A stretch of DNA of 64,000 nt from Candidatus Levyibacteriota bacterium (GCA_003152105.1 PLZJ01000002.1:108257-172256); one strand, 5' to 3'; positions 1 through 64,000 are shown, counted from the first letter of the stretch. The notes: generated by a model from the sequence alone, not told the origin. Translations and numbers: made by a program.

Positions 1-135
1 TGCAGCCTCGAGTTGCTTTGTGGTCTGAGTCATAACATTTTGCTTCTGCCATAAATCATAAATTGAATGCGCGAGGTCATTAATTATGAATAAACATATA
101 GCAATTGCTGTGAAATATGCAACTTTTTTAATCAT
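1..135 (-). CDS. hypothetical protein, N-terminal fragment (hydrophobic signal-like N-terminus); runs off window start
   Basis: Reverse strand reads ATG at 133-135 then MIKKVAYFTAIAICLFIINDLAHS... with no stop to the window edge. Absent from the ORF track because it is open-ended. Confidence 0.25.
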   Translation of the reverse strand, partial: MIKKVAYFTAIAICLFIINDLAHSIYDLWQKQNVMTQTTKQLEAA

Positions 136-155
136 AGGCAATTTAAAGCTGCTTG

Positions 156-184
156 TTGACTATTGTACGTAAAATTGATATTAT
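156..184 (+). promoter_or_regulatory. sigma70-like promoter (TTGACT-N17-TATTAT) upstream of recombinase gene
   Basis: ttgact at 156-161, 17-nt spacer, tattat at 179-184; ATG at 200. Confidence 0.4.
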
Positions 185-199
185 AGGCTATCGAATTCT

Positions 200-1060
200 A
201 TGCAACCTATTAAATTGCGCGATGCGCACGAACAATTTAAGAATTATTTAAAAGGCAAGAATCATTCAAGTGCTACTATTGTAGCATACGGTAAAGATAT
301 TGATCAGCTTGTGGGTTATTTACAAGATCTTCAAAAAAACCAAATACATGAAGTTTCAAAAGAAGATATTGAAGGATTTTTGGCTTCAATGAGTAAACAA
401 GGCTATACGCCAAAATCAATCTCAAGAAAAATTAATTCAACTAGAACATTTTATAGATTCCTAAAAGTCAGTGAATATATTACTGACGATCCATCGTTAT
501 TAGTAGCTCACCCACGATATCAACCCGCTACTCCGCGTATTTTAACTCCTACAGAATACAGAGCACTTCGAGATGCAGCAAGAAATGATGCTCGAATGTT
601 TGCGATAATTGAATTACTATTACAAACTGGAATTCGCATTGGCGAACTTGCTGAACTCCGCATCCCTGATATCAAAAAAGATTCGCTTTATATTCGTCCA
701 TATGAAAAGCATCAAGCTCGAGAAGTTCCCCTTAATAAATCCGCCAAATCAGCACTAGATAGATATCTTTCTCAGAGACCAGAGGTCACTGAAGATCGTG
801 TTTTTGTTACTAAATCAGGAAGGCCATTTTTAATTCGCAACATACGAACTGCAGTTGAAAGATATTTCCGTCTTGCAGAAATAAAAGGTGCAAAAGTTAA
901 CGACTTACGACACACTTTTGTGGCACATCATTTAAAACATGGCGTATCATTAGTAGTACTTTCTAAAGTTCTTGGACACAAAAGATTATCTACAACAGAA
1001 AGATATCTTCAGTATGTTCCAGAACGTGGTAAAGAAACCTCTGTTCTTACGGAACTTTAA
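200..1060 (+). CDS. tyrosine site-specific recombinase, XerC/XerD/phage-integrase family
   Basis: Core-binding N domain plus C-terminal catalytic signature R...HxxR...Y (LRHTFVAHHLKHG...GHKRLSTTERYLQY). Confidence 0.85.
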   Translation: MQPIKLRDAHEQFKNYLKGKNHSSATIVAYGKDIDQLVGYLQDLQKNQIHEVSKEDIEGFLASMSKQGYTPKSISRKINSTRTFYRFLKVSEYITDDPSLLVAHPRYQPATPRILTPTEYRALRDAARNDARMFAIIELLLQTGIRIGELAELRIPDIKKDSLYIRPYEKHQAREVPLNKSAKSALDRYLSQRPEVTEDRVFVTKSGRPFLIRNIRTAVERYFRLAEIKGAKVNDLRHTFVAHHLKHGVSLVVLSKVLGHKRLSTTERYLQYVPERGKETSVLTEL

Positions 1061-1109
1061 TTTATCCCCTTATAGCAGTATTTTTTCTATGCACTTGGTA
1101 ACGATTGGG

Positions 1110-1182
1110 GTGGGTCAGGATGGGATCGAACCATCGACATCTACTTTATAAGAGTAGCGCTCTACCACTGAGCTACTGACCC
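1110..1182 (-). tRNA. tRNA-Ile (anticodon UAU)
   Basis: Reverse complement folds as canonical cloverleaf GGGTCAG-TA-GCTC AGTGGTA GAGC-G-CTACT CTTATAA AGTAG-ATGTC-GATGG TTCGATC CCATC-CTGACCC-A. Anticodon loop is CTTATAA; 3' CCA is not encoded. Confidence 0.65.
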
Positions 1183-1263
1183 GAGGACACTATCATACCA
1201 AATACTTCTTATTTTTCCAACTTAATGAATTCATTGCGATACTTAGTAGAATAATAAATATAA

Positions 1264-3654
1264 TCAAAGCCTTGCTCTTTGAGAAATCTCTGCTTCAACT
1301 AGCTGTACGTCTTTTGCGTACTTTAGAGAAGATAATTCCTTGACCAGCTCTGCTACACGAGGATTCTTCGCAGCATTTTCTACTGTCATATCTTTTCTAA
1401 GATCTAGAGAGAAAGGACTAACAGGTTCGCCATCGACAATTGTTTTAATATATGCGTTATATTTATCTACATTAATTAAATCAACCTCATTAAAAATAGG
1501 TTGAAATTCATGCTGCAAATAATTCGCGTCAGTTACTCCAACTCGAAACGAAACAAGAGAACCTACATTACCAAAAATTGCATTCTTTACCTCTTCTTCC
1601 ATTTGGCCAATAAATTGATTTGCCACTATTAAATTTAAACGATATTTACGAGCTTCAGATAAAATTGCTGCAAAGTCGGGAGTTGCAAAGTTTTGAAATT
1701 CATCTACATACAGAAAAAAATCTTTACGTTGATCCATTGGAATATTTTGCCTAGACATTGCAGCGATTAAAATTTTTGGTACTAATATCAAGCCTAAAAA
1801 ACTTGAGTTTTCTTCACCAATAATACCTTTTGATAACGATATTAACATTATTTTCCCTTCGTCCATTATTTTTCTGAAATCAAAGGATGATTGCGATTGC
1901 CCAATAATATTTCTCATAAGCTTATTAGTTGTAAATCTTGAAAATTTAGAAACAATATAATCGAGTACTTCTGATTTATGGAAATCTGAAGTTTGTGCTA
2001 TTTGATCAGTCCAATATCGTCGTATTATAGGGTCAGTAACTTTTGGTAATAATTCTTGCACAAAGCTCATATCGGTTAATGCACGTTGCACCTCAATGAA
2101 TGTAGAGCCAGGTTCTGCCATAACCGTTAACATTGCATTACGTATTGAATGTTCTAATCGAGGTCCCACAATACCAGTCTTATGTGGATCATAGAGTTTA
2201 TAAAATAAACCTATAATTGACGATACTACGTAATGCTTCTGCTCTTCAGAATAGGCTTCCATAATATTTAAGCCCATTGGTCTTGAAGTATTTGCAGGAT
2301 CAAATAAGATAACATCTTCTGCTCGCTCAGGAGGCATCATTGATAATATATCTTCGATTAAATCTCCGTGAGGATCAATAACAGCCATGCCTTCGCCATT
2401 CTTAACATCCTGCATTATCATATCTTTCAAAAATTCTGTTTTACCCGTACCTGTTTTACCAATAATATACATATGCCTTCTTCTATCGTCTTCGCTTATA
2501 AATACTTTCTTCTCTAATCCTCTGTACGTACTCTTTCCAAGAAATAACCCTGAATCTGGAATTTTTGCTGGTGCAGGAGCTCGCTTTGACGTAACCCAAA
2601 AAATATTTGGCGTAGTTACTGATTTGTTTGGAAGATGAAATATGGTTGCTAATTCTTCACTAGAAAGTATTGGTATTCTCCCACGAAGAGGTAAATATCT
2701 ATAAATAAAATCAGTTAAAAATGGCTTTTTGAAAATCAGTCTTTCTTTCGTAAATGAATTTACGCTATCAAACTGAGAAAAAGCACTTCGCATGTTGCTC
2801 AGATGAGATTCAGCCATTTCCTGAGATGTTGATGATACAACCATACGTATAGTTGTGTGAAATCCTGATTTACTTATTTTATTTTCTACTGCCTCGAGTT
2901 CTTTAGCATCTGAGGAGTATTTCGCAGTGTCGGGATTGGATTCATTCTTCTTTGTTTTAGCAATATATGATCTCCCATGTTTTTTCCAAGAAGTAGATGC
3001 AGGAGAAATTATTATTTGTATAGCCGCACCTTCCCCTTCTGTCATTTTGGCCAGAACTGAAGTTATTGATGATAATGGATCTACAGCAAGATCCTTATAC
3101 GCTTTAATTGGCATATAATCAGTACTTGTGAGTTTTAAAGAACAGAAAGCTACCTTTCCTTTATCAGAAAATATATTGTATTCACCTCCAATGAATTTTT
3201 GCGTTTGTGGATCATCTCCTACTGGGGTAATTTCAGCATCAGGATAAGCACCGTTAATTTGCTTTTCAACTAAGTCACGGAGGTTATTTGGAGTATATAC
3301 ATAAAACCTAATATCTCCAGGGAATCCGACAATTTCAAATGAAATATGAGGCTGATTTACCAAAAAAGATAGTTTTAAAAATCTTTTTAAAGAATATCTC
3401 TTTAAGCGTTTAATGGCAGCAAGAGACGCAAACAGTTGCTCTGCGGCGTCTATTTTTATTTCGTTTTCTCGAGGTAAGGCTATTTGTAAAAGCGTTGAAT
3501 TTAACGCATCTTGCTCTCTACCTCTATTTTTTCTCCAGATATAAAAGACGTAACCACCCAAATATAAAATCCCACAAAGTACTACTACAGCCAATAATTC
3601 GACCAAAATAATATTTAGTGAACCCAACGAAAATCCCGAAGTTATGTCAATCAT
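1264..3654 (-). CDS. type IV secretion coupling-protein-like ATPase (VirD4/TraG/TraD family), N-terminal TM anchor
   Basis: N-terminal TM helix. Walker A IIGKTGTGKT; Walker B LYVDEFQNF followed by a TraG/TraD C-terminal-like region. Confidence 0.6.
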   Translation of the reverse strand: MIDITSGFSLGSLNIILVELLAVVVLCGILYLGGYVFYIWRKNRGREQDALNSTLLQIALPRENEIKIDAAEQLFASLAAIKRLKRYSLKRFLKLSFLVNQPHISFEIVGFPGDIRFYVYTPNNLRDLVEKQINGAYPDAEITPVGDDPQTQKFIGGEYNIFSDKGKVAFCSLKLTSTDYMPIKAYKDLAVDPLSSITSVLAKMTEGEGAAIQIIISPASTSWKKHGRSYIAKTKKNESNPDTAKYSSDAKELEAVENKISKSGFHTTIRMVVSSTSQEMAESHLSNMRSAFSQFDSVNSFTKERLIFKKPFLTDFIYRYLPLRGRIPILSSEELATIFHLPNKSVTTPNIFWVTSKRAPAPAKIPDSGLFLGKSTYRGLEKKVFISEDDRRRHMYIIGKTGTGKTEFLKDMIMQDVKNGEGMAVIDPHGDLIEDILSMMPPERAEDVILFDPANTSRPMGLNIMEAYSEEQKHYVVSSIIGLFYKLYDPHKTGIVGPRLEHSIRNAMLTVMAEPGSTFIEVQRALTDMSFVQELLPKVTDPIIRRYWTDQIAQTSDFHKSEVLDYIVSKFSRFTTNKLMRNIIGQSQSSFDFRKIMDEGKIMLISLSKGIIGEENSSFLGLILVPKILIAAMSRQNIPMDQRKDFFLYVDEFQNFATPDFAAILSEARKYRLNLIVANQFIGQMEEEVKNAIFGNVGSLVSFRVGVTDANYLQHEFQPIFNEVDLINVDKYNAYIKTIVDGEPVSPFSLDLRKDMTVENAAKNPRVAELVKELSSLKYAKDVQLVEAEISQRARL

Positions 3655-4078
3655 AATTAGTTAGCTCCTTTCTATTTCTTTTTTTAATTAATTTTATGAG
3701 TATTGAAGCAATCCAAAATATTGAATCAGATGTATTATTGTCGTGTATAGCTTGAGTTGCCTGTGCTGATGTTAAGGGAAGTGTAATTTCTTGGGCAGGT
3801 TCTTGTCCAGCTGGAATTGCCTCACCCTGCAATGCAACGCCGCTATGTCGTACCACTTGAGGAAGAGTTGGAGGCTTATTTACTTCAACGCCTGCCTCTT
3901 TTACTTCTTGAGGCAACCGAGGCTCAACTTCGCTTGGATGCACATACTCTACTTTTGTTTCCTCAGTTCGAATAGGAGCATGCTCCTTATGTCCTCCACT
4001 TATTGGCTGTTGAGGGATTTGTGGCTGTATAGTTTGAGCATTTTGATCATTTATAGGTTTTTTATTCTGATCGTCCAT
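3647..4078 (-). CDS. Pro/Gln-rich small protein with C-terminal hydrophobic anchor, hypothetical
   Basis: ORF of 143 aa whose stop overlaps the start of the coupling-ATPase gene by 8 nt (operonic). C-terminus IFWIASILIKLIKKRNRK. Confidence 0.4.
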   Translation of the reverse strand: MDDQNKKPINDQNAQTIQPQIPQQPISGGHKEHAPIRTEETKVEYVHPSEVEPRLPQEVKEAGVEVNKPPTLPQVVRHSGVALQGEAIPAGQEPAQEITLPLTSAQATQAIHDNNTSDSIFWIASILIKLIKKRNRKELTNYD

Positions 4079-4156
4079 AGTGTAATCATACCAAATACAC
4101 CTGCCTCACACAATGAAAATTAGCTTACATAAACCTAACAAAATAAGTTTTGTGTT

Positions 4157-4330
4157 TCACAAAGCATCTTGTATATTAGAACTTTTGTTTGGTATCCAAC
4201 CACATATCGGACAACTCGAAAGTAATCCTTTTTGTATTTTATTTACATCTTCTTGATTAGCAATCCAATTACAACGAGCACATTTAATTTCGTAACATAT
4301 GTCACATTTTTTTTGAGTTATTTGATTCAT
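4157..4330 (-). CDS. small zinc-ribbon protein (57 aa, two CxxC pairs)
   Basis: ATG at 4328-4330 overlaps the upstream gene's TAA stop (TAATG). Translation MNQITQKKCDICYEIKCARCNWIANQEDVNKIQKGLLSSCPICGWIPNKSSNIQDAL; below the ORF-track size cutoff. Confidence 0.45.
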   Translation of the reverse strand: MNQITQKKCDICYEIKCARCNWIANQEDVNKIQKGLLSSCPICGWIPNKSSNIQDAL

Positions 4331-5571
4331 TATGTTTTACCGCAAGCAATATTTGTTTTACCGCAATGCTGACATTCCTTAACATAACCTCCAAGTGGTC
4401 GCTCATTTTCCTTATTGCAATCGGGGCATTTTGGATACAACGTTCCTTTACCATCTGGGCCTTCTTCGGTTAACAATGAGAATGATGCACTAAGCATAGT
4501 AATTCTTTGTTGTAGTGATCCAGGATTTGCAAGCATAGTTCGAACTGCAATAGAAAACATAGCAATAGGATTATTTGCTACATCTTCACCTGATAATCCA
4601 CAGGTCGTAGCAACATTTTTTATTTCATGATCATAACTACTATATCTTGCAAAAACCGATTTATCTTTATCTGCTTTTTCCGAAGTTGAATATCTCCATT
4701 CATCCTTTGTGTTGAAATCTGCACCACTGGATAAATCATATAAACTTCTTTGTGCAAAATTATATAATATCCTCAGTTCTGATTTAAAATCTTCCTCATT
4801 TTCCCCTTGCATAATTCTAGTACTTATTGTGTCTATCATTTCTGTTAGATCTTTATGTGCACTATGCCAGATCGTTTCTCCGTGCAGCATAAAATCCTGC
4901 ATCACCATGGGTGCATAGAGAGGAAAGTTTCTTAATCTTTTTTGATAAACTCTTTCAAGTTGTTTATATATGTGCTCAAAACTATTAGCATCAGAACTAC
5001 CATTTGGATTAAGTAATATTGATTCTTCAGTTGCATCAACTACATTGCTTCCTGAAATACCATTTAAAAAGTCAGCTTGCTCTTCCTTGCTAAACTCATT
5101 TATGTACGACAACGCTTTTATTGTTCGTTCTCCAGGCCTCTCAGATGGCGTAATATGATAAAAGTACATTAGGTTATATCCTGGATATCCAGGGATTTCT
5201 TTATCTGGAGCAGGTGAACAAAGCACTACCGTTGAGTACAAAGGCAAGCTTTTCAATTGCTCTTTAACTAAAGAGTATCCTCTATTTTCAAGCGTATAAC
5301 GCTGTGCTATCGTATCACCATATTGTTCTTTTGCTTTTCCCACAGAAAGTGCATATGAGTTATCAAGATCACCACGATGCTCAAATCCATTTGCAGTTAC
5401 TGAGCCATTTGCTAAATGGTGTAATTCAAATGAATTCCATGATCTTTCTCGTTCAGTAAGAGCAGCTCGTAGTTGAGCACGAAGTGAAGGCAATACATTT
5501 TCCGCATTTTTTATACGTTCTTGCTCATCGTTAAAATTAAATGCGCTCCTTGTTTCTAATGTATTATTCAT
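4330..5571 (-). CDS. hypothetical soluble protein (413 aa) with C-terminal zinc ribbon (CPDC...CQHC)
   Basis: Long ORF with no family recognised by eye. Last gene of the nrdR-nrdJ-pduO minus-strand run; SD sequestered in an upstream hairpin. Confidence 0.6.
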   Translation of the reverse strand: MNNTLETRSAFNFNDEQERIKNAENVLPSLRAQLRAALTERERSWNSFELHHLANGSVTANGFEHRGDLDNSYALSVGKAKEQYGDTIAQRYTLENRGYSLVKEQLKSLPLYSTVVLCSPAPDKEIPGYPGYNLMYFYHITPSERPGERTIKALSYINEFSKEEQADFLNGISGSNVVDATEESILLNPNGSSDANSFEHIYKQLERVYQKRLRNFPLYAPMVMQDFMLHGETIWHSAHKDLTEMIDTISTRIMQGENEEDFKSELRILYNFAQRSLYDLSSGADFNTKDEWRYSTSEKADKDKSVFARYSSYDHEIKNVATTCGLSGEDVANNPIAMFSIAVRTMLANPGSLQQRITMLSASFSLLTEEGPDGKGTLYPKCPDCNKENERPLGGYVKECQHCGKTNIACGKT

Positions 5572-5697
5572 AAAAAAAGCTCCTTTTCCGAGGAGCTATT
5601 ATGCATCTGCTCGGATGTCCGTAAATACGGACCTCGGGGATCGGACTGTAACCGTTACGGCATAGTTGCGAAATCTCATCGCATTCACCCGCGAAAT
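5572..5697 (-). promoter_or_regulatory. structured 5' leader with SD-sequestering hairpin (candidate riboswitch / cis-regulatory RNA)
   Basis: On the minus strand the RNA ends ...AGCUCCUCGGAAAAGGAGCU-UUUUUUU-AUG. The AAGGAG Shine-Dalgarno lies in the 3' half of a 7-bp hairpin (plus-strand coordinates 5578-5597). Upstream CCCCGAGG (plus-strand 5632-5639) can pair with the hairpin's 5' half as an alternative structure. Shares the motif gttacggcatag...attcac with the leader at 6250-6473. Confidence 0.35.
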
Positions 5698-6249
5698 TTA
5701 CTTTACTAATTCTGATTTACTTTGAATCCAATTTGTTTCTTTTTTATTGTTTAGCATATTTGCATATCTTGCCATTGTAAAAAAAACGTCTGAAAGCCTG
5801 TTAAAATACATTAAGAGATTCTCGTCAATCCTATCTGCTTCATATAATGCAACTACTAAGCGCTCTACGCGCCTACAAACTGTACGAATATAATGTAGAT
5901 TAGCCCCACTTCTTCCACCTCCAGGTAATATAAAATTTTGTAAGAGAGGTAGCTTCTTTGTAAGCCTATCTATGTATTGTTCTAAAAATAATAAACGATT
6001 ATCAATTCCCTTTAACGGTTCTGCATTAGGATTTGCAAGTTGAGCGCCTATTGCAAGTAAATCATATTGTATTTTTAGTAATTCCTTTTTCAAAAGACTA
6101 TCTTTAATATCAACTAAAGCAACACCTAAAAGACTATTCAATTCATCAACGCTCCCATACGCATCTACTCGCTTATTTGATTTTGACACTCTCTTTCCAC
6201 CAAATAATGATGTTTTACCCTTATCGCCAGTTTTTGTATATATTTTCAT
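5698..6249 (-). CDS. pduO: PduO-type ATP:cob(I)alamin adenosyltransferase
   Basis: N-terminal TKTGDKGKTSL motif and overall PduO-type architecture (183 aa). Confidence 0.8.
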   Translation of the reverse strand: MKIYTKTGDKGKTSLFGGKRVSKSNKRVDAYGSVDELNSLLGVALVDIKDSLLKKELLKIQYDLLAIGAQLANPNAEPLKGIDNRLLFLEQYIDRLTKKLPLLQNFILPGGGRSGANLHYIRTVCRRVERLVVALYEADRIDENLLMYFNRLSDVFFTMARYANMLNNKKETNWIQSKSELVK

Positions 6250-6473
6250 AGTAATGTTAAAGCGGACTTTTTAAGTTGTTTTTTTCATAAAAAAATCCCT
6301 CTTTGCCCAAGAAGGATTCATTAACAATATCACAATTCCTGCTCGGGAAACGTAAAGGAAGTTTTCTGGCTGTACAGTTACGGCATAGCCACGGAATTGT
6401 GATAATTACATTCACTTCACCGTGATTTCCTTACCCTTTACGACAAATTCAATATAACTTTAGTGTAACTTAG
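6250..6473 (-). promoter_or_regulatory. structured intergenic leader upstream of pduO-type gene containing shared motif and a 5-codon mini-ORF
   Basis: Inverted repeat atcacaattcc / ggaattgtgat encloses tggctgtacagttacggcatagcca. On the minus strand AAGAGGGAUUUUUUU-AUG AAA AAA ACA ACU UAA (MKKTT) precedes the pduO ATG by 24 nt. Confidence 0.3.
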
Positions 6474-8939
6474 CTAGCACTCTGAGTATCCACACCCATA
6501 GCACTTTTTACACCCCTCTTCATACGCTAACGTAGACGATCCGCAATCAGGACAAATATCAAATAATCCCGTTGATGATGCAGCATATAATTCTTCGGTT
6601 TGAGGAAGCATTGCAAGTTGTCCTTTGACTACAACCTCTGTGTTTACAGGTAAAGCATGCCCATTTGCTATTTCTGAACTTACCCCGTTACTTTGAGAAC
6701 TTATAGTTGATTCAGTAACTGTACCAAGGGGTGCTGACATAACTTCTGAAATTATTTCTTTATCTTCAACTTTTCCATTTACCCTAAACTCCATGTGTTT
6801 CGCAAGCACTTTCGCAATCGCATCAGGCAATGAACGCACTCTGTTTTCTCCAAATCCGACACTTCTTGCGCCCCCTATTCCAGATAGCTCTGATACAATC
6901 TCTCTGATACGTTCTCTTTGTGGCACTGGTGAGTGTATTCGAAGAACAAATGATATCATTCTTCCTAATGCATCTGACATTGCCATCAAATCTGAACCTG
7001 ATTTTCCATTATTAATAAACACTTCAAATGGCTGCCCTTTTTCATCATTATTAATATTTACATATGCTTTTCCAGTTGGACTTTCTGTTTTATACGTAGT
7101 TCCATGTAAAACAAGTGGTCGAGAAACACGAGCTGTTGCAGGGATAATAGGCGCAACTACTTCTTCTTTCTTCTCTTCAACTCGTTGCAAAACCCCAAGT
7201 CGTGAACCGTCACGCATATAGGTAATCCCTTTGCATCCCGTATCGTACGCTAACATGTATAATCTTTTTACATCTTCAACTGTATGAGCGTTAGGAGCAT
7301 TTACTGTTTTAGAGATTGAAGCATCAACATATTTTTGTACCGTAGCTTGCATTTTTACATGATCTTCGGGAGTTAAATCATTTGCGGATACAAAATAATC
7401 TGGCCTCTTTTCGGTCGGATGTTTTTCTTTCCATTCACCAAAAAGCTTATGGAATACAACTTGTTTTCCGAGTCTACCATTATGGGTATATTCGAATTCA
7501 TAAACTGGTTCTACTCCTGAAGAGGCTCCTGAAAGCAAACTAGTTGTTCCAGTAGGTGCTGCTTGTAGAATCATGGAATTTCTAATTCCGTTATCTTTAA
7601 TCTTTTCTTTAATTTCTTTTGGAAGTTGCTTTACAAAATATGCTTTCAAATGCTTATCTGGTTCACATTTTGGAAACATCCCCTTTTCTTTGGCAATGTC
7701 AGCTGATGCTTCATAAGCAGCATCTCTTATTGTCTTATATATCCTGTCTACTACTTTTTGAGATTCATCACTGCCATATCTTAGATGCAATTTAATTAAT
7801 GCATCAGCTAAGCCTAATGTTCCAAGTCCTATTCTTCTTTCTCCTTGATGCTGCATTTGTTCTATTTCTTCATAAATATACTGATCCGCATCAACTACAT
7901 TATCTTGAAATCGAACTGCGATTTTTGCATGATCTGCTAATGATTCGAAGTCAAACCATCCTGCCTTATCAGTTTCCGCATCTTTTACAAATGCTGATAA
8001 ATTTAAGGAAGCCAAATTACATACTCCCCAAGCAGGTAATCCCTCTTCTCCACAAGGATTTACACAATTAATCGTATTCCAATACCAATTGTTATACCAT
8101 TTATTGTATCTTTCCATAAATACTAAGCCAGGCTCAGCACTTTTCCATGCAGCTTCACAAATTTTTTGCCAAATATCTCGAGCCTTTACCGTTTTATAAA
8201 CTTTTACTTTTTTACCTAGTTTTTTCCAGTGATCCATGATGCCGTCCCATTTTTCATCATATTCTGGGTCGTCGAGATCAGGAAATACCAAATCCCAATC
8301 AGCATCCATTTTTACTGCTTCCATAAATGTATCTGAAACACAAACAGATAAATTAGCACCATTTATTCTTGATAAATCTTCTTTAACAGTAATAAATTCC
8401 TCTATATCTGGGTGCCAATCCCAAAGCATTAACATCAGCGCACCTCTTCTTGAACCTCCTTGTTGGATAATGTCATGCGTTGCGAGTGAGTACATTTCTG
8501 CCCAATTAATAGGTCCCGAAGAAAATCCATTTACTTTTTTTACTCTAGCTCCCCTTGGTCTTAGTGAAGAAATATTAATTCCTACACCTCCGCCTCTTGC
8601 CATAATTTCAATCATATTAGTGAGATTTGTCATAATCCCATCTCGTGAATCTTTTGGAGAAGGCAACACAAAGCAATTATAGAAAGTAACAGCATATCCA
8701 GTTCCTGCCCCAGCCAATACTCTTCCTCCTGGTACAAACTTGAAATCTTCCATTGCTTTATAAAATTTATCAGCCCATTCTTTTTGTTTTTTTGGGGTTT
8801 TTTCAACACTTGCAATAGCGTCTCCGACGCGTTTCCACATTTCTTCCGGGGTTTTTTCAACAGGATCACCGTTTTTATCTTTTACAGAATATCTATCTAA
8901 AAATACTTTTTCTCTTACACCATCAAGTTTCATAGGCAA
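6474..8939 (-). CDS. nrdJ: adenosylcobalamin-dependent ribonucleotide reductase, class II
   Basis: 821-aa RNR-like ten-stranded barrel protein with C-terminal Cys cluster (CPDCGSS...CKKCYGCGYSEC). Immediately downstream of nrdR and upstream of a cobalamin adenosyltransferase gene. Confidence 0.85.
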   Translation of the reverse strand: MPMKLDGVREKVFLDRYSVKDKNGDPVEKTPEEMWKRVGDAIASVEKTPKKQKEWADKFYKAMEDFKFVPGGRVLAGAGTGYAVTFYNCFVLPSPKDSRDGIMTNLTNMIEIMARGGGVGINISSLRPRGARVKKVNGFSSGPINWAEMYSLATHDIIQQGGSRRGALMLMLWDWHPDIEEFITVKEDLSRINGANLSVCVSDTFMEAVKMDADWDLVFPDLDDPEYDEKWDGIMDHWKKLGKKVKVYKTVKARDIWQKICEAAWKSAEPGLVFMERYNKWYNNWYWNTINCVNPCGEEGLPAWGVCNLASLNLSAFVKDAETDKAGWFDFESLADHAKIAVRFQDNVVDADQYIYEEIEQMQHQGERRIGLGTLGLADALIKLHLRYGSDESQKVVDRIYKTIRDAAYEASADIAKEKGMFPKCEPDKHLKAYFVKQLPKEIKEKIKDNGIRNSMILQAAPTGTTSLLSGASSGVEPVYEFEYTHNGRLGKQVVFHKLFGEWKEKHPTEKRPDYFVSANDLTPEDHVKMQATVQKYVDASISKTVNAPNAHTVEDVKRLYMLAYDTGCKGITYMRDGSRLGVLQRVEEKKEEVVAPIIPATARVSRPLVLHGTTYKTESPTGKAYVNINNDEKGQPFEVFINNGKSGSDLMAMSDALGRMISFVLRIHSPVPQRERIREIVSELSGIGGARSVGFGENRVRSLPDAIAKVLAKHMEFRVNGKVEDKEIISEVMSAPLGTVTESTISSQSNGVSSEIANGHALPVNTEVVVKGQLAMLPQTEELYAASSTGLFDICPDCGSSTLAYEEGCKKCYGCGYSEC

Positions 8940-8952
8940 TTATTATTTATTA

Positions 8953-9402
8953 TTAACCAATTAAGCGTTTTACTTCTTTTTCGAAATCTTCAACATCTAC
9001 AAAGCGTTTAAATACACTTGAGAACCGAATATATGCCACTTTATCTATTGTTTTTAAATTTGCTGCTATCATGCTTCCTATCTTACTGCTTTCAATTTCA
9101 CTTGCTTCTGTGGTCCTTAGTTCTCGTTCTATATCATGCACAATCTTATCTATTGCTTCTAAGCTTACTGTTGTTTTTTCGCATGCGCGAAGAATTCCGT
9201 TTTTTAATTTATCTCTACTAAACTGTTCCCGAGTCTTATCTTTTTTTATTACATACAAGTTGATATTTTCAACTCTTTCGTATGTAGTAAATCGTTTTGA
9301 GCAAGTAACACAGGCTCGTCTTCTACGAATCGTTCCTAGGTCATCACTGTCTCTTGTCTCTACAACTTCTGTTTGTCTACCTCCGCAATATGGACATCTC
9401 AT
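8953..9402 (-). CDS. nrdR: transcriptional repressor NrdR (zinc ribbon + ATP-cone)
   Basis: MRCPYCGG...CVTCSKRFTTYERVE N-terminal zinc ribbon; 149 aa, typical NrdR length. Confidence 0.9.
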   Translation of the reverse strand: MRCPYCGGRQTEVVETRDSDDLGTIRRRRACVTCSKRFTTYERVENINLYVIKKDKTREQFSRDKLKNGILRACEKTTVSLEAIDKIVHDIERELRTTEASEIESSKIGSMIAANLKTIDKVAYIRFSSVFKRFVDVEDFEKEVKRLIG

Positions 9403-9405
9403 ACC

Positions 9406-9453
9406 TGCTATATATAGTGCTCTCTATCATAATATTGCACTACATATAAGGTG
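9406..9453 (-). promoter_or_regulatory. two NrdR-box-like palindromes spaced ~32 bp centre to centre upstream of nrdR-nrdJ
   Basis: Box 1 gcactatatatagc at 9406-9421 (reverse strand); box 2 cactacatataaggtg at 9438-9453. Both resemble the 16-bp NrdR consensus acaCwAtATaTwGtgt, and tandem boxes three helical turns apart are typical. Confidence 0.35.
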
Positions 9454-9547
9454 TCAACTAGAAATATCTATATCATATATAGTCACTAGCTTTGGGGCAT
9501 TATTTTTTCGCTAGCTTACTCACTTAATGGAAACAAAAACTGAACAA

Positions 9548-10111
9548 TTAGTTATTTTTGTGCACTTTATTTGACGACAATGCGTCTACCATTTTTTGTA
9601 AAATTAATACCCTATTTTCAATTGATACAAAAGATCTTTTTAAGAGCGGCGATGATCCATTTTCAATTTGTCTTAAAACTTCATAATGTTTTTGCGACGC
9701 TAATGTTAATCTTGACTGTAACGTGTCGATATTTAACCCTTCACTTTTTGCAAGAGAAGCAGTATCTATTGCTTCATTAAAATAGTTTTCTGCTTTTGAA
9801 GCGGTTGAAATTACTAAAATATCGTTTTGCTTATGCTCATTATGTAAAAGTACTGCTGCATTTAGTCTCTTATCTGCTTGAAGTAGTTCTAGTTGAGATT
9901 TTTTTATTGGATCAGAAATCAAAAATATTATAAATTTATCACGAATAACTTTTAATACATATAAAGGGTTATCAGGTAATATACCTGGATAAGGCAAATC
10001 GTATTGCACATCCTTTATGGGAGCTGTGCTAACTGCATACACGTTTCCAATAGAAATAGCATAAAAACAAATACCTATACAGATAAATAATATGACTACA
10101 TAAATACGCAT
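9548..10111 (-). CDS. secreted/membrane-anchored hypothetical protein (DUF5667-like PGILPDNPLY motif)
   Basis: N-terminal hydrophobic segment. The motif LPYPGILPDNPLYVLK is remembered as the DUF5667 signature common in Patescibacteria. Confidence 0.4.
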   Translation of the reverse strand: MRIYVVILFICIGICFYAISIGNVYAVSTAPIKDVQYDLPYPGILPDNPLYVLKVIRDKFIIFLISDPIKKSQLELLQADKRLNAAVLLHNEHKQNDILVISTASKAENYFNEAIDTASLAKSEGLNIDTLQSRLTLASQKHYEVLRQIENGSSPLLKRSFVSIENRVLILQKMVDALSSNKVHKNN

Positions 10112-10293
10112 ATATTAAATAGTTATTATAACTAAGATGTAATGATTAAGAAGTAAATAATTTTCATATAAAAATAGTAGTAATGTGCCACGATTGTAAC
10201 GTATGAATAGAACCATTGCAAGTAAGAAAATAGCGATTAAAATCTATAAAAATACCTTACTTAAATAGAAGATAAAACTTGCTATTAATTATT

Positions 10294-10887
10294 CTATTGA
10301 GGATACCTAATTGATTCTAAAGCTATGCGAAGTGTTTCTTCTTGATTATGGCTATATGTATTAATTACTAAATCATAATATTTTTTATCCCAATATACCC
10401 ATTCTTGGTCGTTTTGTACATATAAACGTCTAAATTTTTCTAAGTGTTGTCTTTCTCTTTCTTTTACTTCAAATTTTGCTTCTTCTACTGAAACTTTATC
10501 TCTATTAACTATTCTATCTATCCTGATATCTGTTTTATCTTCACCGGTCTCGTCTTCACAAATAACTAATATTTTAAAAACACCATCTATTCTTTCTGCA
10601 TCAAAACCTGCTAAATGACTTTGTACAATTTGATGAGATTCGCTCTTGAGCATTTCCTTAATTCTATTTTCGTATTCTAAATCAAAATGATCTGGTCGTT
10701 TTTTTGTATCTACAATGCTATGACCTGCTTCTGAGGCAATTTTACGAAATAACGCTCCTCCATCAAGCATTTTCCAGTTTAATTTTTCTGCCAGTTTTTG
10801 AGCAAGAGTCGTTGCGCCACTTGCAATTCTTCCTGATACAGTTATATTACGAATACTATCAAGATCAATTGAAGAATGTTTATCCAT
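10294..10887 (-). CDS. cytidylate kinase-like P-loop NTPase family protein (degenerate P-loop)
   Basis: ITVSGRIASGATTLAQKLAEKL resembles archaeal-type CMP kinase N-termini, but the Walker A lysine is replaced (GxxxxGATT). Confidence 0.4.
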   Translation of the reverse strand: MDKHSSIDLDSIRNITVSGRIASGATTLAQKLAEKLNWKMLDGGALFRKIASEAGHSIVDTKKRPDHFDLEYENRIKEMLKSESHQIVQSHLAGFDAERIDGVFKILVICEDETGEDKTDIRIDRIVNRDKVSVEEAKFEVKERERQHLEKFRRLYVQNDQEWVYWDKKYYDLVINTYSHNQEETLRIALESIRYPQ

Positions 10888-10890
10888 AAA

Positions 10891-11943
10891 TTATTGAGCG
10901 CTAGAGGCAGTTTGAGCTTTATTAAATAGAAGTACTTCTTCTACTAAACGGTTCGCATAACCATACTCATTATCATACCAAGCAATTACTTTTATAAGAT
11001 TGCCCATGGCCTGTGTTAACGATAGATCTACAATGCAGGAATGTGAGTTTCCCACAATATCTGATGAAACAATAGGATCATTTGTTACCTCAATAATTCC
11101 CTTATACGCATCGTTTTCTGAAGCAGTTTTTAACGCTGCATTTATCTCATCAACCGTAGTTTCTTTTTTCAAGAGAAATGTAAAATCAGATAATGAGCCA
11201 ACGATTGTTGGAACACGTATTGAAATGCCTTCGAATATTCCTTTTAGAGGTGCGTATGCTTCACCTGCTGCTATAGTTGCGCCTGTCGAAGTTGGGATAA
11301 TATTATGAGCAGCTGCTCGTGCTCTCCTGTAATCTTTATGACCCCCATCCTGAAGCTCTTGATCTGATGTGTAGCTATGTATTGTTGTCATCATTGCTTT
11401 TTCAATTCCAAAGGATTCATTGATTACTTTGGCAACTGGCGTTATGCAGTTTGTCGTACATGAAGCATTTGATATTAATTGATCTCCTTTAAAATCAGCT
11501 TGGTTAATTGATAAAACATAGGTTGGAATTTCTCCTTCTTTAACAGGCGCTGAAAGCACGACAGCTTTTGCTCCTGCAGCTATGTGTGGATGTAATTTTT
11601 CAGCAGTTGTAAAATGACCTGTTGATTCAATTACGACATCAACGTCTAATAGTTTCCATGGTAATAAGCTTGGATCTTTTTGTGAATAAACAGGTATTTT
11701 CTTATCATTGATAAGTAAAGATCCAATCGATCCTCCAGCAGTAGAAGTATCAATACCTAAGTTAAAATTTTGTAATGACCCATAAGAGGTATCGTATTTT
11801 AATAAATACATCCAGCCCTTCAAATCTGTAGAAGAGCCAGCATTTATCGCAACTATTTCAATTTCTTGTGCATGTTTTTCTAAAATTACTCTATGCGCTA
11901 CACGTCCTATCCTTCCATATCCATTAATTGCAACCTTTAACAT
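10891..11943 (-). CDS. gap: glyceraldehyde-3-phosphate dehydrogenase
   Basis: N-terminal INGYGRIGR Rossmann motif and catalytic NASCTTNC. Confidence 0.95.
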   Translation of the reverse strand: MLKVAINGYGRIGRVAHRVILEKHAQEIEIVAINAGSSTDLKGWMYLLKYDTSYGSLQNFNLGIDTSTAGGSIGSLLINDKKIPVYSQKDPSLLPWKLLDVDVVIESTGHFTTAEKLHPHIAAGAKAVVLSAPVKEGEIPTYVLSINQADFKGDQLISNASCTTNCITPVAKVINESFGIEKAMMTTIHSYTSDQELQDGGHKDYRRARAAAHNIIPTSTGATIAAGEAYAPLKGIFEGISIRVPTIVGSLSDFTFLLKKETTVDEINAALKTASENDAYKGIIEVTNDPIVSSDIVGNSHSCIVDLSLTQAMGNLIKVIAWYDNEYGYANRLVEEVLLFNKAQTASSAQ

Positions 11944-12021
11944 ATAGTTAGTATAAAAGGTATTGTGTTTTAGAGCAAGGGGAAAATAATATATGTATTT
12001 ATTGAAGGCAAAATTACAAAC

Positions 12022-13095
12022 TTATTTTTCACATAGTGCAATTAAACCAGGTAATTTTTCCCCACTTAGCAATAGCAACATTGCACCGCCTCCTGTAGAA
12101 ACAAACGAGAATTTATCTAAGATATGTAGTTCTTGCAAAAATTCCGTAGTATCTCCTCCTCCTAAAATTGTATGAGCCGACGAACGCGATACTGCATCTG
12201 CTATCACACGCGTGCCATGTTCTGTCTCAGGCATACCTTTTCTGTCATTTGTTGGACGAATTAAACCCATAGGACCATTCCAGACTATCATATTAGCAAG
12301 CTTAATGACTTGCAAAAAGTTATCAATACTATTTTGGGTAATATCGGTTCCTTGTTCAATCAAATCAGCTACCAAAACTACATTGCCAGTATCAATCTTT
12401 GTAACTTTTTCTAAAACCTGCGTTTCAGCGGCAATCTTTCCTCCAACCAATACATAATCAGCAATAGCATGCATTTTTTCTACCAATGGCAACTTGGTTT
12501 CTAATTTTGCTCCACCAATAATAACAACTAAGGGATGTTTTGGCTTTTTAAAAACGAGATCCAGTTCTTCAACTTCTTTCTGTAAATGTATTCCTGCATA
12601 ATGGGGCAATTTTTTACACACGCCAGTAATAGAAGCGTTATTTCTGTGCGATACCGCAAATGCATCATTGCAATAAACATCAGCAATATTTGCTAATTTA
12701 TTAACAAGTTCTGGACTATTTTTATGTTCACCTGGATCAAAACGCAAATTTTCCAAAAGATAGAGTTTATTGCTCAATTGCCAACCACTTAGCTGACCAA
12801 TTGGTTGTTTAGTGGATGTAAATTGTAAGCCTAGCTTTTTAGCGAACCATTTAGCTACTGGGTCAAGCGAGTATGCATCGTCTTGCCCATCTGGCCTCCC
12901 TAGATGTCCACATAAAATTATCGTAGCGTTTTGGTTTTGAAGATAAGTTATTGTCTCGAGTGAGGCGTGCAATCGAGAATCATCTAATATATCTTTATTA
13001 TGTAGGGGAACATCGATATCTACCCTAAGAAGTACTTTACGATTATGAACTTGTGCCTCTTGAATTTTTGGTAACGTCATAACAACTAATTGCAA
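12022..13095 (-). CDS. pgk: phosphoglycerate kinase
   Basis: N-terminal RVDIDVP...HLGRP; C-terminal STGGGAMLLLLSGEKLPGLIAL. Confidence 0.9.
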   Translation of the reverse strand: MQLVVMTLPKIQEAQVHNRKVLLRVDIDVPLHNKDILDDSRLHASLETITYLQNQNATIILCGHLGRPDGQDDAYSLDPVAKWFAKKLGLQFTSTKQPIGQLSGWQLSNKLYLLENLRFDPGEHKNSPELVNKLANIADVYCNDAFAVSHRNNASITGVCKKLPHYAGIHLQKEVEELDLVFKKPKHPLVVIIGGAKLETKLPLVEKMHAIADYVLVGGKIAAETQVLEKVTKIDTGNVVLVADLIEQGTDITQNSIDNFLQVIKLANMIVWNGPMGLIRPTNDRKGMPETEHGTRVIADAVSRSSAHTILGGGDTTEFLQELHILDKFSFVSTGGGAMLLLLSGEKLPGLIALCEK

Positions 13096-13189
13096 GTAAT
13101 TCTTTACTATTATAGCGTACTCTATGGTGTATGAATACTATTTTATTGTCAGATGTCAAAACAAATGTTATTATAGTTTGGTGAAAAAG

Positions 13190-15328
13190 ATGCCTAAAAT
13201 TATGAAAAAACGCCCGAGAATTAGGTATGTAATTGTCTCATTACTGATTGTGAGCATTGCTTTATTTTATTACTATATACTCAAAGACCTCCCTTCTCCT
13301 ACTAAACTTGGCAGTACAAATTTTCCCCAATCTAGTCAAATATATGATCGAAACGGCGTTCTTCTATATACAATTTATGGCAATAGAAATCAAATATTCA
13401 TTCCACTTTCAAAAATCCCCAAGCAACTCCAACAGGCAACCTTATCTATTGAGGATAAAAACTTCTATAATCATGGAGCAATTGACATTCGAGCCATACT
13501 TCGTTCTTTAGTTTCAATTATTACGCATAACGAATTACAAGGAGGGTCCACATTAACTCAGCAACTCGTAAAGAATAGTTTATTAACTCCTGAAAGAACT
13601 ATTCCTCGTAAAATTAAAGAAGTAATACTTTCTTTTGCAACTGAAATTATATATCCAAAAGACAAGATATTAGAGATGTACCTAAATCAATCTCCGTATG
13701 GTGGGACTGCATGGGGTGTCGAGGCAGCTTCAGAAATGTATTTTGGTAAACACGTCTACGAATTAGATCTTGCTGAATCTGCCATGCTTGCAGGTTTACC
13801 AAATTCACCAACCAGCTATTCCCCTTTCGGAGCACATCCAGATTTAGGAAGACAAAGACAACTCGAAGTACTCTCTCAAATGCTACAACAAAATTATATT
13901 ACCAAGTCCCAATATAATGCTGCAGCAGCAGAACAACTGCATTTTCAATCCTTAGCTAGAAATGATATTAAAGCTCCGCACTGGGTATTCTATATCAAAG
14001 ATTTACTAACAAAAAAATATGGACAATTACTTGTAGAACAAGGAGGTTTAAAAATAACCACAAGCCTAGATCTTAACCTACAAAATTATGCCCAAGCAAC
14101 TGTTGCCGCTGAGGTTGAAAAATTGGCTGGCTACCATGTTTCTAACGGAGCAGCACTGATAACGCAACCAAATACTGGCGAAATACTCGCAATGGTCGGC
14201 AGCAAAGATTATTTTGATACGGCAGATGATGGAAACGTAAATGTGACAATTTCTCTCCGACAACCTGGCTCATCTATTAAACCTGTTAATTATGTGGTTG
14301 GTATTATGAATGGTTACGGAGCTAATACGCCATTTATTGATCAACCGATTTGCTTCGGAGTTACTTATTGCCCACATAATTACGATGGCAAGTTTCATGG
14401 AGTAGTTACTATGAGACAAGCTCTTGGAAATTCCTTTAATATACCAGCTGTAAAAATGCTAAAAGTGAATGGACCTGCAGCAATGATTTCAACAGCAACT
14501 GCAATGGGAATTTCAACATTTAATAATCCTAATTGCTACGTATTGTCACTAACGCTTGGTAGTTGTGATGTAACTATGGTAGACATGGCCACCGCATTTG
14601 GAGTTTTTGCAAATGGAGGATATAGAGTAGACCTACATCCCATCCTTAAAATCGTTGACAAGGATGGAAAAGTACTTGAAGAATACCAACCATCAGATAG
14701 TGGCTTTTTTGGACAAAAAGTAATATCACCTGGTGCTGCCTTTATTATTTCCGATATATTAGCTGATAATAATGCTCGATTACTCGAATTTGGTCCTTCA
14801 TCATCTCTTCGTGTAGTCGGACAACATGTATCAGTTAAAACAGGAACTACAAATGACTTTCGTGACAATTGGACAATTGGCTATACGCCAAGCTATTTAG
14901 TCGCAACATGGGTTGGTAATGACGACAATACGCCAATGGAGGGTCTCGTGTCGGGAATAACTGGAGCTGCACCAATGTGGCATGATTTAATGACACACAT
15001 GCTTGAAAATAAACTTCCTGAAAGCACTGTGATACCATCAGGTGTTATAAAAAGAGGCGTTTGTGTAGGAGCGGGACAACTATCTTCCGATCCAAATGCT
15101 GCAAGCAAATGTCCTGAAAGCTATGATTATACGCTTTCTGGAACACCACAACATTCATATGTTTCTCAACAAAAAGTATTTATCGATACAACAACTAATG
15201 ATTTAGCTAAGCCTGGACAAACTGCAAATGTAGGCCAAAAAGATGAAACTATCCTTACCGATCCATCAGGAGATAAATATTGCTTAAGTTGCCCTCATCC
15301 GTCCCCCTCTCCTACTCCCACTCCATAA
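13190..15328 (+). CDS. class A penicillin-binding protein (PBP1A; GT51 transglycosylase + transpeptidase)
   Basis: GT51 motifs EDKNFYNHGAID and GGSTLTQQ; transpeptidase motifs SSIKP (SxxK), SFN, KTGTT. Start at MPKIMKKRP (weak GGTGA SD) is preferred over the track's upstream M at 13124. Confidence 0.85.
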   Translation: MPKIMKKRPRIRYVIVSLLIVSIALFYYYILKDLPSPTKLGSTNFPQSSQIYDRNGVLLYTIYGNRNQIFIPLSKIPKQLQQATLSIEDKNFYNHGAIDIRAILRSLVSIITHNELQGGSTLTQQLVKNSLLTPERTIPRKIKEVILSFATEIIYPKDKILEMYLNQSPYGGTAWGVEAASEMYFGKHVYELDLAESAMLAGLPNSPTSYSPFGAHPDLGRQRQLEVLSQMLQQNYITKSQYNAAAAEQLHFQSLARNDIKAPHWVFYIKDLLTKKYGQLLVEQGGLKITTSLDLNLQNYAQATVAAEVEKLAGYHVSNGAALITQPNTGEILAMVGSKDYFDTADDGNVNVTISLRQPGSSIKPVNYVVGIMNGYGANTPFIDQPICFGVTYCPHNYDGKFHGVVTMRQALGNSFNIPAVKMLKVNGPAAMISTATAMGISTFNNPNCYVLSLTLGSCDVTMVDMATAFGVFANGGYRVDLHPILKIVDKDGKVLEEYQPSDSGFFGQKVISPGAAFIISDILADNNARLLEFGPSSSLRVVGQHVSVKTGTTNDFRDNWTIGYTPSYLVATWVGNDDNTPMEGLVSGITGAAPMWHDLMTHMLENKLPESTVIPSGVIKRGVCVGAGQLSSDPNAASKCPESYDYTLSGTPQHSYVSQQKVFIDTTTNDLAKPGQTANVGQKDETILTDPSGDKYCLSCPHPSPSPTPTP

Positions 15329-15705
15329 CCATTTCCTGCTTTTCAAGGCATACCCCCTGTTGTATAATGCAGGCGTCCCAATCTGCTTATGTAATCGTTA
15401 TGCAAATCTTTGTCAACATTATTGTCTTTTTATTGCTTGTAATGATAAAAATCGGCGATTTGATTCTCCTGACGGTAGAAATCTTACTAAAAATATGTAG
15501 AAAAATATTTTTCTTATGCTTGAGGCTTATTGATTTTATCGGATTACTATTCTATAAATTTTTCGGTTTGTTATTTACCATAATTAAAACTGATGCGCAT
15601 AACATCAAGAGTGCATTTTCGAAGATACAGGAAGATGTAAAAAATACTGGCTCTTCGCCATATAAATTGGCAAAAAAGAAAAAAGCAAAAAAACATAAAA
15701 CTAAC

Positions 15706-17697
15706 ATGCATGTTAGTTTTCACTTAGGTTTTTTTACTAAAATACGCTATTTTATTACAGGAGGGATATTCTCACTAATCATCATTGGCGCTCCTCTAAC
15801 GTTTTATGTATTTATACAAAGCCTTCCAAACCCTAATCAATTAATTACCGAACAGATACCGCAAACTACGAAAATTTACGACCGGAATCATGTTTTGCTT
15901 TATCAAATTTATGCAAATCAGAACAGAACTTTGGTTCACTTACGAGATGTTCCCAACTATTTACGAGAAGGCACTATTGCAATCGAAGACAAAGATTTTT
16001 ACACTCATCCAGGTTTTGATATAACGGCAATTTTTCGTTCTTTTCTTCAAGATGTTTCAGGCAAGCAACTGCAGGGCGGATCAACAATTACACAACAATT
16101 GATAAAATCAACACTTCTTACACCTCAAACGAGCATTACAAGAAAAATAAAAGAAATTGTGTTAGCTTTTTGGGCAGAACGCATTTATTCGAAAAATCAA
16201 ATCTTAGAAATGTATTTTAACGTAGTGCCTTATGGTGGAACAGCGTGGGGAGTAGAAGCGGCATCTGAAACTTATTTTGGAATTCATGTCTCTGATCTTG
16301 ACCTTGCGCAATCTGCTTTTTTAGCTGGATTACCACAAGCACCAACTATTTATTCTCCTTTCGGATCAAGCCCAAATGCATGGAAGGCAAGACAAAAAGA
16401 GGTTTTAGATAGAATGCAGCAACTTGGATACATATCCAAACCACAAGAAACCCAGGCGTTATCTGAACAATTGCAATTTCAAAGTCCGCAAACTCCTATT
16501 CTTGCACCACATTTCGTCATGTACGTTAGAGATTTACTCATTCAAAAATACGGCTTACCTTTAGTTGAAAAAGGAGGACTAACAGTCATAACATCACTTG
16601 ATACCAATATGCAAAATGAAGCACAAAAAATAGTTTCAAATGAAGTGCAAAATGACGCGTATTTAAATATTTCTAATGGTGCAGCACTTATTACGAATCC
16701 TTCAAATGGAGACATACTAGCAATGATAGGTAGTAAGGATTATTCTGACCCTAATTATGGCGCGGTAAATATCGCTACGTCACCACGTCAACCTGGTTCT
16801 TCAATAAAAGCAGTTACATACTCATCTGCATTAAGTAATGGATTTACTGCAGCAACAATTCTTGACGATTCCCCTGTTACATATACCGACCCTTGGGGTA
16901 ATTCTTATTCACCAGTCAATTATGATGGTAAATTTCACGGAAAAATCCCGCTTCGCATTGCACTTGCAAATTCATTTAATATTCCTGCAGTTAAAACATT
17001 GAATCAAATTGGTATACCTACCATGATCAGTTATGCTAAACAAATGGGAATTACCACATGGGGAAGCCCAAGTAATTACGGATTATCAATAACACTAGGA
17101 GCTGCTGAAGTAAAAATGACAGATATGGCAGAGGTATATGGAACGCTCGCGAATGGGGGTTTACATGTTGGTTTAAATCCTATTCTAAAAATTTCAGATG
17201 CAAATGGAAATATTCTAGAGCAAAAAAATCCAGACAACATTACGTCTCAACGAGTATTAAGCCAAGGAGTTTCATATATAATGTCTGATATTTTAGCAGA
17301 TAATAATGCAAGAACATTAGAGTTTGGACCAAATTCTCCGCTTTATATCCCAGGAGAATACGTATCTGTAAAAACAGGAACAACAGATGACAAGAGAGAT
17401 AATTGGACTGATGGCTATACAAAAAATAGAGTGGTTATCACGTGGGTAGGTAATAACGATAATACTCCAATGAGCCAAGCCCTTGCCTCAGGCATTACTG
17501 GCGCAGCTCCAATTTGGCACGCAATAATGACAAGTCTTTTACAAAACCAGGTAGCTTCAAAGCCACCTGCTCCAGAGGATATAGTTAGTAAACAGTGTTA
17601 TGGTCATGTGGAATATTTTGTAAAAGGAACTGAAAATAGTGTAAATTGTAGCTCATATCAATATGGGACTCCTACTCCAACAATTAAAAAATCTTAA
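15706..17697 (+). CDS. class A penicillin-binding protein paralog (PBP1A-like)
   Basis: Same GT51 (EDKDFYTHPGFD, GGSTITQQ) and transpeptidase (SSIKA, SFN, KTGTT) motifs as the upstream PBP. Start uncertain: 15706 gives the canonical short tail + TM; in-frame alternatives lie at 15442 and 15367. Confidence 0.75.
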   Translation: MHVSFHLGFFTKIRYFITGGIFSLIIIGAPLTFYVFIQSLPNPNQLITEQIPQTTKIYDRNHVLLYQIYANQNRTLVHLRDVPNYLREGTIAIEDKDFYTHPGFDITAIFRSFLQDVSGKQLQGGSTITQQLIKSTLLTPQTSITRKIKEIVLAFWAERIYSKNQILEMYFNVVPYGGTAWGVEAASETYFGIHVSDLDLAQSAFLAGLPQAPTIYSPFGSSPNAWKARQKEVLDRMQQLGYISKPQETQALSEQLQFQSPQTPILAPHFVMYVRDLLIQKYGLPLVEKGGLTVITSLDTNMQNEAQKIVSNEVQNDAYLNISNGAALITNPSNGDILAMIGSKDYSDPNYGAVNIATSPRQPGSSIKAVTYSSALSNGFTAATILDDSPVTYTDPWGNSYSPVNYDGKFHGKIPLRIALANSFNIPAVKTLNQIGIPTMISYAKQMGITTWGSPSNYGLSITLGAAEVKMTDMAEVYGTLANGGLHVGLNPILKISDANGNILEQKNPDNITSQRVLSQGVSYIMSDILADNNARTLEFGPNSPLYIPGEYVSVKTGTTDDKRDNWTDGYTKNRVVITWVGNNDNTPMSQALASGITGAAPIWHAIMTSLLQNQVASKPPAPEDIVSKQCYGHVEYFVKGTENSVNCSSYQYGTPTPTIKKS

Positions 17698-18332
17698 GTG
17701 TGAAGAAGATTATGTAGCGTTTTATATTGTGTATTTGGATCGTGTTTAAACAAAAAGCTCGTGGTCACAAATCTATTTGCTCCTGCATTTTTCGCCGCAA
17801 CAATAGTATCGTCATTAATTCCACCATCAACTTCTATTGATACATGTTTGTTACTCTCTAGATCCAGTTGCTTAATTTTATTCAATCGATCATTCTTAAA
17901 CATTGCATTTGAAAAACCAACACGGTCTGCGGAATAAATTAATAGTGAATCAACTGCATCTAGTGGTGTTGATATCTGAGATATGGGAGTGGGTCCATCA
18001 ATAGCTAGTCCAGCATTACCATATTTCTTAGCTCTATTTAAAAATGACTTCTGATTACTCATTTTTTCAATATGCCCTAAAAACCTCCTAAATCCTGCTT
18101 TTCCAAAACTATCTATGTATTGCTCTGGTTCTTCAACCATCATATGTACTTCCAATATAATATCTTTTGCGTATTTATGAAAAGGAGTAGGATCTATAAA
18201 TGTTTTATTTTTGATAAATATTCCATCAATAATATCTATATGAATGCTTTTAGCAAAAGGGCGCACAAGATTAATTTTATGTTCGATCTCAAACCAACTA
18301 CTTTCTAAAATTCCTGGAATTATTTCAAACAT
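17694..18332 (-). CDS. rpe: ribulose-phosphate 3-epimerase-like
   Basis: HIDIIDG (metal-binding), VHMMV, IEVDGGIN, matching Rpe TIM-barrel landmarks. Confidence 0.7.
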   Translation of the reverse strand: MFEIIPGILESSWFEIEHKINLVRPFAKSIHIDIIDGIFIKNKTFIDPTPFHKYAKDIILEVHMMVEEPEQYIDSFGKAGFRRFLGHIEKMSNQKSFLNRAKKYGNAGLAIDGPTPISQISTPLDAVDSLLIYSADRVGFSNAMFKNDRLNKIKQLDLESNKHVSIEVDGGINDDTIVAAKNAGANRFVTTSFLFKHDPNTQYKTLHNLLHT

Positions 18333-18837
18333 TACTCATTTCCTTTTCAAGTCTAAGAATTTTATTAATTCTTCTCGTGTGTCTTTCCTCAGAAGGAAAA
18401 GGAGTATCTAGCCACAGCTTAATTATATGACAAGCTTCTTCTAAAGATACAAAACTAGCTCCAATAGAGAGCATATTTGCATTGTTATGTTCTCTAGTTA
18501 ATCTAATCATTTCATAGGGATCGTGGCTCTCTCTTCCAGAAATATCCGCAGATTTAATCGGGACTGCTTGACCATAATATAAAACGCATCTTACATTAGC
18601 AAACTTATTCGCAACTATTGCTTCACCTTGACCAGAACTACCAAATATTATTCCTCGAGATTGAGTATCCTCTGATACTTTTTTTGCTGCTTTACTAATA
18701 TAATCCGGGTAATCATCATTTTTATCGAACGTAAATGCCCCGCTATCTTCAACTTCATACCCTTTGTCTTTGAGAAATTGCTTTACTTTTTCTTTAAGTT
18801 CAAAACCTGCATGATCTGTTGCAATATGTACTTTCAT
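18325..18837 (-). CDS. rpiB: ribose-5-phosphate isomerase B (RpiB/LacAB family)
   Basis: MKVHIATDHAGFELK... and GIIFGSSGQGEAIVANK, typical of RpiB. Confidence 0.85.
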   Translation of the reverse strand: MKVHIATDHAGFELKEKVKQFLKDKGYEVEDSGAFTFDKNDDYPDYISKAAKKVSEDTQSRGIIFGSSGQGEAIVANKFANVRCVLYYGQAVPIKSADISGRESHDPYEMIRLTREHNNANMLSIGASFVSLEEACHIIKLWLDTPFPSEERHTRRINKILRLEKEMSNV

Positions 18838-18887
18838 ATGAAGCTTGTTAAAAGTGTATGCTTGAGAAAAAGAATTGTCAATAAGTA

Positions 18888-19478
18888 CTACTGACCAATG
18901 ATGACAACAGCGTCTGTGGAGCTTGATTCAGGTAACGTCGCAGTTGCACTTCCTACACTATAATTTGCACTTATATCACTTTTTAGTTTAGGCAATATGG
19001 AGCTTTCACTCTTCTTAACTTCAATGGTAACATTTGTATAGTTAAAATTGTCAGCATTTGTGGTACTTACAACTGTATAGCCAAGTCCCTTTAGAAAAGT
19101 AGCCATTTTATTTGCAACGCCTGCTGTGCCGCTACCATTTTCAACAGTTATTGTTGCACTACTCTTTGTTGGAGTTGCAGATGGAGATATCGATACTTTT
19201 CCCGATGGCGCTGGTGTACCCGAAACAGAAGGGCTTGGAGTCAACTTACCTGATGGAGCTGGAGTGTCGGTTGGAAAAATATAGTCTGTTGGAGTAGGCG
19301 TTGTTTTGGAAGATACTGGAGCAGACGCTTTAGTTAAAAATTTTGCAGCTACTACACCAATTCCAACTAGAAGAATGAGAAATATTACAAGCACAATCCA
19401 TTTTTTTGAACGCTTGGATCTTCGTGTTGGTGGAGAGTCAAAAAATTGCGTGTCATCCATATGCGTGCAGTATAGCAT
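18888..19478 (-). CDS. membrane-anchored LytR_C-domain protein with Pro/Ser/Thr-rich linker
   Basis: N-terminal TM, PST-rich spacer, then C-terminal ITVENGSGTAGVANKMATFLKGLGYTV resembling the LytR C-terminal domain. Confidence 0.5.
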   Translation of the reverse strand: MLYCTHMDDTQFFDSPPTRRSKRSKKWIVLVIFLILLVGIGVVAAKFLTKASAPVSSKTTPTPTDYIFPTDTPAPSGKLTPSPSVSGTPAPSGKVSISPSATPTKSSATITVENGSGTAGVANKMATFLKGLGYTVVSTTNADNFNYTNVTIEVKKSESSILPKLKSDISANYSVGSATATLPESSSTDAVVIIGQ

Positions 19479-19525
19479 AAATAAATTGGGAAAACTACAC
19501 TATCTGCTATAATAAATAAAGCTCT

Positions 19526-21271
19526 ATGAAAAAGATTTTCCCCGTTTTCTTAGCTAGTTTTTTTATATTCTTTTTGTTTCATTATGTATCGTTTAGTTTA
19601 TCTGATCAATTGGATGTTATTAATCAACAATTGGCAACTTTACAAAATGAATTAAATCAATCAGTGAATGCAACAACTCCTCTTGTTTCACAGGTTAATG
19701 CTATGCAAAATCAAATAGCTGCAATTAAGACACAGGTTGCTGCAATAGATGCAGATATAGTGGTAAAAAAACAAGACATACAAACAAGAGAAACGCAACT
19801 AGCTAAACAAGTAAATTTACTCAACGAAGCTCTTAGAGATTATTATATTAAAAGCTATACAAGCACCCCAATCCTTTTGATATTATCATCTTCTTCAGCA
19901 GCAGACATAACACAACTTGCTGCCTATCAAAAAGCCGCCACCGATCAAGACCAGTCAATCATAACAAATACGGTAATAACGCTCCAGGATCTTGAAATAC
20001 GCAAAAAAAATCTTGAGTCAGAAGAAACTCGCCTAACTGCAACCAAACAAGATCTTGATGCACAGTCTGCTAAACTCAATGCAGTTATTACGCAAGCAAA
20101 ATCATATCAATCAACTTTGTCGGGTCAAATCGCTGCACTTACTTCGCAACAACAACAACTTATAGCGCAGAAACTTGCAAGTCTTAATATCCCACAAACT
20201 GCGTATACTACGCAGGGTGGTTGCTCTTCAGATATAAATGTGGATCCTGGATTTTCTCCTCGTTTTGCTGTTTTCACTTTTGGAACACCAAACAGAGTAG
20301 GCCTAAATCAATATGGAGCAAAAGGTAGAGCTGAAGCAGGTCAAAGTTATAACGATATCTTAAATGCATACTATGCAAACATACAAATCACGAATATGAG
20401 TACTTCATCAACCAATATCACTGTAAATGGCACAAATGATTATGGAGAAAGCTTCGGAAATCAACAAATGAGCGTAGAAGATTATCTGAAACATATTTAC
20501 GAAATGCCCAGCAGCTGGCCTTCCGAAGCATTAAAGGCACAAGCAATTGCCGCTAGATCCTATGTGATGCATGCGATAGCAAGTGGGCAAACAACAGTTC
20601 CTCCAAACCAAAGTTTTCAAGAAGTTAAAACTGAAGAAAATGCGCAACCCTGGCTAGATGCCGTTAGTGCAACAGCTGGGCAAGTAATAACCTCAGGTGG
20701 ATCTCCAATTGAAGCATGGTTCTCTTCCACGCATGGTGGCTATGAATTTACGTCTGCAGATATTGGGTGGTCTTCAAATTCATACACAAAAGAAATGTAT
20801 GATGGAACAGGGAGCGTATCGAGTTTTTCTGACTTAATGAATAACGCATACGACAAAGAGTCTCCTTGGTTTTATTGTGACTGGGGTTCTCGAAGCGAAA
20901 ATAATAATACAGCGTGGCTACGTCCAAGCGAACTCGCAGATATTATTAATGTAATTTCACTAGCAAAGGCAGATGGAAGTACTGTTTCGCATCTATCGCA
21001 ACCAGATAAGCCAAACCCTGACGGCACTGATACATGGGACGCAAATCGAGTAAGACAAGAGTTACAAAATAGAAATCTACCAGCATTTACCACAATCTCA
21101 AGTACGACAATTAATTGGGATCATGGTTCCGGACGAGTTACATCTGTATCTGTTTCTGGAGATGGAGGCAATGTTAGTTTTGATGGCTCTTCATTTAAGA
21201 CATTTTTTAACTTACGCGCACCTGCTAATATACAAATTGTAGGTCCGCTTTATAATATTGAACAAAAATAA
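19526..21271 (+). CDS. secreted coiled-coil protein with SpoIID/LytB-like domain
   Basis: Signal peptide and long Q/A-rich coiled coil. C-terminal region with EALKAQAIAARSYV and WFSSTHGGYEF, typical of SpoIID/LytB. Confidence 0.55.
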   Translation: MKKIFPVFLASFFIFFLFHYVSFSLSDQLDVINQQLATLQNELNQSVNATTPLVSQVNAMQNQIAAIKTQVAAIDADIVVKKQDIQTRETQLAKQVNLLNEALRDYYIKSYTSTPILLILSSSSAADITQLAAYQKAATDQDQSIITNTVITLQDLEIRKKNLESEETRLTATKQDLDAQSAKLNAVITQAKSYQSTLSGQIAALTSQQQQLIAQKLASLNIPQTAYTTQGGCSSDINVDPGFSPRFAVFTFGTPNRVGLNQYGAKGRAEAGQSYNDILNAYYANIQITNMSTSSTNITVNGTNDYGESFGNQQMSVEDYLKHIYEMPSSWPSEALKAQAIAARSYVMHAIASGQTTVPPNQSFQEVKTEENAQPWLDAVSATAGQVITSGGSPIEAWFSSTHGGYEFTSADIGWSSNSYTKEMYDGTGSVSSFSDLMNNAYDKESPWFYCDWGSRSENNNTAWLRPSELADIINVISLAKADGSTVSHLSQPDKPNPDGTDTWDANRVRQELQNRNLPAFTTISSTTINWDHGSGRVTSVSVSGDGGNVSFDGSSFKTFFNLRAPANIQIVGPLYNIEQK

Positions 21272-21272
21272 T

Positions 21273-21980
21273 ATGGCTGATATATTTATTGCACCAGAAA
21301 AACAAGAAATTCCTATTCAATCAATACCTGCTAATGATACTGTTGTAGCAGAACAAGAATCGATAAATCAGGATATTCAAACGCAAAAAGCAAATGAAAC
21401 CATAAAGCAAGATAACTCCACTTCATTTTCTACACTTAAAATTTATCCGCACAACGTAAAATTTGATTCACAAGAAGCAAATGAAGAAGTTTTATTATTC
21501 TTGAGAAAACATATTATTACAAACGTTCCTTGGATTTTGATTACGTTATTTCTAATATTAGTTCCCCCAATCCTCTATTTGTTTCTCCGAGATAACCAAG
21601 GATTATTTCCACAACTATCTCAAATAAATGTATTAACACCTTTTATACTGAGCGCATTTTACTACCTTGTTGTACTGACATTTATTTTTATCAATTTTAT
21701 TACGTGGTATTACAACATTTCTCTTGTAACACAAGAGCGCGTACTCGATATAGACTATTCTGGCATTGTATACAAAAATATCTCAGCTACAAAAATGAGT
21801 CTCGTAGAAGATGTTAGCTTTAAAGAAATTGGAGCAATACGCTCAATGTTTGATTATGGAGATGTACTTATACAAACAGCTGGTACGCTCGATAATTTTG
21901 ACCTCTTAGCAGTTCCGCAGCCTGAAAAAATCGTACAATTTATTGAAGAACTAATTGGAAGGAATCGTCAAAATGCCTGA
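21273..21980 (+). CDS. membrane protein with bacterial PH (bPH_2/YdbS-like) domain
   Basis: Two TM helices then ...MFDYGDVLIQTAGTLDNFDLLAVPQPEKIVQFIEE. The track start at 21258 is a TTG; ATG at 21273 follows the upstream stop. Confidence 0.5.
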   Translation: MADIFIAPEKQEIPIQSIPANDTVVAEQESINQDIQTQKANETIKQDNSTSFSTLKIYPHNVKFDSQEANEEVLLFLRKHIITNVPWILITLFLILVPPILYLFLRDNQGLFPQLSQINVLTPFILSAFYYLVVLTFIFINFITWYYNISLVTQERVLDIDYSGIVYKNISATKMSLVEDVSFKEIGAIRSMFDYGDVLIQTAGTLDNFDLLAVPQPEKIVQFIEELIGRNRQNA

Positions 21981-22200
21981 TACATTTATTCAATTTTTTA
22001 ATAATCCAGAACATATCATTAAATTATTTTCTCTTTTAGTAATGGTTTTGTTCATGGTTTTTTGCCTTGTTATCGTAGGACAAATTCGGTCAATGAGAAG
22101 AATAATAGAGCTACCTACACAAAGCACCGTTCAAAATATTGGAATATTACTTTTGATTGTCAGTATTATGATTTTTGTCTTTAGTATTGTTATACTATAG
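21973..22200 (+). CDS. small two-TM membrane protein
   Basis: ATG at 21973 with GGAAGGAA about 9 nt upstream; the track start at 21955 is TTG. Start overlaps the upstream stop by 8 nt. Confidence 0.35.
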   Translation: MPDTFIQFFNNPEHIIKLFSLLVMVLFMVFCLVIVGQIRSMRRIIELPTQSTVQNIGILLLIVSIMIFVFSIVIL

Positions 22201-22204
22201 ACAG

Positions 22205-24001
22205 ATGAACGACATGCAAATTACATTTGGGAAAATAGTTGCCACGCCTACTCAAACTGCATGGTCACAAGCATATAATGCAGGGAAGCTATTTGCTGTA
22301 TTATCTCTCTCTAGCGAGGAAGACACACTTCTTAATGCCCTAGGAAAGGACATTGTCAAAACACTTGAAGAAGAATACTTTACATTAGAAGAAAAGAATC
22401 TTGAAGGTATCAAATCTGCTGTAACTACAGCGGTAGACAAAATTCCTGAACATATCAATCGTAGCTTTCTAGTTGCTGCAGTAGTTCATGACATTCTCTA
22501 TTTATATTTACACGGTGAGGGCTTAATACTTATTAAGCGTGGCGCATCATTTGGTAATTTACTATCGCACAGACATACTAATACGCGCGAAGTGCTATCT
22601 GCATCTGGATTTATAGAAAATAATGATGATATCATTCTACAAACAAAAGCGTTTTCAGATATTATTACTCGTACGCTACTCGAAGATGCGCTTGAAAATC
22701 CGTTACCAAGCGAAGCAGCAGAAATTCTCGCACCAAAAATTCATGAAAAAGAAAATGGCGCAGCTTCAGCAATAATTTTATCCTTCAAAACAACAAATGA
22801 AGAGGAGGAAGGCGAAAAGGACATAGACTTTAATGAAGACGAAAAAGCAGAAGTAGAAGAAGATGAATTACCTGAAATAATACCTCTGGCATATGAACCT
22901 CCTAAGACTGAGGTAATCGAAGAAGCAACACAAACCCACATAAAGCCTCCCAGAAAAGTACGCCTACCAAAATTTTCTTTTTCGGGAAAAAAATTACCTC
23001 ATATATCTCACAAGAAAAAGCTACTCCTTAGCATTGCAGGCATACTTTTATTGGTATTACTTTTTAGCTTGTATAGCGCTCGTTCAATTCAACAACGTAC
23101 ATCAATTCATACAAAATTCCAATCTATTTATACGCAAGCAAAGAAAAAGTATGATGAAGCAAAACTACTTAATGATTTAAATAAACCATTAGCACAACAA
23201 GACTTTTCAGACGCCAAACAAATTATTACAAACAATATAAATCAGTTCCAACCCGGAACATCAGAACGTACTCAAATTAATGATTTGCTTACGAATATAA
23301 ATAATGCACTCGGGCCAAATGAAGGACAAAGTTCAACAAACTCATTGGCAAAAGCAACTGTTACTAGTGGTATTTTAGTAGCTGAAAATAATAATTCACA
23401 AGCCACTTATGCTATCCTGAATGGACAAAATGTAGACTTACTATTAAATGATGGTATTTATCAAACCGATTTAAGTGGTAATAGCAAAAAACTAATAGTA
23501 AAAAAATCTGGAAACTATGCAAATGGCGGAGGGTTAGCAACTTATTTAACAAATATTTACCTTTTGGATAAAAATGCTAATCAAATATATAAATTTACTC
23601 CTTCTGATTCAGAGTATACAAAATCGAATTATCTAACTTCTTCTGAATCACCTGCTTTTTCCAAAGCAGAATCTATGGCAATTGATAGCTCTGTTTATGT
23701 ACTTTATTCAAACGGATCAATAGATAAATATTTACGTGGACAGAAACAAAACTTTTCATTATCTGGGCTTTCAAAACCATTTAAAAATCCATCCCGTATT
23801 TATACTGATGAAAACACCAATAACCTTTATGTTTTAGACCAGCAAAACAGTCGTATAGTAGTACTTACCAAAGATGGTGCATTTATAAAGGAATATGATG
23901 CTCGCGAACTACAAAATGCGAACGATTTCGAGGTACATGAAGCTGAAAATAAGATTTTTATCCTTTCTTCTGGTACAATCTACGAACTTGACTTAAAGTA
24001 A
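22205..24001 (+). CDS. hypothetical protein with central TM segment and C-terminal repeat/beta-rich region
   Basis: Long ORF whose track start is TTG; first in-frame ATG is at 22205 (MNDMQITFG). TM ~aa 285-305. No family recognised by eye. Confidence 0.5.
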   Translation: MNDMQITFGKIVATPTQTAWSQAYNAGKLFAVLSLSSEEDTLLNALGKDIVKTLEEEYFTLEEKNLEGIKSAVTTAVDKIPEHINRSFLVAAVVHDILYLYLHGEGLILIKRGASFGNLLSHRHTNTREVLSASGFIENNDDIILQTKAFSDIITRTLLEDALENPLPSEAAEILAPKIHEKENGAASAIILSFKTTNEEEEGEKDIDFNEDEKAEVEEDELPEIIPLAYEPPKTEVIEEATQTHIKPPRKVRLPKFSFSGKKLPHISHKKKLLLSIAGILLLVLLFSLYSARSIQQRTSIHTKFQSIYTQAKKKYDEAKLLNDLNKPLAQQDFSDAKQIITNNINQFQPGTSERTQINDLLTNINNALGPNEGQSSTNSLAKATVTSGILVAENNNSQATYAILNGQNVDLLLNDGIYQTDLSGNSKKLIVKKSGNYANGGGLATYLTNIYLLDKNANQIYKFTPSDSEYTKSNYLTSSESPAFSKAESMAIDSSVYVLYSNGSIDKYLRGQKQNFSLSGLSKPFKNPSRIYTDENTNNLYVLDQQNSRIVVLTKDGAFIKEYDARELQNANDFEVHEAENKIFILSSGTIYELDLK

Positions 24002-24445
24002 ATGAAAATTATCAACCGTAAAGCTACCTTCGACTTTGAAATTCGAGAAAAACTTGAGGCCGGAATACACTTATTAGGCTCTGAAGTTAAGGCTGTGCGC
24101 CTTGGGCATGCAGACTTATCTGGAAGCTATGTAAAAATAATCGGACTCGAGGCGTTTCTTGTAAACGCGAAGATCTTTCCTTTTCAGTATGCACGACCTG
24201 ATAATTATGATCAGATACGCACAAGAAAATTACTTTTGCACAAAAGAGAAATACTCAATCTAAAGCATAAAATGGAAGGAAGCGGTTTGACAATCGTGCC
24301 TATTGCGATGTATAATACGAAGAACCTCATTAAGCTTGAAGTAGCTTTAGGAAAGGGTAAAAAGGAATATCAGAAGAAAGAAGCGAAGAAACGTAAAGAT
24401 ATTGATCGAGAAGTAGCAGAAGAGTTTAAAAGGCATCTTCGATAA
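24002..24445 (+). CDS. smpB: SsrA-binding protein SmpB
   Basis: MKIINRKATFDFEI...LLGSEVKAV... and a basic C-terminal tail. Confidence 0.9.
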   Translation: MKIINRKATFDFEIREKLEAGIHLLGSEVKAVRLGHADLSGSYVKIIGLEAFLVNAKIFPFQYARPDNYDQIRTRKLLLHKREILNLKHKMEGSGLTIVPIAMYNTKNLIKLEVALGKGKKEYQKKEAKKRKDIDREVAEEFKRHLR

Positions 24446-24486
24446 AATCGATATTCGCCTTTACCAAATAGACATATTTAGTAAAG

Positions 24487-24849
24487 GGGGATGAATCGAT
24501 TCGACGAGAATAGTACTTTGAAAAACAGCAAGCCGACTTTGATATATAGTCGTTAAACAGGATCAAAACATAAATGCTGAAGGATTATCCTTTAGTCGTT
24601 ATAATGCTCAGCCAGCAATGGCCTTTGCATAAAGCGTATCTATAACTCCCTTTCTTTGCGGGACATATAGATATTTACAAAGCTAAGATATAGTAAAAAA
24701 TCTGGTTTCGTTTTTTACCGAATTTTGAAACCTTACTATTATTTTTCCTGTCAATTGGATCAAGATATTAGGAAGTTTAATAATTGACTACGCTTGTAGA
24801 CGTTTTTAACTGACTTTTTCGGACTCCGGTTCACTGCCGGACATCTCCA
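24487..24849 (+). ncRNA. ssrA: tmRNA (ssrA), tag reading frame ending ...NAQPAMAFA-UAA
   Basis: 5' GGGGAUGAAUCGAUUCGACG resembles the E. coli tmRNA 5' end. 3' T-arm CCGGUUCACUGCCGG followed by CAUCUCC-A pairs with the 5' GGGGAUG to form a 7-bp acceptor stem. Sits immediately downstream of smpB; ~363 nt. Confidence 0.75.
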
Positions 24850-24930
24850 CAAACAACGTTTAGATTGCTAAATCAATCTAAACTAATACATTATCAGATA
24901 ATTAATACCTTCATATTTAATCCTGTAGTA

Positions 24931-24959
24931 TTGACATTCCCAACTTGCTTTGATATACT
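24931..24959 (+). promoter_or_regulatory. consensus-like sigma70 promoter TTGACA-N17-TATACT
   Basis: ttgaca at 24931-24936, 17-nt spacer, tatact at 24954-24959. Points into the ssrA-distal insertion. Confidence 0.35.
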
Positions 24960-25217
24960 CCTATAGCTAAAAATAGTATATTTGGGCATAAGCTGCCAAT
25001 TTGTTACTGTTTATAGTAATTATTGCACGTTCACAAATTGCGAAGTTATATACTTCTATTCTTACCTTAAGCAAAGGCTACAGGTTGAGAAAATATTTTC
25101 TCTATCTATAGTCTTTGCTTGTTGCAATGAAAAACCTTTAAACGTATTTCAGTGTAGGGTGAGAAAGCAAAAGACAACTGCAGGAAGTTAGATCGATTAT
25201 ATCCAAAAGGAATAACC

Positions 25218-25328
25218 ATGATTCATTCACCTCCGAACAGTTCGCCTTCCAAGTATATGATGTTAGACATGACCTTCGAGTTCGACACGATCCCGGGCGA
25301 GGCCACGATCACCAGCACGCATCGCTGA
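25218..25328 (+). CDS. small ORF (36 aa) in GC-rich inserted segment
   Basis: AAAGGA SD 7 nt upstream of the ATG. Translation MIHSPPNSSPSKYMMLDMTFEFDTIPGEATITSTHR; atypically GC-rich codons. Confidence 0.2.
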   Translation: MIHSPPNSSPSKYMMLDMTFEFDTIPGEATITSTHR

Positions 25329-25517
25329 GGTCCGGCGCCGGCTCTTTACTCTTTTAGAGTAGTGAGCCAATAGCTCAAACCATTCTTGCGGGAGGAACAC
25401 CCTCTCCTGTAAGTTTGGTATTCCATTCTCGACAATTATCTACGGAAAACGTGGATTTAAAAGATATTGATCGAAAATCAGAATCGTGTTGTTTCTCAAC
25501 ACAAGAAAGGCTTAAAG

Positions 25518-25691
25518 ATGAGTCCTATTAAAGTAGGCCTTTGCCTTATAGTAGCGTTCTTTTTCACTGTAGCAGGAGACAACGTCCTACAAACAGCCCA
25601 CGCTCACGGAGTCTGGCCAATAGCGACATTCGCTGCTCTCGTTTTCTTCATCGCAGGAATGTTCACCAACTCCGACTGGAAAAAACCCTAA
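25518..25691 (+). CDS. small two-TM membrane protein (57 aa) in GC-rich inserted segment
   Basis: AAAGG SD; MSPIKVGLCLIVAFFFTVAG...WPIATFAALVFFIAGMF. GC-rich codon usage unlike neighbouring genes. Confidence 0.35.
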   Translation: MSPIKVGLCLIVAFFFTVAGDNVLQTAHAHGVWPIATFAALVFFIAGMFTNSDWKKP

Positions 25692-25726
25692 CACACCAAC
25701 ATCGCAACAAACCGAACAAGCACTCA

Positions 25727-25796
25727 TGAGGGGGATCAAGTCTGTAATGACTAATTCGTCTAAACAACGAAATAACTCAACACAGACTCCCCCTCA
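25727..25796. terminator. long imperfect hairpin between convergent genes (candidate bidirectional terminator or RNA element)
   Basis: TGAGGGGG-ATCA-AGTCTGT...ACAGACT-CCCCCTCA: 15 bp of pairing in two helices around a ~36-nt loop. Confidence 0.3.
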
Positions 25797-25835
25797 CATT
25801 TTTCCCAATTAAATAACAAGCTAAAGCTAATTTGA

Positions 25836-26264
25836 TTATTTGTTGTTAGGTTGGGAATCCTCAAAAGAATCCATACGAAGTTTTATTGCATCTTTTACTT
25901 TCCCAGGATTTGCTATATTTTTAAAAACTTCTGGTTCACTTGCATTAGCCGAGTAAATACCAATATCGCCATAACCAAAAACTAAACCAAGCATATTTCT
26001 ATACGTATTTATATTATTGATTTTTGAACATGGAATTTCATTCGTGTTACGCGTAAAAACCCCTCTCTTTACTACTAATGAATTGGCATGAAGCGTAAAT
26101 GATTCTGTCGAATAACGAAGAATTGTTAATACAATTAGCGGAATTCCGATAAATGCACCAATTATGGTTATTGTTAATAGAAAACCAAAAATTAAATGAA
26201 GTAATAACCAATTTTTTGAGTGTTTTAATATTATTTCTTCTTGCACCTGTTTATTATGCTCCAT
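25836..26264 (-). CDS. membrane protein with bPH_2 (YdbS-like) domain
   Basis: Two N-terminal TM helices then ...LVFGYGDIGIYSANASEPEVFKNIANPGKVKDAI. Confidence 0.5.
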   Translation of the reverse strand: MEHNKQVQEEIILKHSKNWLLLHLIFGFLLTITIIGAFIGIPLIVLTILRYSTESFTLHANSLVVKRGVFTRNTNEIPCSKINNINTYRNMLGLVFGYGDIGIYSANASEPEVFKNIANPGKVKDAIKLRMDSFEDSQPNNK

Positions 26265-26321
26265 AACCCTTGACTTGTAAATATTTTTAGCTTGGTAAAA
26301 ATGCTATAATAGGAATCAATT

Positions 26322-26409
26322 GGAGGAGTCGCATAGCCTGGTCCATTGCGAGGGTTTGCTAAACCCTTGAGCCGTAAGGCTCGCGCAGGTTCAAATCCTG
26401 TCTCCTCCG
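26322..26409 (+). tRNA. tRNA-Ser (anticodon GCU), class II with long variable arm
   Basis: Acceptor GGAGGAG/CTCCTCC; anticodon stem-loop AGGGT TTGCTAA ACCCT; variable arm TGAGCCGTAAGGCTCGC; T-arm GCAGG TTCAAAT CCTGT. Confidence 0.8.
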
Positions 26410-26424
26410 CAATAAAGTTCTATT

Positions 26425-26511
26425 GGAGAGGTCGCATAGTGGCCTAGTGCGGCGGTCTTGAAAACCGCTGTGGGTGCAAGCTCACCGTGGGTTCGAATCC
26501 CACCCTCTCCG
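26425..26511 (+). tRNA. tRNA-Ser (anticodon UGA)
   Basis: Acceptor GGAGAGG/CCTCTCC; anticodon stem-loop GCGGT CTTGAAA ACCGC; long variable arm; T-arm GTGGG TTCGAAT CCCAC. Confidence 0.8.
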
Positions 26512-26583
26512 CACCATTATTCACTTCCTGCATAGGCTTTTTAGCTTGACTAAGTTTTCTAATTCATTTACAGTTATTAGTAT

Positions 26584-27144
26584 ATGGAGAATAATGAAAA
26601 TCCCCAACCAGAGCATGAATCAGAACGAAGCTACACTCATGAACATTCCCATGTGCCCACAGTCAAAACGTTGATAGCATGGCACGCACCCGGAAGACCT
26701 TTTGCGAAACGCTCCAAGGAGTATTTTATTACGAGTGCCTTGATTGCATTACTTATTGAAGTAATATGTTTATTATTTGGACAATATATGTTAATGCTTT
26801 TAATAGCTTCATTTTTGTTTGTTGTATTTGTTCTTGCAACTATTCCTCCTCATAATTTTCATTACAGAATAAGCTCAGAAGGAGTCACCGTGGAAGATCA
26901 TTTTTTTCTTTGGCAGGAACTTTATGATTTTTATTTTAAAGAGATTCACGGTACAGACGTCTTGCTTATACGAACCATTGCATTAATTCCTGGAGAACTA
27001 ACCTTAACCCTTGGCGAAGTTCATAAAGAACACATTAAAACGATTTTGCTGCCATACTTACCTTTTCGAGAATATGTTCAACCCACTTTTGTTGAAAAAT
27101 TTGGAAACTTTATTGCAAAAAACTTTCCTCTCGAGAGATCCTAA
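26584..27144 (+). CDS. hypothetical membrane protein (possible bPH-like C-terminal domain)
   Basis: Acidic N-terminus, two TM helices, C-terminal soluble domain. Confidence 0.45.
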   Translation: MENNENPQPEHESERSYTHEHSHVPTVKTLIAWHAPGRPFAKRSKEYFITSALIALLIEVICLLFGQYMLMLLIASFLFVVFVLATIPPHNFHYRISSEGVTVEDHFFLWQELYDFYFKEIHGTDVLLIRTIALIPGELTLTLGEVHKEHIKTILLPYLPFREYVQPTFVEKFGNFIAKNFPLERS

Positions 27145-27189
27145 TAGATTGATTATTCTGCAACTATAAGATACAATAAAATCGTTCTT

Positions 27190-27262
27190 GTGCCCGTAGT
27201 TCAATGGATAGAACACCTGGTTGCGGTCCAGGCGGTTGGAGGTTCGATTCCTCTCGGGCACG
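27190..27262 (+). tRNA. tRNA-Arg (anticodon GCG)
   Basis: GTGCCCG-TA-GTTC AATGGATA GAAC-A-CCTGG TTGCGGT CCAGG-CGGTT-GGAGG TTCGATT CCTCT-CGGGCAC-G. Confidence 0.65.
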
Positions 27263-27384
27263 CATATAAAATATAATCCCAAAGCAAACTCCTCTAAATT
27301 CATATAGACGATCAATACTTGCATTCAAATAGATAAATACGAAATAATAGGAACGCCTAGAAATATACAGAAAGGAGGTAAAAT

Positions 27385-27831
27385 ATGAGCAAATACTCTT
27401 CAAATCAAATAATAACTGTGTTTGAAAAATGGTATAAAAAAGCACCTAAATTAGATAATAATGTAAAAAATTTAATAATCAACTACATACCGTGGGTTGC
27501 AATAATATTTGGCTTAATTGGCGTAATTCTTTCAGTGCCAGAACTTGGAGTTATAACTATTGTATCTCCTTTTGCAGCAATTGGTGGTATAAATGGCATT
27601 TCGTGGTTTGGATTACATTTTATACTAACGCTTATTATTTTAATAGCATCAGTACTTTTACTGGCCGCTTATCCAGGGACAAAAGCAAGAAAAATAAATG
27701 GATGGAAGTTGTTTTTCTGGAGCGAGTTTGTACAGGCTTTTTATTCTTTAATTACTCTTTCGTTACTTGGACTAATTATTGCAGGATTTATATTTTATTT
27801 GTTATTTCAAGTTAAGTCTCACTACAGTTGA
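27385..27831 (+). CDS. polytopic small membrane protein, hypothetical
   Basis: Strong SD AAAGGAGGT; four predicted TM helices. Confidence 0.5.
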   Translation: MSKYSSNQIITVFEKWYKKAPKLDNNVKNLIINYIPWVAIIFGLIGVILSVPELGVITIVSPFAAIGGINGISWFGLHFILTLIILIASVLLLAAYPGTKARKINGWKLFFWSEFVQAFYSLITLSLLGLIIAGFIFYLLFQVKSHYS

Positions 27832-27853
27832 ACAAAACTGAGCGTTTTCGATT

Positions 27854-29353
27854 ATGCTTCGGGTTAAAATAATTAATGCATTAAGTAGTATTTTTCCTTA
27901 TTCAATTTTAATTGTCTTATTTTATTTTTATTGTTTAAATTCTCTAGGTATTTTAGATTCAGATTTTGGATGGCATCTACAAACAGGTAGATATATCCTT
28001 ACTCATGGTATTCCAAAAACTGACCCTTTTTCATACACAATGCCATCCTATCAACTTATTCCCCATGAGTGGCTAACGCAAATCATAATAGCGAAATTAT
28101 TTCCGGTTTTAGGCACTATTGGACTTTCTATTATTTTTGCTTTCCTTGCGATTTTACCCATTGGTTTTCAAACGATTTTATACAAAGGGAAAACATTCAT
28201 TCCTTTACTACTTATGGAAGGCGGAGCGATGATAACTTTAATTGGACTTAGACCTAAGCAGCTTGATTGGCTATTTGCAGAAATACTATTTTTATTATTT
28301 TTATCGCAGAAACATTGGCGAAGTTTTCGATATTTCTTACCGATTTTAATGATTTTTTGGGTAAATTTACATGGAGGATTTGCACTTGGCATAGGTCTTA
28401 TATTCTTATATATCTTTTTACGCTTTGTATTCTATAAATCCATAAACCTAATTGATATTGTAGTGTTACTACTTTCAATAATTGCTACTTTTATAAATCC
28501 ATATGGAATTTATATGTGGAAATGGGTTTATATAACCATGACAGACACTAAACTCCATAGCCGTATTATTGAATGGCTCCCGTCATTTTATTTTATTAAC
28601 TTAATGCTATGGACATACACAGCAACTAGTTTATTTTTTATCTTTAAATATGCACGTCGATTTCCAAAAGATCAAATTGCCATGTATATAATTTTATTTA
28701 TTTTTGGCGTATCTTCGTATAGAAATATACCATTTTGGTTACTTTATTCCCTACCTCTAACCTATACAGCAATAAAGCTTTTTTCACTAGAAGTTGAAAA
28801 AATTAAATTTGGCAAAAAAAGGCTATTAATAATATACAGGTTATTTATTGTATTAATTTTAATAGTATTTGCACTTCAATATTATCCTTTATTCTTGCTA
28901 GGAAAAAAAACTTCTTTTTATCCTACGAGTGCAATAACGTATTTAAAAATACATCCATATTCTGGTCAATTATTTGCTCCATATGAATGGGGAGGCTATT
29001 TAATTTGGCAATACCCTGAGAAAAAAGTTTTTATTGATGGCAGAATGCCAAGCTGGAGACAACATACAAATAATCTACATGAGAGTAGGGATTCCTTTTT
29101 AGAGTATGAAAGTATCTTAAACGGAAAACTTCCATTCAGTAATGAGGCAAAAAAATACCATATTACCCGAGTTTTATTTTATAAACAGCTTGCATTACCT
29201 TCATCAACTACTATTCTTACGGACACATTCAGTCACTTACCACCTTGGTTACAATCGCATGACATAAATCTTCCATTACTTCATAAGCAAATTATTTCAT
29301 ATGGAATGCACGTTCTTTATGAAGATAATATTTCAGTTATTTATGGAAATTAG
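27854..29353 (+). CDS. large polytopic membrane protein, possibly GT-C-type glycosyltransferase (ArnT/PMT-like) with C-terminal soluble domain
   Basis: About 11 hydrophobic helices followed by a ~150-aa hydrophilic C-terminus. The functional call is architectural only. Confidence 0.35.
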   Translation: MLRVKIINALSSIFPYSILIVLFYFYCLNSLGILDSDFGWHLQTGRYILTHGIPKTDPFSYTMPSYQLIPHEWLTQIIIAKLFPVLGTIGLSIIFAFLAILPIGFQTILYKGKTFIPLLLMEGGAMITLIGLRPKQLDWLFAEILFLLFLSQKHWRSFRYFLPILMIFWVNLHGGFALGIGLIFLYIFLRFVFYKSINLIDIVVLLLSIIATFINPYGIYMWKWVYITMTDTKLHSRIIEWLPSFYFINLMLWTYTATSLFFIFKYARRFPKDQIAMYIILFIFGVSSYRNIPFWLLYSLPLTYTAIKLFSLEVEKIKFGKKRLLIIYRLFIVLILIVFALQYYPLFLLGKKTSFYPTSAITYLKIHPYSGQLFAPYEWGGYLIWQYPEKKVFIDGRMPSWRQHTNNLHESRDSFLEYESILNGKLPFSNEAKKYHITRVLFYKQLALPSSTTILTDTFSHLPPWLQSHDINLPLLHKQIISYGMHVLYEDNISVIYGN

Positions 29354-29373
29354 GTGCTATAATTACCTAGCTT

Positions 29374-29460
29374 GGAGGGGTCGCATAGTGGACTAGTGCA
29401 GCGGTTTCGAAAACCGCCATAAGGGAAACCTTATCGTGGGTTCAAATCCCACCCCCTCCG
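29374..29460 (+). tRNA. tRNA-Ser (anticodon CGA)
   Basis: Acceptor GGAGGGG/CCCCTCC; anticodon stem-loop GCGGT TTCGAAA ACCGC; long variable arm; T-arm GTGGG TTCAAAT CCCAC. Confidence 0.8.
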
Positions 29461-31164
29461 CAAAGTGAGATTTTCTTGATAGAGATACATCATTTGTGCT
29501 GTTATATCAACCTTTTCCTCAGGTTTGAACCGAGCAACAATTCTATCCGTCTCAATCTTTGCTTCCCGAATGGCAATAAATGGTTTTGGCACGGCAAGAC
29601 TGAGTATTTTGTCTTTTAATATAAGGTTTGAGCCAATGGTTGCAAGAATTTCTTTTTTTTCGTGATGTGATCCATGCTTAAACTTGAGACGTGCATAGCA
29701 CGCAAAGTTGAATGTTCTTTGTGATAGTTCTAACCATTCATCTGCTCGTTTGGCTAATGTTTTCTGCTCCTGTTCTAGATTTATCTTTTCTTTTTGGAGT
29801 GGTGTAATCTGCTTCTTAAAGTCTTCATCAGACAATACTGAACCATCAGAGTTCATAGGAGAAATTTTTAGCTTGATAAGGTTATTGATTCGCTCAAGAC
29901 AATCTCGATATTTTGTATTGATACTTTCAGCAATTGCGTCTTGTTCTCTTGCTTCTTGGTCGTGTAGATAGTTAAGGTGGCTAATTGCCCAATCCTTAAA
30001 TGCTTCTGGAATCTCAATTCTGGAAAGCAAGAAGTCAATCTGTTCCTCTAATGCCTCAAGGCGAACATATTTTTGCTTACACTTTATTGTTTTATTTTTC
30101 TTTGTACAGCGATAGAAAATGTAGTGAAGTATTGATGGATTAGCCATGTTCGCAATGGAAGTATTGCATTGGGTACAATTATTAGTGTTTTTTGATGAAA
30201 ACTTATTTTTACACTTCGTACAAATAACTTGCCATAATTCCTCTGCTGTTACTCTTGAGTCACATTCGCCACACCGAACCATTCCAGTAAACGAAAACTC
30301 CCTAGCTTTAGCTCGTTGTTTGCCTTTCCTACCTAAAATAATCTGCACTTTGTCATATTCTGCTTGTTCAATCATTTTGTCATGTTTTCCTTCATACCAA
30401 TTACCGCTACCTATTGGATACTCATACCAACCATAATAAAAGGAGTTCGTGAAGATTCTATACAAACCAGCACGAGACATCTCTGCACCACCTAATTTTT
30501 TTCGTTTTACTGTTGTATATTCCCATTCTTCATTCATAATTTTGAGTATTTGAGGAACAGTATAGTTTCCAGTAAGCAGTAAATCCCATGCTTTACGAAC
30601 TAATGAAAAACGGACAGAGTCAGTGATGATTTTTCTGTTACCTTTTTCTTCTGATTTATCATTCAAGTAGCCTTCTGGAGCAATACCTGGTCTCCAACCT
30701 TTTGTGAGCTTTGTGTTAAGTCCACGTTTTACATTTTTTGATAAGTCTCGTAGGAATTGGTTTGCTTGACCAAACTCAATGTTCAGGAGTAACACATTGT
30801 CTTGAGACTGATAAATCCTATGAGGGGTAACGATTACTTTTAATTTCTCTTTTTGCAAAAACCAGCTTAATGTTCCTGAATCTACAGGATTACGAGAGCA
30901 TCGTGATAAATCCCATACAACCAATCCTTGAATAATGCCATCTTCAACACGTTGCAGTTCTTCATTAAAGATTGGTCTACCTGGTTGTTTCGCTGACATT
31001 GATTCTTCTACAATCCGCTCAACCTTGAGTTTATTATCTTTGACCAGCTTTAATAACACTTCTTTTTGCGACTCAAGAGACGCAACTTGATGGTCAGCAT
31101 CATCGCTACTTCGCCTGATATAAACATCATATTTTAATTGTAATAATTCTGATGGAATATACAT
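29431..31164 (-). CDS. large serine recombinase (phage-integrase/TnpX-like)
   Basis: N-terminal resolvase catalytic motif YIRRSSDDADHQVASLESQKE, then recombinase domain, Cys-rich zinc ribbon (CGECDS...CTKC...CTQC) and coiled coil. The last ~10 codons (GWDLNPR*) are encoded inside the 3' end of tRNA-Ser(CGA). The track's upstream M (31326) overlaps the neighbouring gene, so ATG at 31164 is preferred. Confidence 0.85.
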   Translation of the reverse strand: MYIPSELLQLKYDVYIRRSSDDADHQVASLESQKEVLLKLVKDNKLKVERIVEESMSAKQPGRPIFNEELQRVEDGIIQGLVVWDLSRCSRNPVDSGTLSWFLQKEKLKVIVTPHRIYQSQDNVLLLNIEFGQANQFLRDLSKNVKRGLNTKLTKGWRPGIAPEGYLNDKSEEKGNRKIITDSVRFSLVRKAWDLLLTGNYTVPQILKIMNEEWEYTTVKRKKLGGAEMSRAGLYRIFTNSFYYGWYEYPIGSGNWYEGKHDKMIEQAEYDKVQIILGRKGKQRAKAREFSFTGMVRCGECDSRVTAEELWQVICTKCKNKFSSKNTNNCTQCNTSIANMANPSILHYIFYRCTKKNKTIKCKQKYVRLEALEEQIDFLLSRIEIPEAFKDWAISHLNYLHDQEAREQDAIAESINTKYRDCLERINNLIKLKISPMNSDGSVLSDEDFKKQITPLQKEKINLEQEQKTLAKRADEWLELSQRTFNFACYARLKFKHGSHHEKKEILATIGSNLILKDKILSLAVPKPFIAIREAKIETDRIVARFKPEEKVDITAQMMYLYQENLTLRRGWDLNPR

Positions 31165-31168
31165 ATTT

Positions 31169-31999
31169 TTATATTCTACTATTAAATCCACTGTCACGTT
31201 CAGCGTAAAATATAAGCTGATTATACGTTGTTTCAATCCATTTTTCATCTGCCTTTTCAGGTTTTTGTAAAAGCAGTGATTCTTGTTCTGCAAAGCGAAA
31301 CGATTTAGAACGATTGAACAACTCATATGTTTGAATTACGTTTATGATGCAAGTATTTTGCTTTACGATTACTTGATTTATAAACTCATCAATCTCTGTT
31401 AATAATCCTTTACGAGCTACAATTTGCATGCCATCAAATATCTTTAACTCAACCTTTTTTATGAGTGCCTGGTAATTTTGTAATTTCTGGATGAGTTCTC
31501 GTACTTCTGCAAGCGTATCAAAATAAGCAGCTTTTAATGAATCATTACAAAATAGCAGTGTACGATTATTACCTTCTAAATTATCTGATGAAAACGTGAG
31601 TATTTGTAACATTTCTAGAATGCGTGAATTTAAGTCATTTTCATCCTCATCAGTTTCAGATAGCACTAGATTCAGGACTCTTTGCCCTTGTAACAGTAAT
31701 GGACTAATTTTTATAAAGTATTGTAAATGAGACAAACATGCTTCCTGAACCTGCAAGTGCAAATAAGTTGTTTGATAATCAAGAATAATTTGTTGCACGT
31801 TCATATACATACGCCAGTAGAAACTGTATTCACTGATATTAGGCTGAGGAATAGCATCCACAATTGCTTGTATCTCATTCTCATAATCGCCTTCCCCTTC
31901 GTCCTGTTTCATTAAATACCCAATAACAACTTTTGCAGCTTCTTTTGACGTAAGCCCCTGAACAAGAGATGATAATTTTCTGATATTAAAATTTGTCAT
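31169..31999 (-). CDS. hypothetical protein (element-borne)
   Basis: 276-aa ORF with its stop 4 nt from the integrase start. Confidence 0.45.
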   Translation of the reverse strand: MTNFNIRKLSSLVQGLTSKEAAKVVIGYLMKQDEGEGDYENEIQAIVDAIPQPNISEYSFYWRMYMNVQQIILDYQTTYLHLQVQEACLSHLQYFIKISPLLLQGQRVLNLVLSETDEDENDLNSRILEMLQILTFSSDNLEGNNRTLLFCNDSLKAAYFDTLAEVRELIQKLQNYQALIKKVELKIFDGMQIVARKGLLTEIDEFINQVIVKQNTCIINVIQTYELFNRSKSFRFAEQESLLLQKPEKADEKWIETTYNQLIFYAERDSGFNSRI

Positions 32000-32001
32000 A
32001 G

Positions 32002-32430
32002 TTATTTCCTCACTTTCCTTTCTAAAATAACTCTGTCAATTGCTTCAATCTTTTTATCAATTTCAGAAACTTCAAATGCTTTTATGGCAATACCAAGTAA
32101 ATAACCAACCGTATTTGCGAGCTTTGGTGGCAATTTACCAGAGCGTAATTCATTGATTGTTTGTACGACTGCTATTACCACATCAGATGTATTTTTTATT
32201 TCAAATGGCTCAAGGTTAAGGTTTAGGGTTTTATACCCATCAGATGAACCACCTTTAGCAACAGCATTTTGCTTTGTCTCTTTCATTGATTCCTCATGGT
32301 TAATGCAATACTGTGAGCTTTGTACAGCATATGCACCGCACCTATCACCATTTTGTTTTATAAATTCACATTGTTTACTCATAGTTTTAAGTAAGCTACT
32401 TACTGGGTAGGGGTAGCTATAGCCCTTCAT
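32002..32430 (-). CDS. hypothetical protein with N-terminal Cys/His cluster (CEFIKQNGDRCGAYAVQSSQYCINH)
   Basis: 142-aa ORF packed in the element operon. Confidence 0.4.
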   Translation of the reverse strand: MKGYSYPYPVSSLLKTMSKQCEFIKQNGDRCGAYAVQSSQYCINHEESMKETKQNAVAKGGSSDGYKTLNLNLEPFEIKNTSDVVIAVVQTINELRSGKLPPKLANTVGYLLGIAIKAFEVSEIDKKIEAIDRVILERKVRK

Positions 32431-33961
32431 TTTCTGCTATTTCTGCATAGTTTTGTTCAGCAGGTGTTAAATCAGATATAAGCTCTGGTTGTGACACCTG
32501 TGACAGTAATGACACTGTTTCACCTACACCATTACTGTTATTAGCAGCTTGTAATTCTTGATGATTATTTGTGGGTATATCTGTTTCACTGTCACTACTG
32601 TCATTACTGACGGTGATACCATATTGTGTTATCAGCTTCTTAACCAATTCAGGATCATAATAAATGCCTCGTTGTCCTGCTGTTCTTTTTTTGATAAATC
32701 CTAAACTTCTTAAAATCTTGCCTACTGTTTCATTTTGTAATGTGAACTTTGCATCTTTACCTTTGTTAAATTCATTAGCGACAAGTTCAATTGGTAGGTA
32801 TGCACCAACAACATCATTTTCAAGTTTAATAACAGTTTCTAAAATTCGTGCTTCTAAAGAATCAGTTGCATCTTCTTTTTTCTGCATCGCTATATTGTTA
32901 AGCATCTTCATGAATGTATCTTTCTTGTTTGGGAAAAACGTAAAAATGATTTGAAATAAAGGACTGGTAATGTCACCAAGCCTTGCTTGTGCTGGCTTTT
33001 CAACAGTCATAATTTCTCTTTTATAATGTGCTGCTCGAAATGCAGTCAGTCTGTTCTTTAGTTCTAGTGCGCTCTCTGGCAGCACAGGATTACTAAAGAG
33101 CTTACTTGATGGCTTCATGTCTATAGATATACTTCTTGACTCTAAAATGTCATCTACAGGGCGATTGGTGGCAATAATGGTTGCTCCAAATAACTGATAG
33201 ACTTTGGTGTCTCTGAAAGCACCTTTTTCAGGCCACAAGGTACGAGACGAAGCTGAACCTTTTTCAAAACGAGCAAGAATTAAATCATCGCAATTTGCTC
33301 GTTCCATTTTTCTAGGAAAGTCTTTTATATCAAATCCAAGCGCTGCTTTATGGTCATTGCCCCATCTGATAATATCTGCTTCCCTGACACATTCAGTAAA
33401 CACACCTCGTCTTGCAACATACATTGCGCCTTTTGTGGTTCTGCTTTTGCCACGTTCTTTTACTGCATAGAGGTATAAGATCGGTGAGAAATGGAGCTTA
33501 TCCAGAAAGTAAGTATGGAAATCCCACATAACTAATAAATGATAAAAATGCTCATTTGGTAAATCAGATATTTCAGTGTGGTAGGTGAATAAATCAGTGT
33601 AAATGTTTTCGTCTTCCTCACAATCAATATCATCATGCCTTTCAATATGTCTCATTACCTCATCAGCGTTAGCAAATAAGTAAGGGCAGGCTTCTCGTGG
33701 TGGTGGAGTAAACATTTTATCCAAATACTCAATCTTATCCACTGTTTCATGATTTTCTGTTAAATATACAAGACGTTTACCAGTATCTAAAACATCAATA
33801 ACGCCTGGTAAGTCAAGCGCATAGTATATCTTTTTACTTTTTTCGTCTTTTTGTTTATCCTTATCCATATGTTTCTTATCGTCAGTAGTTTTGTTTGAGA
33901 CATCAAATCCAAATTCTTCTTTTAATAATTCCTCAACTGGTCTTGCATAGTTATTGTTCAT
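32417..33961 (-). CDS. hypothetical 514-aa protein, possibly replication/primase-associated (weak)
   Basis: Largest gene of the element module, with an acidic/Lys-rich N-terminus. No Walker A seen; assignment is by position only. Confidence 0.35.
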   Translation of the reverse strand: MNNNYARPVEELLKEEFGFDVSNKTTDDKKHMDKDKQKDEKSKKIYYALDLPGVIDVLDTGKRLVYLTENHETVDKIEYLDKMFTPPPREACPYLFANADEVMRHIERHDDIDCEEDENIYTDLFTYHTEISDLPNEHFYHLLVMWDFHTYFLDKLHFSPILYLYAVKERGKSRTTKGAMYVARRGVFTECVREADIIRWGNDHKAALGFDIKDFPRKMERANCDDLILARFEKGSASSRTLWPEKGAFRDTKVYQLFGATIIATNRPVDDILESRSISIDMKPSSKLFSNPVLPESALELKNRLTAFRAAHYKREIMTVEKPAQARLGDITSPLFQIIFTFFPNKKDTFMKMLNNIAMQKKEDATDSLEARILETVIKLENDVVGAYLPIELVANEFNKGKDAKFTLQNETVGKILRSLGFIKKRTAGQRGIYYDPELVKKLITQYGITVSNDSSDSETDIPTNNHQELQAANNSNGVGETVSLLSQVSQPELISDLTPAEQNYAEIAENEGL

Positions 33962-34151
33962 ATTGATTAAAAAGTTGTTCTTTTAATTCGTAATATGCTT
34001 TTTCCTTACTCTCATAAATCGTGTAATACAATTTTTGTTTCTTTTTGTCTTGTTCTTGAAAAAAGGCGATATGCCAATCAACCATATCGTTAAATGGTTT
34101 TTCAAGTTTTCCTAAAATTTCCATTACTTCACCTATGCTTAACTGTTTCAT
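33951..34151 (-). CDS. small hypothetical protein (66 aa)
   Basis: Overlapping start and stop with neighbours. Confidence 0.3.
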   Translation of the reverse strand: MKQLSIGEVMEILGKLEKPFNDMVDWHIAFFQEQDKKKQKLYYTIYESKEKAYYELKEQLFNQYEQ

Positions 34152-34366
34152 ACTCTTTTATGTTTTATACGTTTCTTATTTTGCTTCTTTTGTGGTACTA
34201 ACCAGCTTTTTGGAATCGGCTTATAAATAAGACCGAATAATCGCAAGAGTTTTGTTCCTTGTTCTCGTGCGTCATCATAAGAAATATCATGCCCAAATTC
34301 TTTTTTGTATATCTCCTGATACTCAAGGATTGCTTCTCGTGGTAATAAAGCGTTATCTGTTTTCAT
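34148..34366 (-). CDS. small basic hypothetical protein (72 aa)
   Basis: 4-nt overlap with the downstream gene; basic C-terminus KKQNKKRIKHKRV. Confidence 0.3.
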   Translation of the reverse strand: MKTDNALLPREAILEYQEIYKKEFGHDISYDDAREQGTKLLRLFGLIYKPIPKSWLVPQKKQNKKRIKHKRV

Positions 34367-34616
34367 ACAGCCTCGCTTTCACCTGACGTAACTGGGTAAA
34401 ATACATTTGAGGCTCAACCTTGAGTTCTCGTTTCCAGTAGGCTTCTACTAGTTGCTCAAGTTCATTACTTCTTTTGAAAAAGAAAACAGATTTTTGTGAG
34501 TTTGGAAGTTTTTCTACTCCTTCAAGTGGAAAATATAATGAGAGAGTGGTAGCAAGAGCTAAATCCTGCGTCTGATATAAAGTTGTAACTGATTTATATT
34601 CGTGTGTCATAGTCAT
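34353..34616 (-). CDS. small hypothetical protein (87 aa)
   Basis: 14-nt overlap with the downstream gene. Confidence 0.3.
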   Translation of the reverse strand: MTMTHEYKSVTTLYQTQDLALATTLSLYFPLEGVEKLPNSQKSVFFFKRSNELEQLVEAYWKRELKVEPQMYFTQLRQVKARLYENR

Positions 34617-34726
34617 TGCCGCTTTTGTGTGGCAATAACTAATGGCGAAAAATCACCGTGACAAAATAACCGATAAAAAAGAGCTTCAAAAAGCCTTTTC
34701 AAGGTTACTTTTATTTTACGGTGACG

Positions 34727-35920
34727 TCACTGACTATCTTTTTCATAGACTTCTTGTGATTGTTCTTTTATGTATTCTTCTATTCCAAGTTTATCATTTT
34801 CGGTATTCAATTCATTCTGTGAAGATTGTCCTGACTCTGGGATAAGATGAATCTTAATTTTATATGCTCTTTCTTTCTTATAATCGTAAAAGGGGTCTTC
34901 TGGTATTTGAAAATAAGCCTTTAGGGCTTCTGCCAACCGCTGCTTCTTCTTTTTGAAACTGTCTACCTCTCTTTTAGGCAATCCCAGTTTAGAGGTCATT
35001 TCCCACGATAACTCACCATCATGAAATGCAAGCAAGCGTAAAAAATCCCATTGCTTGTTTGGCAGTTTATTTTTACTGTTCTTAAATCCCATTTCTTCGT
35101 AATTCGTGTGACGTGTCTGGTCTTTTGCTTTTATAATCGCTTCATGTCCGTCAAGAAATTTGATAGTGATATTTTCCCAAGTAACATTGTCTGGAAACAC
35201 CTTTTTAACTGCCACCCTAGAGGTACTATCTGTTTCAAGTTCCTTATTGGGCGTCTGCACCAATTGTTTTAATTCGTTTAACCTTTCGACAACGTTTTGA
35301 GCAGAAACAGAAGGACTAAAAACGATACGAACATCACTTTTGGATTCGTTAAAATATGGTGTAAATCCGATATTCTTTCCAAGCAACACAAAGACTTTCT
35401 CTACGTCATCAACGCTAACGCCATTAGTAACAAAATCTGCTTTCGGAAATTTTAGCTCCTCTATATTGTTGGTCTGATTAGAAGTTACCCCTACCAGATG
35501 ATACTTTTGGATTAGTATTGTAATCACTTGAGAAATTTTTGATTTTAGGCTTTTGTCAAAATGCTCAAGACTAGAAGCATAATCTTTCATGTTTCTTTTT
35601 AAGACCTCATTCTCAATCGCTGTAAATAATTCATCAAATTGTGGTTGTAGTATTGTTATTGCGTACTCATCCATGCCAATAGCTACGACTTGTCCAAACT
35701 GAGGAATAAGACTCATTCTTATAGTACCTTTACGCTGTAGTTCGGACAGTATTTCTTCCTGCTGCTTAAATGTTGGTATGGCAGGTTCACTATGAAGAAT
35801 ATAAATTGGAAAAGTTACGCTTTTACTTTGTAGGTTCTTTTTAAGAAGTATTCGTTTAATTTCTTGTAGAACCCACCATACATTTTGAGCATGGTTTGAA
35901 TCAACTTGTGTCATATTCAT
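34727..35920 (-). CDS. hypothetical protein (397 aa), first gene of the element's minus-strand run
   Basis: Long ORF; start faces the divergent promoter region 35921-36013. Confidence 0.45.
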   Translation of the reverse strand: MNMTQVDSNHAQNVWWVLQEIKRILLKKNLQSKSVTFPIYILHSEPAIPTFKQQEEILSELQRKGTIRMSLIPQFGQVVAIGMDEYAITILQPQFDELFTAIENEVLKRNMKDYASSLEHFDKSLKSKISQVITILIQKYHLVGVTSNQTNNIEELKFPKADFVTNGVSVDDVEKVFVLLGKNIGFTPYFNESKSDVRIVFSPSVSAQNVVERLNELKQLVQTPNKELETDSTSRVAVKKVFPDNVTWENITIKFLDGHEAIIKAKDQTRHTNYEEMGFKNSKNKLPNKQWDFLRLLAFHDGELSWEMTSKLGLPKREVDSFKKKKQRLAEALKAYFQIPEDPFYDYKKERAYKIKIHLIPESGQSSQNELNTENDKLGIEEYIKEQSQEVYEKDSQ

Positions 35921-36013
35921 TTTACGCTAGTTCCAATCCGAATGTTACCAAAATTATACTCAAAATTGAAGAAGCATAACCATGTCAAAGTCTTCTTTGA
36001 TATAATGCAAACA

Positions 36014-36733
36014 ATGGCAGACCATCCACTAACCACTCTTTTTATGATTTCTTCCCTCGATGGAAAAATTTCTACTGGCGATATTGATAATTTAGATGTT
36101 GATAAGGATTTTCCTCGTATTGCAGGTATCAAAGAAGGCTTGCATCAGTATTACGATTTGGAAAAGACCACAGATAGGGTGTCTTTTAACTCAGGAAAAG
36201 TACAAGCAAAAGTGGGCGTAAATCAAAGAACATGGGATAAAGGACGAGATGATGTCAGTTTTGTTGTTGTAGATAATAAACCCCATTTGGATAAAAACGG
36301 AGCAGAATACTTTGCCAAAAGGTCAGACCATTTCTATCTTATTACTTCCAACAAAAACCATCCTGCATTTGCACTACAAGAACAATATCCAACCATGCAC
36401 ATACTCTTTTATGAGAAAAAAATTGATTTTGTAGATGTATTTCGTAGATTCAAAGAAGAATTTAGCATTGAAAGAATAACTATCCAAACAGGTGGTACAC
36501 TCAATGCTGAATTTTTACGTCTTGGGCTTATTGACAGAGTTTCTATCGTTGTTGCACCTTGTCTTATAGGTGGTAAGGATACGCAATCACTCATTGGTGG
36601 CGAATCATTACATACAGAAGAAGATTTGAAGAAAATAAAAGCATTAGAAATTATTAGGTGTGATGTATTAAAAAATTCCTATCTTCATGTGCAATATAAA
36701 GTAATCAATGATACAAAAGTTGAAAATCAGTAA
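36014..36733 (+). CDS. RibD C-terminal/dihydrofolate-reductase-like reductase family protein
   Basis: LTTLFMISSLDGKIS N-terminal motif typical of the RibD_C fold. The track start at 35906 is TTG. ATG at 36014 lies 7 nt downstream of an extended -10 TGaTATAAT (35998-36006), so it may be leaderless; alternative ATG at 36005. Confidence 0.55.
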   Translation: MADHPLTTLFMISSLDGKISTGDIDNLDVDKDFPRIAGIKEGLHQYYDLEKTTDRVSFNSGKVQAKVGVNQRTWDKGRDDVSFVVVDNKPHLDKNGAEYFAKRSDHFYLITSNKNHPAFALQEQYPTMHILFYEKKIDFVDVFRRFKEEFSIERITIQTGGTLNAEFLRLGLIDRVSIVVAPCLIGGKDTQSLIGGESLHTEEDLKKIKALEIIRCDVLKNSYLHVQYKVINDTKVENQ

Positions 36734-36736
36734 ATT

Positions 36737-37480
36737 ATGAGATTCAAAAATAAGGTAATTATTGTTACGGGAGCTTCAACGGGCATTGGTCGTGCTACTG
36801 CAATAGCGTTTGGCAAAGAAGGAGCAACAGTTATTTTAGGAGCAAGGTCATTGAAAGGACTGATGGAAACCAAAAAGAAGGTAAATGAAGCTGGCGGTAA
36901 AACAGAGGTTATTACCGTTGATTTAACAGATGAAAAACGTCTTCATTCGTTTATCAAAGAAATTAAAGAAAACCATAAGCAGATAGACGCTTTGGTTAAT
37001 ATCGCAGGTATCTGGCATGGAAAAGATGAGGTATATGCAGGAAGAGATTACGAAACATTTGACCAGAAAGTAATTGTTGATACTTATATGGTTGGTACGA
37101 TTTCTCCTTCCCTTCTTGCTCATGCGTTTATTCCTCTTATGCCTAAAGGTTCTGCAATAATGAATCTATCAGGTACATTTGAATCAGGAGCAAAAGGATG
37201 GTTACCATACTACGTTTCCAAACGTGCTATTGAAGATTTAACAGTAGGACTGGCAGAAGAACTGAAAGATAAAGGGATACAAGTGAATGGTATTTCCCCA
37301 TCTGATACAGCAACAGACGCATACAAGCATTATTTTCCTCAATACATCAAGGATGCCATAGAACCAGAAGAAATTGCTAAATTTGTGGTGTACCTTTGTT
37401 CTGATGAAGCAAAGGACATTACAGGTAAAATATATGTACTAAAGAAAGGTAAAGAACCTTTTGAGGCATTTCATTTTTAA
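36737..37480 (+). CDS. short-chain dehydrogenase/reductase (SDR) family oxidoreductase
   Basis: TGASTGIGRATA Rossmann motif; active-site YxxxK (YYVSK). Confidence 0.85.
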   Translation: MRFKNKVIIVTGASTGIGRATAIAFGKEGATVILGARSLKGLMETKKKVNEAGGKTEVITVDLTDEKRLHSFIKEIKENHKQIDALVNIAGIWHGKDEVYAGRDYETFDQKVIVDTYMVGTISPSLLAHAFIPLMPKGSAIMNLSGTFESGAKGWLPYYVSKRAIEDLTVGLAEELKDKGIQVNGISPSDTATDAYKHYFPQYIKDAIEPEEIAKFVVYLCSDEAKDITGKIYVLKKGKEPFEAFHF

Positions 37481-37483
37481 CCT

Positions 37484-37894
37484 ATGGCTACACTTAAACC
37501 TTCCTTTAAAATCTATACTGCTACATCTCATATTTCAAAAGCAGGCAGAGGCGTTTTCGCAGCAGTTGATATAAAAAAAGGTCAAACCATAGAACAATGT
37601 CCAGTGTTTGTACTTCCGAGAAAAGATTACCCTACTCTTAAACAAACAACAATGCGTGATTACTATTTTATGTGGGGAAAAACGACAGTTGGCGTCTGCT
37701 TTGGATTTGGTTCGTTGTATAACCATTCTTACCAAGCAAATGCTACATACAAAAAGTTGATAAAAGAACAAATAATCGAATTTATAGCAATAAAAGATAT
37801 TAAGCAGGATGAAGAAATTACCGTGAACTATAATTATGGCAATCCAGATGACAAAAGTGCTTTATGGATTGAATCAATAAAACCTAACTCATGA
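37484..37894 (+). CDS. SET-domain protein (putative protein lysine methyltransferase)
   Basis: GRGVFA, NHSYQANA (NHSC-like) and EEITVNY (ELTxDY-like) motifs in a 136-aa protein. Confidence 0.65.
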   Translation: MATLKPSFKIYTATSHISKAGRGVFAAVDIKKGQTIEQCPVFVLPRKDYPTLKQTTMRDYYFMWGKTTVGVCFGFGSLYNHSYQANATYKKLIKEQIIEFIAIKDIKQDEEITVNYNYGNPDDKSALWIESIKPNS

Positions 37895-38457
37895 AAGATT
37901 TTAAGATAGTTTTTATTCATGGATATACAGCTTCGCATCTTGCAGACTGGTATCCGAACATTTCAAAAGAATTAGACGCTCTTGGTATAGATTATGCTAC
38001 TCCAGATTTACCAGGAGGGATTCATTCACATGCTCAAGAGTGGCTTGATGTACTGCATAAAGTAGTTTCTCAAACAGATAAACAATTAGTTCTGGTTGGT
38101 CATAGTCTTGGTACTCGTACTGCACTTCTTTACCTTGAAAAATACCAACCAAAAGTAGAAGAGGTTTTTCTTATTGCTGCATTTGCCAACAGAACAGAAA
38201 ATGCAGATAGACGTGATGGAGAAGCGTATCCTGATTTTTTTAGCCATAAAGTAGATTTGGGAAAGATAATACCACTCGTTGGTAAGTTTATTGTTATGCA
38301 CTCCAAAGATGATAGTTCTATTGATTACGAGCAAGGCGTTGAGATCTCAAAAGATTTAGGAGCAGAGCTTATTTTATACGAAGGCAAAGACCATTTTAGC
38401 GAACCTAACAATGCTCCAGTCATACTTGAAGAATTGAGAAAGGAGTTAAATTTTTGA
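37891..38457 (+). CDS. alpha/beta-hydrolase (YdeN/RBBP9-like serine hydrolase)
   Basis: FIHGY...GHSLG nucleophile elbow, ~190 aa. Confidence 0.65.
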   Translation: MKDFKIVFIHGYTASHLADWYPNISKELDALGIDYATPDLPGGIHSHAQEWLDVLHKVVSQTDKQLVLVGHSLGTRTALLYLEKYQPKVEEVFLIAAFANRTENADRRDGEAYPDFFSHKVDLGKIIPLVGKFIVMHSKDDSSIDYEQGVEISKDLGAELILYEGKDHFSEPNNAPVILEELRKELNF

Positions 38458-38458
38458 T

Positions 38459-38905
38459 ATGAAAAAGGGCATTGATTATATTGGTGTTGGTGTAGGAGCA
38501 GCTATTTTTGACAAAAATGGAAAGCTATTTATTACCAAACGTGGTAAAGAAGCGAAAAATGAAAGAGGTAAATGGGAAATTCCAGGTGGAAGCGTAGAGT
38601 TCGGAGAAACCTTTAAGCAAGCAATAAAGCGTGAGATTAAAGAAGAACTTGGTATAGAGATTGAAATTATAGAGCTACTTGGTATCTGTGACCATATTAT
38701 TCCTGACGAGCACCAGCATTGGGTATCACCTACCTATATTTGCAAAATCAAAAAAGGAACGCCAAAAATACTTGAGCCTCATAAATGTGCAGAAATCGGT
38801 TGGTTTACCATAGAAGAAGCAGAAAAACTTTCACTTTCCATCGTAACCAAGTACGATATATCTCAGTTAAAAAAGAAGTATCCAAAAGAATTACATAGCC
38901 TATGA
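38459..38905 (+). CDS. NUDIX hydrolase
   Basis: NUDIX box GGSVEFGETFKQAIKREIKEELGI. Confidence 0.8.
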   Translation: MKKGIDYIGVGVGAAIFDKNGKLFITKRGKEAKNERGKWEIPGGSVEFGETFKQAIKREIKEELGIEIEIIELLGICDHIIPDEHQHWVSPTYICKIKKGTPKILEPHKCAEIGWFTIEEAEKLSLSIVTKYDISQLKKKYPKELHSL

Positions 38906-39534
38906 ATGACCAAAAACAACACTGGAATCAACTGCATTCGCAAGGGGCAATTAAAGATTATGCTAAAAAGCAAACAGATTTTGCAGAAGAAGTTAGTAAA
39001 ACTTTTCCTGCATCGGCAGCGGTTCTTGAGTTAGGTTGTGGATTAGGTAATGATAGTTTTTTCTTTGCAAAAAAGGGACATGCTGTAATATCAACTGATT
39101 TTTCAGAAACAGTAATAGAACAAAATCAAAAACACTATCAAAAACAACAAAACTTGAGCTTTCAAGTTATTGATATGAGTAAGCTGCTTCCTTTTAATGA
39201 CGTTCAATTTGATGTCATCTATGCAAGACTTTCGCTTCACTATTTTACCGATACCATAACAAAACAATTATTTACTGAGATTCATAGAATACTCAAAAAT
39301 GGAGGATTACTCTGCTTTATCTGCAAATCTATTGATGATTCATTATATGGTCAGGGTGAACAAATTGAAAAAGATATGTTTCAATTCAATGGTCATATAC
39401 GACACTTTTTCAGCGAAGAGTACGCCAAAGAATGTTTAACTGATGAGTACAAGATTAAGGTATTAGAGACTGGTGAAGAAGATTTTTATGGTAAACAGTC
39501 TGCTTTTGTAAAGGTTGTTGCTCAAAAGATTTAA
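38902..39534 (+). CDS. class I SAM-dependent methyltransferase
   Basis: Motif I VLELGCGLGND; motif post-I VISTDFS. Confidence 0.8.
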   Translation: MNDQKQHWNQLHSQGAIKDYAKKQTDFAEEVSKTFPASAAVLELGCGLGNDSFFFAKKGHAVISTDFSETVIEQNQKHYQKQQNLSFQVIDMSKLLPFNDVQFDVIYARLSLHYFTDTITKQLFTEIHRILKNGGLLCFICKSIDDSLYGQGEQIEKDMFQFNGHIRHFFSEEYAKECLTDEYKIKVLETGEEDFYGKQSAFVKVVAQKI

Positions 39535-39537
39535 CGG

Positions 39538-40575
39538 ATGAAAAAATATGTTTTTAAGCCATATAACCCAATCTTCCCAATACTTTTTGAGAAAGAAAAA
39601 CTACGTTTACAAAAGTATTTAACTGGAAGCTATCAAATTGAGCATATTGGCAGTACGGCAATCCCAAAACTTGGTGGAAAAGGAATTATTGATATTTATA
39701 TCGCTGTACCAAAAGGTCAAATGAAGCAAACCTCTCAGGAGATACAACAAGCTGGTTATGAGTTTAGAATGCAAGCGAGTAAAATGCACCATCACTTATT
39801 CCACAGAATTTATCTACCAGATGACTTAGAAGGAATAAGAACGTATCATGTGCATATAACCTATCCTGAACAACAGGACTGGATAAATACTCTTGCGTTT
39901 CGGGATTACCTACGGACACATCCACAAGACGTAAAAGAATACGCTGAAATCAAAAAGAAAGCAGCCACAGAAGCAAACGAAGATAAAGATGCTTATATGA
40001 CAATAAAATCCCCTATGATGCAAGAGATTCTTCAAAAAGCTCTAGCATCATATGTGTCAAAATCATTAGTAAACCAGCTAACCAATCTAATATCACCTGA
40101 ACTTTGTATAAACAATAAAATGTATGAGGATTTTCTTGCCCTGATAAAAGAAGGTAAATTAACAAGAGAAGAAAATCCTGAGAACCATTGTTGTGTTTTC
40201 TTTATTCCCTATAACCCACAGACAAAACAGATTTTTATTGTTCATCATAAGAAAGCTAAGCAGTGGGTTGTACCAGGTGGACACATTGAAAAAGGAGAAA
40301 TACTGGAAGACGCTGTAAAGCGTGAAGCAAACGAGGAATTAGGAATAAAAATAGAAAAAGTAGTAAAACCATTCTTATTTTCCATTATGTATATCCATAA
40401 TGAAGGACAGCTTTGCAAAGCTCATCACGATATTTGGTATCTAATACCAACGAAAGATAAACTAAACATAGATTTTACCGAGTTTAATGACGTGAAATGG
40501 GCAACTATTTCAGAAGCAAGAAAGATAATTACGCATAAAACGTATTTACAGGCTATTGAAAGGATTGAAAAATAA
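39538..40575 (+). CDS. GrpB-family (nucleotidyltransferase-fold) protein fused to a C-terminal NUDIX domain
   Basis: N-terminal HIGSTAIPKLGGKGIIDI (GrpB/UPF0157 signature); C-terminal VPGGHIEKGEILEDAVKREANEELGI NUDIX box. Confidence 0.6.
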   Translation: MKKYVFKPYNPIFPILFEKEKLRLQKYLTGSYQIEHIGSTAIPKLGGKGIIDIYIAVPKGQMKQTSQEIQQAGYEFRMQASKMHHHLFHRIYLPDDLEGIRTYHVHITYPEQQDWINTLAFRDYLRTHPQDVKEYAEIKKKAATEANEDKDAYMTIKSPMMQEILQKALASYVSKSLVNQLTNLISPELCINNKMYEDFLALIKEGKLTREENPENHCCVFFIPYNPQTKQIFIVHHKKAKQWVVPGGHIEKGEILEDAVKREANEELGIKIEKVVKPFLFSIMYIHNEGQLCKAHHDIWYLIPTKDKLNIDFTEFNDVKWATISEARKIITHKTYLQAIERIEK

Positions 40576-40578
40576 CAA

Positions 40579-41299
40579 TATGCAAATTAAAGTTGTTTCT
40601 TGGAACATTTGGCAAGGGTATCACCTGAAAGAAGTAATCTCCTTCTTAACGAAGAGTAATGCTGATGTGATAGGTTTGCAGGAAGTCATAGAAAAAGATG
40701 GAACAAATATCGCTGCTGTTATTGCAAAGGAGCTTAGTTATGAATGTGCCTACCATAGAGCAATTGATAAGACACGACTAGGATTTCCACAAGGCAATGC
40801 AATTTTAAGTAAATATCCGATAGAAAAGAGTATACCTCACATGCTTAGTGATATGAGCTTCTACAAAGACACAGCAGAAACAGAGCCACGACTTGCAGTA
40901 GAAGCAAAAATTAACATAAAAGATAAATTACTTACTGTCTTTACAGTTCATCTTGCGTATTCTCACAAATTTCAAAATTCAGAAATGCGGAATTTGCAGG
41001 TAGACAATTTAATCAAACTACTTTCCGACACAAGAACAGTCCTTATTGGTGATTTCAATTCTCATCCAGACAGTTCATACATGGCAAAGTTAAGCGATGT
41101 TATGGTTAATACTGACAAGGATTTAACAACTCCAACGTGGACAATTTACCCATTTGACTACGAAGGATTTAAGGAGACTGAACTGAGGCATAGATTGGAT
41201 TATATTTTCGTCAGTAAGGATATAAAAGTAGATTCATTCAAAGTTGAAGACTCCAAAGGCTCAGACCACTTACCAATATCTTCAATAATAGAAATGTAA
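40579..41299 (+). CDS. endonuclease/exonuclease/phosphatase (EEP) family protein
   Basis: VVSWNIW...VIGLQEV N-terminal motif, with a C-terminal SDHLPI motif. The track start at 40556 is TTG. Confidence 0.8.
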
Positions 41300-41331
41300 T
41301 TCCTCATTAACGATACACAACTTTACCTCAA

Positions 41332-42588
41332 ATGATATACTTGTCTACGCACGATATGAAAATAAGTTATTCTTGGGAAGAAACAGAAACCCTATGGCAA
41401 TCCCGCTACGAAACTCTAGCGCAAGAAGCAGGTATTTCTTCTGATACATTAAGAGCTTCTAGGGCACAATTATTAGTTGCGTTTGGCGAAGTCTGGTTAA
41501 AACAAGAATATGAAAAATCCAAGAAAACTTCTAAACCACTCCACGAAATGTTAAAACCAAGTCTTGTTGGAATGCTTTCCAACCCAGTCATCAATAACGC
41601 AGTCCAAATTGTTGAGTTAGCAAAATACCTTACTGTCCTGAGAGACCAAGAGAAACTGAATGAAACATTAACAATGCTCAAAGCACAGTTTGAAGCAGCA
41701 AGATTAAATATAGCGGTGGCATACAGGCTTCATAAAGTTGGATTTGAAGAATTGTCCATAGAGCCAGACTCTCCCAGAGGTAAAGGCGATGTAAAAGGCA
41801 AGTTTCTTAACGTGCCATTTTTCTTTGAATGTTCCATTATTGAGGAAAAGAATTTAGAGTTCTTGTTTCAGAGCCTTCTTGAAGAAAGGCTATCAAAAGG
41901 AATGAAAGATCAAGCATTACAAGTTGGCTTTGAGGTAGAATTCGTTAAAGCAGTTGATGCGACTGGCATTAACGAGACAGTTGAAGCAGTCAAACAAGCA
42001 AGACATATCTTTGGCAAACAGGAGAAACTTTTCGATACTCCTTTCAAATCCTCTGTAGCAAGAGGGAAAGTTTTCCGCTTACAAGAAGAGCATAAAAAGT
42101 CACCTCCCGATATGGAGAAATGGGATGCTGTCTTTTCATTAAGCTATGAAACTCCTGTGGAAACGAGAAACATTTACACAATTGACCTTGACGTTCCACA
42201 TAATGCTACTGGACGACTGTTTATAAAAGGGCTTCATTCTGCTCAACAACAAAAATCCATGTATGAACGAATGAAAGCGAAGTTGGAAGAAAAAATAGTA
42301 CAGACGCACAATGTGCCAGACAAAAAAATCTTTGTAATAATGACGGAAAAAAGAATAGAGGGTTTTAGCTGGAAAGACATATGGAAAAGCATGGAGTCAA
42401 ACCTAAAAACTAGACCAAACATCGCTGGCGTGTTCTTTGTAGATAGGCGACAAACAGAACTGGATGGTAAAATGAGATTTGCATATCCGCTTGCATTTTT
42501 CGTTAACATCTATGGCGACATGCCTGAATTACATCCATTGTTCGAGAATCTGAAAAAACTAGAGAGGAGTGATTGGTTAGCAGCATGA
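41332..42588 (+). CDS. hypothetical protein (418 aa)
   Basis: Long ORF with no recognised family; 16-nt overlap with the downstream gene. Confidence 0.45.
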   Translation: MIYLSTHDMKISYSWEETETLWQSRYETLAQEAGISSDTLRASRAQLLVAFGEVWLKQEYEKSKKTSKPLHEMLKPSLVGMLSNPVINNAVQIVELAKYLTVLRDQEKLNETLTMLKAQFEAARLNIAVAYRLHKVGFEELSIEPDSPRGKGDVKGKFLNVPFFFECSIIEEKNLEFLFQSLLEERLSKGMKDQALQVGFEVEFVKAVDATGINETVEAVKQARHIFGKQEKLFDTPFKSSVARGKVFRLQEEHKKSPPDMEKWDAVFSLSYETPVETRNIYTIDLDVPHNATGRLFIKGLHSAQQQKSMYERMKAKLEEKIVQTHNVPDKKIFVIMTEKRIEGFSWKDIWKSMESNLKTRPNIAGVFFVDRRQTELDGKMRFAYPLAFFVNIYGDMPELHPLFENLKKLERSDWLAA

Positions 42589-43124
42589 TAGAAGACAAAG
42601 GAAAAAGATTGGCGAGGTTTCAAAATGGTTCACCGATAGAAATTATAGAAACACTTCTCAATTCTATTGCAAACTTTTATAATGGGGAAATTGACCAAGC
42701 TGCAAGTTCTCAACTCTGGCTATTGGTGATATTAGGTATCCATTCAGTAGCTTTAACTATTTCAGAAGGCATTTTTGACAAAAAAGGGTTAACTGGATTT
42801 ACTTTCTTTTTAGAAAACTTTATGGATGAAGACAAGGAAGGTTTTAAGTTTTCAGAGATAGCAAAACAAATACACAATTACAGAAATGTTGTTGCCCACC
42901 ATTGGTTATCTGCTTCTGGATATGATTTTGGCATAGACGGAGGTATGACAAAAGGATGGGAAGAAAGAGAGAATGTTATTTACTTCAATCCAAAGGTATA
43001 TTACGAGACTTTCAAAAACGCATTTGGTGGTGGCGGAAAAATTTGGGACTACAGACAGTTGCTTTCTCCCGAAGAATTGGAAACAGTAAAGGCAAGGTTA
43101 TTAAAGAAATACGAAACCCGATAA
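42573..43124 (+). CDS. hypothetical protein with Rx4HH motif (possible HEPN-like)
   Basis: IHNYRNVVAHHW fits the HEPN Rx4-6H signature; 183 aa. Confidence 0.35.
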   Translation: MVSSMIEDKGKRLARFQNGSPIEIIETLLNSIANFYNGEIDQAASSQLWLLVILGIHSVALTISEGIFDKKGLTGFTFFLENFMDEDKEGFKFSEIAKQIHNYRNVVAHHWLSASGYDFGIDGGMTKGWEERENVIYFNPKVYYETFKNAFGGGGKIWDYRQLLSPEELETVKARLLKKYETR

Positions 43125-43286
43125 AACTGTTGGCGTATTATATATTAAGCATAATTTGGGATATAATACTGTTGGGAAGCTGGTAATTGTGCGTAAAAAG
43201 CTCGAACATCGTCTACGAGCTTCCGCTATATCATTTAAAAATTTGTTTAAAAGAAAATAATTTCAATTTTAAAACTTAATAATCGT

Positions 43287-43712
43287 ATGAAACAACTTAT
43301 AAGTGCAGGTGGCGTAGTATTTACTAAAAAAGATGGCAATTTATGCATATTGATTGCACAACATGCTTCTCATCATGGATGGGTATTCCCAAAAGGTTTA
43401 GTTGGAGATCATATCGCATCAGAAAGTAAAGAACATACAGCTATTCGAGAGGTACAAGAAGAAACAGGCATTACTGGAAAAATTCTCCATACTCTTACTC
43501 CAATTTCTTATTCATACACTGATAAGGAAGATCATATAAATAAAACTGTTTATTATTATGTTATGCAATTTGTAAGCGGAGATATACGTAATCACGATGC
43601 TGAAATGGAAAATGTTGAATGGATTAATAGCTCTAAAGTTTTGGAGAAATTGACATTCAAATCAGACAAAAAAGTTTGGCTTGAAGCTGCTAAAATTATT
43701 AACCAAGCGTAA
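43287..43712 (+). CDS. NUDIX hydrolase
   Basis: NUDIX box PKGLVGDHIASESKEHTAIREVQEETGI. Confidence 0.8.
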   Translation: MKQLISAGGVVFTKKDGNLCILIAQHASHHGWVFPKGLVGDHIASESKEHTAIREVQEETGITGKILHTLTPISYSYTDKEDHINKTVYYYVMQFVSGDIRNHDAEMENVEWINSSKVLEKLTFKSDKKVWLEAAKIINQA

Positions 43713-43715
43713 TTG

Positions 43716-43802
43716 CGGAGAGGGCGGGATTTGAACCCGCGATACCTTTACAGGTATACAGCTTTTCCAAAGCTGCGCACTAGGCCACTATGCGACCCCT
43801 CC
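43716..43802 (-). tRNA. tRNA-Ser (anticodon GGA)
   Basis: Reverse complement: acceptor GGAGGGG/CCCTCTCC region; anticodon stem-loop CAGCT TTGGAAA AGCTG; long variable arm; T-arm GCGGG TTCAAAT CCCGC. Confidence 0.8.
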
Positions 43803-43834
43803 AGTGTTTCTCATTATATAAATCGTAAGTTCTT

Positions 43835-43863
43835 TTGTAAACAATCCTTATCCTTTATACTAT
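43835..43863 (+). promoter_or_regulatory. sigma70-like promoter TTGTAA-N17-TACTAT
   Basis: Predicted start site lies essentially at the GTG (43868) of the downstream ORF. Confidence 0.3.
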
Positions 43864-43867
43864 ACGC

Positions 43868-45049
43868 GTGTATCTTAAAAAGAATCTTAAAAATATAGCA
43901 CAATATTATGTTTCCAATTTAATTGGTGGACGGAAAAATACTAGTGATTGGGAATTTGAAAAATATGGATTAAAAACTGAAGTGATTCAAAATAAACAAT
44001 TAGCTCTTGAATTAGAAAACGCATGCCAAAAGGATGGATATCTATTATTTTCAGAATTTTTACAAATTGATCAACACGGTAAATATGGATATCATTTAAA
44101 TAATAAATGGCATGGCGAACAACAACTATATAGGTACTGGGGCAAGGCTATTGCAAAGTTATGTCAATATGAACCCATAGAAAGGGTTTTAGATTTTGGG
44201 GCAGGTAATGGAGATTTGGGTATTGCAGTAATTGATGAAGCAAGAAAATTACACTATAAAATAATCTGGAGCGGAATCGAAATTAATGGAAATTTAATAA
44301 GTACGATTCGTCAAGCATTTAAGCGCAAAAAATATGAAGAAAACTTACTCCAAATATCTCCTTCAATTAATAAAATCTTGTCCAGTTCAAAAAAGAGTTT
44401 ACTCGTCTTTTCATATAGTCTAGATAATCTTGCACCCGAAATGTTTATCAATGAAAATCAAGATTTACATTACCCCACTAATCTAATGGGAGTAACAGTT
44501 AAAAATGGAGTTGTAAACGAAATAATATTAACAAATGAACAGCTTTTAAAAAAGAAAATTCAATATAAGAATGGTGTTTTATCGCAAAATGGAACTTCCT
44601 ATAATCTTCATGGCTGGAAATTAACGCACCTACAACGCGCTTGCATCCCAATAACAGCTGCTAAAATACTCCTGCAATCAAGCAAGAAAGTAAAACAAAA
44701 CTCAATGCTTCTTATTATTGACGAATTTTCTGAGCCAAATTATGCAAGAAACGAAAAACACTTGAATTTTCCTAAAGATTTAACTGTATTTGACCGAATA
44801 TTTAAGAATACAACAAAACTTTATAATCAAGCAGGAAATAATCTATTGTACTATCCGACCTACCTGTTAGCTTACGAAAGCATATTACAGTCGCTTGGAT
44901 ACACTCAACTGCAAATTGATAATGAGCGTACATTAGCAAATATACTCGCAAAAAAACACATAATCCAAAATATTCCCGGACTTTGCTTTGGCATCTTAGC
45001 GAAAAAAACCTCAAAAACAGTAAATCCAATTACTATTAAAGCCTATTAA
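43868..45049 (+). CDS. putative SAM-dependent methyltransferase-like protein
   Basis: VLDFGAGNGDLG motif-I-like. The track start is GTG and no in-frame ATG lies nearby, so the start is uncertain. Confidence 0.4.
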   Translation: MYLKKNLKNIAQYYVSNLIGGRKNTSDWEFEKYGLKTEVIQNKQLALELENACQKDGYLLFSEFLQIDQHGKYGYHLNNKWHGEQQLYRYWGKAIAKLCQYEPIERVLDFGAGNGDLGIAVIDEARKLHYKIIWSGIEINGNLISTIRQAFKRKKYEENLLQISPSINKILSSSKKSLLVFSYSLDNLAPEMFINENQDLHYPTNLMGVTVKNGVVNEIILTNEQLLKKKIQYKNGVLSQNGTSYNLHGWKLTHLQRACIPITAAKILLQSSKKVKQNSMLLIIDEFSEPNYARNEKHLNFPKDLTVFDRIFKNTTKLYNQAGNNLLYYPTYLLAYESILQSLGYTQLQIDNERTLANILAKKHIIQNIPGLCFGILAKKTSKTVNPITIKAY

Positions 45050-45103
45050 AATAGCTGATATTTTCTTGACATTTATTACATTTTACTTCACACTTAATCA
45101 AGT

Positions 45104-46801
45104 ATGAAACTCCGTGCCCTGCTCATATTATCCTTATTTATTGGCATTTTTTCTTTTTTCGCCTCCGGAGGACCAGCATTTGCGCAACAAGACTCTTCAT
45201 TTGCAAATCCTTCACAGAATAATCCATATTTACAACTTAATTTAGATAATAATGTTCCAAAAAATTTCCACACCTTCACACAAAGCTTAGTTCTTGAACT
45301 TCTGTCTAGTTCAACATGTTTAATTGCTGGCGTAGATGCATCAAACCCTAAGCAAGGTTGTTTAGGCACAAATCCTAAAACAGGAAAAATAGGATACGTT
45401 AAAAATGGAGGAGCTATTGAAGCAATGGGAACAATGGTTGGCTCACTCTATACCCCAACAGTTTCTTCCGGTGATTATATTGGATATTTAAATAAAAATT
45501 TTCAGGTAAAAAGTGCTTATGCGGCTACAGGTAGCTATGGGTTTAATGGCTTACTTCCTTACTTAAATGTATGGGTAGTTTTTAGAAACCTTGCGTACTT
45601 AGTTTTTGTCATATTATTTGTGGTGGTAGGATTCGCAATCATGCTAAGGCTAAAAATTGACCCACGTACCGTAATGACTATACAAAATCAGATTCCAAAA
45701 CTTATTGTATCCATACTTCTGGTAACTTTTTCTTATGCAATTGCAGGACTACTTATAGATTTAATGTGGACAAGCACGTTTTTGGTGATCAATATCTTCC
45801 ATGAAGCTCAACCTGCAATCAGCTCAACAGACGCATACAACAATATTGATAATCAACCTTTTGGATTTGTGAATGCTGCAGCTGTCCCAAACGGAGGGAA
45901 TATAGTTAGTCTTGCTGGACAAGGAGCTGGGGACGCAAAAGACGTCATCATTAGCATGTTTTCAAATAGCAGTCCAATTGTAAAACAGGGCACCGTTTTA
46001 AATGGAGGCACTATTCTAGGAGGTGCTGCAGTAGGTGCCGCTGGAGGAGCAGCAATAGGCGCAGGAATAGGAGCTTTTGCTTTTGGAGCAGGAGCTATAC
46101 CTGGAGCCGTAATTGGAGGTTTGGTTGGTGCAATTGGAGGAGGCCTTTTTGGAGCTGCAAATGGAGGCGTGAATGTTAATGCACTTGTTGGAAATGTTCT
46201 GACATTTATAATTGGCTACGTTATTTCTATTCTTGTATTTCTTGTATTGATGGTGGCACTTCTAGTTGCTCTTTTTAGATTGTGGTTTACCTTATTAAAA
46301 GCGTATGTGTTTGTACTAATTGGAGTTGTTCTATCCCCTTTATGGTTCTTAATCGGCACTTTGCCTGGAAAAAATGGATTTAATATGTGGCTAAAGTTTA
46401 TGCTGGGTAATCTGGCTGCATTCCCTGCAGCTGTAGCAATGCTACTGATGGGTAAATTATTTATGGTTTCTGGAGCTTATGGTGCAACATTTGTACCTCC
46501 TCTTATTGGAGATCCAAATGGTGCTTCTTTTTTGCCACTTGTCGGCATAGGATTTATATTAGCTACTCCAGGCGTAGTTGAGCTAACAAAATCAGTTATG
46601 AGCGGAAAAGGACCACAAGGCATTCCAGGTCTCGGAGGATCACTAAAATCAGGGCTTGCTGCACCAAGTAGAATACTAAGTGGAGGCGTCTCTTACTTTA
46701 CCAACCCACACTACAGTAGCAAAGGAGGCACAGACAAGAAAGGTGGCATTGTTTATCCAGGATCGATGTTCACCCGTCTATTTGGAGCTTTTAAAAGATA
46801 A
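45104..46801 (+). CDS. VirB6/TrbL-like polytopic membrane protein (T4SS inner-membrane component candidate)
   Basis: Signal peptide, ~120-aa extracytoplasmic segment, at least 6 TM helices and a Gly/Ala-rich stretch (GGAAVGAAGGAAIGAGIGAFAFGAGA), co-located with other T4SS-like genes. Confidence 0.4.
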   Translation: MKLRALLILSLFIGIFSFFASGGPAFAQQDSSFANPSQNNPYLQLNLDNNVPKNFHTFTQSLVLELLSSSTCLIAGVDASNPKQGCLGTNPKTGKIGYVKNGGAIEAMGTMVGSLYTPTVSSGDYIGYLNKNFQVKSAYAATGSYGFNGLLPYLNVWVVFRNLAYLVFVILFVVVGFAIMLRLKIDPRTVMTIQNQIPKLIVSILLVTFSYAIAGLLIDLMWTSTFLVINIFHEAQPAISSTDAYNNIDNQPFGFVNAAAVPNGGNIVSLAGQGAGDAKDVIISMFSNSSPIVKQGTVLNGGTILGGAAVGAAGGAAIGAGIGAFAFGAGAIPGAVIGGLVGAIGGGLFGAANGGVNVNALVGNVLTFIIGYVISILVFLVLMVALLVALFRLWFTLLKAYVFVLIGVVLSPLWFLIGTLPGKNGFNMWLKFMLGNLAAFPAAVAMLLMGKLFMVSGAYGATFVPPLIGDPNGASFLPLVGIGFILATPGVVELTKSVMSGKGPQGIPGLGGSLKSGLAAPSRILSGGVSYFTNPHYSSKGGTDKKGGIVYPGSMFTRLFGAFKR

Positions 46802-46804
46802 AAA

Positions 46805-49800
46805 TTATTGAATTATTCCTTCTGTAAGTGCTGATGAAGAATCAATTCCAATTTTCCCTGCTTCTATAAAACCTATTACAAATGCTCCAAAAATCGCTGT
46901 TAAAATTCTCCTACTAGCTATATCTTTACCCATGACCCTTAGCATTACTTCAAGTTCATGATAATATTTTTGCGTTTCTTTATATTTCTTTTTCATACCT
47001 TTATGTCGTTCTTTATTGAATTTTCCTTCGGCTTTTACTCCATATTTTTCGATCCTATCATTTCTTTCTTTTTCAGTTAATTGAGCCCATGTTTGCGCAC
47101 TTTTTTCCATACTTCCTGTTAATAGCTGTCTAATATGATCCAGCTTGACTCGTAATTCGTCTCGAGATAATGGTGTAGCTTCATGCCCATAAATTCTTTC
47201 GATTTCAGACATAGATTTTCGAAGTGGTAATTTACTTATACCTAATGAGTCAAAAACTAGAGGCATACGAGAAGCTAAATACCATGTTCCTAATGTATAT
47301 CGAACACCTTTAGCTCTTCCATTATCTTGTCCGCTATATTGACTTATGGCTTCCCCAAATTCTTCAGCATGTTTTGCCTTTGATTCAATATCTGAACCAT
47401 GTGATTTAATAAACGCAATTAACGCTTGTGCTGCTTTAATAGCGTTACCAAAATCATTATAGTTACGCACTAGCATATCTGAACCTGGTTCTGACGAAGC
47501 TTCTCGAGATACAGGAAGCATGTTCCAATTATCAGGAATATTTTCAATTTGATCGAAGAGTCCATCAGTTACATCTAAAGTTCTGACATAGATATCTTCG
47601 AATCTTGGATCCTTTATTAAAGCATCAATTACACTCATTCTACCTTTCCCTACTACCTGTATACCGTTACTTTCAATAAAGGACTGCATTGATTTGTATA
47701 CCTTTTCAATAGCTTCCCCAGCTCCTTCCTTACCTGTAGCTTTATTTAAAAATTGTTTGTCTTCTGCACTTAAGCTTCCGAAATTAATCTGTCGAGGAAC
47801 AGCTTCATGAAATCCTTTATCACGCAATAATCTTATTTCTGCTCCGTATTGCTTTCTAAATGCATCGTAATTTTCAAATCCATAAAGCTTCATCTGTGCA
47901 TTTAAAGCAGAAATTTGATCAGGAGTACGATCGCGTACTAGTTTTATTATTTCTTCTGTTTTGAATTTAGCTACTTTTTCCCAGAGACCTGTTAACTTTT
48001 CAGTTCTTCCTTCTTTAGATGCTCCCGCAGCTTTAATTTGCATAAATAAACCAAAGTTGGTTGCCTCATTAATAAATCTTTTTGGATCCTCTTCTTTAAA
48101 CCTTTTAATTTCTGCACTCAATGTTTCTTTGGGTATAGCTGCGATAATTGCATCATATTGTCTTTTATACTCTAATGGATTAGATTCTAATAGATTTTTA
48201 TGCTCACTTACCCAACCTGCCGTCAATGATTTCTCTGCAGTTCTGTGTTCTAATACTTTTTCTAGATTTTTTCTAAACTCAACCATTCTCCATCCTGAAG
48301 AAAAGAAATCAGGAACTGCATATAGATCACGGAATAATTTAATTCCTAATTCGTGCTTTTCTTCTTTACCCATATGCGACATATGATTATCTTTCATATA
48401 TCCGTCTGCCAAATCTTCGTATGTATAATCCATGTATTCCTGGTCTTCTTGATTTAACAGATCAAACTTTGCAAGTGTCATATCATGAATGTTATAGATA
48501 TTTGCAAATACTCGTGAAGGATCATTTCCAAAGGATTCAACGCCATATAAATGGTGATTTCTAGCAGATATTATTCCAAGTCTTCCAGAGCTAACAAATA
48601 TGTCATACGCTGTTCTGGATGCACGTTCAATTGCCCTTTTTAATTCTTCCTCTTTTGCAGTATCATCCCCAAAAGTTCTACTCCAAATTTCTGCAAATGG
48701 CCCTATTCCCGATTGAGCAAGTCTTTTTTGAATTTCTAATTGTTCACCCTTTATTATGTTTACTATATTTGCAGCAACTTCTACCTCCAATCGCTTATTA
48801 GGATCCTGAACACGCATATCATCAGAAAGCTCGTCCATGCGATTTATCATGTATTGGGTTGTTGAATCATATTGAGAAAGACCATACAGTAACCCCTTTG
48901 CCATTAAATTTTTTGCACTTCCTTGAGCACCCTCAAAATCATGTCTATCTAAAGTTGAACGCATAAATATTAAGCTTAATCTATTGCTGAAATTAACGGA
49001 AAAATTCTTAAGTACCGCGTTTTTTTTATCAATTTGCGCTTGTTTTTCTCTCATAAGCGTCACATAGTTTGTTTTTAGCTTTGCCTGTTCTGATTCAGGG
49101 CTCCCATCGAAACTTCCTTGTGCTTGAAGCTTAGAGTATTCTTCAGAAAGCTTTCTAAAATCATTCATGTCTATATGTACCTGCGTATCAAGATGTGTTT
49201 CTGCTTCTTGTACTAATCTCTGTACTGACTGGACATGATCAGAGCTGAGCTCATTTCCTTGATCTGCCATTTGATAGATTCGGTCAAACTGCGTATCAAG
49301 CCACGCTTCCGCATCTGAATTTAAGCTTTCTTTTGCTGAAGCTGTAAGTAAAAAACCAACTCTTTCATCTCTATCTTTAAGAGCTTCAGCTCTCTCACGA
49401 TCTATATATTGAAAATTTAACTTTTCTAAATACTTAATAGCCTCGTTACCAACATCGCTATTCATTCTTCCTTCATCGATATTTGTACGAATTCGATTTA
49501 TTTGTTCTGGAAGACTAGCCATGAAAGATTTAGGACTAATGTTGTAGGAGTTAGCTAATTCATTAAATATTCCAGCAGCAATACTATAGCTTGCCGCTTT
49601 TTTTTGATCTGTTTGTGCATCAAAGCTTTTTCCAAAATATGACTTCGCGAATTGCTCTAACTCACCTTCTTCTGGACCAAATGAGCTTTTTTGATCAAAA
49701 TTTCGAGGTTTTATTAAAGGTGGTTGATTTTCAGGTGTACTTGTCGAACCTTCTGGCATAAAAACTACTCCTCTGTTCATTGTAGTTCCAGCTGTATGTG

Positions 49801-49858
49801 CTGTCAATTCAGGCTCCGAATTTCGGATAGTAAAATTTGGTCGTTCAGTCATAGCCAA
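46805..49858 (-). CDS. large (1017 aa) acidic hypothetical protein with single C-terminal TM anchor
   Basis: Only one hydrophobic helix, at the extreme C-terminus (ILTAIFGAFVIGFIEAG). Convergent with the VirB6-like gene, stops 3 nt apart. Confidence 0.5.
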   Translation of the reverse strand: MAMTERPNFTIRNSEPELTAHTAGTTMNRGVVFMPEGSTSTPENQPPLIKPRNFDQKSSFGPEEGELEQFAKSYFGKSFDAQTDQKKAASYSIAAGIFNELANSYNISPKSFMASLPEQINRIRTNIDEGRMNSDVGNEAIKYLEKLNFQYIDRERAEALKDRDERVGFLLTASAKESLNSDAEAWLDTQFDRIYQMADQGNELSSDHVQSVQRLVQEAETHLDTQVHIDMNDFRKLSEEYSKLQAQGSFDGSPESEQAKLKTNYVTLMREKQAQIDKKNAVLKNFSVNFSNRLSLIFMRSTLDRHDFEGAQGSAKNLMAKGLLYGLSQYDSTTQYMINRMDELSDDMRVQDPNKRLEVEVAANIVNIIKGEQLEIQKRLAQSGIGPFAEIWSRTFGDDTAKEEELKRAIERASRTAYDIFVSSGRLGIISARNHHLYGVESFGNDPSRVFANIYNIHDMTLAKFDLLNQEDQEYMDYTYEDLADGYMKDNHMSHMGKEEKHELGIKLFRDLYAVPDFFSSGWRMVEFRKNLEKVLEHRTAEKSLTAGWVSEHKNLLESNPLEYKRQYDAIIAAIPKETLSAEIKRFKEEDPKRFINEATNFGLFMQIKAAGASKEGRTEKLTGLWEKVAKFKTEEIIKLVRDRTPDQISALNAQMKLYGFENYDAFRKQYGAEIRLLRDKGFHEAVPRQINFGSLSAEDKQFLNKATGKEGAGEAIEKVYKSMQSFIESNGIQVVGKGRMSVIDALIKDPRFEDIYVRTLDVTDGLFDQIENIPDNWNMLPVSREASSEPGSDMLVRNYNDFGNAIKAAQALIAFIKSHGSDIESKAKHAEEFGEAISQYSGQDNGRAKGVRYTLGTWYLASRMPLVFDSLGISKLPLRKSMSEIERIYGHEATPLSRDELRVKLDHIRQLLTGSMEKSAQTWAQLTEKERNDRIEKYGVKAEGKFNKERHKGMKKKYKETQKYYHELEVMLRVMGKDIASRRILTAIFGAFVIGFIEAGKIGIDSSSALTEGIIQ

Positions 49859-49960
49859 AGTATATGCAGTATGCCTATATATAACTTGACATTAATCTAT
49901 TAGTTACATTACAAATTCCTAACAATACATATTTTTTTAATCCTATGCTACAATTCGACT

Positions 49961-51286
49961 ATGGAAACACAACACTTTGAGGCTCTTTATCCAAAAGATT
50001 CATATGGTAAAGAGATTAAAAAATTGCATACATATATTAAGGAAGGAAATTCTATCCAGGTCATTGGATTGCCAGGTGTTGGTAAATCAAACTTATTAAA
50101 GACTTTAACTTATAACAAAGTTGTTAGAAGCACACAATTTAATAAAGGCCAGGAATGGATTCATTTTGTTTATCTAAATTTTGCTGAAATTAGAGAAAGG
50201 CCTCTACTTGATGTTACAAAATTCATTTTTATCTCACTTTTAGATTCAGTTGCTGAACGACAAATGACAGAAGTATACGAAAAATTAAATCAATTATTTA
50301 AAGAGGTCTTGTTGTTTCAAGATGAACTTGTTCTATTTCAAGCTCTTAAAAAAGCAGTAGATATTATTGCAATTGAAAATCAATTGACTATTGTATTATT
50401 ATTTGACAGATTTGAAGAATATATACCGAGTGTGTCGAATGTATTTTTTTCTAACTTAAGGGTGCTTCGAGACAGAGCCAAGTATCGCTTTTCTTGTGTA
50501 TTTGCAGTAAATAGACCGCTCGAAGATGTTCTAGATACTTCTATAATTGCAGATTTCTATGAATTTATAGCTGGACATTCTCTTTTTCTGCCTCTTTATG
50601 ATAATTCTGTACAGTCATTTAGAATTTCTTATTTAGAGAAGACTACCGGGAAAAAAATTAGTCATTCACAGTTAGTTAAAGTTTTTGAATTAACAGGCAG
50701 GCACAGTAAGCTGACACGAATTTGCATTGAAGTATGCTTAGAAGATGAAGTGAAAAAGGATAATTTAGTTGAATTCTTATTAAAGCAACCGAATGTAAAC
50801 GGAGTGTTAAAAGAAATTTGGTATGCGTTAACTCCTGCAGAGCAAACGCATCTAAAAAAGATGACTTCAAAAGATTTACCAAATGATACTCATGAATTTT
50901 TAATACTATCAGGCCTTATTAAAGAAAATACAATCCAAATTCCGCTTTTAAAAGATTATATTAAAAATCTACATAAAATTGGAGAAGAGACTTATTTCTA
51001 CAACAACACTACCCACATAATAACTAATGGGCAACATAATATATCAGACTTATTAACTAAAGCTGAATTTAAACTTTTAAAAATTCTCCTCGAACATAAA
51101 GATGAAATAGTTGATAGAAATACAATTATAGCAACTGTCTGGGATGAAAATAAATCAACTACTGGAATAACTGATCAAGCGCTTGATCAGCTAATTTTCA
51201 GGCTTCGGAAAAAAATAGAAGAGAATGTTAATTTACCAAAACACATTATTACCATTAAAGGTAGAGGAATTCGTTTTAATCCTTAA
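49961..51286 (+). CDS. AAA+/P-loop ATPase fused to C-terminal OmpR/PhoB-type winged-helix DNA-binding domain
   Basis: Walker A GLPGVGKSNLLKTL. C-terminal ...LTKAEFKLLKILLEH...IITIKGRGIRF (trans_reg_C-like). Confidence 0.6.
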   Translation: METQHFEALYPKDSYGKEIKKLHTYIKEGNSIQVIGLPGVGKSNLLKTLTYNKVVRSTQFNKGQEWIHFVYLNFAEIRERPLLDVTKFIFISLLDSVAERQMTEVYEKLNQLFKEVLLFQDELVLFQALKKAVDIIAIENQLTIVLLFDRFEEYIPSVSNVFFSNLRVLRDRAKYRFSCVFAVNRPLEDVLDTSIIADFYEFIAGHSLFLPLYDNSVQSFRISYLEKTTGKKISHSQLVKVFELTGRHSKLTRICIEVCLEDEVKKDNLVEFLLKQPNVNGVLKEIWYALTPAEQTHLKKMTSKDLPNDTHEFLILSGLIKENTIQIPLLKDYIKNLHKIGEETYFYNNTTHIITNGQHNISDLLTKAEFKLLKILLEHKDEIVDRNTIIATVWDENKSTTGITDQALDQLIFRLRKKIEENVNLPKHIITIKGRGIRFNP

Positions 51287-51327
51287 TGCTTGCAATTTAC
51301 TGCTTGCTTGTTTAGGATAAAGATAGA

Positions 51328-53103
51328 ATGAAATTCTTCTTAAGAACTCTTTCCGTTTTTGCTATCACAAGTATTTGCTTATTCGTATTTACCTTTACTG
51401 CTAAAGCAACATTTGTCCGTGGAGACCCAAGTTGTATAAACATTCCTGTATGCGTATACTACAATGATATCGCTAAGAGTGGCACTGACGTGCTTTCGTC
51501 AGGAGACACTGTTCCCAATACGGTTAATCAATTGCAAGTTGGCATTACAACACATAACCCGACAAAAAACTATACTCCAACTATTCCAATTAATAAAGTA
51601 ATTATTTTGGTTCGTGACAGTGAAAAAAATTATGATCCAACCGACGAAAACAACCCATTTGACAATAATAGTGCAATAATAAATTATGTTGTTTACAACA
51701 CCGGAGACTGTAGTATAGATTTAAATGGGGGCACATCGGTTTGGACAAAGGACACAAGTTCAGCTTGTTCTACAAATGGAACTTCAAACATCCACTTCAG
51801 TGATAGTATTGATATAACAAAATTGTTTCAAGATAGCCCAATTATATCCGGACATACTTATGAAATTGACGTTTATGGTGCGCATAGCCTTTATGACACT
51901 AATTACTATACTGTTGTTAAAGGAGGCAGCGGGGAGAATTGTAAAACTATTGTATGGGGAGATAGTGATGGAAATGATTATTGTGATTTTCCAACTACAA
52001 ATATGTCGCTAAAATTTGTAGTAGAACCTCCTAATTTTAAATATGTAAGTGACAAGGCACATTTTGACTGGAGCGATACCACAGTCTCTCCAGATACAAA
52101 CGCATTACTAGGTAGAGATGTAATAATTCATATTCCGGAAGCACTAAATAGACCTGATTCTGGTGTAAGTGATGGTAATTCAGATAATTCGGTAACGTAT
52201 AAATATGCTATTGAAGGGTATGGAATTAGCTACACCGAAGGAAATTGCTCTCAACCTGATTGCTATCAAACATATACGCTCCCCAATATTAGTACGATAC
52301 CCAAAGGAGTAAATAGCTTAGATTTATATATTTTCGGTCCAAATTCAGAAGGACATTATCAAGATTTTGTTAACCATCCTGGTGAGGCGGCAAACTTAAA
52401 AATACTCTCAATCAGTATTGATAATGCATATAGCTACATACTCGCAAATGATCCGGATGGAAGAAAAGAAAATGATTGTATATATGAAAATCCTCCTTCA
52501 ACTTGTCCTTTTAGACCTATGCCCACAAATTATCCCAATTATAAACCAGGTCAATATATTATTGCAGGAAGTCAAGAGAATAGTAAACACGCAGTGTTAT
52601 CATGTCACGGACCTGGAATATATCAAAATTCAAATGAGAATTCTTACATTTGCAATAATGAAGACACTTATGTAGCTTGTAATGGAAATCCTTCTTTAAC
52701 ATCTGTTAAACAGAATGGTCAAATTGAATATAACAATATTCGGTGCGTTAAAAGAAGCGATATTAAACCTCTTTCTCCCTGCACTCACCCAGAGGTAAGC
52801 AAAACTGATGGAGAGATCTCATGCGCAGGGGTCCCAACTGCACTCGGCACTCTTCCAACAGATCCTGAAGGTCTGGTTGCAGCTATATTTGGGATCTTAC
52901 TTAGCCTGTCTGGAGCAATTGCCCTTTATTTAATAGTTAGAGCTGGCTATAGAATTATGACTTCAGAAGGTACACCAGAAAAAATTACTCAAGGGAGAGA
53001 AGAATTGGTTTCAGCAATAACAGGATTGCTATTCATTATATTTTCGCTTGTGCTTTTTGAGATTATTACTCATTCATTTTTACATATCCCGGGCATATTA
53101 TAA
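51328..53103 (+). CDS. secreted ~500-aa Cys-rich extracellular protein fused to a C-terminal T4SS-pilin-like two-TM module
   Basis: Signal peptide, Asn/Thr/Cys-rich body, and a C-terminal 70 aa (AAIFGILLSLSGAIALYLIVRAGYRIMTSEGTPEKITQGREELVSAITGLLFIIFSLVLFEI) that aligns with the three downstream small proteins. Confidence 0.5.
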   Translation: MKFFLRTLSVFAITSICLFVFTFTAKATFVRGDPSCINIPVCVYYNDIAKSGTDVLSSGDTVPNTVNQLQVGITTHNPTKNYTPTIPINKVIILVRDSEKNYDPTDENNPFDNNSAIINYVVYNTGDCSIDLNGGTSVWTKDTSSACSTNGTSNIHFSDSIDITKLFQDSPIISGHTYEIDVYGAHSLYDTNYYTVVKGGSGENCKTIVWGDSDGNDYCDFPTTNMSLKFVVEPPNFKYVSDKAHFDWSDTTVSPDTNALLGRDVIIHIPEALNRPDSGVSDGNSDNSVTYKYAIEGYGISYTEGNCSQPDCYQTYTLPNISTIPKGVNSLDLYIFGPNSEGHYQDFVNHPGEAANLKILSISIDNAYSYILANDPDGRKENDCIYENPPSTCPFRPMPTNYPNYKPGQYIIAGSQENSKHAVLSCHGPGIYQNSNENSYICNNEDTYVACNGNPSLTSVKQNGQIEYNNIRCVKRSDIKPLSPCTHPEVSKTDGEISCAGVPTALGTLPTDPEGLVAAIFGILLSLSGAIALYLIVRAGYRIMTSEGTPEKITQGREELVSAITGLLFIIFSLVLFEIITHSFLHIPGIL

Positions 53104-53144
53104 TATTGCAATATGATTCGGATTTTTTTATTATAATGTAATAT

Positions 53145-53492
53145 ATGACCAATCAAATCGCTCTTACTTTACCTGGATACCCTAGTACTTTTCCACAACC
53201 AAATGGACTTCCAAATTCACTAAGCAAAAACTCTGGTGCATCAGGTGCAGGAATTATAAGCTTAGGATTAACACTACTTCTACTTATGGCAATATTTTAC
53301 GCACTATTCCGAATTATGGTAGGCAGCATACGTATTGTAATTTCTAGAGGCAATAAAGAGAAATTTGAAAATGCTAGAAAAACAGTAATTTATGCGGTAA
53401 TCGGACTTTGTGTGGCTTTTTCATCGTTTTTCATAATAAATTTACTTGGTAACTTTGTAGGGATAAATCTTCTAAATACAATACCTAAATAA
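53145..53492 (+). CDS. T4SS pilin-like protein (TrbC/VirB2-type two-TM hairpin)
   Basis: TM1 - FRIMVGSIRIVISRGNKEKFENARKTVIYAVIGL - TM2 ...IINLLGN; the shared pattern is Y.I..G.R.I.SGGD..K....R..I..A.IGL......IN. Confidence 0.5.
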   Translation: MTNQIALTLPGYPSTFPQPNGLPNSLSKNSGASGAGIISLGLTLLLLMAIFYALFRIMVGSIRIVISRGNKEKFENARKTVIYAVIGLCVAFSSFFIINLLGNFVGINLLNTIPK

Positions 53493-53525
53493 AATAGTAC
53501 TTGACAACCTTAACAATATGTTACT

Positions 53526-53960
53526 ATGATAAATAAGATGAAAAAAATTAGTTCTATTGTAATTGGCATATTTCTACCCCTAGTAATGGCAGTACCTGCT
53601 TATGCAGATTCAGCTTGCGCAAATTCAGGTTCAGGATTTAACTTTTATCTTCTTTGTCAATTTGGTCAACCTGGTGGCACCTTGTCTACAGGTTCAATAA
53701 TAGGTAGAGTAGTTGCACTACTGCTTTTAGCAGCAGTTTTAGTAGCTTTAATATTTTTAGTAGTCGGGGGTATTCGTTGGATAACTTCTGGAGGAGACAA
53801 AACAAAATTAGATTCTGCGCGAAGTCACATCGTAGCAGCAATAGTTGGTCTTGTTATAGCACTACTTGCATACCTAATAATAAATGTAATTCTTCAGGCA
53901 TTTGGACTAAATGCAGGAGGAATCAGCAACTTTAATCTCCCAAGTATAACCGGAAAGTAA
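53526..53960 (+). CDS. T4SS pilin-like protein paralog
   Basis: Signal peptide; IFLVVGGIRWITSGGDKTKLDSARSHIVAAIVGLVIALLAYLIINVIL. Confidence 0.5.
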   Translation: MINKMKKISSIVIGIFLPLVMAVPAYADSACANSGSGFNFYLLCQFGQPGGTLSTGSIIGRVVALLLLAAVLVALIFLVVGGIRWITSGGDKTKLDSARSHIVAAIVGLVIALLAYLIINVILQAFGLNAGGISNFNLPSITGK

Positions 53961-54002
53961 TCGTTATTGCATTCCTCTCTCTCCTTTGTTACGCTTAATA
54001 TT

Positions 54003-54335
54003 ATGAACTGGAATTCTTTCGCAGGTTGTATTTATTCGGGAGATCCTAAAGATCAAGTAGCTACAATTAAATGTCTCCCTGCAGTCTTCTATAATGTTAT
54101 AAGTGCCTTAATTATCCTAGGCGGTGCTTTTGCAGTATATTACATTATTTATGCAGGCTTAAAATTAATTCATTCTGGTGGAGATCCTAAAGAAGTCGAA
54201 ATTGGAAGAAAAACACTTCAATATGCATTTATTGGATTAATAGTTGTACTTGGTTCTTTTTTATTAATTAATCTCGTTGCACAAGTTACTGGCACAAACT
54301 GCATTACTGCGTACGGCTTCTTAAAATGTAGATAG
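54003..54335 (+). CDS. T4SS pilin-like protein paralog
   Basis: YYIIYAGLKLIHSGGDPKEVEIGRKTLQYAFIGLIVVLGSFLLINLVA. The track start at 53967 is TTG, so ATG at 54003 is preferred. Confidence 0.45.
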   Translation: MNWNSFAGCIYSGDPKDQVATIKCLPAVFYNVISALIILGGAFAVYYIIYAGLKLIHSGGDPKEVEIGRKTLQYAFIGLIVVLGSFLLINLVAQVTGTNCITAYGFLKCR

Positions 54336-54368
54336 TATCAAATATTGTTGTTGAAGAAATTTTACTCT

Positions 54369-56159
54369 TTATAAAAGTGGTAACACACCCAAAGCACCAG
54401 CTCCCAATCCAGCTGTTCCAAGTGCTGCTGCGACTATAGCTCCAGTTAAAAACTTTTTCCCGTGCTTACGAATTACAAAATCAATTATCTCTCTTCCAGA
54501 ATGACCTTGGATTGCACCCTCTTCTTTAGCTTTTTGTATCTCATCATCAAGCGCTTTATTTTTTGTTAACGATTCCGTGATTAACCCCTCACCCCATGAG
54601 CTCAAGGTGACTTTTTCTGCTTCAGCTTCGGTAAGCTTTCCATTCTTCAATCTATGAGAAAGAAGAGTTTTACCAACTTCTCTACCTTTTTTTGCAACAT
54701 AATCTGGATCCTTATTGAATTTTTCGTCTATTTCTGCTTGACTGATTCCGGTTCCTGGTGAGGTTAAAATTTTAGTTAATAATGCTCTTTCACCATTTTT
54801 CATTAAATCTTCGAAATCTGCATTTATTTCAGGTTTTTTACGTACCAAAACTTTTCTTCTCCTTATTATACCGTGGTTATTTCGAGTAGGCATTTCTGTC
54901 CATCGATCCAGTAATCCCTGAGATAAAACTGTGTCTATTCTTGTTAATGCATTATCGGATTCAGTTTTTAAACGGCCGACTTCTGCAGCATCTGCTTCTG
55001 AAAGACGACTATATATTAAATCCTCAGATGCCTCTGAAAATGCGTTTCCTAATTTTAGTTGCAATTCCATTTCTTTTTGCGCATGATCCCTAACCGCAGC
55101 ATCATAATCAGCTCTAGCTGATAAATATTCAGTATGTGCAGTTCTATCTTCTAAAGAAGCGTCCGGTTTTTGACCCTCAAGTCTCAGTTTATTTTCATTT
55201 AATTCCGTTTGATTCTTCAATAAAGCTTCTCTGTCTGATATCATTTTCTGAGTTACACCAATTTCTCTATAGTTATCGTCCAAAACTTGAACTGCCGCAT
55301 CTAATTGTCCTTGAAAAGTAGCTATGGTAGCAGTTGCTTTTCCGGAAGTTACCGCGTCATCTAAATCTTTTTGCAATCGCTTAACTGCAGCTGAGTAAAT
55401 TCTCGATTTATCTTGTTGTGCTTGCAATAAAGGCTCACGACTTCTTAAAGCTTTATTAAGTTTCTCGAGTTCCACTTTCTTTACTCCGGGAACTCCTGCT
55501 GTGTCTCCATATTCTGCCAACTGACTATTTATATGTTTTATTTCTGCATCTATTCCACTTAATTTTGTGTGTGCAACATCATATTTTATTTTAGTAACGT
55601 CTCTATTTTTTACGGCGTCTAAGGAGATATCTTCAATAGAAGTTGATGTTGCGCTTCTTACAACTTCTTTTAATTTATATTGGAATCGAGGTTCTTTTAC
55701 AAATGCGTCTATTACAGCAGTTTTTTCTGTGCCCGATAATGAATCAAGAAAAGTAGCTGCTTCAGGAGATGACGCATATATACTGTGCTCAACGATGTCC
55801 CTAACAAAACCCCTGTCTGCACTATCTGTCAATGCCGAAACTTCTCCACCTTTTTCTAAGAACTCCTGCACTCTTTTTAACTGTTTTTGAGCATCGACTC
55901 TTCGTGCTTCCTCTACTTTTGTAACTATTTTTGTCCCATCTGCTTTGCGCTCATGACCAAAGCTTTCATTAATACGCGCGTCTAACTGTCCGAAATCTAA
56001 AGGCTTATCCCTATGAGCTTCTTCAAGTGCGGCTTGATGACCTTTCTCTGCCATTGTTTCTCTAAGGGACTTTGCTTCGGCTTCAGACCCTGGCACAGCA
56101 GAAGTAATACCAGTATCTTTCACTTCAACGGCAGCTCTAACAGGTGCTTCTCTATTCAT
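54369..56159 (-). CDS. coiled-coil, Ala/Glu/Lys-rich hypothetical protein (596 aa) with C-terminal TM anchor
   Basis: Single C-terminal hydrophobic segment FLTGAIVAAALGTAGLGAGALGVLPLL; otherwise hydrophilic and coiled-coil-like. Confidence 0.45.
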   Translation of the reverse strand: MNREAPVRAAVEVKDTGITSAVPGSEAEAKSLRETMAEKGHQAALEEAHRDKPLDFGQLDARINESFGHERKADGTKIVTKVEEARRVDAQKQLKRVQEFLEKGGEVSALTDSADRGFVRDIVEHSIYASSPEAATFLDSLSGTEKTAVIDAFVKEPRFQYKLKEVVRSATSTSIEDISLDAVKNRDVTKIKYDVAHTKLSGIDAEIKHINSQLAEYGDTAGVPGVKKVELEKLNKALRSREPLLQAQQDKSRIYSAAVKRLQKDLDDAVTSGKATATIATFQGQLDAAVQVLDDNYREIGVTQKMISDREALLKNQTELNENKLRLEGQKPDASLEDRTAHTEYLSARADYDAAVRDHAQKEMELQLKLGNAFSEASEDLIYSRLSEADAAEVGRLKTESDNALTRIDTVLSQGLLDRWTEMPTRNNHGIIRRRKVLVRKKPEINADFEDLMKNGERALLTKILTSPGTGISQAEIDEKFNKDPDYVAKKGREVGKTLLSHRLKNGKLTEAEAEKVTLSSWGEGLITESLTKNKALDDEIQKAKEEGAIQGHSGREIIDFVIRKHGKKFLTGAIVAAALGTAGLGAGALGVLPLL

Positions 56160-56162
56160 ATC

Positions 56163-56510
56163 TTACTTTGCGTCTCCTCCTAATGCCGCTTTCGAGAGCT
56201 CTAATGCTTCATCAACTTTACCTTGCTTTGTAAGAGACTCTATGTCAGTTGCGGTACTCTTATCTTCTTTCACTTTTTCCTCACCCTTTTCGATAGTTAG
56301 AATTTTTTGAAAAATATCCCATTGAAAAGCTAATGCATATAAGAATTCTGATAAATCGGTTTTTGTTTGTATTCTTTGCATATTTTTTTGAATTTGACCT
56401 GAGATATCAACAGCTTCATCTTGCGTTAAGATGCCATTATGTAAACCATCAATCATTGCAATTGTTAATTTCTTTTCGATTTCATCTTTATGTTGCTGAT
56501 CTAATTGCAT
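56163..56510 (-). CDS. small acidic hypothetical protein (115 aa), operonic with the downstream coiled-coil gene
   Basis: Stop lies 4 nt before the start of the 54369-56159 gene. Confidence 0.4.
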   Translation of the reverse strand: MQLDQQHKDEIEKKLTIAMIDGLHNGILTQDEAVDISGQIQKNMQRIQTKTDLSEFLYALAFQWDIFQKILTIEKGEEKVKEDKSTATDIESLTKQGKVDEALELSKAALGGDAK

Positions 56511-56745
56511 ACTATATCAATAGTAATCTTTGCGCTTCTTAAATGTCAATAGAGCTACTGCAAATTTACATTTAGGCTTATTTAGTAACGTATATTTTCA
56601 CGATAAATTTACCTAGTTATAATCACATTTGACATACTTTGAACTGCTTGCATTGGAATTTTTCACGTATTACGATGATTTAAGCACAAGAATGATATAG
56701 TGCGAAACAGAAATCCTATATCTGGCTTTCTGCCCAAGACAGTAA

Positions 56746-58107
56746 ATGGAAAATCATCCTATACCGCAAGACATTACAGGTTTTCAGTTTAAGCTAATTG
56801 GCGAAATGACAGTCAAACAATTTGGCTACATTGCTGCTGGTGGAATACTTGCATGGATTTTTATTTTCGTTTTACCTCTTCCAGTATATATTAGGTTCCC
56901 TATAGGGTTACTATTTGCAGGGCTTGGATTATCCTTAGCATTTTTACCTATTGAAGGAAGACCAATGGATACAATGCTTGGCGCTTTTATGCTTACGCTG
57001 ATTCGACCTAATCAATATGTATTTCGAAAGCATGAATCACTTTTAACGCCAATTTTTGCGCAAAATATACCTCAGCCTTATGTAAAAACAGTATCTCAGA
57101 AGACACACTCAACTAAGTATACTGAGGAGCAAGTAGAAACATTTATTCAGAACTATCCCAAAAAAGCAAAAAATAAATGGGATGAAAAAGAACTGGCATA
57201 CAACAAAACGCTTGCAGAACTATATGTTCCACTTCCAGCTATAGATCAAAATCAGCCACCAATCCAGGAAACTGTAAAAACAATACCAATTCCTGTACCA
57301 CAACAAACTGCTCAAGGAATACCTCAATCGCAAATGTTGGTACATAATACTCTTAGTACTACTCAAGTTTCTGTTCAGCAACCTTCAGAAAAATCTAAAG
57401 CACAAGAAAATATTAATGCAGTTCTTGAAAATACACAAAGTTCTACCGAAAATAGCATTAAAAAAACTGATAACGATAAGTTAGAAAAGGAAAAAATTAA
57501 AAGAGAACTAGAGGTGGCAAGACTCGAGGAAGCAAATCAACAAAATGAATCACTTGCAAAAAATGCTCATGAGAAAGTCAATGAATTAGAAAAATTATTA
57601 AATGACAGTTCTACGCAAAAACAAAAGCTTGAACAAGAACTTTTACAACTCAAAAAACAATTAGAAGGTAAGAATCCAGATGTTTTCACTCCATCACAAG
57701 GACCAGAAAAGCTTCAAGAGACAAAAAATGTACAAGTAGTGCAAAAAAGCATGACAAAGGCTACCGGCCTACCTCAAGCTCCCGAAGCACCAAACTTACT
57801 AACAGGTATTGTTAGAGATCCAAGAAATAATCCATTACCAAACATCTTAATTGAAGTGAAAGACAAAGATGGAAATCCAGTAAGAGCATTTAAAACAAAC
57901 ATGTTGGGGTATTTTGCATCTGCAACGCCTCTCCAAAATGGCATATTTACCGTTGAGTTTGAAGACACGCAAAATGTTCACAAATTTGATGTCATTCAAC
58001 TTGAAACAAAAGGTCAAGTAATAATGCCTCTTGCCGTTACGTCTGTTGATGCTAGAGAAGAACTGCGAAGATCGCTCTTCACATCTCCTCAAGAAGGAGC
58101 AAATTAA
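56746..58107 (+). CDS. VirB3-like two-TM membrane protein extended by a coiled coil and a C-terminal beta-sandwich (carboxypeptidase-regulatory-like) domain
   Basis: Two N-terminal TM helices (FGYIAAGGILAWIFIFVL / IGLLFAGLGLSLAFL), positioned immediately upstream of VirB4. Central Q/E/K coiled coil; C-terminal GIVRDPRNNPLPNILIEVKDKDGNPVRAFKTNMLGYF. Confidence 0.4.
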   Translation: MENHPIPQDITGFQFKLIGEMTVKQFGYIAAGGILAWIFIFVLPLPVYIRFPIGLLFAGLGLSLAFLPIEGRPMDTMLGAFMLTLIRPNQYVFRKHESLLTPIFAQNIPQPYVKTVSQKTHSTKYTEEQVETFIQNYPKKAKNKWDEKELAYNKTLAELYVPLPAIDQNQPPIQETVKTIPIPVPQQTAQGIPQSQMLVHNTLSTTQVSVQQPSEKSKAQENINAVLENTQSSTENSIKKTDNDKLEKEKIKRELEVARLEEANQQNESLAKNAHEKVNELEKLLNDSSTQKQKLEQELLQLKKQLEGKNPDVFTPSQGPEKLQETKNVQVVQKSMTKATGLPQAPEAPNLLTGIVRDPRNNPLPNILIEVKDKDGNPVRAFKTNMLGYFASATPLQNGIFTVEFEDTQNVHKFDVIQLETKGQVIMPLAVTSVDAREELRRSLFTSPQEGAN

Positions 58108-58109
58108 TT

Positions 58110-58787
58110 ATGGCAAACCAAAAAAAAATTCAAGCTACCACTCAAAAATTCACCGAAATCAAAGCGATCGTAGATGACATTGTATTATTTCAAAATGATA
58201 CTGCGTGTTTAATCATAGAGGTTAGGGCTACAAATTTTGCGCTCATGTCCAAACAAGAGCAAGATATTAAAATTTATTCATATGCTTCGCTACTTAATTC
58301 TCTCTCATTTTCACTTCAAATATACATTCATAATAAAAAAATTGATATTTCATCATACTTAGGCTTGCTAGATGTAGAAATAAAAAAAACACAAAATAAG
58401 CTTTTGCAAGCAAATATGATGATGTATAGACAATTCGTAGAACAACTAGTTAAGGTAAATAGCGTGCTTGATAAACAATTTTATGTGGTCATTTCTTATA
58501 ATCCTTTAGAGAGAGGGGCAGTAAATACTGCTACAACATTAAAGGGGCAAGGAAAACAAAACGTCATTGACCAAGCTAAGGCTTCTCTTCACAGTAAGTC
58601 AACATCAATTTTAGCTCAGTTAGCACAACTCAATCTACCAGCCAAAACACTAATGGCAAATGAATTAATCCATTTGTTTTATGGTATTTACAATGAAGAC
58701 TCCATCGACTCAACAGAGCTAATAGCAGATACTAATACTCCTATTGTTAGATCTGTAATGCCATTACAAAACAAAAAGGAAACATGA
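58110..58787 (+). CDS. VirB4 N-terminal domain encoded as a separate ORF
   Basis: IVDDIVLFQNDTACLIIEVRATNFALMSKQEQD...SLLNSL matches the VirB4/TrbE N-terminal region. Its stop overlaps the next ATG (ATGA). Confidence 0.5.
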   Translation: MANQKKIQATTQKFTEIKAIVDDIVLFQNDTACLIIEVRATNFALMSKQEQDIKIYSYASLLNSLSFSLQIYIHNKKIDISSYLGLLDVEIKKTQNKLLQANMMMYRQFVEQLVKVNSVLDKQFYVVISYNPLERGAVNTATTLKGQGKQNVIDQAKASLHSKSTSILAQLAQLNLPAKTLMANELIHLFYGIYNEDSIDSTELIADTNTPIVRSVMPLQNKKET

Positions 58788-60778
58788 AATTACCAAACTT
58801 AAAAACAAAACTACCAAAAAATCGAAATATAGTAAAAAAACCCATAGGAGTTCCTCCGGCAATAGCCCACTTTGATAAAGGACTTGCTTCTATTCAAGAT
58901 ATCATAGCACCATCATCAGTTGAAGTAGATTTTCGACACATACGTATTGGAGAAACATTTTACAAAACATTATTCGTAGTAGGATATCCAAGATTTATAT
59001 CTCCAAATTGGCTTGATCCACTTATAAATTTTAATCACTCAGTCGACATCTCTATGTTTTGTTATCCAGAAGCATCCTCAGATGTCTTAACTGATTTAAG
59101 GAGAAAAATAGCAGAAATGGAAGCAACAATTTCTTCACAAATTGAAAACGGACAAGATGTAGATCCAAAAATTAGTGCCCAACTTGAAGATGCACTCGCA
59201 GTACAAGAACAATTAGCAAAAGGCGTGGAGAGATTTTTTCAGTTTGGCTTTTATATTACTCTCTCTTCTTCAACCACTCAGGAATTAGAAGAAATAACCA
59301 AACAACTTCACGCAACACTTTCATCTATGCTTCTCACTGCAAAAGCAGCTACTCTTCAAATGGAAGAAGGGTTTAAGTCCACAATCCCAATGGGAAGAGA
59401 CAGTCTTTATATAACTCGCAATATGGATACAACGTCTTTAGCATCAACGTTTCCATTTACTTCAGCAACACTCACGCAAAACAAAGGAGTTCTCTATGGC
59501 CTAAATGAACAAAATGGATCTCTTATTATTTTTGATAGGTACTCATTGGAAAATGCAAATGAAGTAGTTTTAGGAAAATCTGGAGCCGGGAAATCATATC
59601 TTATTAAATTAGAAACAATGAGGCAATTTATGTTTGGGACTGAAGTAATTATTATTGACCCTGAAGGCGAATATGACGCACTAGTTCAATCTCTCGGAGG
59701 CGAAAGGGTAATTTTTACTGCTTCTAATCCAGTTAAAATTAACCCTTTTGACTTATCGGGTATGTATGAACCTGGGGAAAATGAACTCGGATTAAAAATA
59801 TTATCTCTCCATGGATTACTTCGAATTATTATGGGAAATCTAGACGCAACGCATGATGCTATCCTAGATAGAGCACTTGTTGAAACTTACAGACAAAAAG
59901 GAATTACGCCAGATCCAGCTACTCAATCAAAAATACCTCCCACCATGCAAGATCTTTATAAAGTACTTCTTGGTTACGAAGATCCCAATGCGCAAGAACT
60001 TGCATTTAGATTAGAAAAATTCATTAAAGGTTCTTTGGCAGGAATCTTTAATCAACAATCAAATTTTGATATTTCAAATCCACTAACTGTTTTTGATATT
60101 AAATTTCTCGAAGAAGAATTACGACCGGTAGCAATGCATATAATATTGGATTTTGTATGGACTAAAGTAAGAAAAACTCTAAAAAAAAGATTGCTCATAC
60201 TTGACGAGGCATGGTATGTAATGAAGTATGAAGATTCAGCTTCTTTTGTATATGGCATTGCAAAAAGAGCCAGGAAATACTACCTGGGCCTTACTACAGC
60301 AACGCAAGATGTGGAGGACTTTTTGGCTACAGATTATGGAAAAGCTGTACTCTCCAATTCATCTATTCAGGTGCTACTTAAACAAGGAACTTCATCTAGC
60401 GAACAAGTCGGTAAAATATTCTATCTGACTGATTCGGAAAAGCAATTACTTCAATCGGCTCAAATCGGAGAAGGCTTATTTTTTGCAGGCCAGAATCATG
60501 TGATTATTCGTATTATTGCTGCCCCTCATGAACACCAAGTTATAACTTCAGATCCTAAAGAAAAACTAAAAATGGAACAAAAGGCTGTTCAAGATGCAAT
60601 ACCAGAAAAACCTATGAATAATACTGCGCAAACTAATCCTCAAAAAACGGCAGAATCATCACAAAATATCAACAGCACTGAAGCCATACGGCCACCTGAG
60701 AATTTAACAACGCCAATTATGCCGATTACAAACGAAGTTTCGAACGTGGCGTCTCCACCAAATAAACCAACTCAGTAA
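58784..60778 (+). CDS. VirB4/TrbE-family T4SS ATPase (ATPase domain)
   Basis: Walker A GKSGAGKSYL; Walker B RLLILDEAWYVM; conserved arrangement of the VirB4 C-terminal half. Confidence 0.8.
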   Translation: MKLPNLKTKLPKNRNIVKKPIGVPPAIAHFDKGLASIQDIIAPSSVEVDFRHIRIGETFYKTLFVVGYPRFISPNWLDPLINFNHSVDISMFCYPEASSDVLTDLRRKIAEMEATISSQIENGQDVDPKISAQLEDALAVQEQLAKGVERFFQFGFYITLSSSTTQELEEITKQLHATLSSMLLTAKAATLQMEEGFKSTIPMGRDSLYITRNMDTTSLASTFPFTSATLTQNKGVLYGLNEQNGSLIIFDRYSLENANEVVLGKSGAGKSYLIKLETMRQFMFGTEVIIIDPEGEYDALVQSLGGERVIFTASNPVKINPFDLSGMYEPGENELGLKILSLHGLLRIIMGNLDATHDAILDRALVETYRQKGITPDPATQSKIPPTMQDLYKVLLGYEDPNAQELAFRLEKFIKGSLAGIFNQQSNFDISNPLTVFDIKFLEEELRPVAMHIILDFVWTKVRKTLKKRLLILDEAWYVMKYEDSASFVYGIAKRARKYYLGLTTATQDVEDFLATDYGKAVLSNSSIQVLLKQGTSSSEQVGKIFYLTDSEKQLLQSAQIGEGLFFAGQNHVIIRIIAAPHEHQVITSDPKEKLKMEQKAVQDAIPEKPMNNTAQTNPQKTAESSQNINSTEAIRPPENLTTPIMPITNEVSNVASPPNKPTQ

Positions 60779-60800
60779 TAGTCTGATATGATATTGCAAT

Positions 60801-62933
60801 ATGGCAACTACATTACCTCCAGATCAAACTCAGAAAGATGAAAAAATCAGATCTGTAAAGAGTTTAATTACTTTAGCAAACAGAGATAGAACAGGAACGG
60901 TCTCAAGAATAATTAACAACCCTAATTTTATCGAAAGTCAAATTCAACTAAAAGAACTACTAAGAGTTCATCCAGAATACGATATTTCACTCGAGGCACT
61001 AAAGGATTATCAAGATGATCTCGGGAAAAAAGAAACTGAACCAAAAAGCGAAAATAATACAGAGAAAGACAGCCATGATGAGTCGCATTCAACTCACCAT
61101 GAAACTATTCACCTTCATGTAGAAAACGAGTCAGATACTAAAAAAGTGGATCCAAATGATTATTTATTAGAAGAAAATTATGTAGATGCTCCGAAGCTAA
61201 CAAAACAAGGCGTAGTCGATAGTTATTTAAATGATCGACATGTCGCTGAATATCAAAAAGTTATGGCAAAAACATTTTCTCATGAAAATCCAAATGCTAC
61301 GATCGAAACATTTTATGATGTATTTGCAAAAGACTATGCTCCTGAATTAGAAAAACAAGAAAAAATCGAAGAACAAAGAATTTATCTAAATCAACCTGAA
61401 AAAGACCCACTATACCAACAGCTATTAAGTAATATCGAAACAGAAACTACTATTGCACGAAAGATGACAGATGAAGGAAAAATAACTAAATATGGATCTA
61501 CTGACATGAAAGAGATAACCAGAATAATTAATGAGAGACATTTTTATGCTTTTATACGTAAATACCCAGGAAAGGTTCAATCACATATTTCAAATCCAAT
61601 AGTAACGAAAATAGTTGAACACATTAAAGATGTTGAAAGTCAAAAAAAACAAAAAGTAAAAGATAAAAAAACTCCAACTACCCAAGCAGCTCCGACTAAA
61701 ATTCCCATAGAAGTTAAAAGTCAGCAATTCAATAGCGAACATCCTAAAACTTCAAGCACAACTAGCTCTTATGCACACAAACAAACTTTTCGTCCACAAA
61801 ACGATATAAGTAACTTTTCTAGTCAACCTCTTAGCTCAACATTCAATTTTTTTAATAATTTTTCGCCCAGAATTAGATCAGTTTCTAGACCAACGGCAAG
61901 TAATGAAGCAAGAGGAATTAGAGTTCAATCTAGAACAGCTAGGTCTATAGCAAGAAATCCTTTGACCTCATCGCTACTTAGGGGTGCTACTAGAGTAGGT
62001 GGCGGTTTAGCATCCAATGCCCTCAAGCTAGCTGCTAGAACACCTTGGTTCTGGATAGTGATTGGTATTATTGTAGGCATTTTTATACTTATAGCAGTTA
62101 TTATATTAATAATTGAAATAATAACTGGCAAGTTACCAATAGGCGGAGGCGGAGGCGGAACACTTTTACCAGGTCAACATTTCTCGTTAACCAAAACAGC
62201 TTCGCCAGCATTTGTAACAATTGTTCCTGGACATGAAAAAGAAGCAAGAATTACCTATACGATCACTCCCGACTTTAACGGTGACGGTTCAGTAGATATA
62301 ACAGATCCTATACCCAATGGCACAAACTATGTTGATGGTTCAGCTTCGCCCGATCCAAGCTCCAAGCAAACGACCGGCAAAAATGTTACATCATTAACAT
62401 GGAATAATATTGAAAATGGAACTAGTATTACATTCCAGGTTCAACCCACGCACGATGGAGCGTTTACGAATATAGCATCTGGAACTCTCTCGGGAAATTC
62501 GGGCATAAGCCCAACAGCAAACACTAATACATGTAATGGTCGCTACACAACAGATATTCAAAATAACTACTTGCTTCATAAAAATTTTGGAGATCCCAAT
62601 TGCACCTTGATAACAGCAGCCGAAAGAAATGATTTATATAATTATATTAAACAGGTTGATCCTGCCAATGCTGACTGGTGGTTTAATACTATTATTCCTT
62701 GCGAAAGTGGATATGACCCAAACTCGTGGCTTAGCCCTCAAGGAGGAACTCCTGATCCTCATGGAGCATGGGGGCTTTTTCAAGACGGTAGTAGTGAGCC
62801 AACTCCAGGAGGGAATGGTAATGGATTAAACGGCAAATACGATAGAGGGGATGTTGAATGGCACCAGCAAGTATTTAATGCTGCGCATTTACTTCAAACA
62901 AATGGGTCTGGTTATTGGGCGTGTTCAGGCTAA
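60801..62933 (+). CDS. membrane-anchored protein with C-terminal lytic-transglycosylase-like (VirB1-like) domain
   Basis: Acidic N-terminal region, central TM (WFWIVIGIIVGIFILIAVIILII), Gly-rich linker. The C-terminal IIPCESGYDPN...GAWGLFQ resembles the SLT catalytic ES...GLMQ motifs. Confidence 0.45.
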   Translation: MATTLPPDQTQKDEKIRSVKSLITLANRDRTGTVSRIINNPNFIESQIQLKELLRVHPEYDISLEALKDYQDDLGKKETEPKSENNTEKDSHDESHSTHHETIHLHVENESDTKKVDPNDYLLEENYVDAPKLTKQGVVDSYLNDRHVAEYQKVMAKTFSHENPNATIETFYDVFAKDYAPELEKQEKIEEQRIYLNQPEKDPLYQQLLSNIETETTIARKMTDEGKITKYGSTDMKEITRIINERHFYAFIRKYPGKVQSHISNPIVTKIVEHIKDVESQKKQKVKDKKTPTTQAAPTKIPIEVKSQQFNSEHPKTSSTTSSYAHKQTFRPQNDISNFSSQPLSSTFNFFNNFSPRIRSVSRPTASNEARGIRVQSRTARSIARNPLTSSLLRGATRVGGGLASNALKLAARTPWFWIVIGIIVGIFILIAVIILIIEIITGKLPIGGGGGGTLLPGQHFSLTKTASPAFVTIVPGHEKEARITYTITPDFNGDGSVDITDPIPNGTNYVDGSASPDPSSKQTTGKNVTSLTWNNIENGTSITFQVQPTHDGAFTNIASGTLSGNSGISPTANTNTCNGRYTTDIQNNYLLHKNFGDPNCTLITAAERNDLYNYIKQVDPANADWWFNTIIPCESGYDPNSWLSPQGGTPDPHGAWGLFQDGSSEPTPGGNGNGLNGKYDRGDVEWHQQVFNAAHLLQTNGSGYWACSG

Positions 62934-62950
62934 TATGATATAAATAAATT

Positions 62951-63490
62951 ATGAACGAATATTCAAAGAGGCAAAAAATAATAATACTTACAGTGGGTAT
63001 AATTATACTTTTTGGTACCATTGGAGTTATTACATTTTTATTTCTTAGCAATATTAATAATAAAACTCAAAGCTACTTACCCACACCAACGACTAAGCCC
63101 GCTCTTAGAACAGTTCCGCTTGTTATTTATAATTCGAGTAAGTCAAACGAATTATTAAAAAAGCTTGAAAATAGACAAGCTCTAACACAAAACGATACCT
63201 CAATTAGACAAAAACTAATTAGTCCCTTAAATGGGCAGAGCGGAGATATTCAACTTACAAATGATTATGATATCCAATACCTAAGTAGCCCAGATCAATT
63301 CCAGGTAGAAATTCTATCTACCAATATTAGTTTAGCTAAACAAGAGGCTGTTAATTGGTTTATTGCTCAAGGAATGAGTCAAGACGGTATATGCAAATTA
63401 CCACTGAGTTTTTTTATGAATCATTCAGTCGCACAGCAGCTACAAGGAAAAAACATTACTTTCAATCCATTGCCTGATAATTGTAATTAA
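62951..63490 (+). CDS. bitopic membrane protein (N-terminal TM + ~140-aa extracytoplasmic domain), possibly VirB8-like
   Basis: Assignment by topology and position only. Confidence 0.35.
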   Translation: MNEYSKRQKIIILTVGIIILFGTIGVITFLFLSNINNKTQSYLPTPTTKPALRTVPLVIYNSSKSNELLKKLENRQALTQNDTSIRQKLISPLNGQSGDIQLTNDYDIQYLSSPDQFQVEILSTNISLAKQEAVNWFIAQGMSQDGICKLPLSFFMNHSVAQQLQGKNITFNPLPDNCN

Positions 63491-63491
63491 T

Positions 63492-64000
63492 ATGAAATTT
63501 TATTCAATAATTAAAACAGATTCAAAATATCTGCTTATTATTATACTTTCTCTCTTATGTTTTACGGTTATGCTTGGAACAGGACAGGTGTATGCTGATT
63601 CCAATAATACTGCGATAACGATAATTGGAGATTCAATAACTGTTAGATCTACTCCAGATCTCAAACAGTTACTTCCTAATGCTGATATCAACGCCCAAGT
63701 TGGTAGGCAATGGGAAACTGGAATTGGAGTATTGCAACAAATAAAAAATAGTGGAAATCTAAAAAACATATTAGTATTTGCTCTTGGAACAAATGGTCCA
63801 ATTACTTCAGCGGACGTAGAAACTGTTCTTAATATAGCTTCCGGGAAAAAAGTAATTTTTGTAACAATATTTGGATTAGGTAACCACCTGTCCTGGATGG
63901 ATAGCGTAAATAATGTTTTAAATTCCGAAGCCAGTAGGCACAACCAAATAACCATTGCAGATTGGAAATCTTTAGTTTCGTCTCATACAGATTGGATTGA
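63492..64000 (+). CDS. SGNH/GDSL hydrolase-like secreted protein, C-terminally truncated by window end
   Basis: Signal peptide then ITIIGDSITV (GDSL block I). The open frame runs to the window end. Preferred over the antisense track ORF 63500-63955. Confidence 0.5.
   Translation, partial: MKFYSIIKTDSKYLLIIILSLLCFTVMLGTGQVYADSNNTAITIIGDSITVRSTPDLKQLLPNADINAQVGRQWETGIGVLQQIKNSGNLKNILVFALGTNGPITSADVETVLNIASGKKVIFVTIFGLGNHLSWMDSVNNVLNSEASRHNQITIADWKSLVSSHTDWI

Follow-up and report, generated by a model that had tools for sequence, protein, structure and literature searches.

An array of four VirB2-like hairpin proteins at a Levybacteria T4SS locus includes a candidate modular pilin with a large Cys-rich orphan ectodomain

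Tandem arrays of VirB2-like pilin genes beside virB4 have already been published for Patescibacteria (Wang 2023; Quiñonero-Coronel 2025; PMC12102498, PMC10633639, PMC12857230). PMC12102498 reports 441 arrays of 2-11 genes and describes them as especially abundant in Microgenomatia, the class of Levybacteria. Examples are SEML1_0006-0019 of Ca. Southlakia epibionticum ML1 and the array of Ca. Nanosynbacter lyticus TM7x. In S. epibionticum, the one genetically tractable Patescibacterium, the T4SS together with the pilin array is essential for epibiotic growth (PMC10633639). The function of the Patescibacteria T4SS has been called completely unknown (PMC11665869), and no PrgB-like adhesins have been found in these bacteria (PMC12102498). 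The four genes studied here, p1-p4, resemble the published arrays in their PF18895 matches, as tandem divergent paralogs (~25-34% identity), in the adjoining virB4, and in lying in a monoderm-type locus with no relaxase nearby; the definition of PMC12102498 (2-11 tandem genes, near virB4, low mutual identity) also describes them. Thus, the array itself is not new. The published accounts, as far as their accessible text goes, differ in covering small pilins only, with no mention of an ectodomain of several hundred residues or of a fixed orthology and order of p1-p4. New here are the p1-p4 orthology, the architecture of p1, of which we found no description in the searchable literature, and the contrast between its conserved hairpin and its orphan ectodomain.

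The window, i.e. the whole 64,000-nt stretch of DNA analyzed, belongs to the ~1.14 Mb chromosome of a member of the Levybacteria (Patescibacteria). The four ORFs are co-directional (Table 1) and separated by gaps of 33-42 nt, which indicates co-transcription of the array. p3 comprises 144 aa, or 140 aa with a start at MKKISS, and p4 110 aa, or 122 aa from a TTG at 53967. The gene of the candidate regulator ends 41 nt upstream of p1; its AAA_22 and AAA_16 matches were below the Pfam threshold, and a homolog lies just upstream of p1 in 44 of 80 related loci. On the other side, VirB3/PrgI-, TrsD- and VirB4-like genes follow 2.4-4.5 kb downstream, virB4 itself starting 4.4 kb after the array. In its N-terminal part, the NF045975 VirB4 model matched the TrsD/TraC-like protein below threshold. 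The VirB4-like ATPase shared 64-76% identity (best segment) with its counterparts in the 80 matched loci, which, where named, come mostly from Levybacteria/Patescibacteria MAGs, many carrying generic or other names. Synteny was kept across these loci, with homologs of the PrgI/VirB3-like gene in 75 and of the TrsD/TraC-like gene in 79 of the 80. The polytopic membrane protein had no Pfam match, and its gene has homologs at the upstream end of 23 related loci. Family searches with the two products encoded 3' of virB4 gave no significant match, and homologs of the 710-aa and 179-aa genes occur in 23 and 22 related loci, respectively. An ICE or plasmid origin of the locus was rejected on account of its uniform GC content and the synteny in the 80 related loci. 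A scan for promoters and terminators returned counts not above shuffled expectation; the promoter-like site that it placed before p3 (11/12 match) is a lead only.

Table 1. Features of the pilin array and its surroundings; coordinates count from the first nucleotide of the window
Feature	Coordinates	Strand	Basis or remark
Polytopic membrane protein with signal peptide, VirB6-like candidate (topology only)	45104..46801	+	~8+ hydrophobic spans
AAA/STAND-type ATPase with OmpR-type winged helix, candidate regulator	49961..51286	+	Trans_reg_C 63.7 bits
p1, putative modular pilin, 591 aa	51328..53103	+	PF18895 27.3 bits at aa 516-579
p1 signal-peptide-like N terminus (aa 1-27, ...FTAKA↓TF)	51328..51408	+	Hydrophobic span aa 1-30, A-x-A site
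p1 orphan ectodomain (aa 28-484)	51409..52779	+	Acidic, rich in N/S/T/D/G/P/Y, 14 Cys
p1 pre-membrane motif: Cys485...Cys499 loop, then V-P-TALG-T-LPTDP	52780..52866	+	p1 pre-TM HMM match
p1 pilin hairpin (513-545, loop TSEGTPEK..GRE, 550-584, C-terminal IPG)	52864..53100	+	PF18895, hydropathy, AlphaFold
p2, pilin-like protein, 115 aa	53145..53492	+	PF18895 29.2 bits; homolog in 60 related loci
p3, pilin-like protein	53526..53960	+	PF18895 31.4 bits; homolog in 61 related loci
p4, pilin-like protein	54003..54335	+	PF18895 41.6-42 bits; homolog in 62 related loci
PrgI/VirB3-like membrane protein, C-terminal CarboxypepD_reg-like domain	56746..58107	+	PF12666 31.6 bits
TrsD/TraC-like protein	58110..58787	+	PF26593 precomputed match; resembles VirB4 N-terminal part
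VirB4-like T4SS ATPase	58784..60778	+	PF19044 P-loop_TraG 92.6 bits, DUF87, AAA_10
Two genes 3' of virB4: 710 aa, one TM; 179 aa, N-terminal TM	60801..63490	+	

All four proteins passed the gathering score of PF18895 T4SS_pilin (26.6 bits), with values from 27.3 bits for p1 to 41.6 bits for p4. In p1 the match was confined to the C-terminal part, and the last 125 aa alone scored 30.5 bits. A multiple alignment of the four modules reproduced the motif described in the initial annotation, with S..G in the loop and the Arg that opens helix 2 both invariant, and an A..GL motif. The membrane hairpin proposed there is likewise supported by two hydrophobic spans per module in the hydropathy profiles of all four proteins and by the helical hairpin that AlphaFold predicts. 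The p1 helices 513-545 and 550-584 reached pLDDT 64-84 in the full-length model computed without an alignment, and with an alignment the helices of the C-terminal fragment (47-79 and 84-119) reached 90-95. The same hydropathy profiles revealed a signal-peptide-like span at the N terminus of the 591-aa p1 and of the 144-aa p3, which also has a Cys31-Cys44 pair; an obvious signal peptide is absent from p2 and from p4, and the latter carries two Cys in its N-tail and two in its C-tail. Compared with the p1 module, the paralogs were 21-26% identical over the aligned region, and within-array identity over the hairpin averaged 34% in the canonical arrays of related loci and this window.

Altogether, the PF18895 scores confirm the shared pilin-like module and, with the VirB3/PrgI-, TrsD- and VirB4-like neighbours, uphold the suggested resemblance to TrbC/VirB2-type T4SS pilins. 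The TrbC/VirB2 model itself did not recognize the proteins: PF04956 gave zero direct matches to p1-p4 at E up to 10. One homolog, P0022, passed both PF18895 and PF04956 (28.4 bits vs. a gathering score of 27.9) and so appears to link the family to the classical pilins transitively. The best fold match in the PDB was the conjugative pilus of Aeropyrum pernix (8dfu; probability 0.91, TM 0.61), at a non-significant E of 1.1, and a four-module profile returned chance matches only from PDB sequences, the solved pilins not being among them.

When array positions were compared between species, 475 of 480 best matches fell on the same position. Position-specific HMMs, those for the p1 call having been built without the p1 of the window, assigned each of the window's four proteins to its own class. 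The order p1-p2-p3-p4 was found in 28 loci and, with an extra copy of p1 or p3, in 7 more. Another 15 related loci have p2-p3-p4 only; some of these end short, but in several the upstream flank is complete, and p1 is therefore not universal. Judged from these comparisons, the four genes belong to ancient orthologous groups, each specific to one position and in fixed order in related Levybacteria species, which argues against a recent duplication for antigenic variation. The initial annotation had read the paralog diversification as antigenic or functional variation, and antigenic variation is not supported by the same-position best matches and the fixed order; the pattern points to fixed functional specialization rather than to a recently diversifying repertoire. 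Mean hairpin identity across species was 60% for p1, 40% for p2, 51% for p3 and 50% for p4. In tblastn comparisons across species ~93 aa of p1 aligned, and p2-p4 aligned along most or almost the whole of theirs. Thus p1 couples the most conserved hairpin of the four with an orphan, fast-changing ectodomain.

The predicted architecture of p1 consists of a signal peptide, a Cys-rich ectodomain, a Cys-loop/TALG..TDP motif and the pilin hairpin. It recurs in 38 related proteins with a total length of 154-647 aa, and p1 orthologs range from a minimal form (~125 aa, 2 Cys) up to 647 aa, a size range that makes the head an insert within a pilin. The 591-aa ORF was unchanged on independent assemblies, ruling out a frameshift or assembly artefact. 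In the neck, the Cys/Thr/Gly/Thr core is invariant or nearly so among p1 orthologs, and the rest of the motif is a majority consensus; the region of the Cys485...Cys499 loop was modelled as a small beta-hairpin. The p1 hairpin of the window shared 35-49% identity with p1 orthologs of other species. At the N terminus, MKFFLRTLSVFAITSICLFVFTFTAKA↓TF, the class III signal peptide motif (G↓F/M-x-x-x-E) is absent.

In the ectodomain (aa 28-512) 16 residues, or 3.3%, are Cys, vs. 0.70% across the window's remaining 54 ORFs, a 4.7-fold enrichment with an even number of residues (binomial P about 5e-7). This enrichment and the Cys pairs in the N-tails of p1, p3 and p4 are consistent with an extracytoplasmic location. 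The ectodomain has no detected relatives: in an exhaustive phmmer search of 1.84 billion representative proteins the sole match of aa 26-515 was the query itself, and full-length p1 likewise matched only itself among 5.8 billion proteins. Nothing emerged from PDB sequences at E up to 10 or from Pfam, NCBIfam and PHROGs, and BLAST against the 45 other large pilin-module proteins (at least 195 aa) of related loci found no match either. A profile of the neck matched convincingly only over the last ~30 residues before TM1. In the single-sequence AlphaFold model residues 24-498 had pLDDT <50, which makes the model unusable. The label ‘adhesin-like’ given earlier to the p1 head thus reflects its composition only. 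No internal repeats were found in the ectodomain, and no template/variable pairs of a diversity-generating retroelement (DGR) and no inverted repeats touch the array; DGR or cassette recombination was therefore rejected as a source of head variability.

The reading that we prefer, with a probability of roughly 0.55, is that the region represents a pilin operon belonging to a monoderm-type T4SS on the chromosome and that p1 is a modular, head-bearing pilin which acts as a minor, tip or initiating subunit in host contact. It builds on the family membership, the hairpin, the operon and locus context, the position-specific orthology and the contrast between conserved anchor and orphan head. p1-p4 would be four non-interchangeable VirB2-like hairpin proteins of one operon, of which the upstream STAND-ATPase/wHTH regulator gene is probably part. 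Once inserted in the membrane, they would have their two termini outside, and the loop S-x-G-[DNT]-P-E-K...R would face the cytoplasm; for p2 and p4, given their lack of an obvious signal peptide, this N-out/C-out topology is an assumption. The nearby VirB3/TrsD/VirB4/VirB6-like machinery would then extract and assemble them, the p1 hairpin docking into the machine or filament. The disulfide-stabilized, species-specific ectodomain, presumably grafted between signal peptide and Cys-loop/TALG..TDP neck, would face outward and touch the host-cell surface, so that p1 may display a host-contact head on a pilus of the T4SS or else on the secretion system.

Judged from the general geometry of F- and T-pili, a head of 485 residues could hardly fit on every subunit of a VirB2-type helical filament. 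The likeliest place for p1 is therefore that of a minor, tip or initiating subunit, and the bulk subunit would be one of p2-p4. A tip or adhesive role is plausible and would also agree with a conserved anchor bearing a hypervariable head. Family searches of the locus found neither a VirB5 nor a PrgB-type adhesin family among the families passing the E-value limits, and p1 may be a functional substitute for the missing VirB5.

A filament is the sole point on which this proposal parts from its strongest competitor, an adhesive head being common to both. The hairpins could instead be membrane or short-conduit parts of a monoderm T4SS channel, as maybe in the Mbov_0395 family, with the p1 hairpin anchoring a cell-surface adhesin or wall-spanning spacer beside it. 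To our knowledge, no pilus has ever been seen in a monoderm T4SS. All four proteins gave sub-threshold matches to NF045849, the Pontibacillus plasmid homolog (hhalign 96.6%) sits in a Gram-positive VirB4 (CD1110-type) cluster, and four fixed, non-redundant paralogs resemble a hetero-oligomeric complex more than one polymerizing subunit; Gram-positive T4SSs are, moreover, usually called pilus-less (PMC12102498, PMC12857230). However, P0022 ties the family to true pilins, the top fold match, although non-significant, is a conjugative pilus, and reviews deem a Patescibacteria pilus plausible (PMC12857230). On balance we consider a filament-free arrangement unlikely, yet still a serious contender.

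Far less probable is an antigenic or host-range repertoire of interchangeable major pilins with one variant in use at a time, a model proposed for VirB2 paralogs in Anaplasma and Bartonella. It has been suggested for Patescibacteria arrays (PMC12102498) and could draw on the low hairpin identity within arrays, but it is largely refuted: each position is a separate conserved orthologous group in fixed order, the short gaps indicate co-transcription, repeats, inversion sites and DGR-like pairs are missing at the array, and variation is concentrated in the heads of p1 from different species rather than among paralogs. Most improbable, in our view, is that the small proteins belong to an unrelated two-TM group, for instance holins or bacteriocin immunity proteins, and that the Pfam match is an artefact of hydrophobic composition. 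The PF18895 scores are indeed just 1-15 bits over threshold, and hydrophobic two-helix hairpins draw weak spurious matches to many families. Yet a polar loop motif is conserved in hundreds of PF18895 proteins (E down to 1e-40), synteny with VirB3 and VirB4 is strict in at least 60 species, and the neighbours are T4SS genes, with no lysis or bacteriocin context. Holin homology, named at the outset as evidence that would overturn the pilin assignment, was sought in PHROGs, where three proteins had no match and p4 a non-significant one (E 0.058). Profile searches and T4SS context thus refute the holin or immunity reading.

The orthology of p1-p4 makes the arrays look like a four-component structure, not a variant repertoire. 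p1, whose anchor is the most conserved and whose head is the most variable, is a concrete candidate for the host-touching part. If the head does sit at the tip of a T4SS pilus in a monoderm episymbiont, p1 would be a host-specificity determinant of an essential machine and would offer a direct handle on predicting or re-targeting host range. Tentatively, p1 might be the first recognized modular VirB2-type pilin, a universal-adaptor hairpin with rapidly replaced, lineage-specific, disulfide-rich heads for host recognition.

Among described systems outside Patescibacteria, the closest annotated relatives are pilin-like proteins of the Mbov_0395 family (NF045849), found on Mycoplasma ICEs and Firmicutes plasmids, one of them from Pontibacillus. 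The hairpins are homologous (hhalign probability 96.6%, E 5e-10 for the Pontibacillus homolog), with ITSQGDPKK in the loop vs. SGGDPEK, and there, too, a VirB4-like ATPase is encoded downstream of the gene, within a conjugation cluster of monoderm type. p1-p4 scored 20.1, 17.6, 18.4 and 25.4 bits, below the NF045849 cut-off of 40, and so are not equivalog members; moreover, Mbov_0395 systems have one copy, lack a large ectodomain and reside on mobile elements, whereas the locus of the window is conserved and chromosomal. We know of no pili from the Mycoplasma-ICE and Pontibacillus-plasmid systems. This homology with Firmicutes and Mycoplasma suggests that the pilin came with the monoderm-type T4SS, which argues against borrowing from diderm systems.

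With TrbC/VirB2/TraA (PF04956) and archaeal CedA1, the array shares a ~70-residue two-helix hairpin, a short polar loop with a conserved basic residue, and VirB3/VirB4 neighbours. Unlike these, the window proteins match neither PF04956 nor PDB pilin sequences, and neither cyclization nor a long leader is evident; we know of no classical VirB2 with a large N-terminal domain. To VirB5/TrwJ, the Gram-negative tip protein, p1 is comparable only in its proposed role as a minor host-contacting tip subunit, a functional analogy: homology is absent, Pfam at E up to 0.1 returned PF18895 alone for p1 (NCBIfam a pilin-like family alone) and no VirB5/TraC family, and VirB5 has neither pilin fold nor membrane hairpin. 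In one model, VirB5/TrwJ may nucleate assembly on VirB6 (PMC12857230). The design principle of p1 is the same as in the modular type IV pilins of an unrelated filament superfamily. Streptococcus sanguinis PilB and PilC are such pilins, minor subunits with a bulky adhesive module on a conserved polymerization module. In type IV pilins, a prepilin peptidase cleaves the class III signal peptide and the extra module is C-terminal, whereas p1 has an apparently ordinary A-x-A signal peptide, its extra module at the N terminus and the pilin hairpin at the C terminus.

The four pilin-like genes p1-p4 run in the same direction with intergenic gaps of 33-42 nt, and their open reading frames are as the initial annotation had given them (coordinates in the table). 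All four proteins exceeded the Pfam gathering score by which membership in PF18895 ('Type IV secretion system pilin') was defined. Hydropathy revealed two hydrophobic spans in each module as well as signal-peptide-like N-termini in p1 and p3; p1, p3 and p4 also have paired Cys residues in their N-tails. When the four modules were aligned, the shared loop motif proposed earlier was recovered, with a loop Arg invariant across all four paralogs (TSEGTPEK..GRE in p1). AlphaFold without an alignment modelled p1 residues 513-545 and 550-584 as a helical hairpin (pLDDT 64-84); pLDDT was 90-95 for the hairpin when the C-terminal 125 aa were modelled with 120 homologs. Between signal peptide and hairpin, p1 contains 16 Cys (3.3% vs 0.70% in other window ORFs, P ~5e-7), and the identical 591-aa product is recorded from independent assemblies. 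The four-gene pilin array with its Cys-rich p1 domain is thus real and well outside chance. Promoter-like matches in the array region were not above those in shuffled sequences; one sigma-70-like match (53501-53530, 11 of 12), ending barely inside the annotated p3 start, would yield a near-leaderless transcript from the alternative p3 start MKKISS (53538) chosen by one gene caller, and is a lead only on separate p3 expression.

Features of the pilin array, the type IV secretion system (T4SS) locus and their surroundings (window positions)
Feature	Position	Strand	Remarks
p1	51328-53103	+	591 aa; PF18895 match at residues 516-579 only
p2	53145-53492	+	115 aa
p3	53526-53960	+	144 aa
p4	54003-54335	+	110 aa (122 aa from TTG at 53967)
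STAND/AAA ATPase fused to OmpR-type winged helix	49961-51286	+	41 nt upstream of p1
Polytopic membrane protein, VirB6 candidate	45104-46801	+	upstream of array; candidate by topology alone
PrgI/VirB3-like protein	56746-58107	+	downstream of array
TrsD/TraC-like protein	58110-58787	+	downstream of array
VirB4-like ATPase	58784-60778	+	P-loop_TraG 92.6 bits
Interrupting gene	54369-56159	-	596 aa; in 1 of 80 related loci
Interrupting gene	56163-56510	-	115 aa; in 1 of 80
Interrupting gene	46805-49858	-	1017 aa; in 4 of 80
Coupling-protein-like ATPase	1264-3654	-	TrwB_AAD_bind, DUF87
Tyrosine recombinase	200-1060	+	
Large serine recombinase	29431-31326	-	
tRNA	29372-29462		91 nt
tRNA	26423-26513		
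Possible integrated element	29372-35920		
tmRNA	24487-24852		
Ribonucleotide reductase	6474-8939		class II-like, with TSCPD domain
Class A penicillin-binding proteins	13124-17697		two, adjacent

Related loci encode 38 p1-class proteins of 154-647 aa, the window protein being the second largest, and the great majority are Cys-rich with a signal-peptide-like N-terminus. In their alignment a conserved neck (P..PC...C..V.TA.G...TDP) immediately precedes helix 1, and the hairpin behind it is strongly conserved up to its C-terminal IPGF. Searched with a profile, a set of 5.8 bn proteins yielded 365 of p1 type; the top-scoring ones had 101-219 aa, some consisting minimally of signal peptide, two-Cys loop and hairpin. 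These minimal forms, together with the size range, indicate at the sequence level that the head is an insertion of highly variable size between signal peptide and neck.

Head and anchor differ extremely in conservation. Mean cross-species identity was 60% for the last 80 residues of p1, compared with 40%, 51% and 50% for p2, p3 and p4, and cross-species tblastn alignments covered only ~93 residues of p1 against most or nearly all of the length of p2-p4. Some sub-lineages have a head in common (e.g. loci L013, L016, L018 and L026, 30-43% identity over ~330 aa), but head similarity is mostly limited to the ~86 residues nearest the membrane. The window head matched none of the heads of related loci; the p1 profile matched its neck and, weakly, the preceding Cys-rich 130 residues, leaving the rest unmatched, and when 1.84 bn representative proteins were searched exhaustively, the protein itself was the only match. 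Internal repeats are absent from the head, which is acidic (57 D/E vs 29 K/R) and enriched in N, S, T, D, G, P and Y, a composition resembling that of a beta-rich secreted domain. DGR-like or cassette repeats that would account for head variability were not found.

With a pilin HMM made from database matches, every ORF of 80 related loci was scanned, and nearly all loci with sufficient flank had pilin genes upstream of virB4. Modules of 24 canonical four-gene arrays were compared between species by BLAST, and the top five hits of each module came from the matching array position in 120/120 cases for p1, 115/120 for p2, 120/120 for p3 and 120/120 for p4. Position-specific HMMs built without the window assigned its genes to p1, p2, p3 and p4, and recovered the order p1-p2-p3-p4 in 28 loci, seven more having an additional p1 or p3 copy; 15 loci, some of them incomplete, had p2-p3-p4 only. 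Judged by these same-position hits and the fixed order, the paralogs are old and non-interchangeable, which supports a structure of four specialised subunits. A repertoire of variants, as in the initial annotation's idea of antigenic variation through paralog diversification, is contradicted by these position-specific orthologous groups and largely refuted. In some related loci tandem p1-type genes carry differing heads (L039 4175-6530, 464 and 330 aa; L058 4454-6565, 381 and 306 aa; L011; L021), suggesting that heads are duplicable and exchangeable inside the p1 slot.

The source is a metagenome-derived scaffold of ~1.14 Mb, and GC content of the window is uniformly low (~35%). The VirB4-like ATPase is 64-76% identical to genes of the 80 loci from a one-genome-per-species collection, whose lineage, where named, is mostly Levybacteria or Patescibacteria. 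By tblastn, homologs of the regulator, PrgI-like, TrsD-like and VirB4 proteins were present in 44, 75, 79 and 80 of these loci, respectively; this occurrence marks a vertically inherited, chromosomal T4SS locus rather than a recent mobile element. In the 44 loci the STAND/AAA-winged-helix homolog occupies the slot just upstream of p1, and this protein could be a regulator dedicated to the pilin operon.

Three minus-strand genes break into the otherwise conserved locus. Their Cys-free, highly charged products had no family match; the two long ones look coiled-coil-like and have one C-terminal hydrophobic anchor, which the 115-aa protein lacks. About 50 kb from the T4SS locus a coupling-protein-like ATPase adjoins a tyrosine recombinase, and no relaxase was seen among the window ORFs scanned. 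A large serine recombinase abuts a tRNA that is an 82% repeat of another 2.9 kb upstream and is followed by several ORFs without family match; this region may be an integrated element. The tmRNA, ribonucleotide reductase and penicillin-binding proteins are ordinary housekeeping genes, consistent with a monoderm that has peptidoglycan and a reduced genome.

Our best reading, to which we assign a probability of roughly 55%, is that p1-p4 are VirB2-type hairpins and that p1 displays its head outside as a minor, tip or initiating subunit. The regulator and p1-p4 would form a single operon, and the signal peptide would export the head. Helix 1 would then cross the membrane from outside to inside, placing the loop in the cytoplasm and the C-terminus back outside, as in VirB2; the Cys pairs in the N-tails are consistent with an extracytoplasmic site. 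F- and T-pili have both pilin termini on the outer face and line their lumen with the loop. With such geometry the N-terminal 485-residue head would be shown on the outside and, being too bulky for every subunit, would most likely make p1 a minor, tip or initiating one. By analogy with VirB2 systems, hairpins may be extracted and stacked by VirB4 and a VirB6-like platform (model in PMC12857230). No VirB5- or PrgB-like adhesin was detected in the T4SS locus, and p1 may take such a role, with head turnover possibly following host-surface diversity.

The main rival, which we consider possible but rather unlikely, has no filament: all four hairpins would serve as membrane or short-conduit components in a monoderm channel, a role that the Mbov_0395 family of conjugal transfer proteins may share, and p1 would be a surface protein held next to that channel by its anchor. 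The idea of an adhesive head still stands under this alternative. Holins and other unrelated hairpins were ruled out by a PHROGs search, PF18895 family homology and synteny with T4SS genes. The adhesive pilin proposed in the initial annotation is a reasonable hypothesis for p1.

In Ca. Southlakia epibionticum the T4SS cluster has been reported to contain an essential series of predicted pilins (Wang et al. 2023, PMC10633639). With the same Pfam model, Quiñonero-Coronel et al. (2025, PMC12102498) reported 441 arrays of 2-11 pilin genes, most numerous in Microgenomatia and Saccharimonadia and with ~25% within-array identity, proposed antigenic variation or host adaptation as their role, and detected no PrgB-like adhesin in the phylum; a 2025 review raises a possible pilus on monoderm T4SS (PMC12857230). 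VirB2-like tandem arrays near virB4 are therefore already known in Patescibacteria. These three accounts make no mention of a pilin with a fused large domain, and the searchable literature describes neither the p1 architecture nor the fixed position of p1 within a set of four, nor its extreme contrast of anchor and head.

As to classical pilins, the likeness to TrbC/VirB2 in the initial annotation held through PF18895 for all four proteins, but not directly through PF04956 (TrbC/VirB2), which matched none of them up to an E-value of 10. P0022, a near relative in the family, exceeds the thresholds of both models. Sequence profiles found no solved pilin. The top PDB Foldseek match of the p1 hairpin model was the Aeropyrum pernix conjugative pilus 8dfu (probability 0.91, TM 0.61), with a non-significant E-value of 1.1 and generic helical hairpins close behind. 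All four proteins gave sub-threshold hits to NCBIfam NF045849, a family known from Mycoplasma ICEs as 'Mbov_0395 family pilin-like conjugal transfer protein'. A p4 search led to a Pontibacillus plasmid gene annotated as this family (L083 8752-9207, NZ_CP062975.1), with genes for a CD1110-type VirB4 and a peptidoglycan hydrolase 4 kb downstream. Profile comparison with hhalign upheld the homology at a probability of 96.6% (E 5e-10), and this extends to the loop motif. Like the window pilins, the Firmicutes plasmid gene lies upstream of a VirB4-type ATPase, and its homology indicates that this hairpin type is present in ordinary monoderm conjugation clusters too, so that the family is not limited to Patescibacteria. 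It is relevant here that co-option of VirB2 from diderm systems by Patescibacteria has been proposed in print on the ground that MPF-FATA is without pilins.
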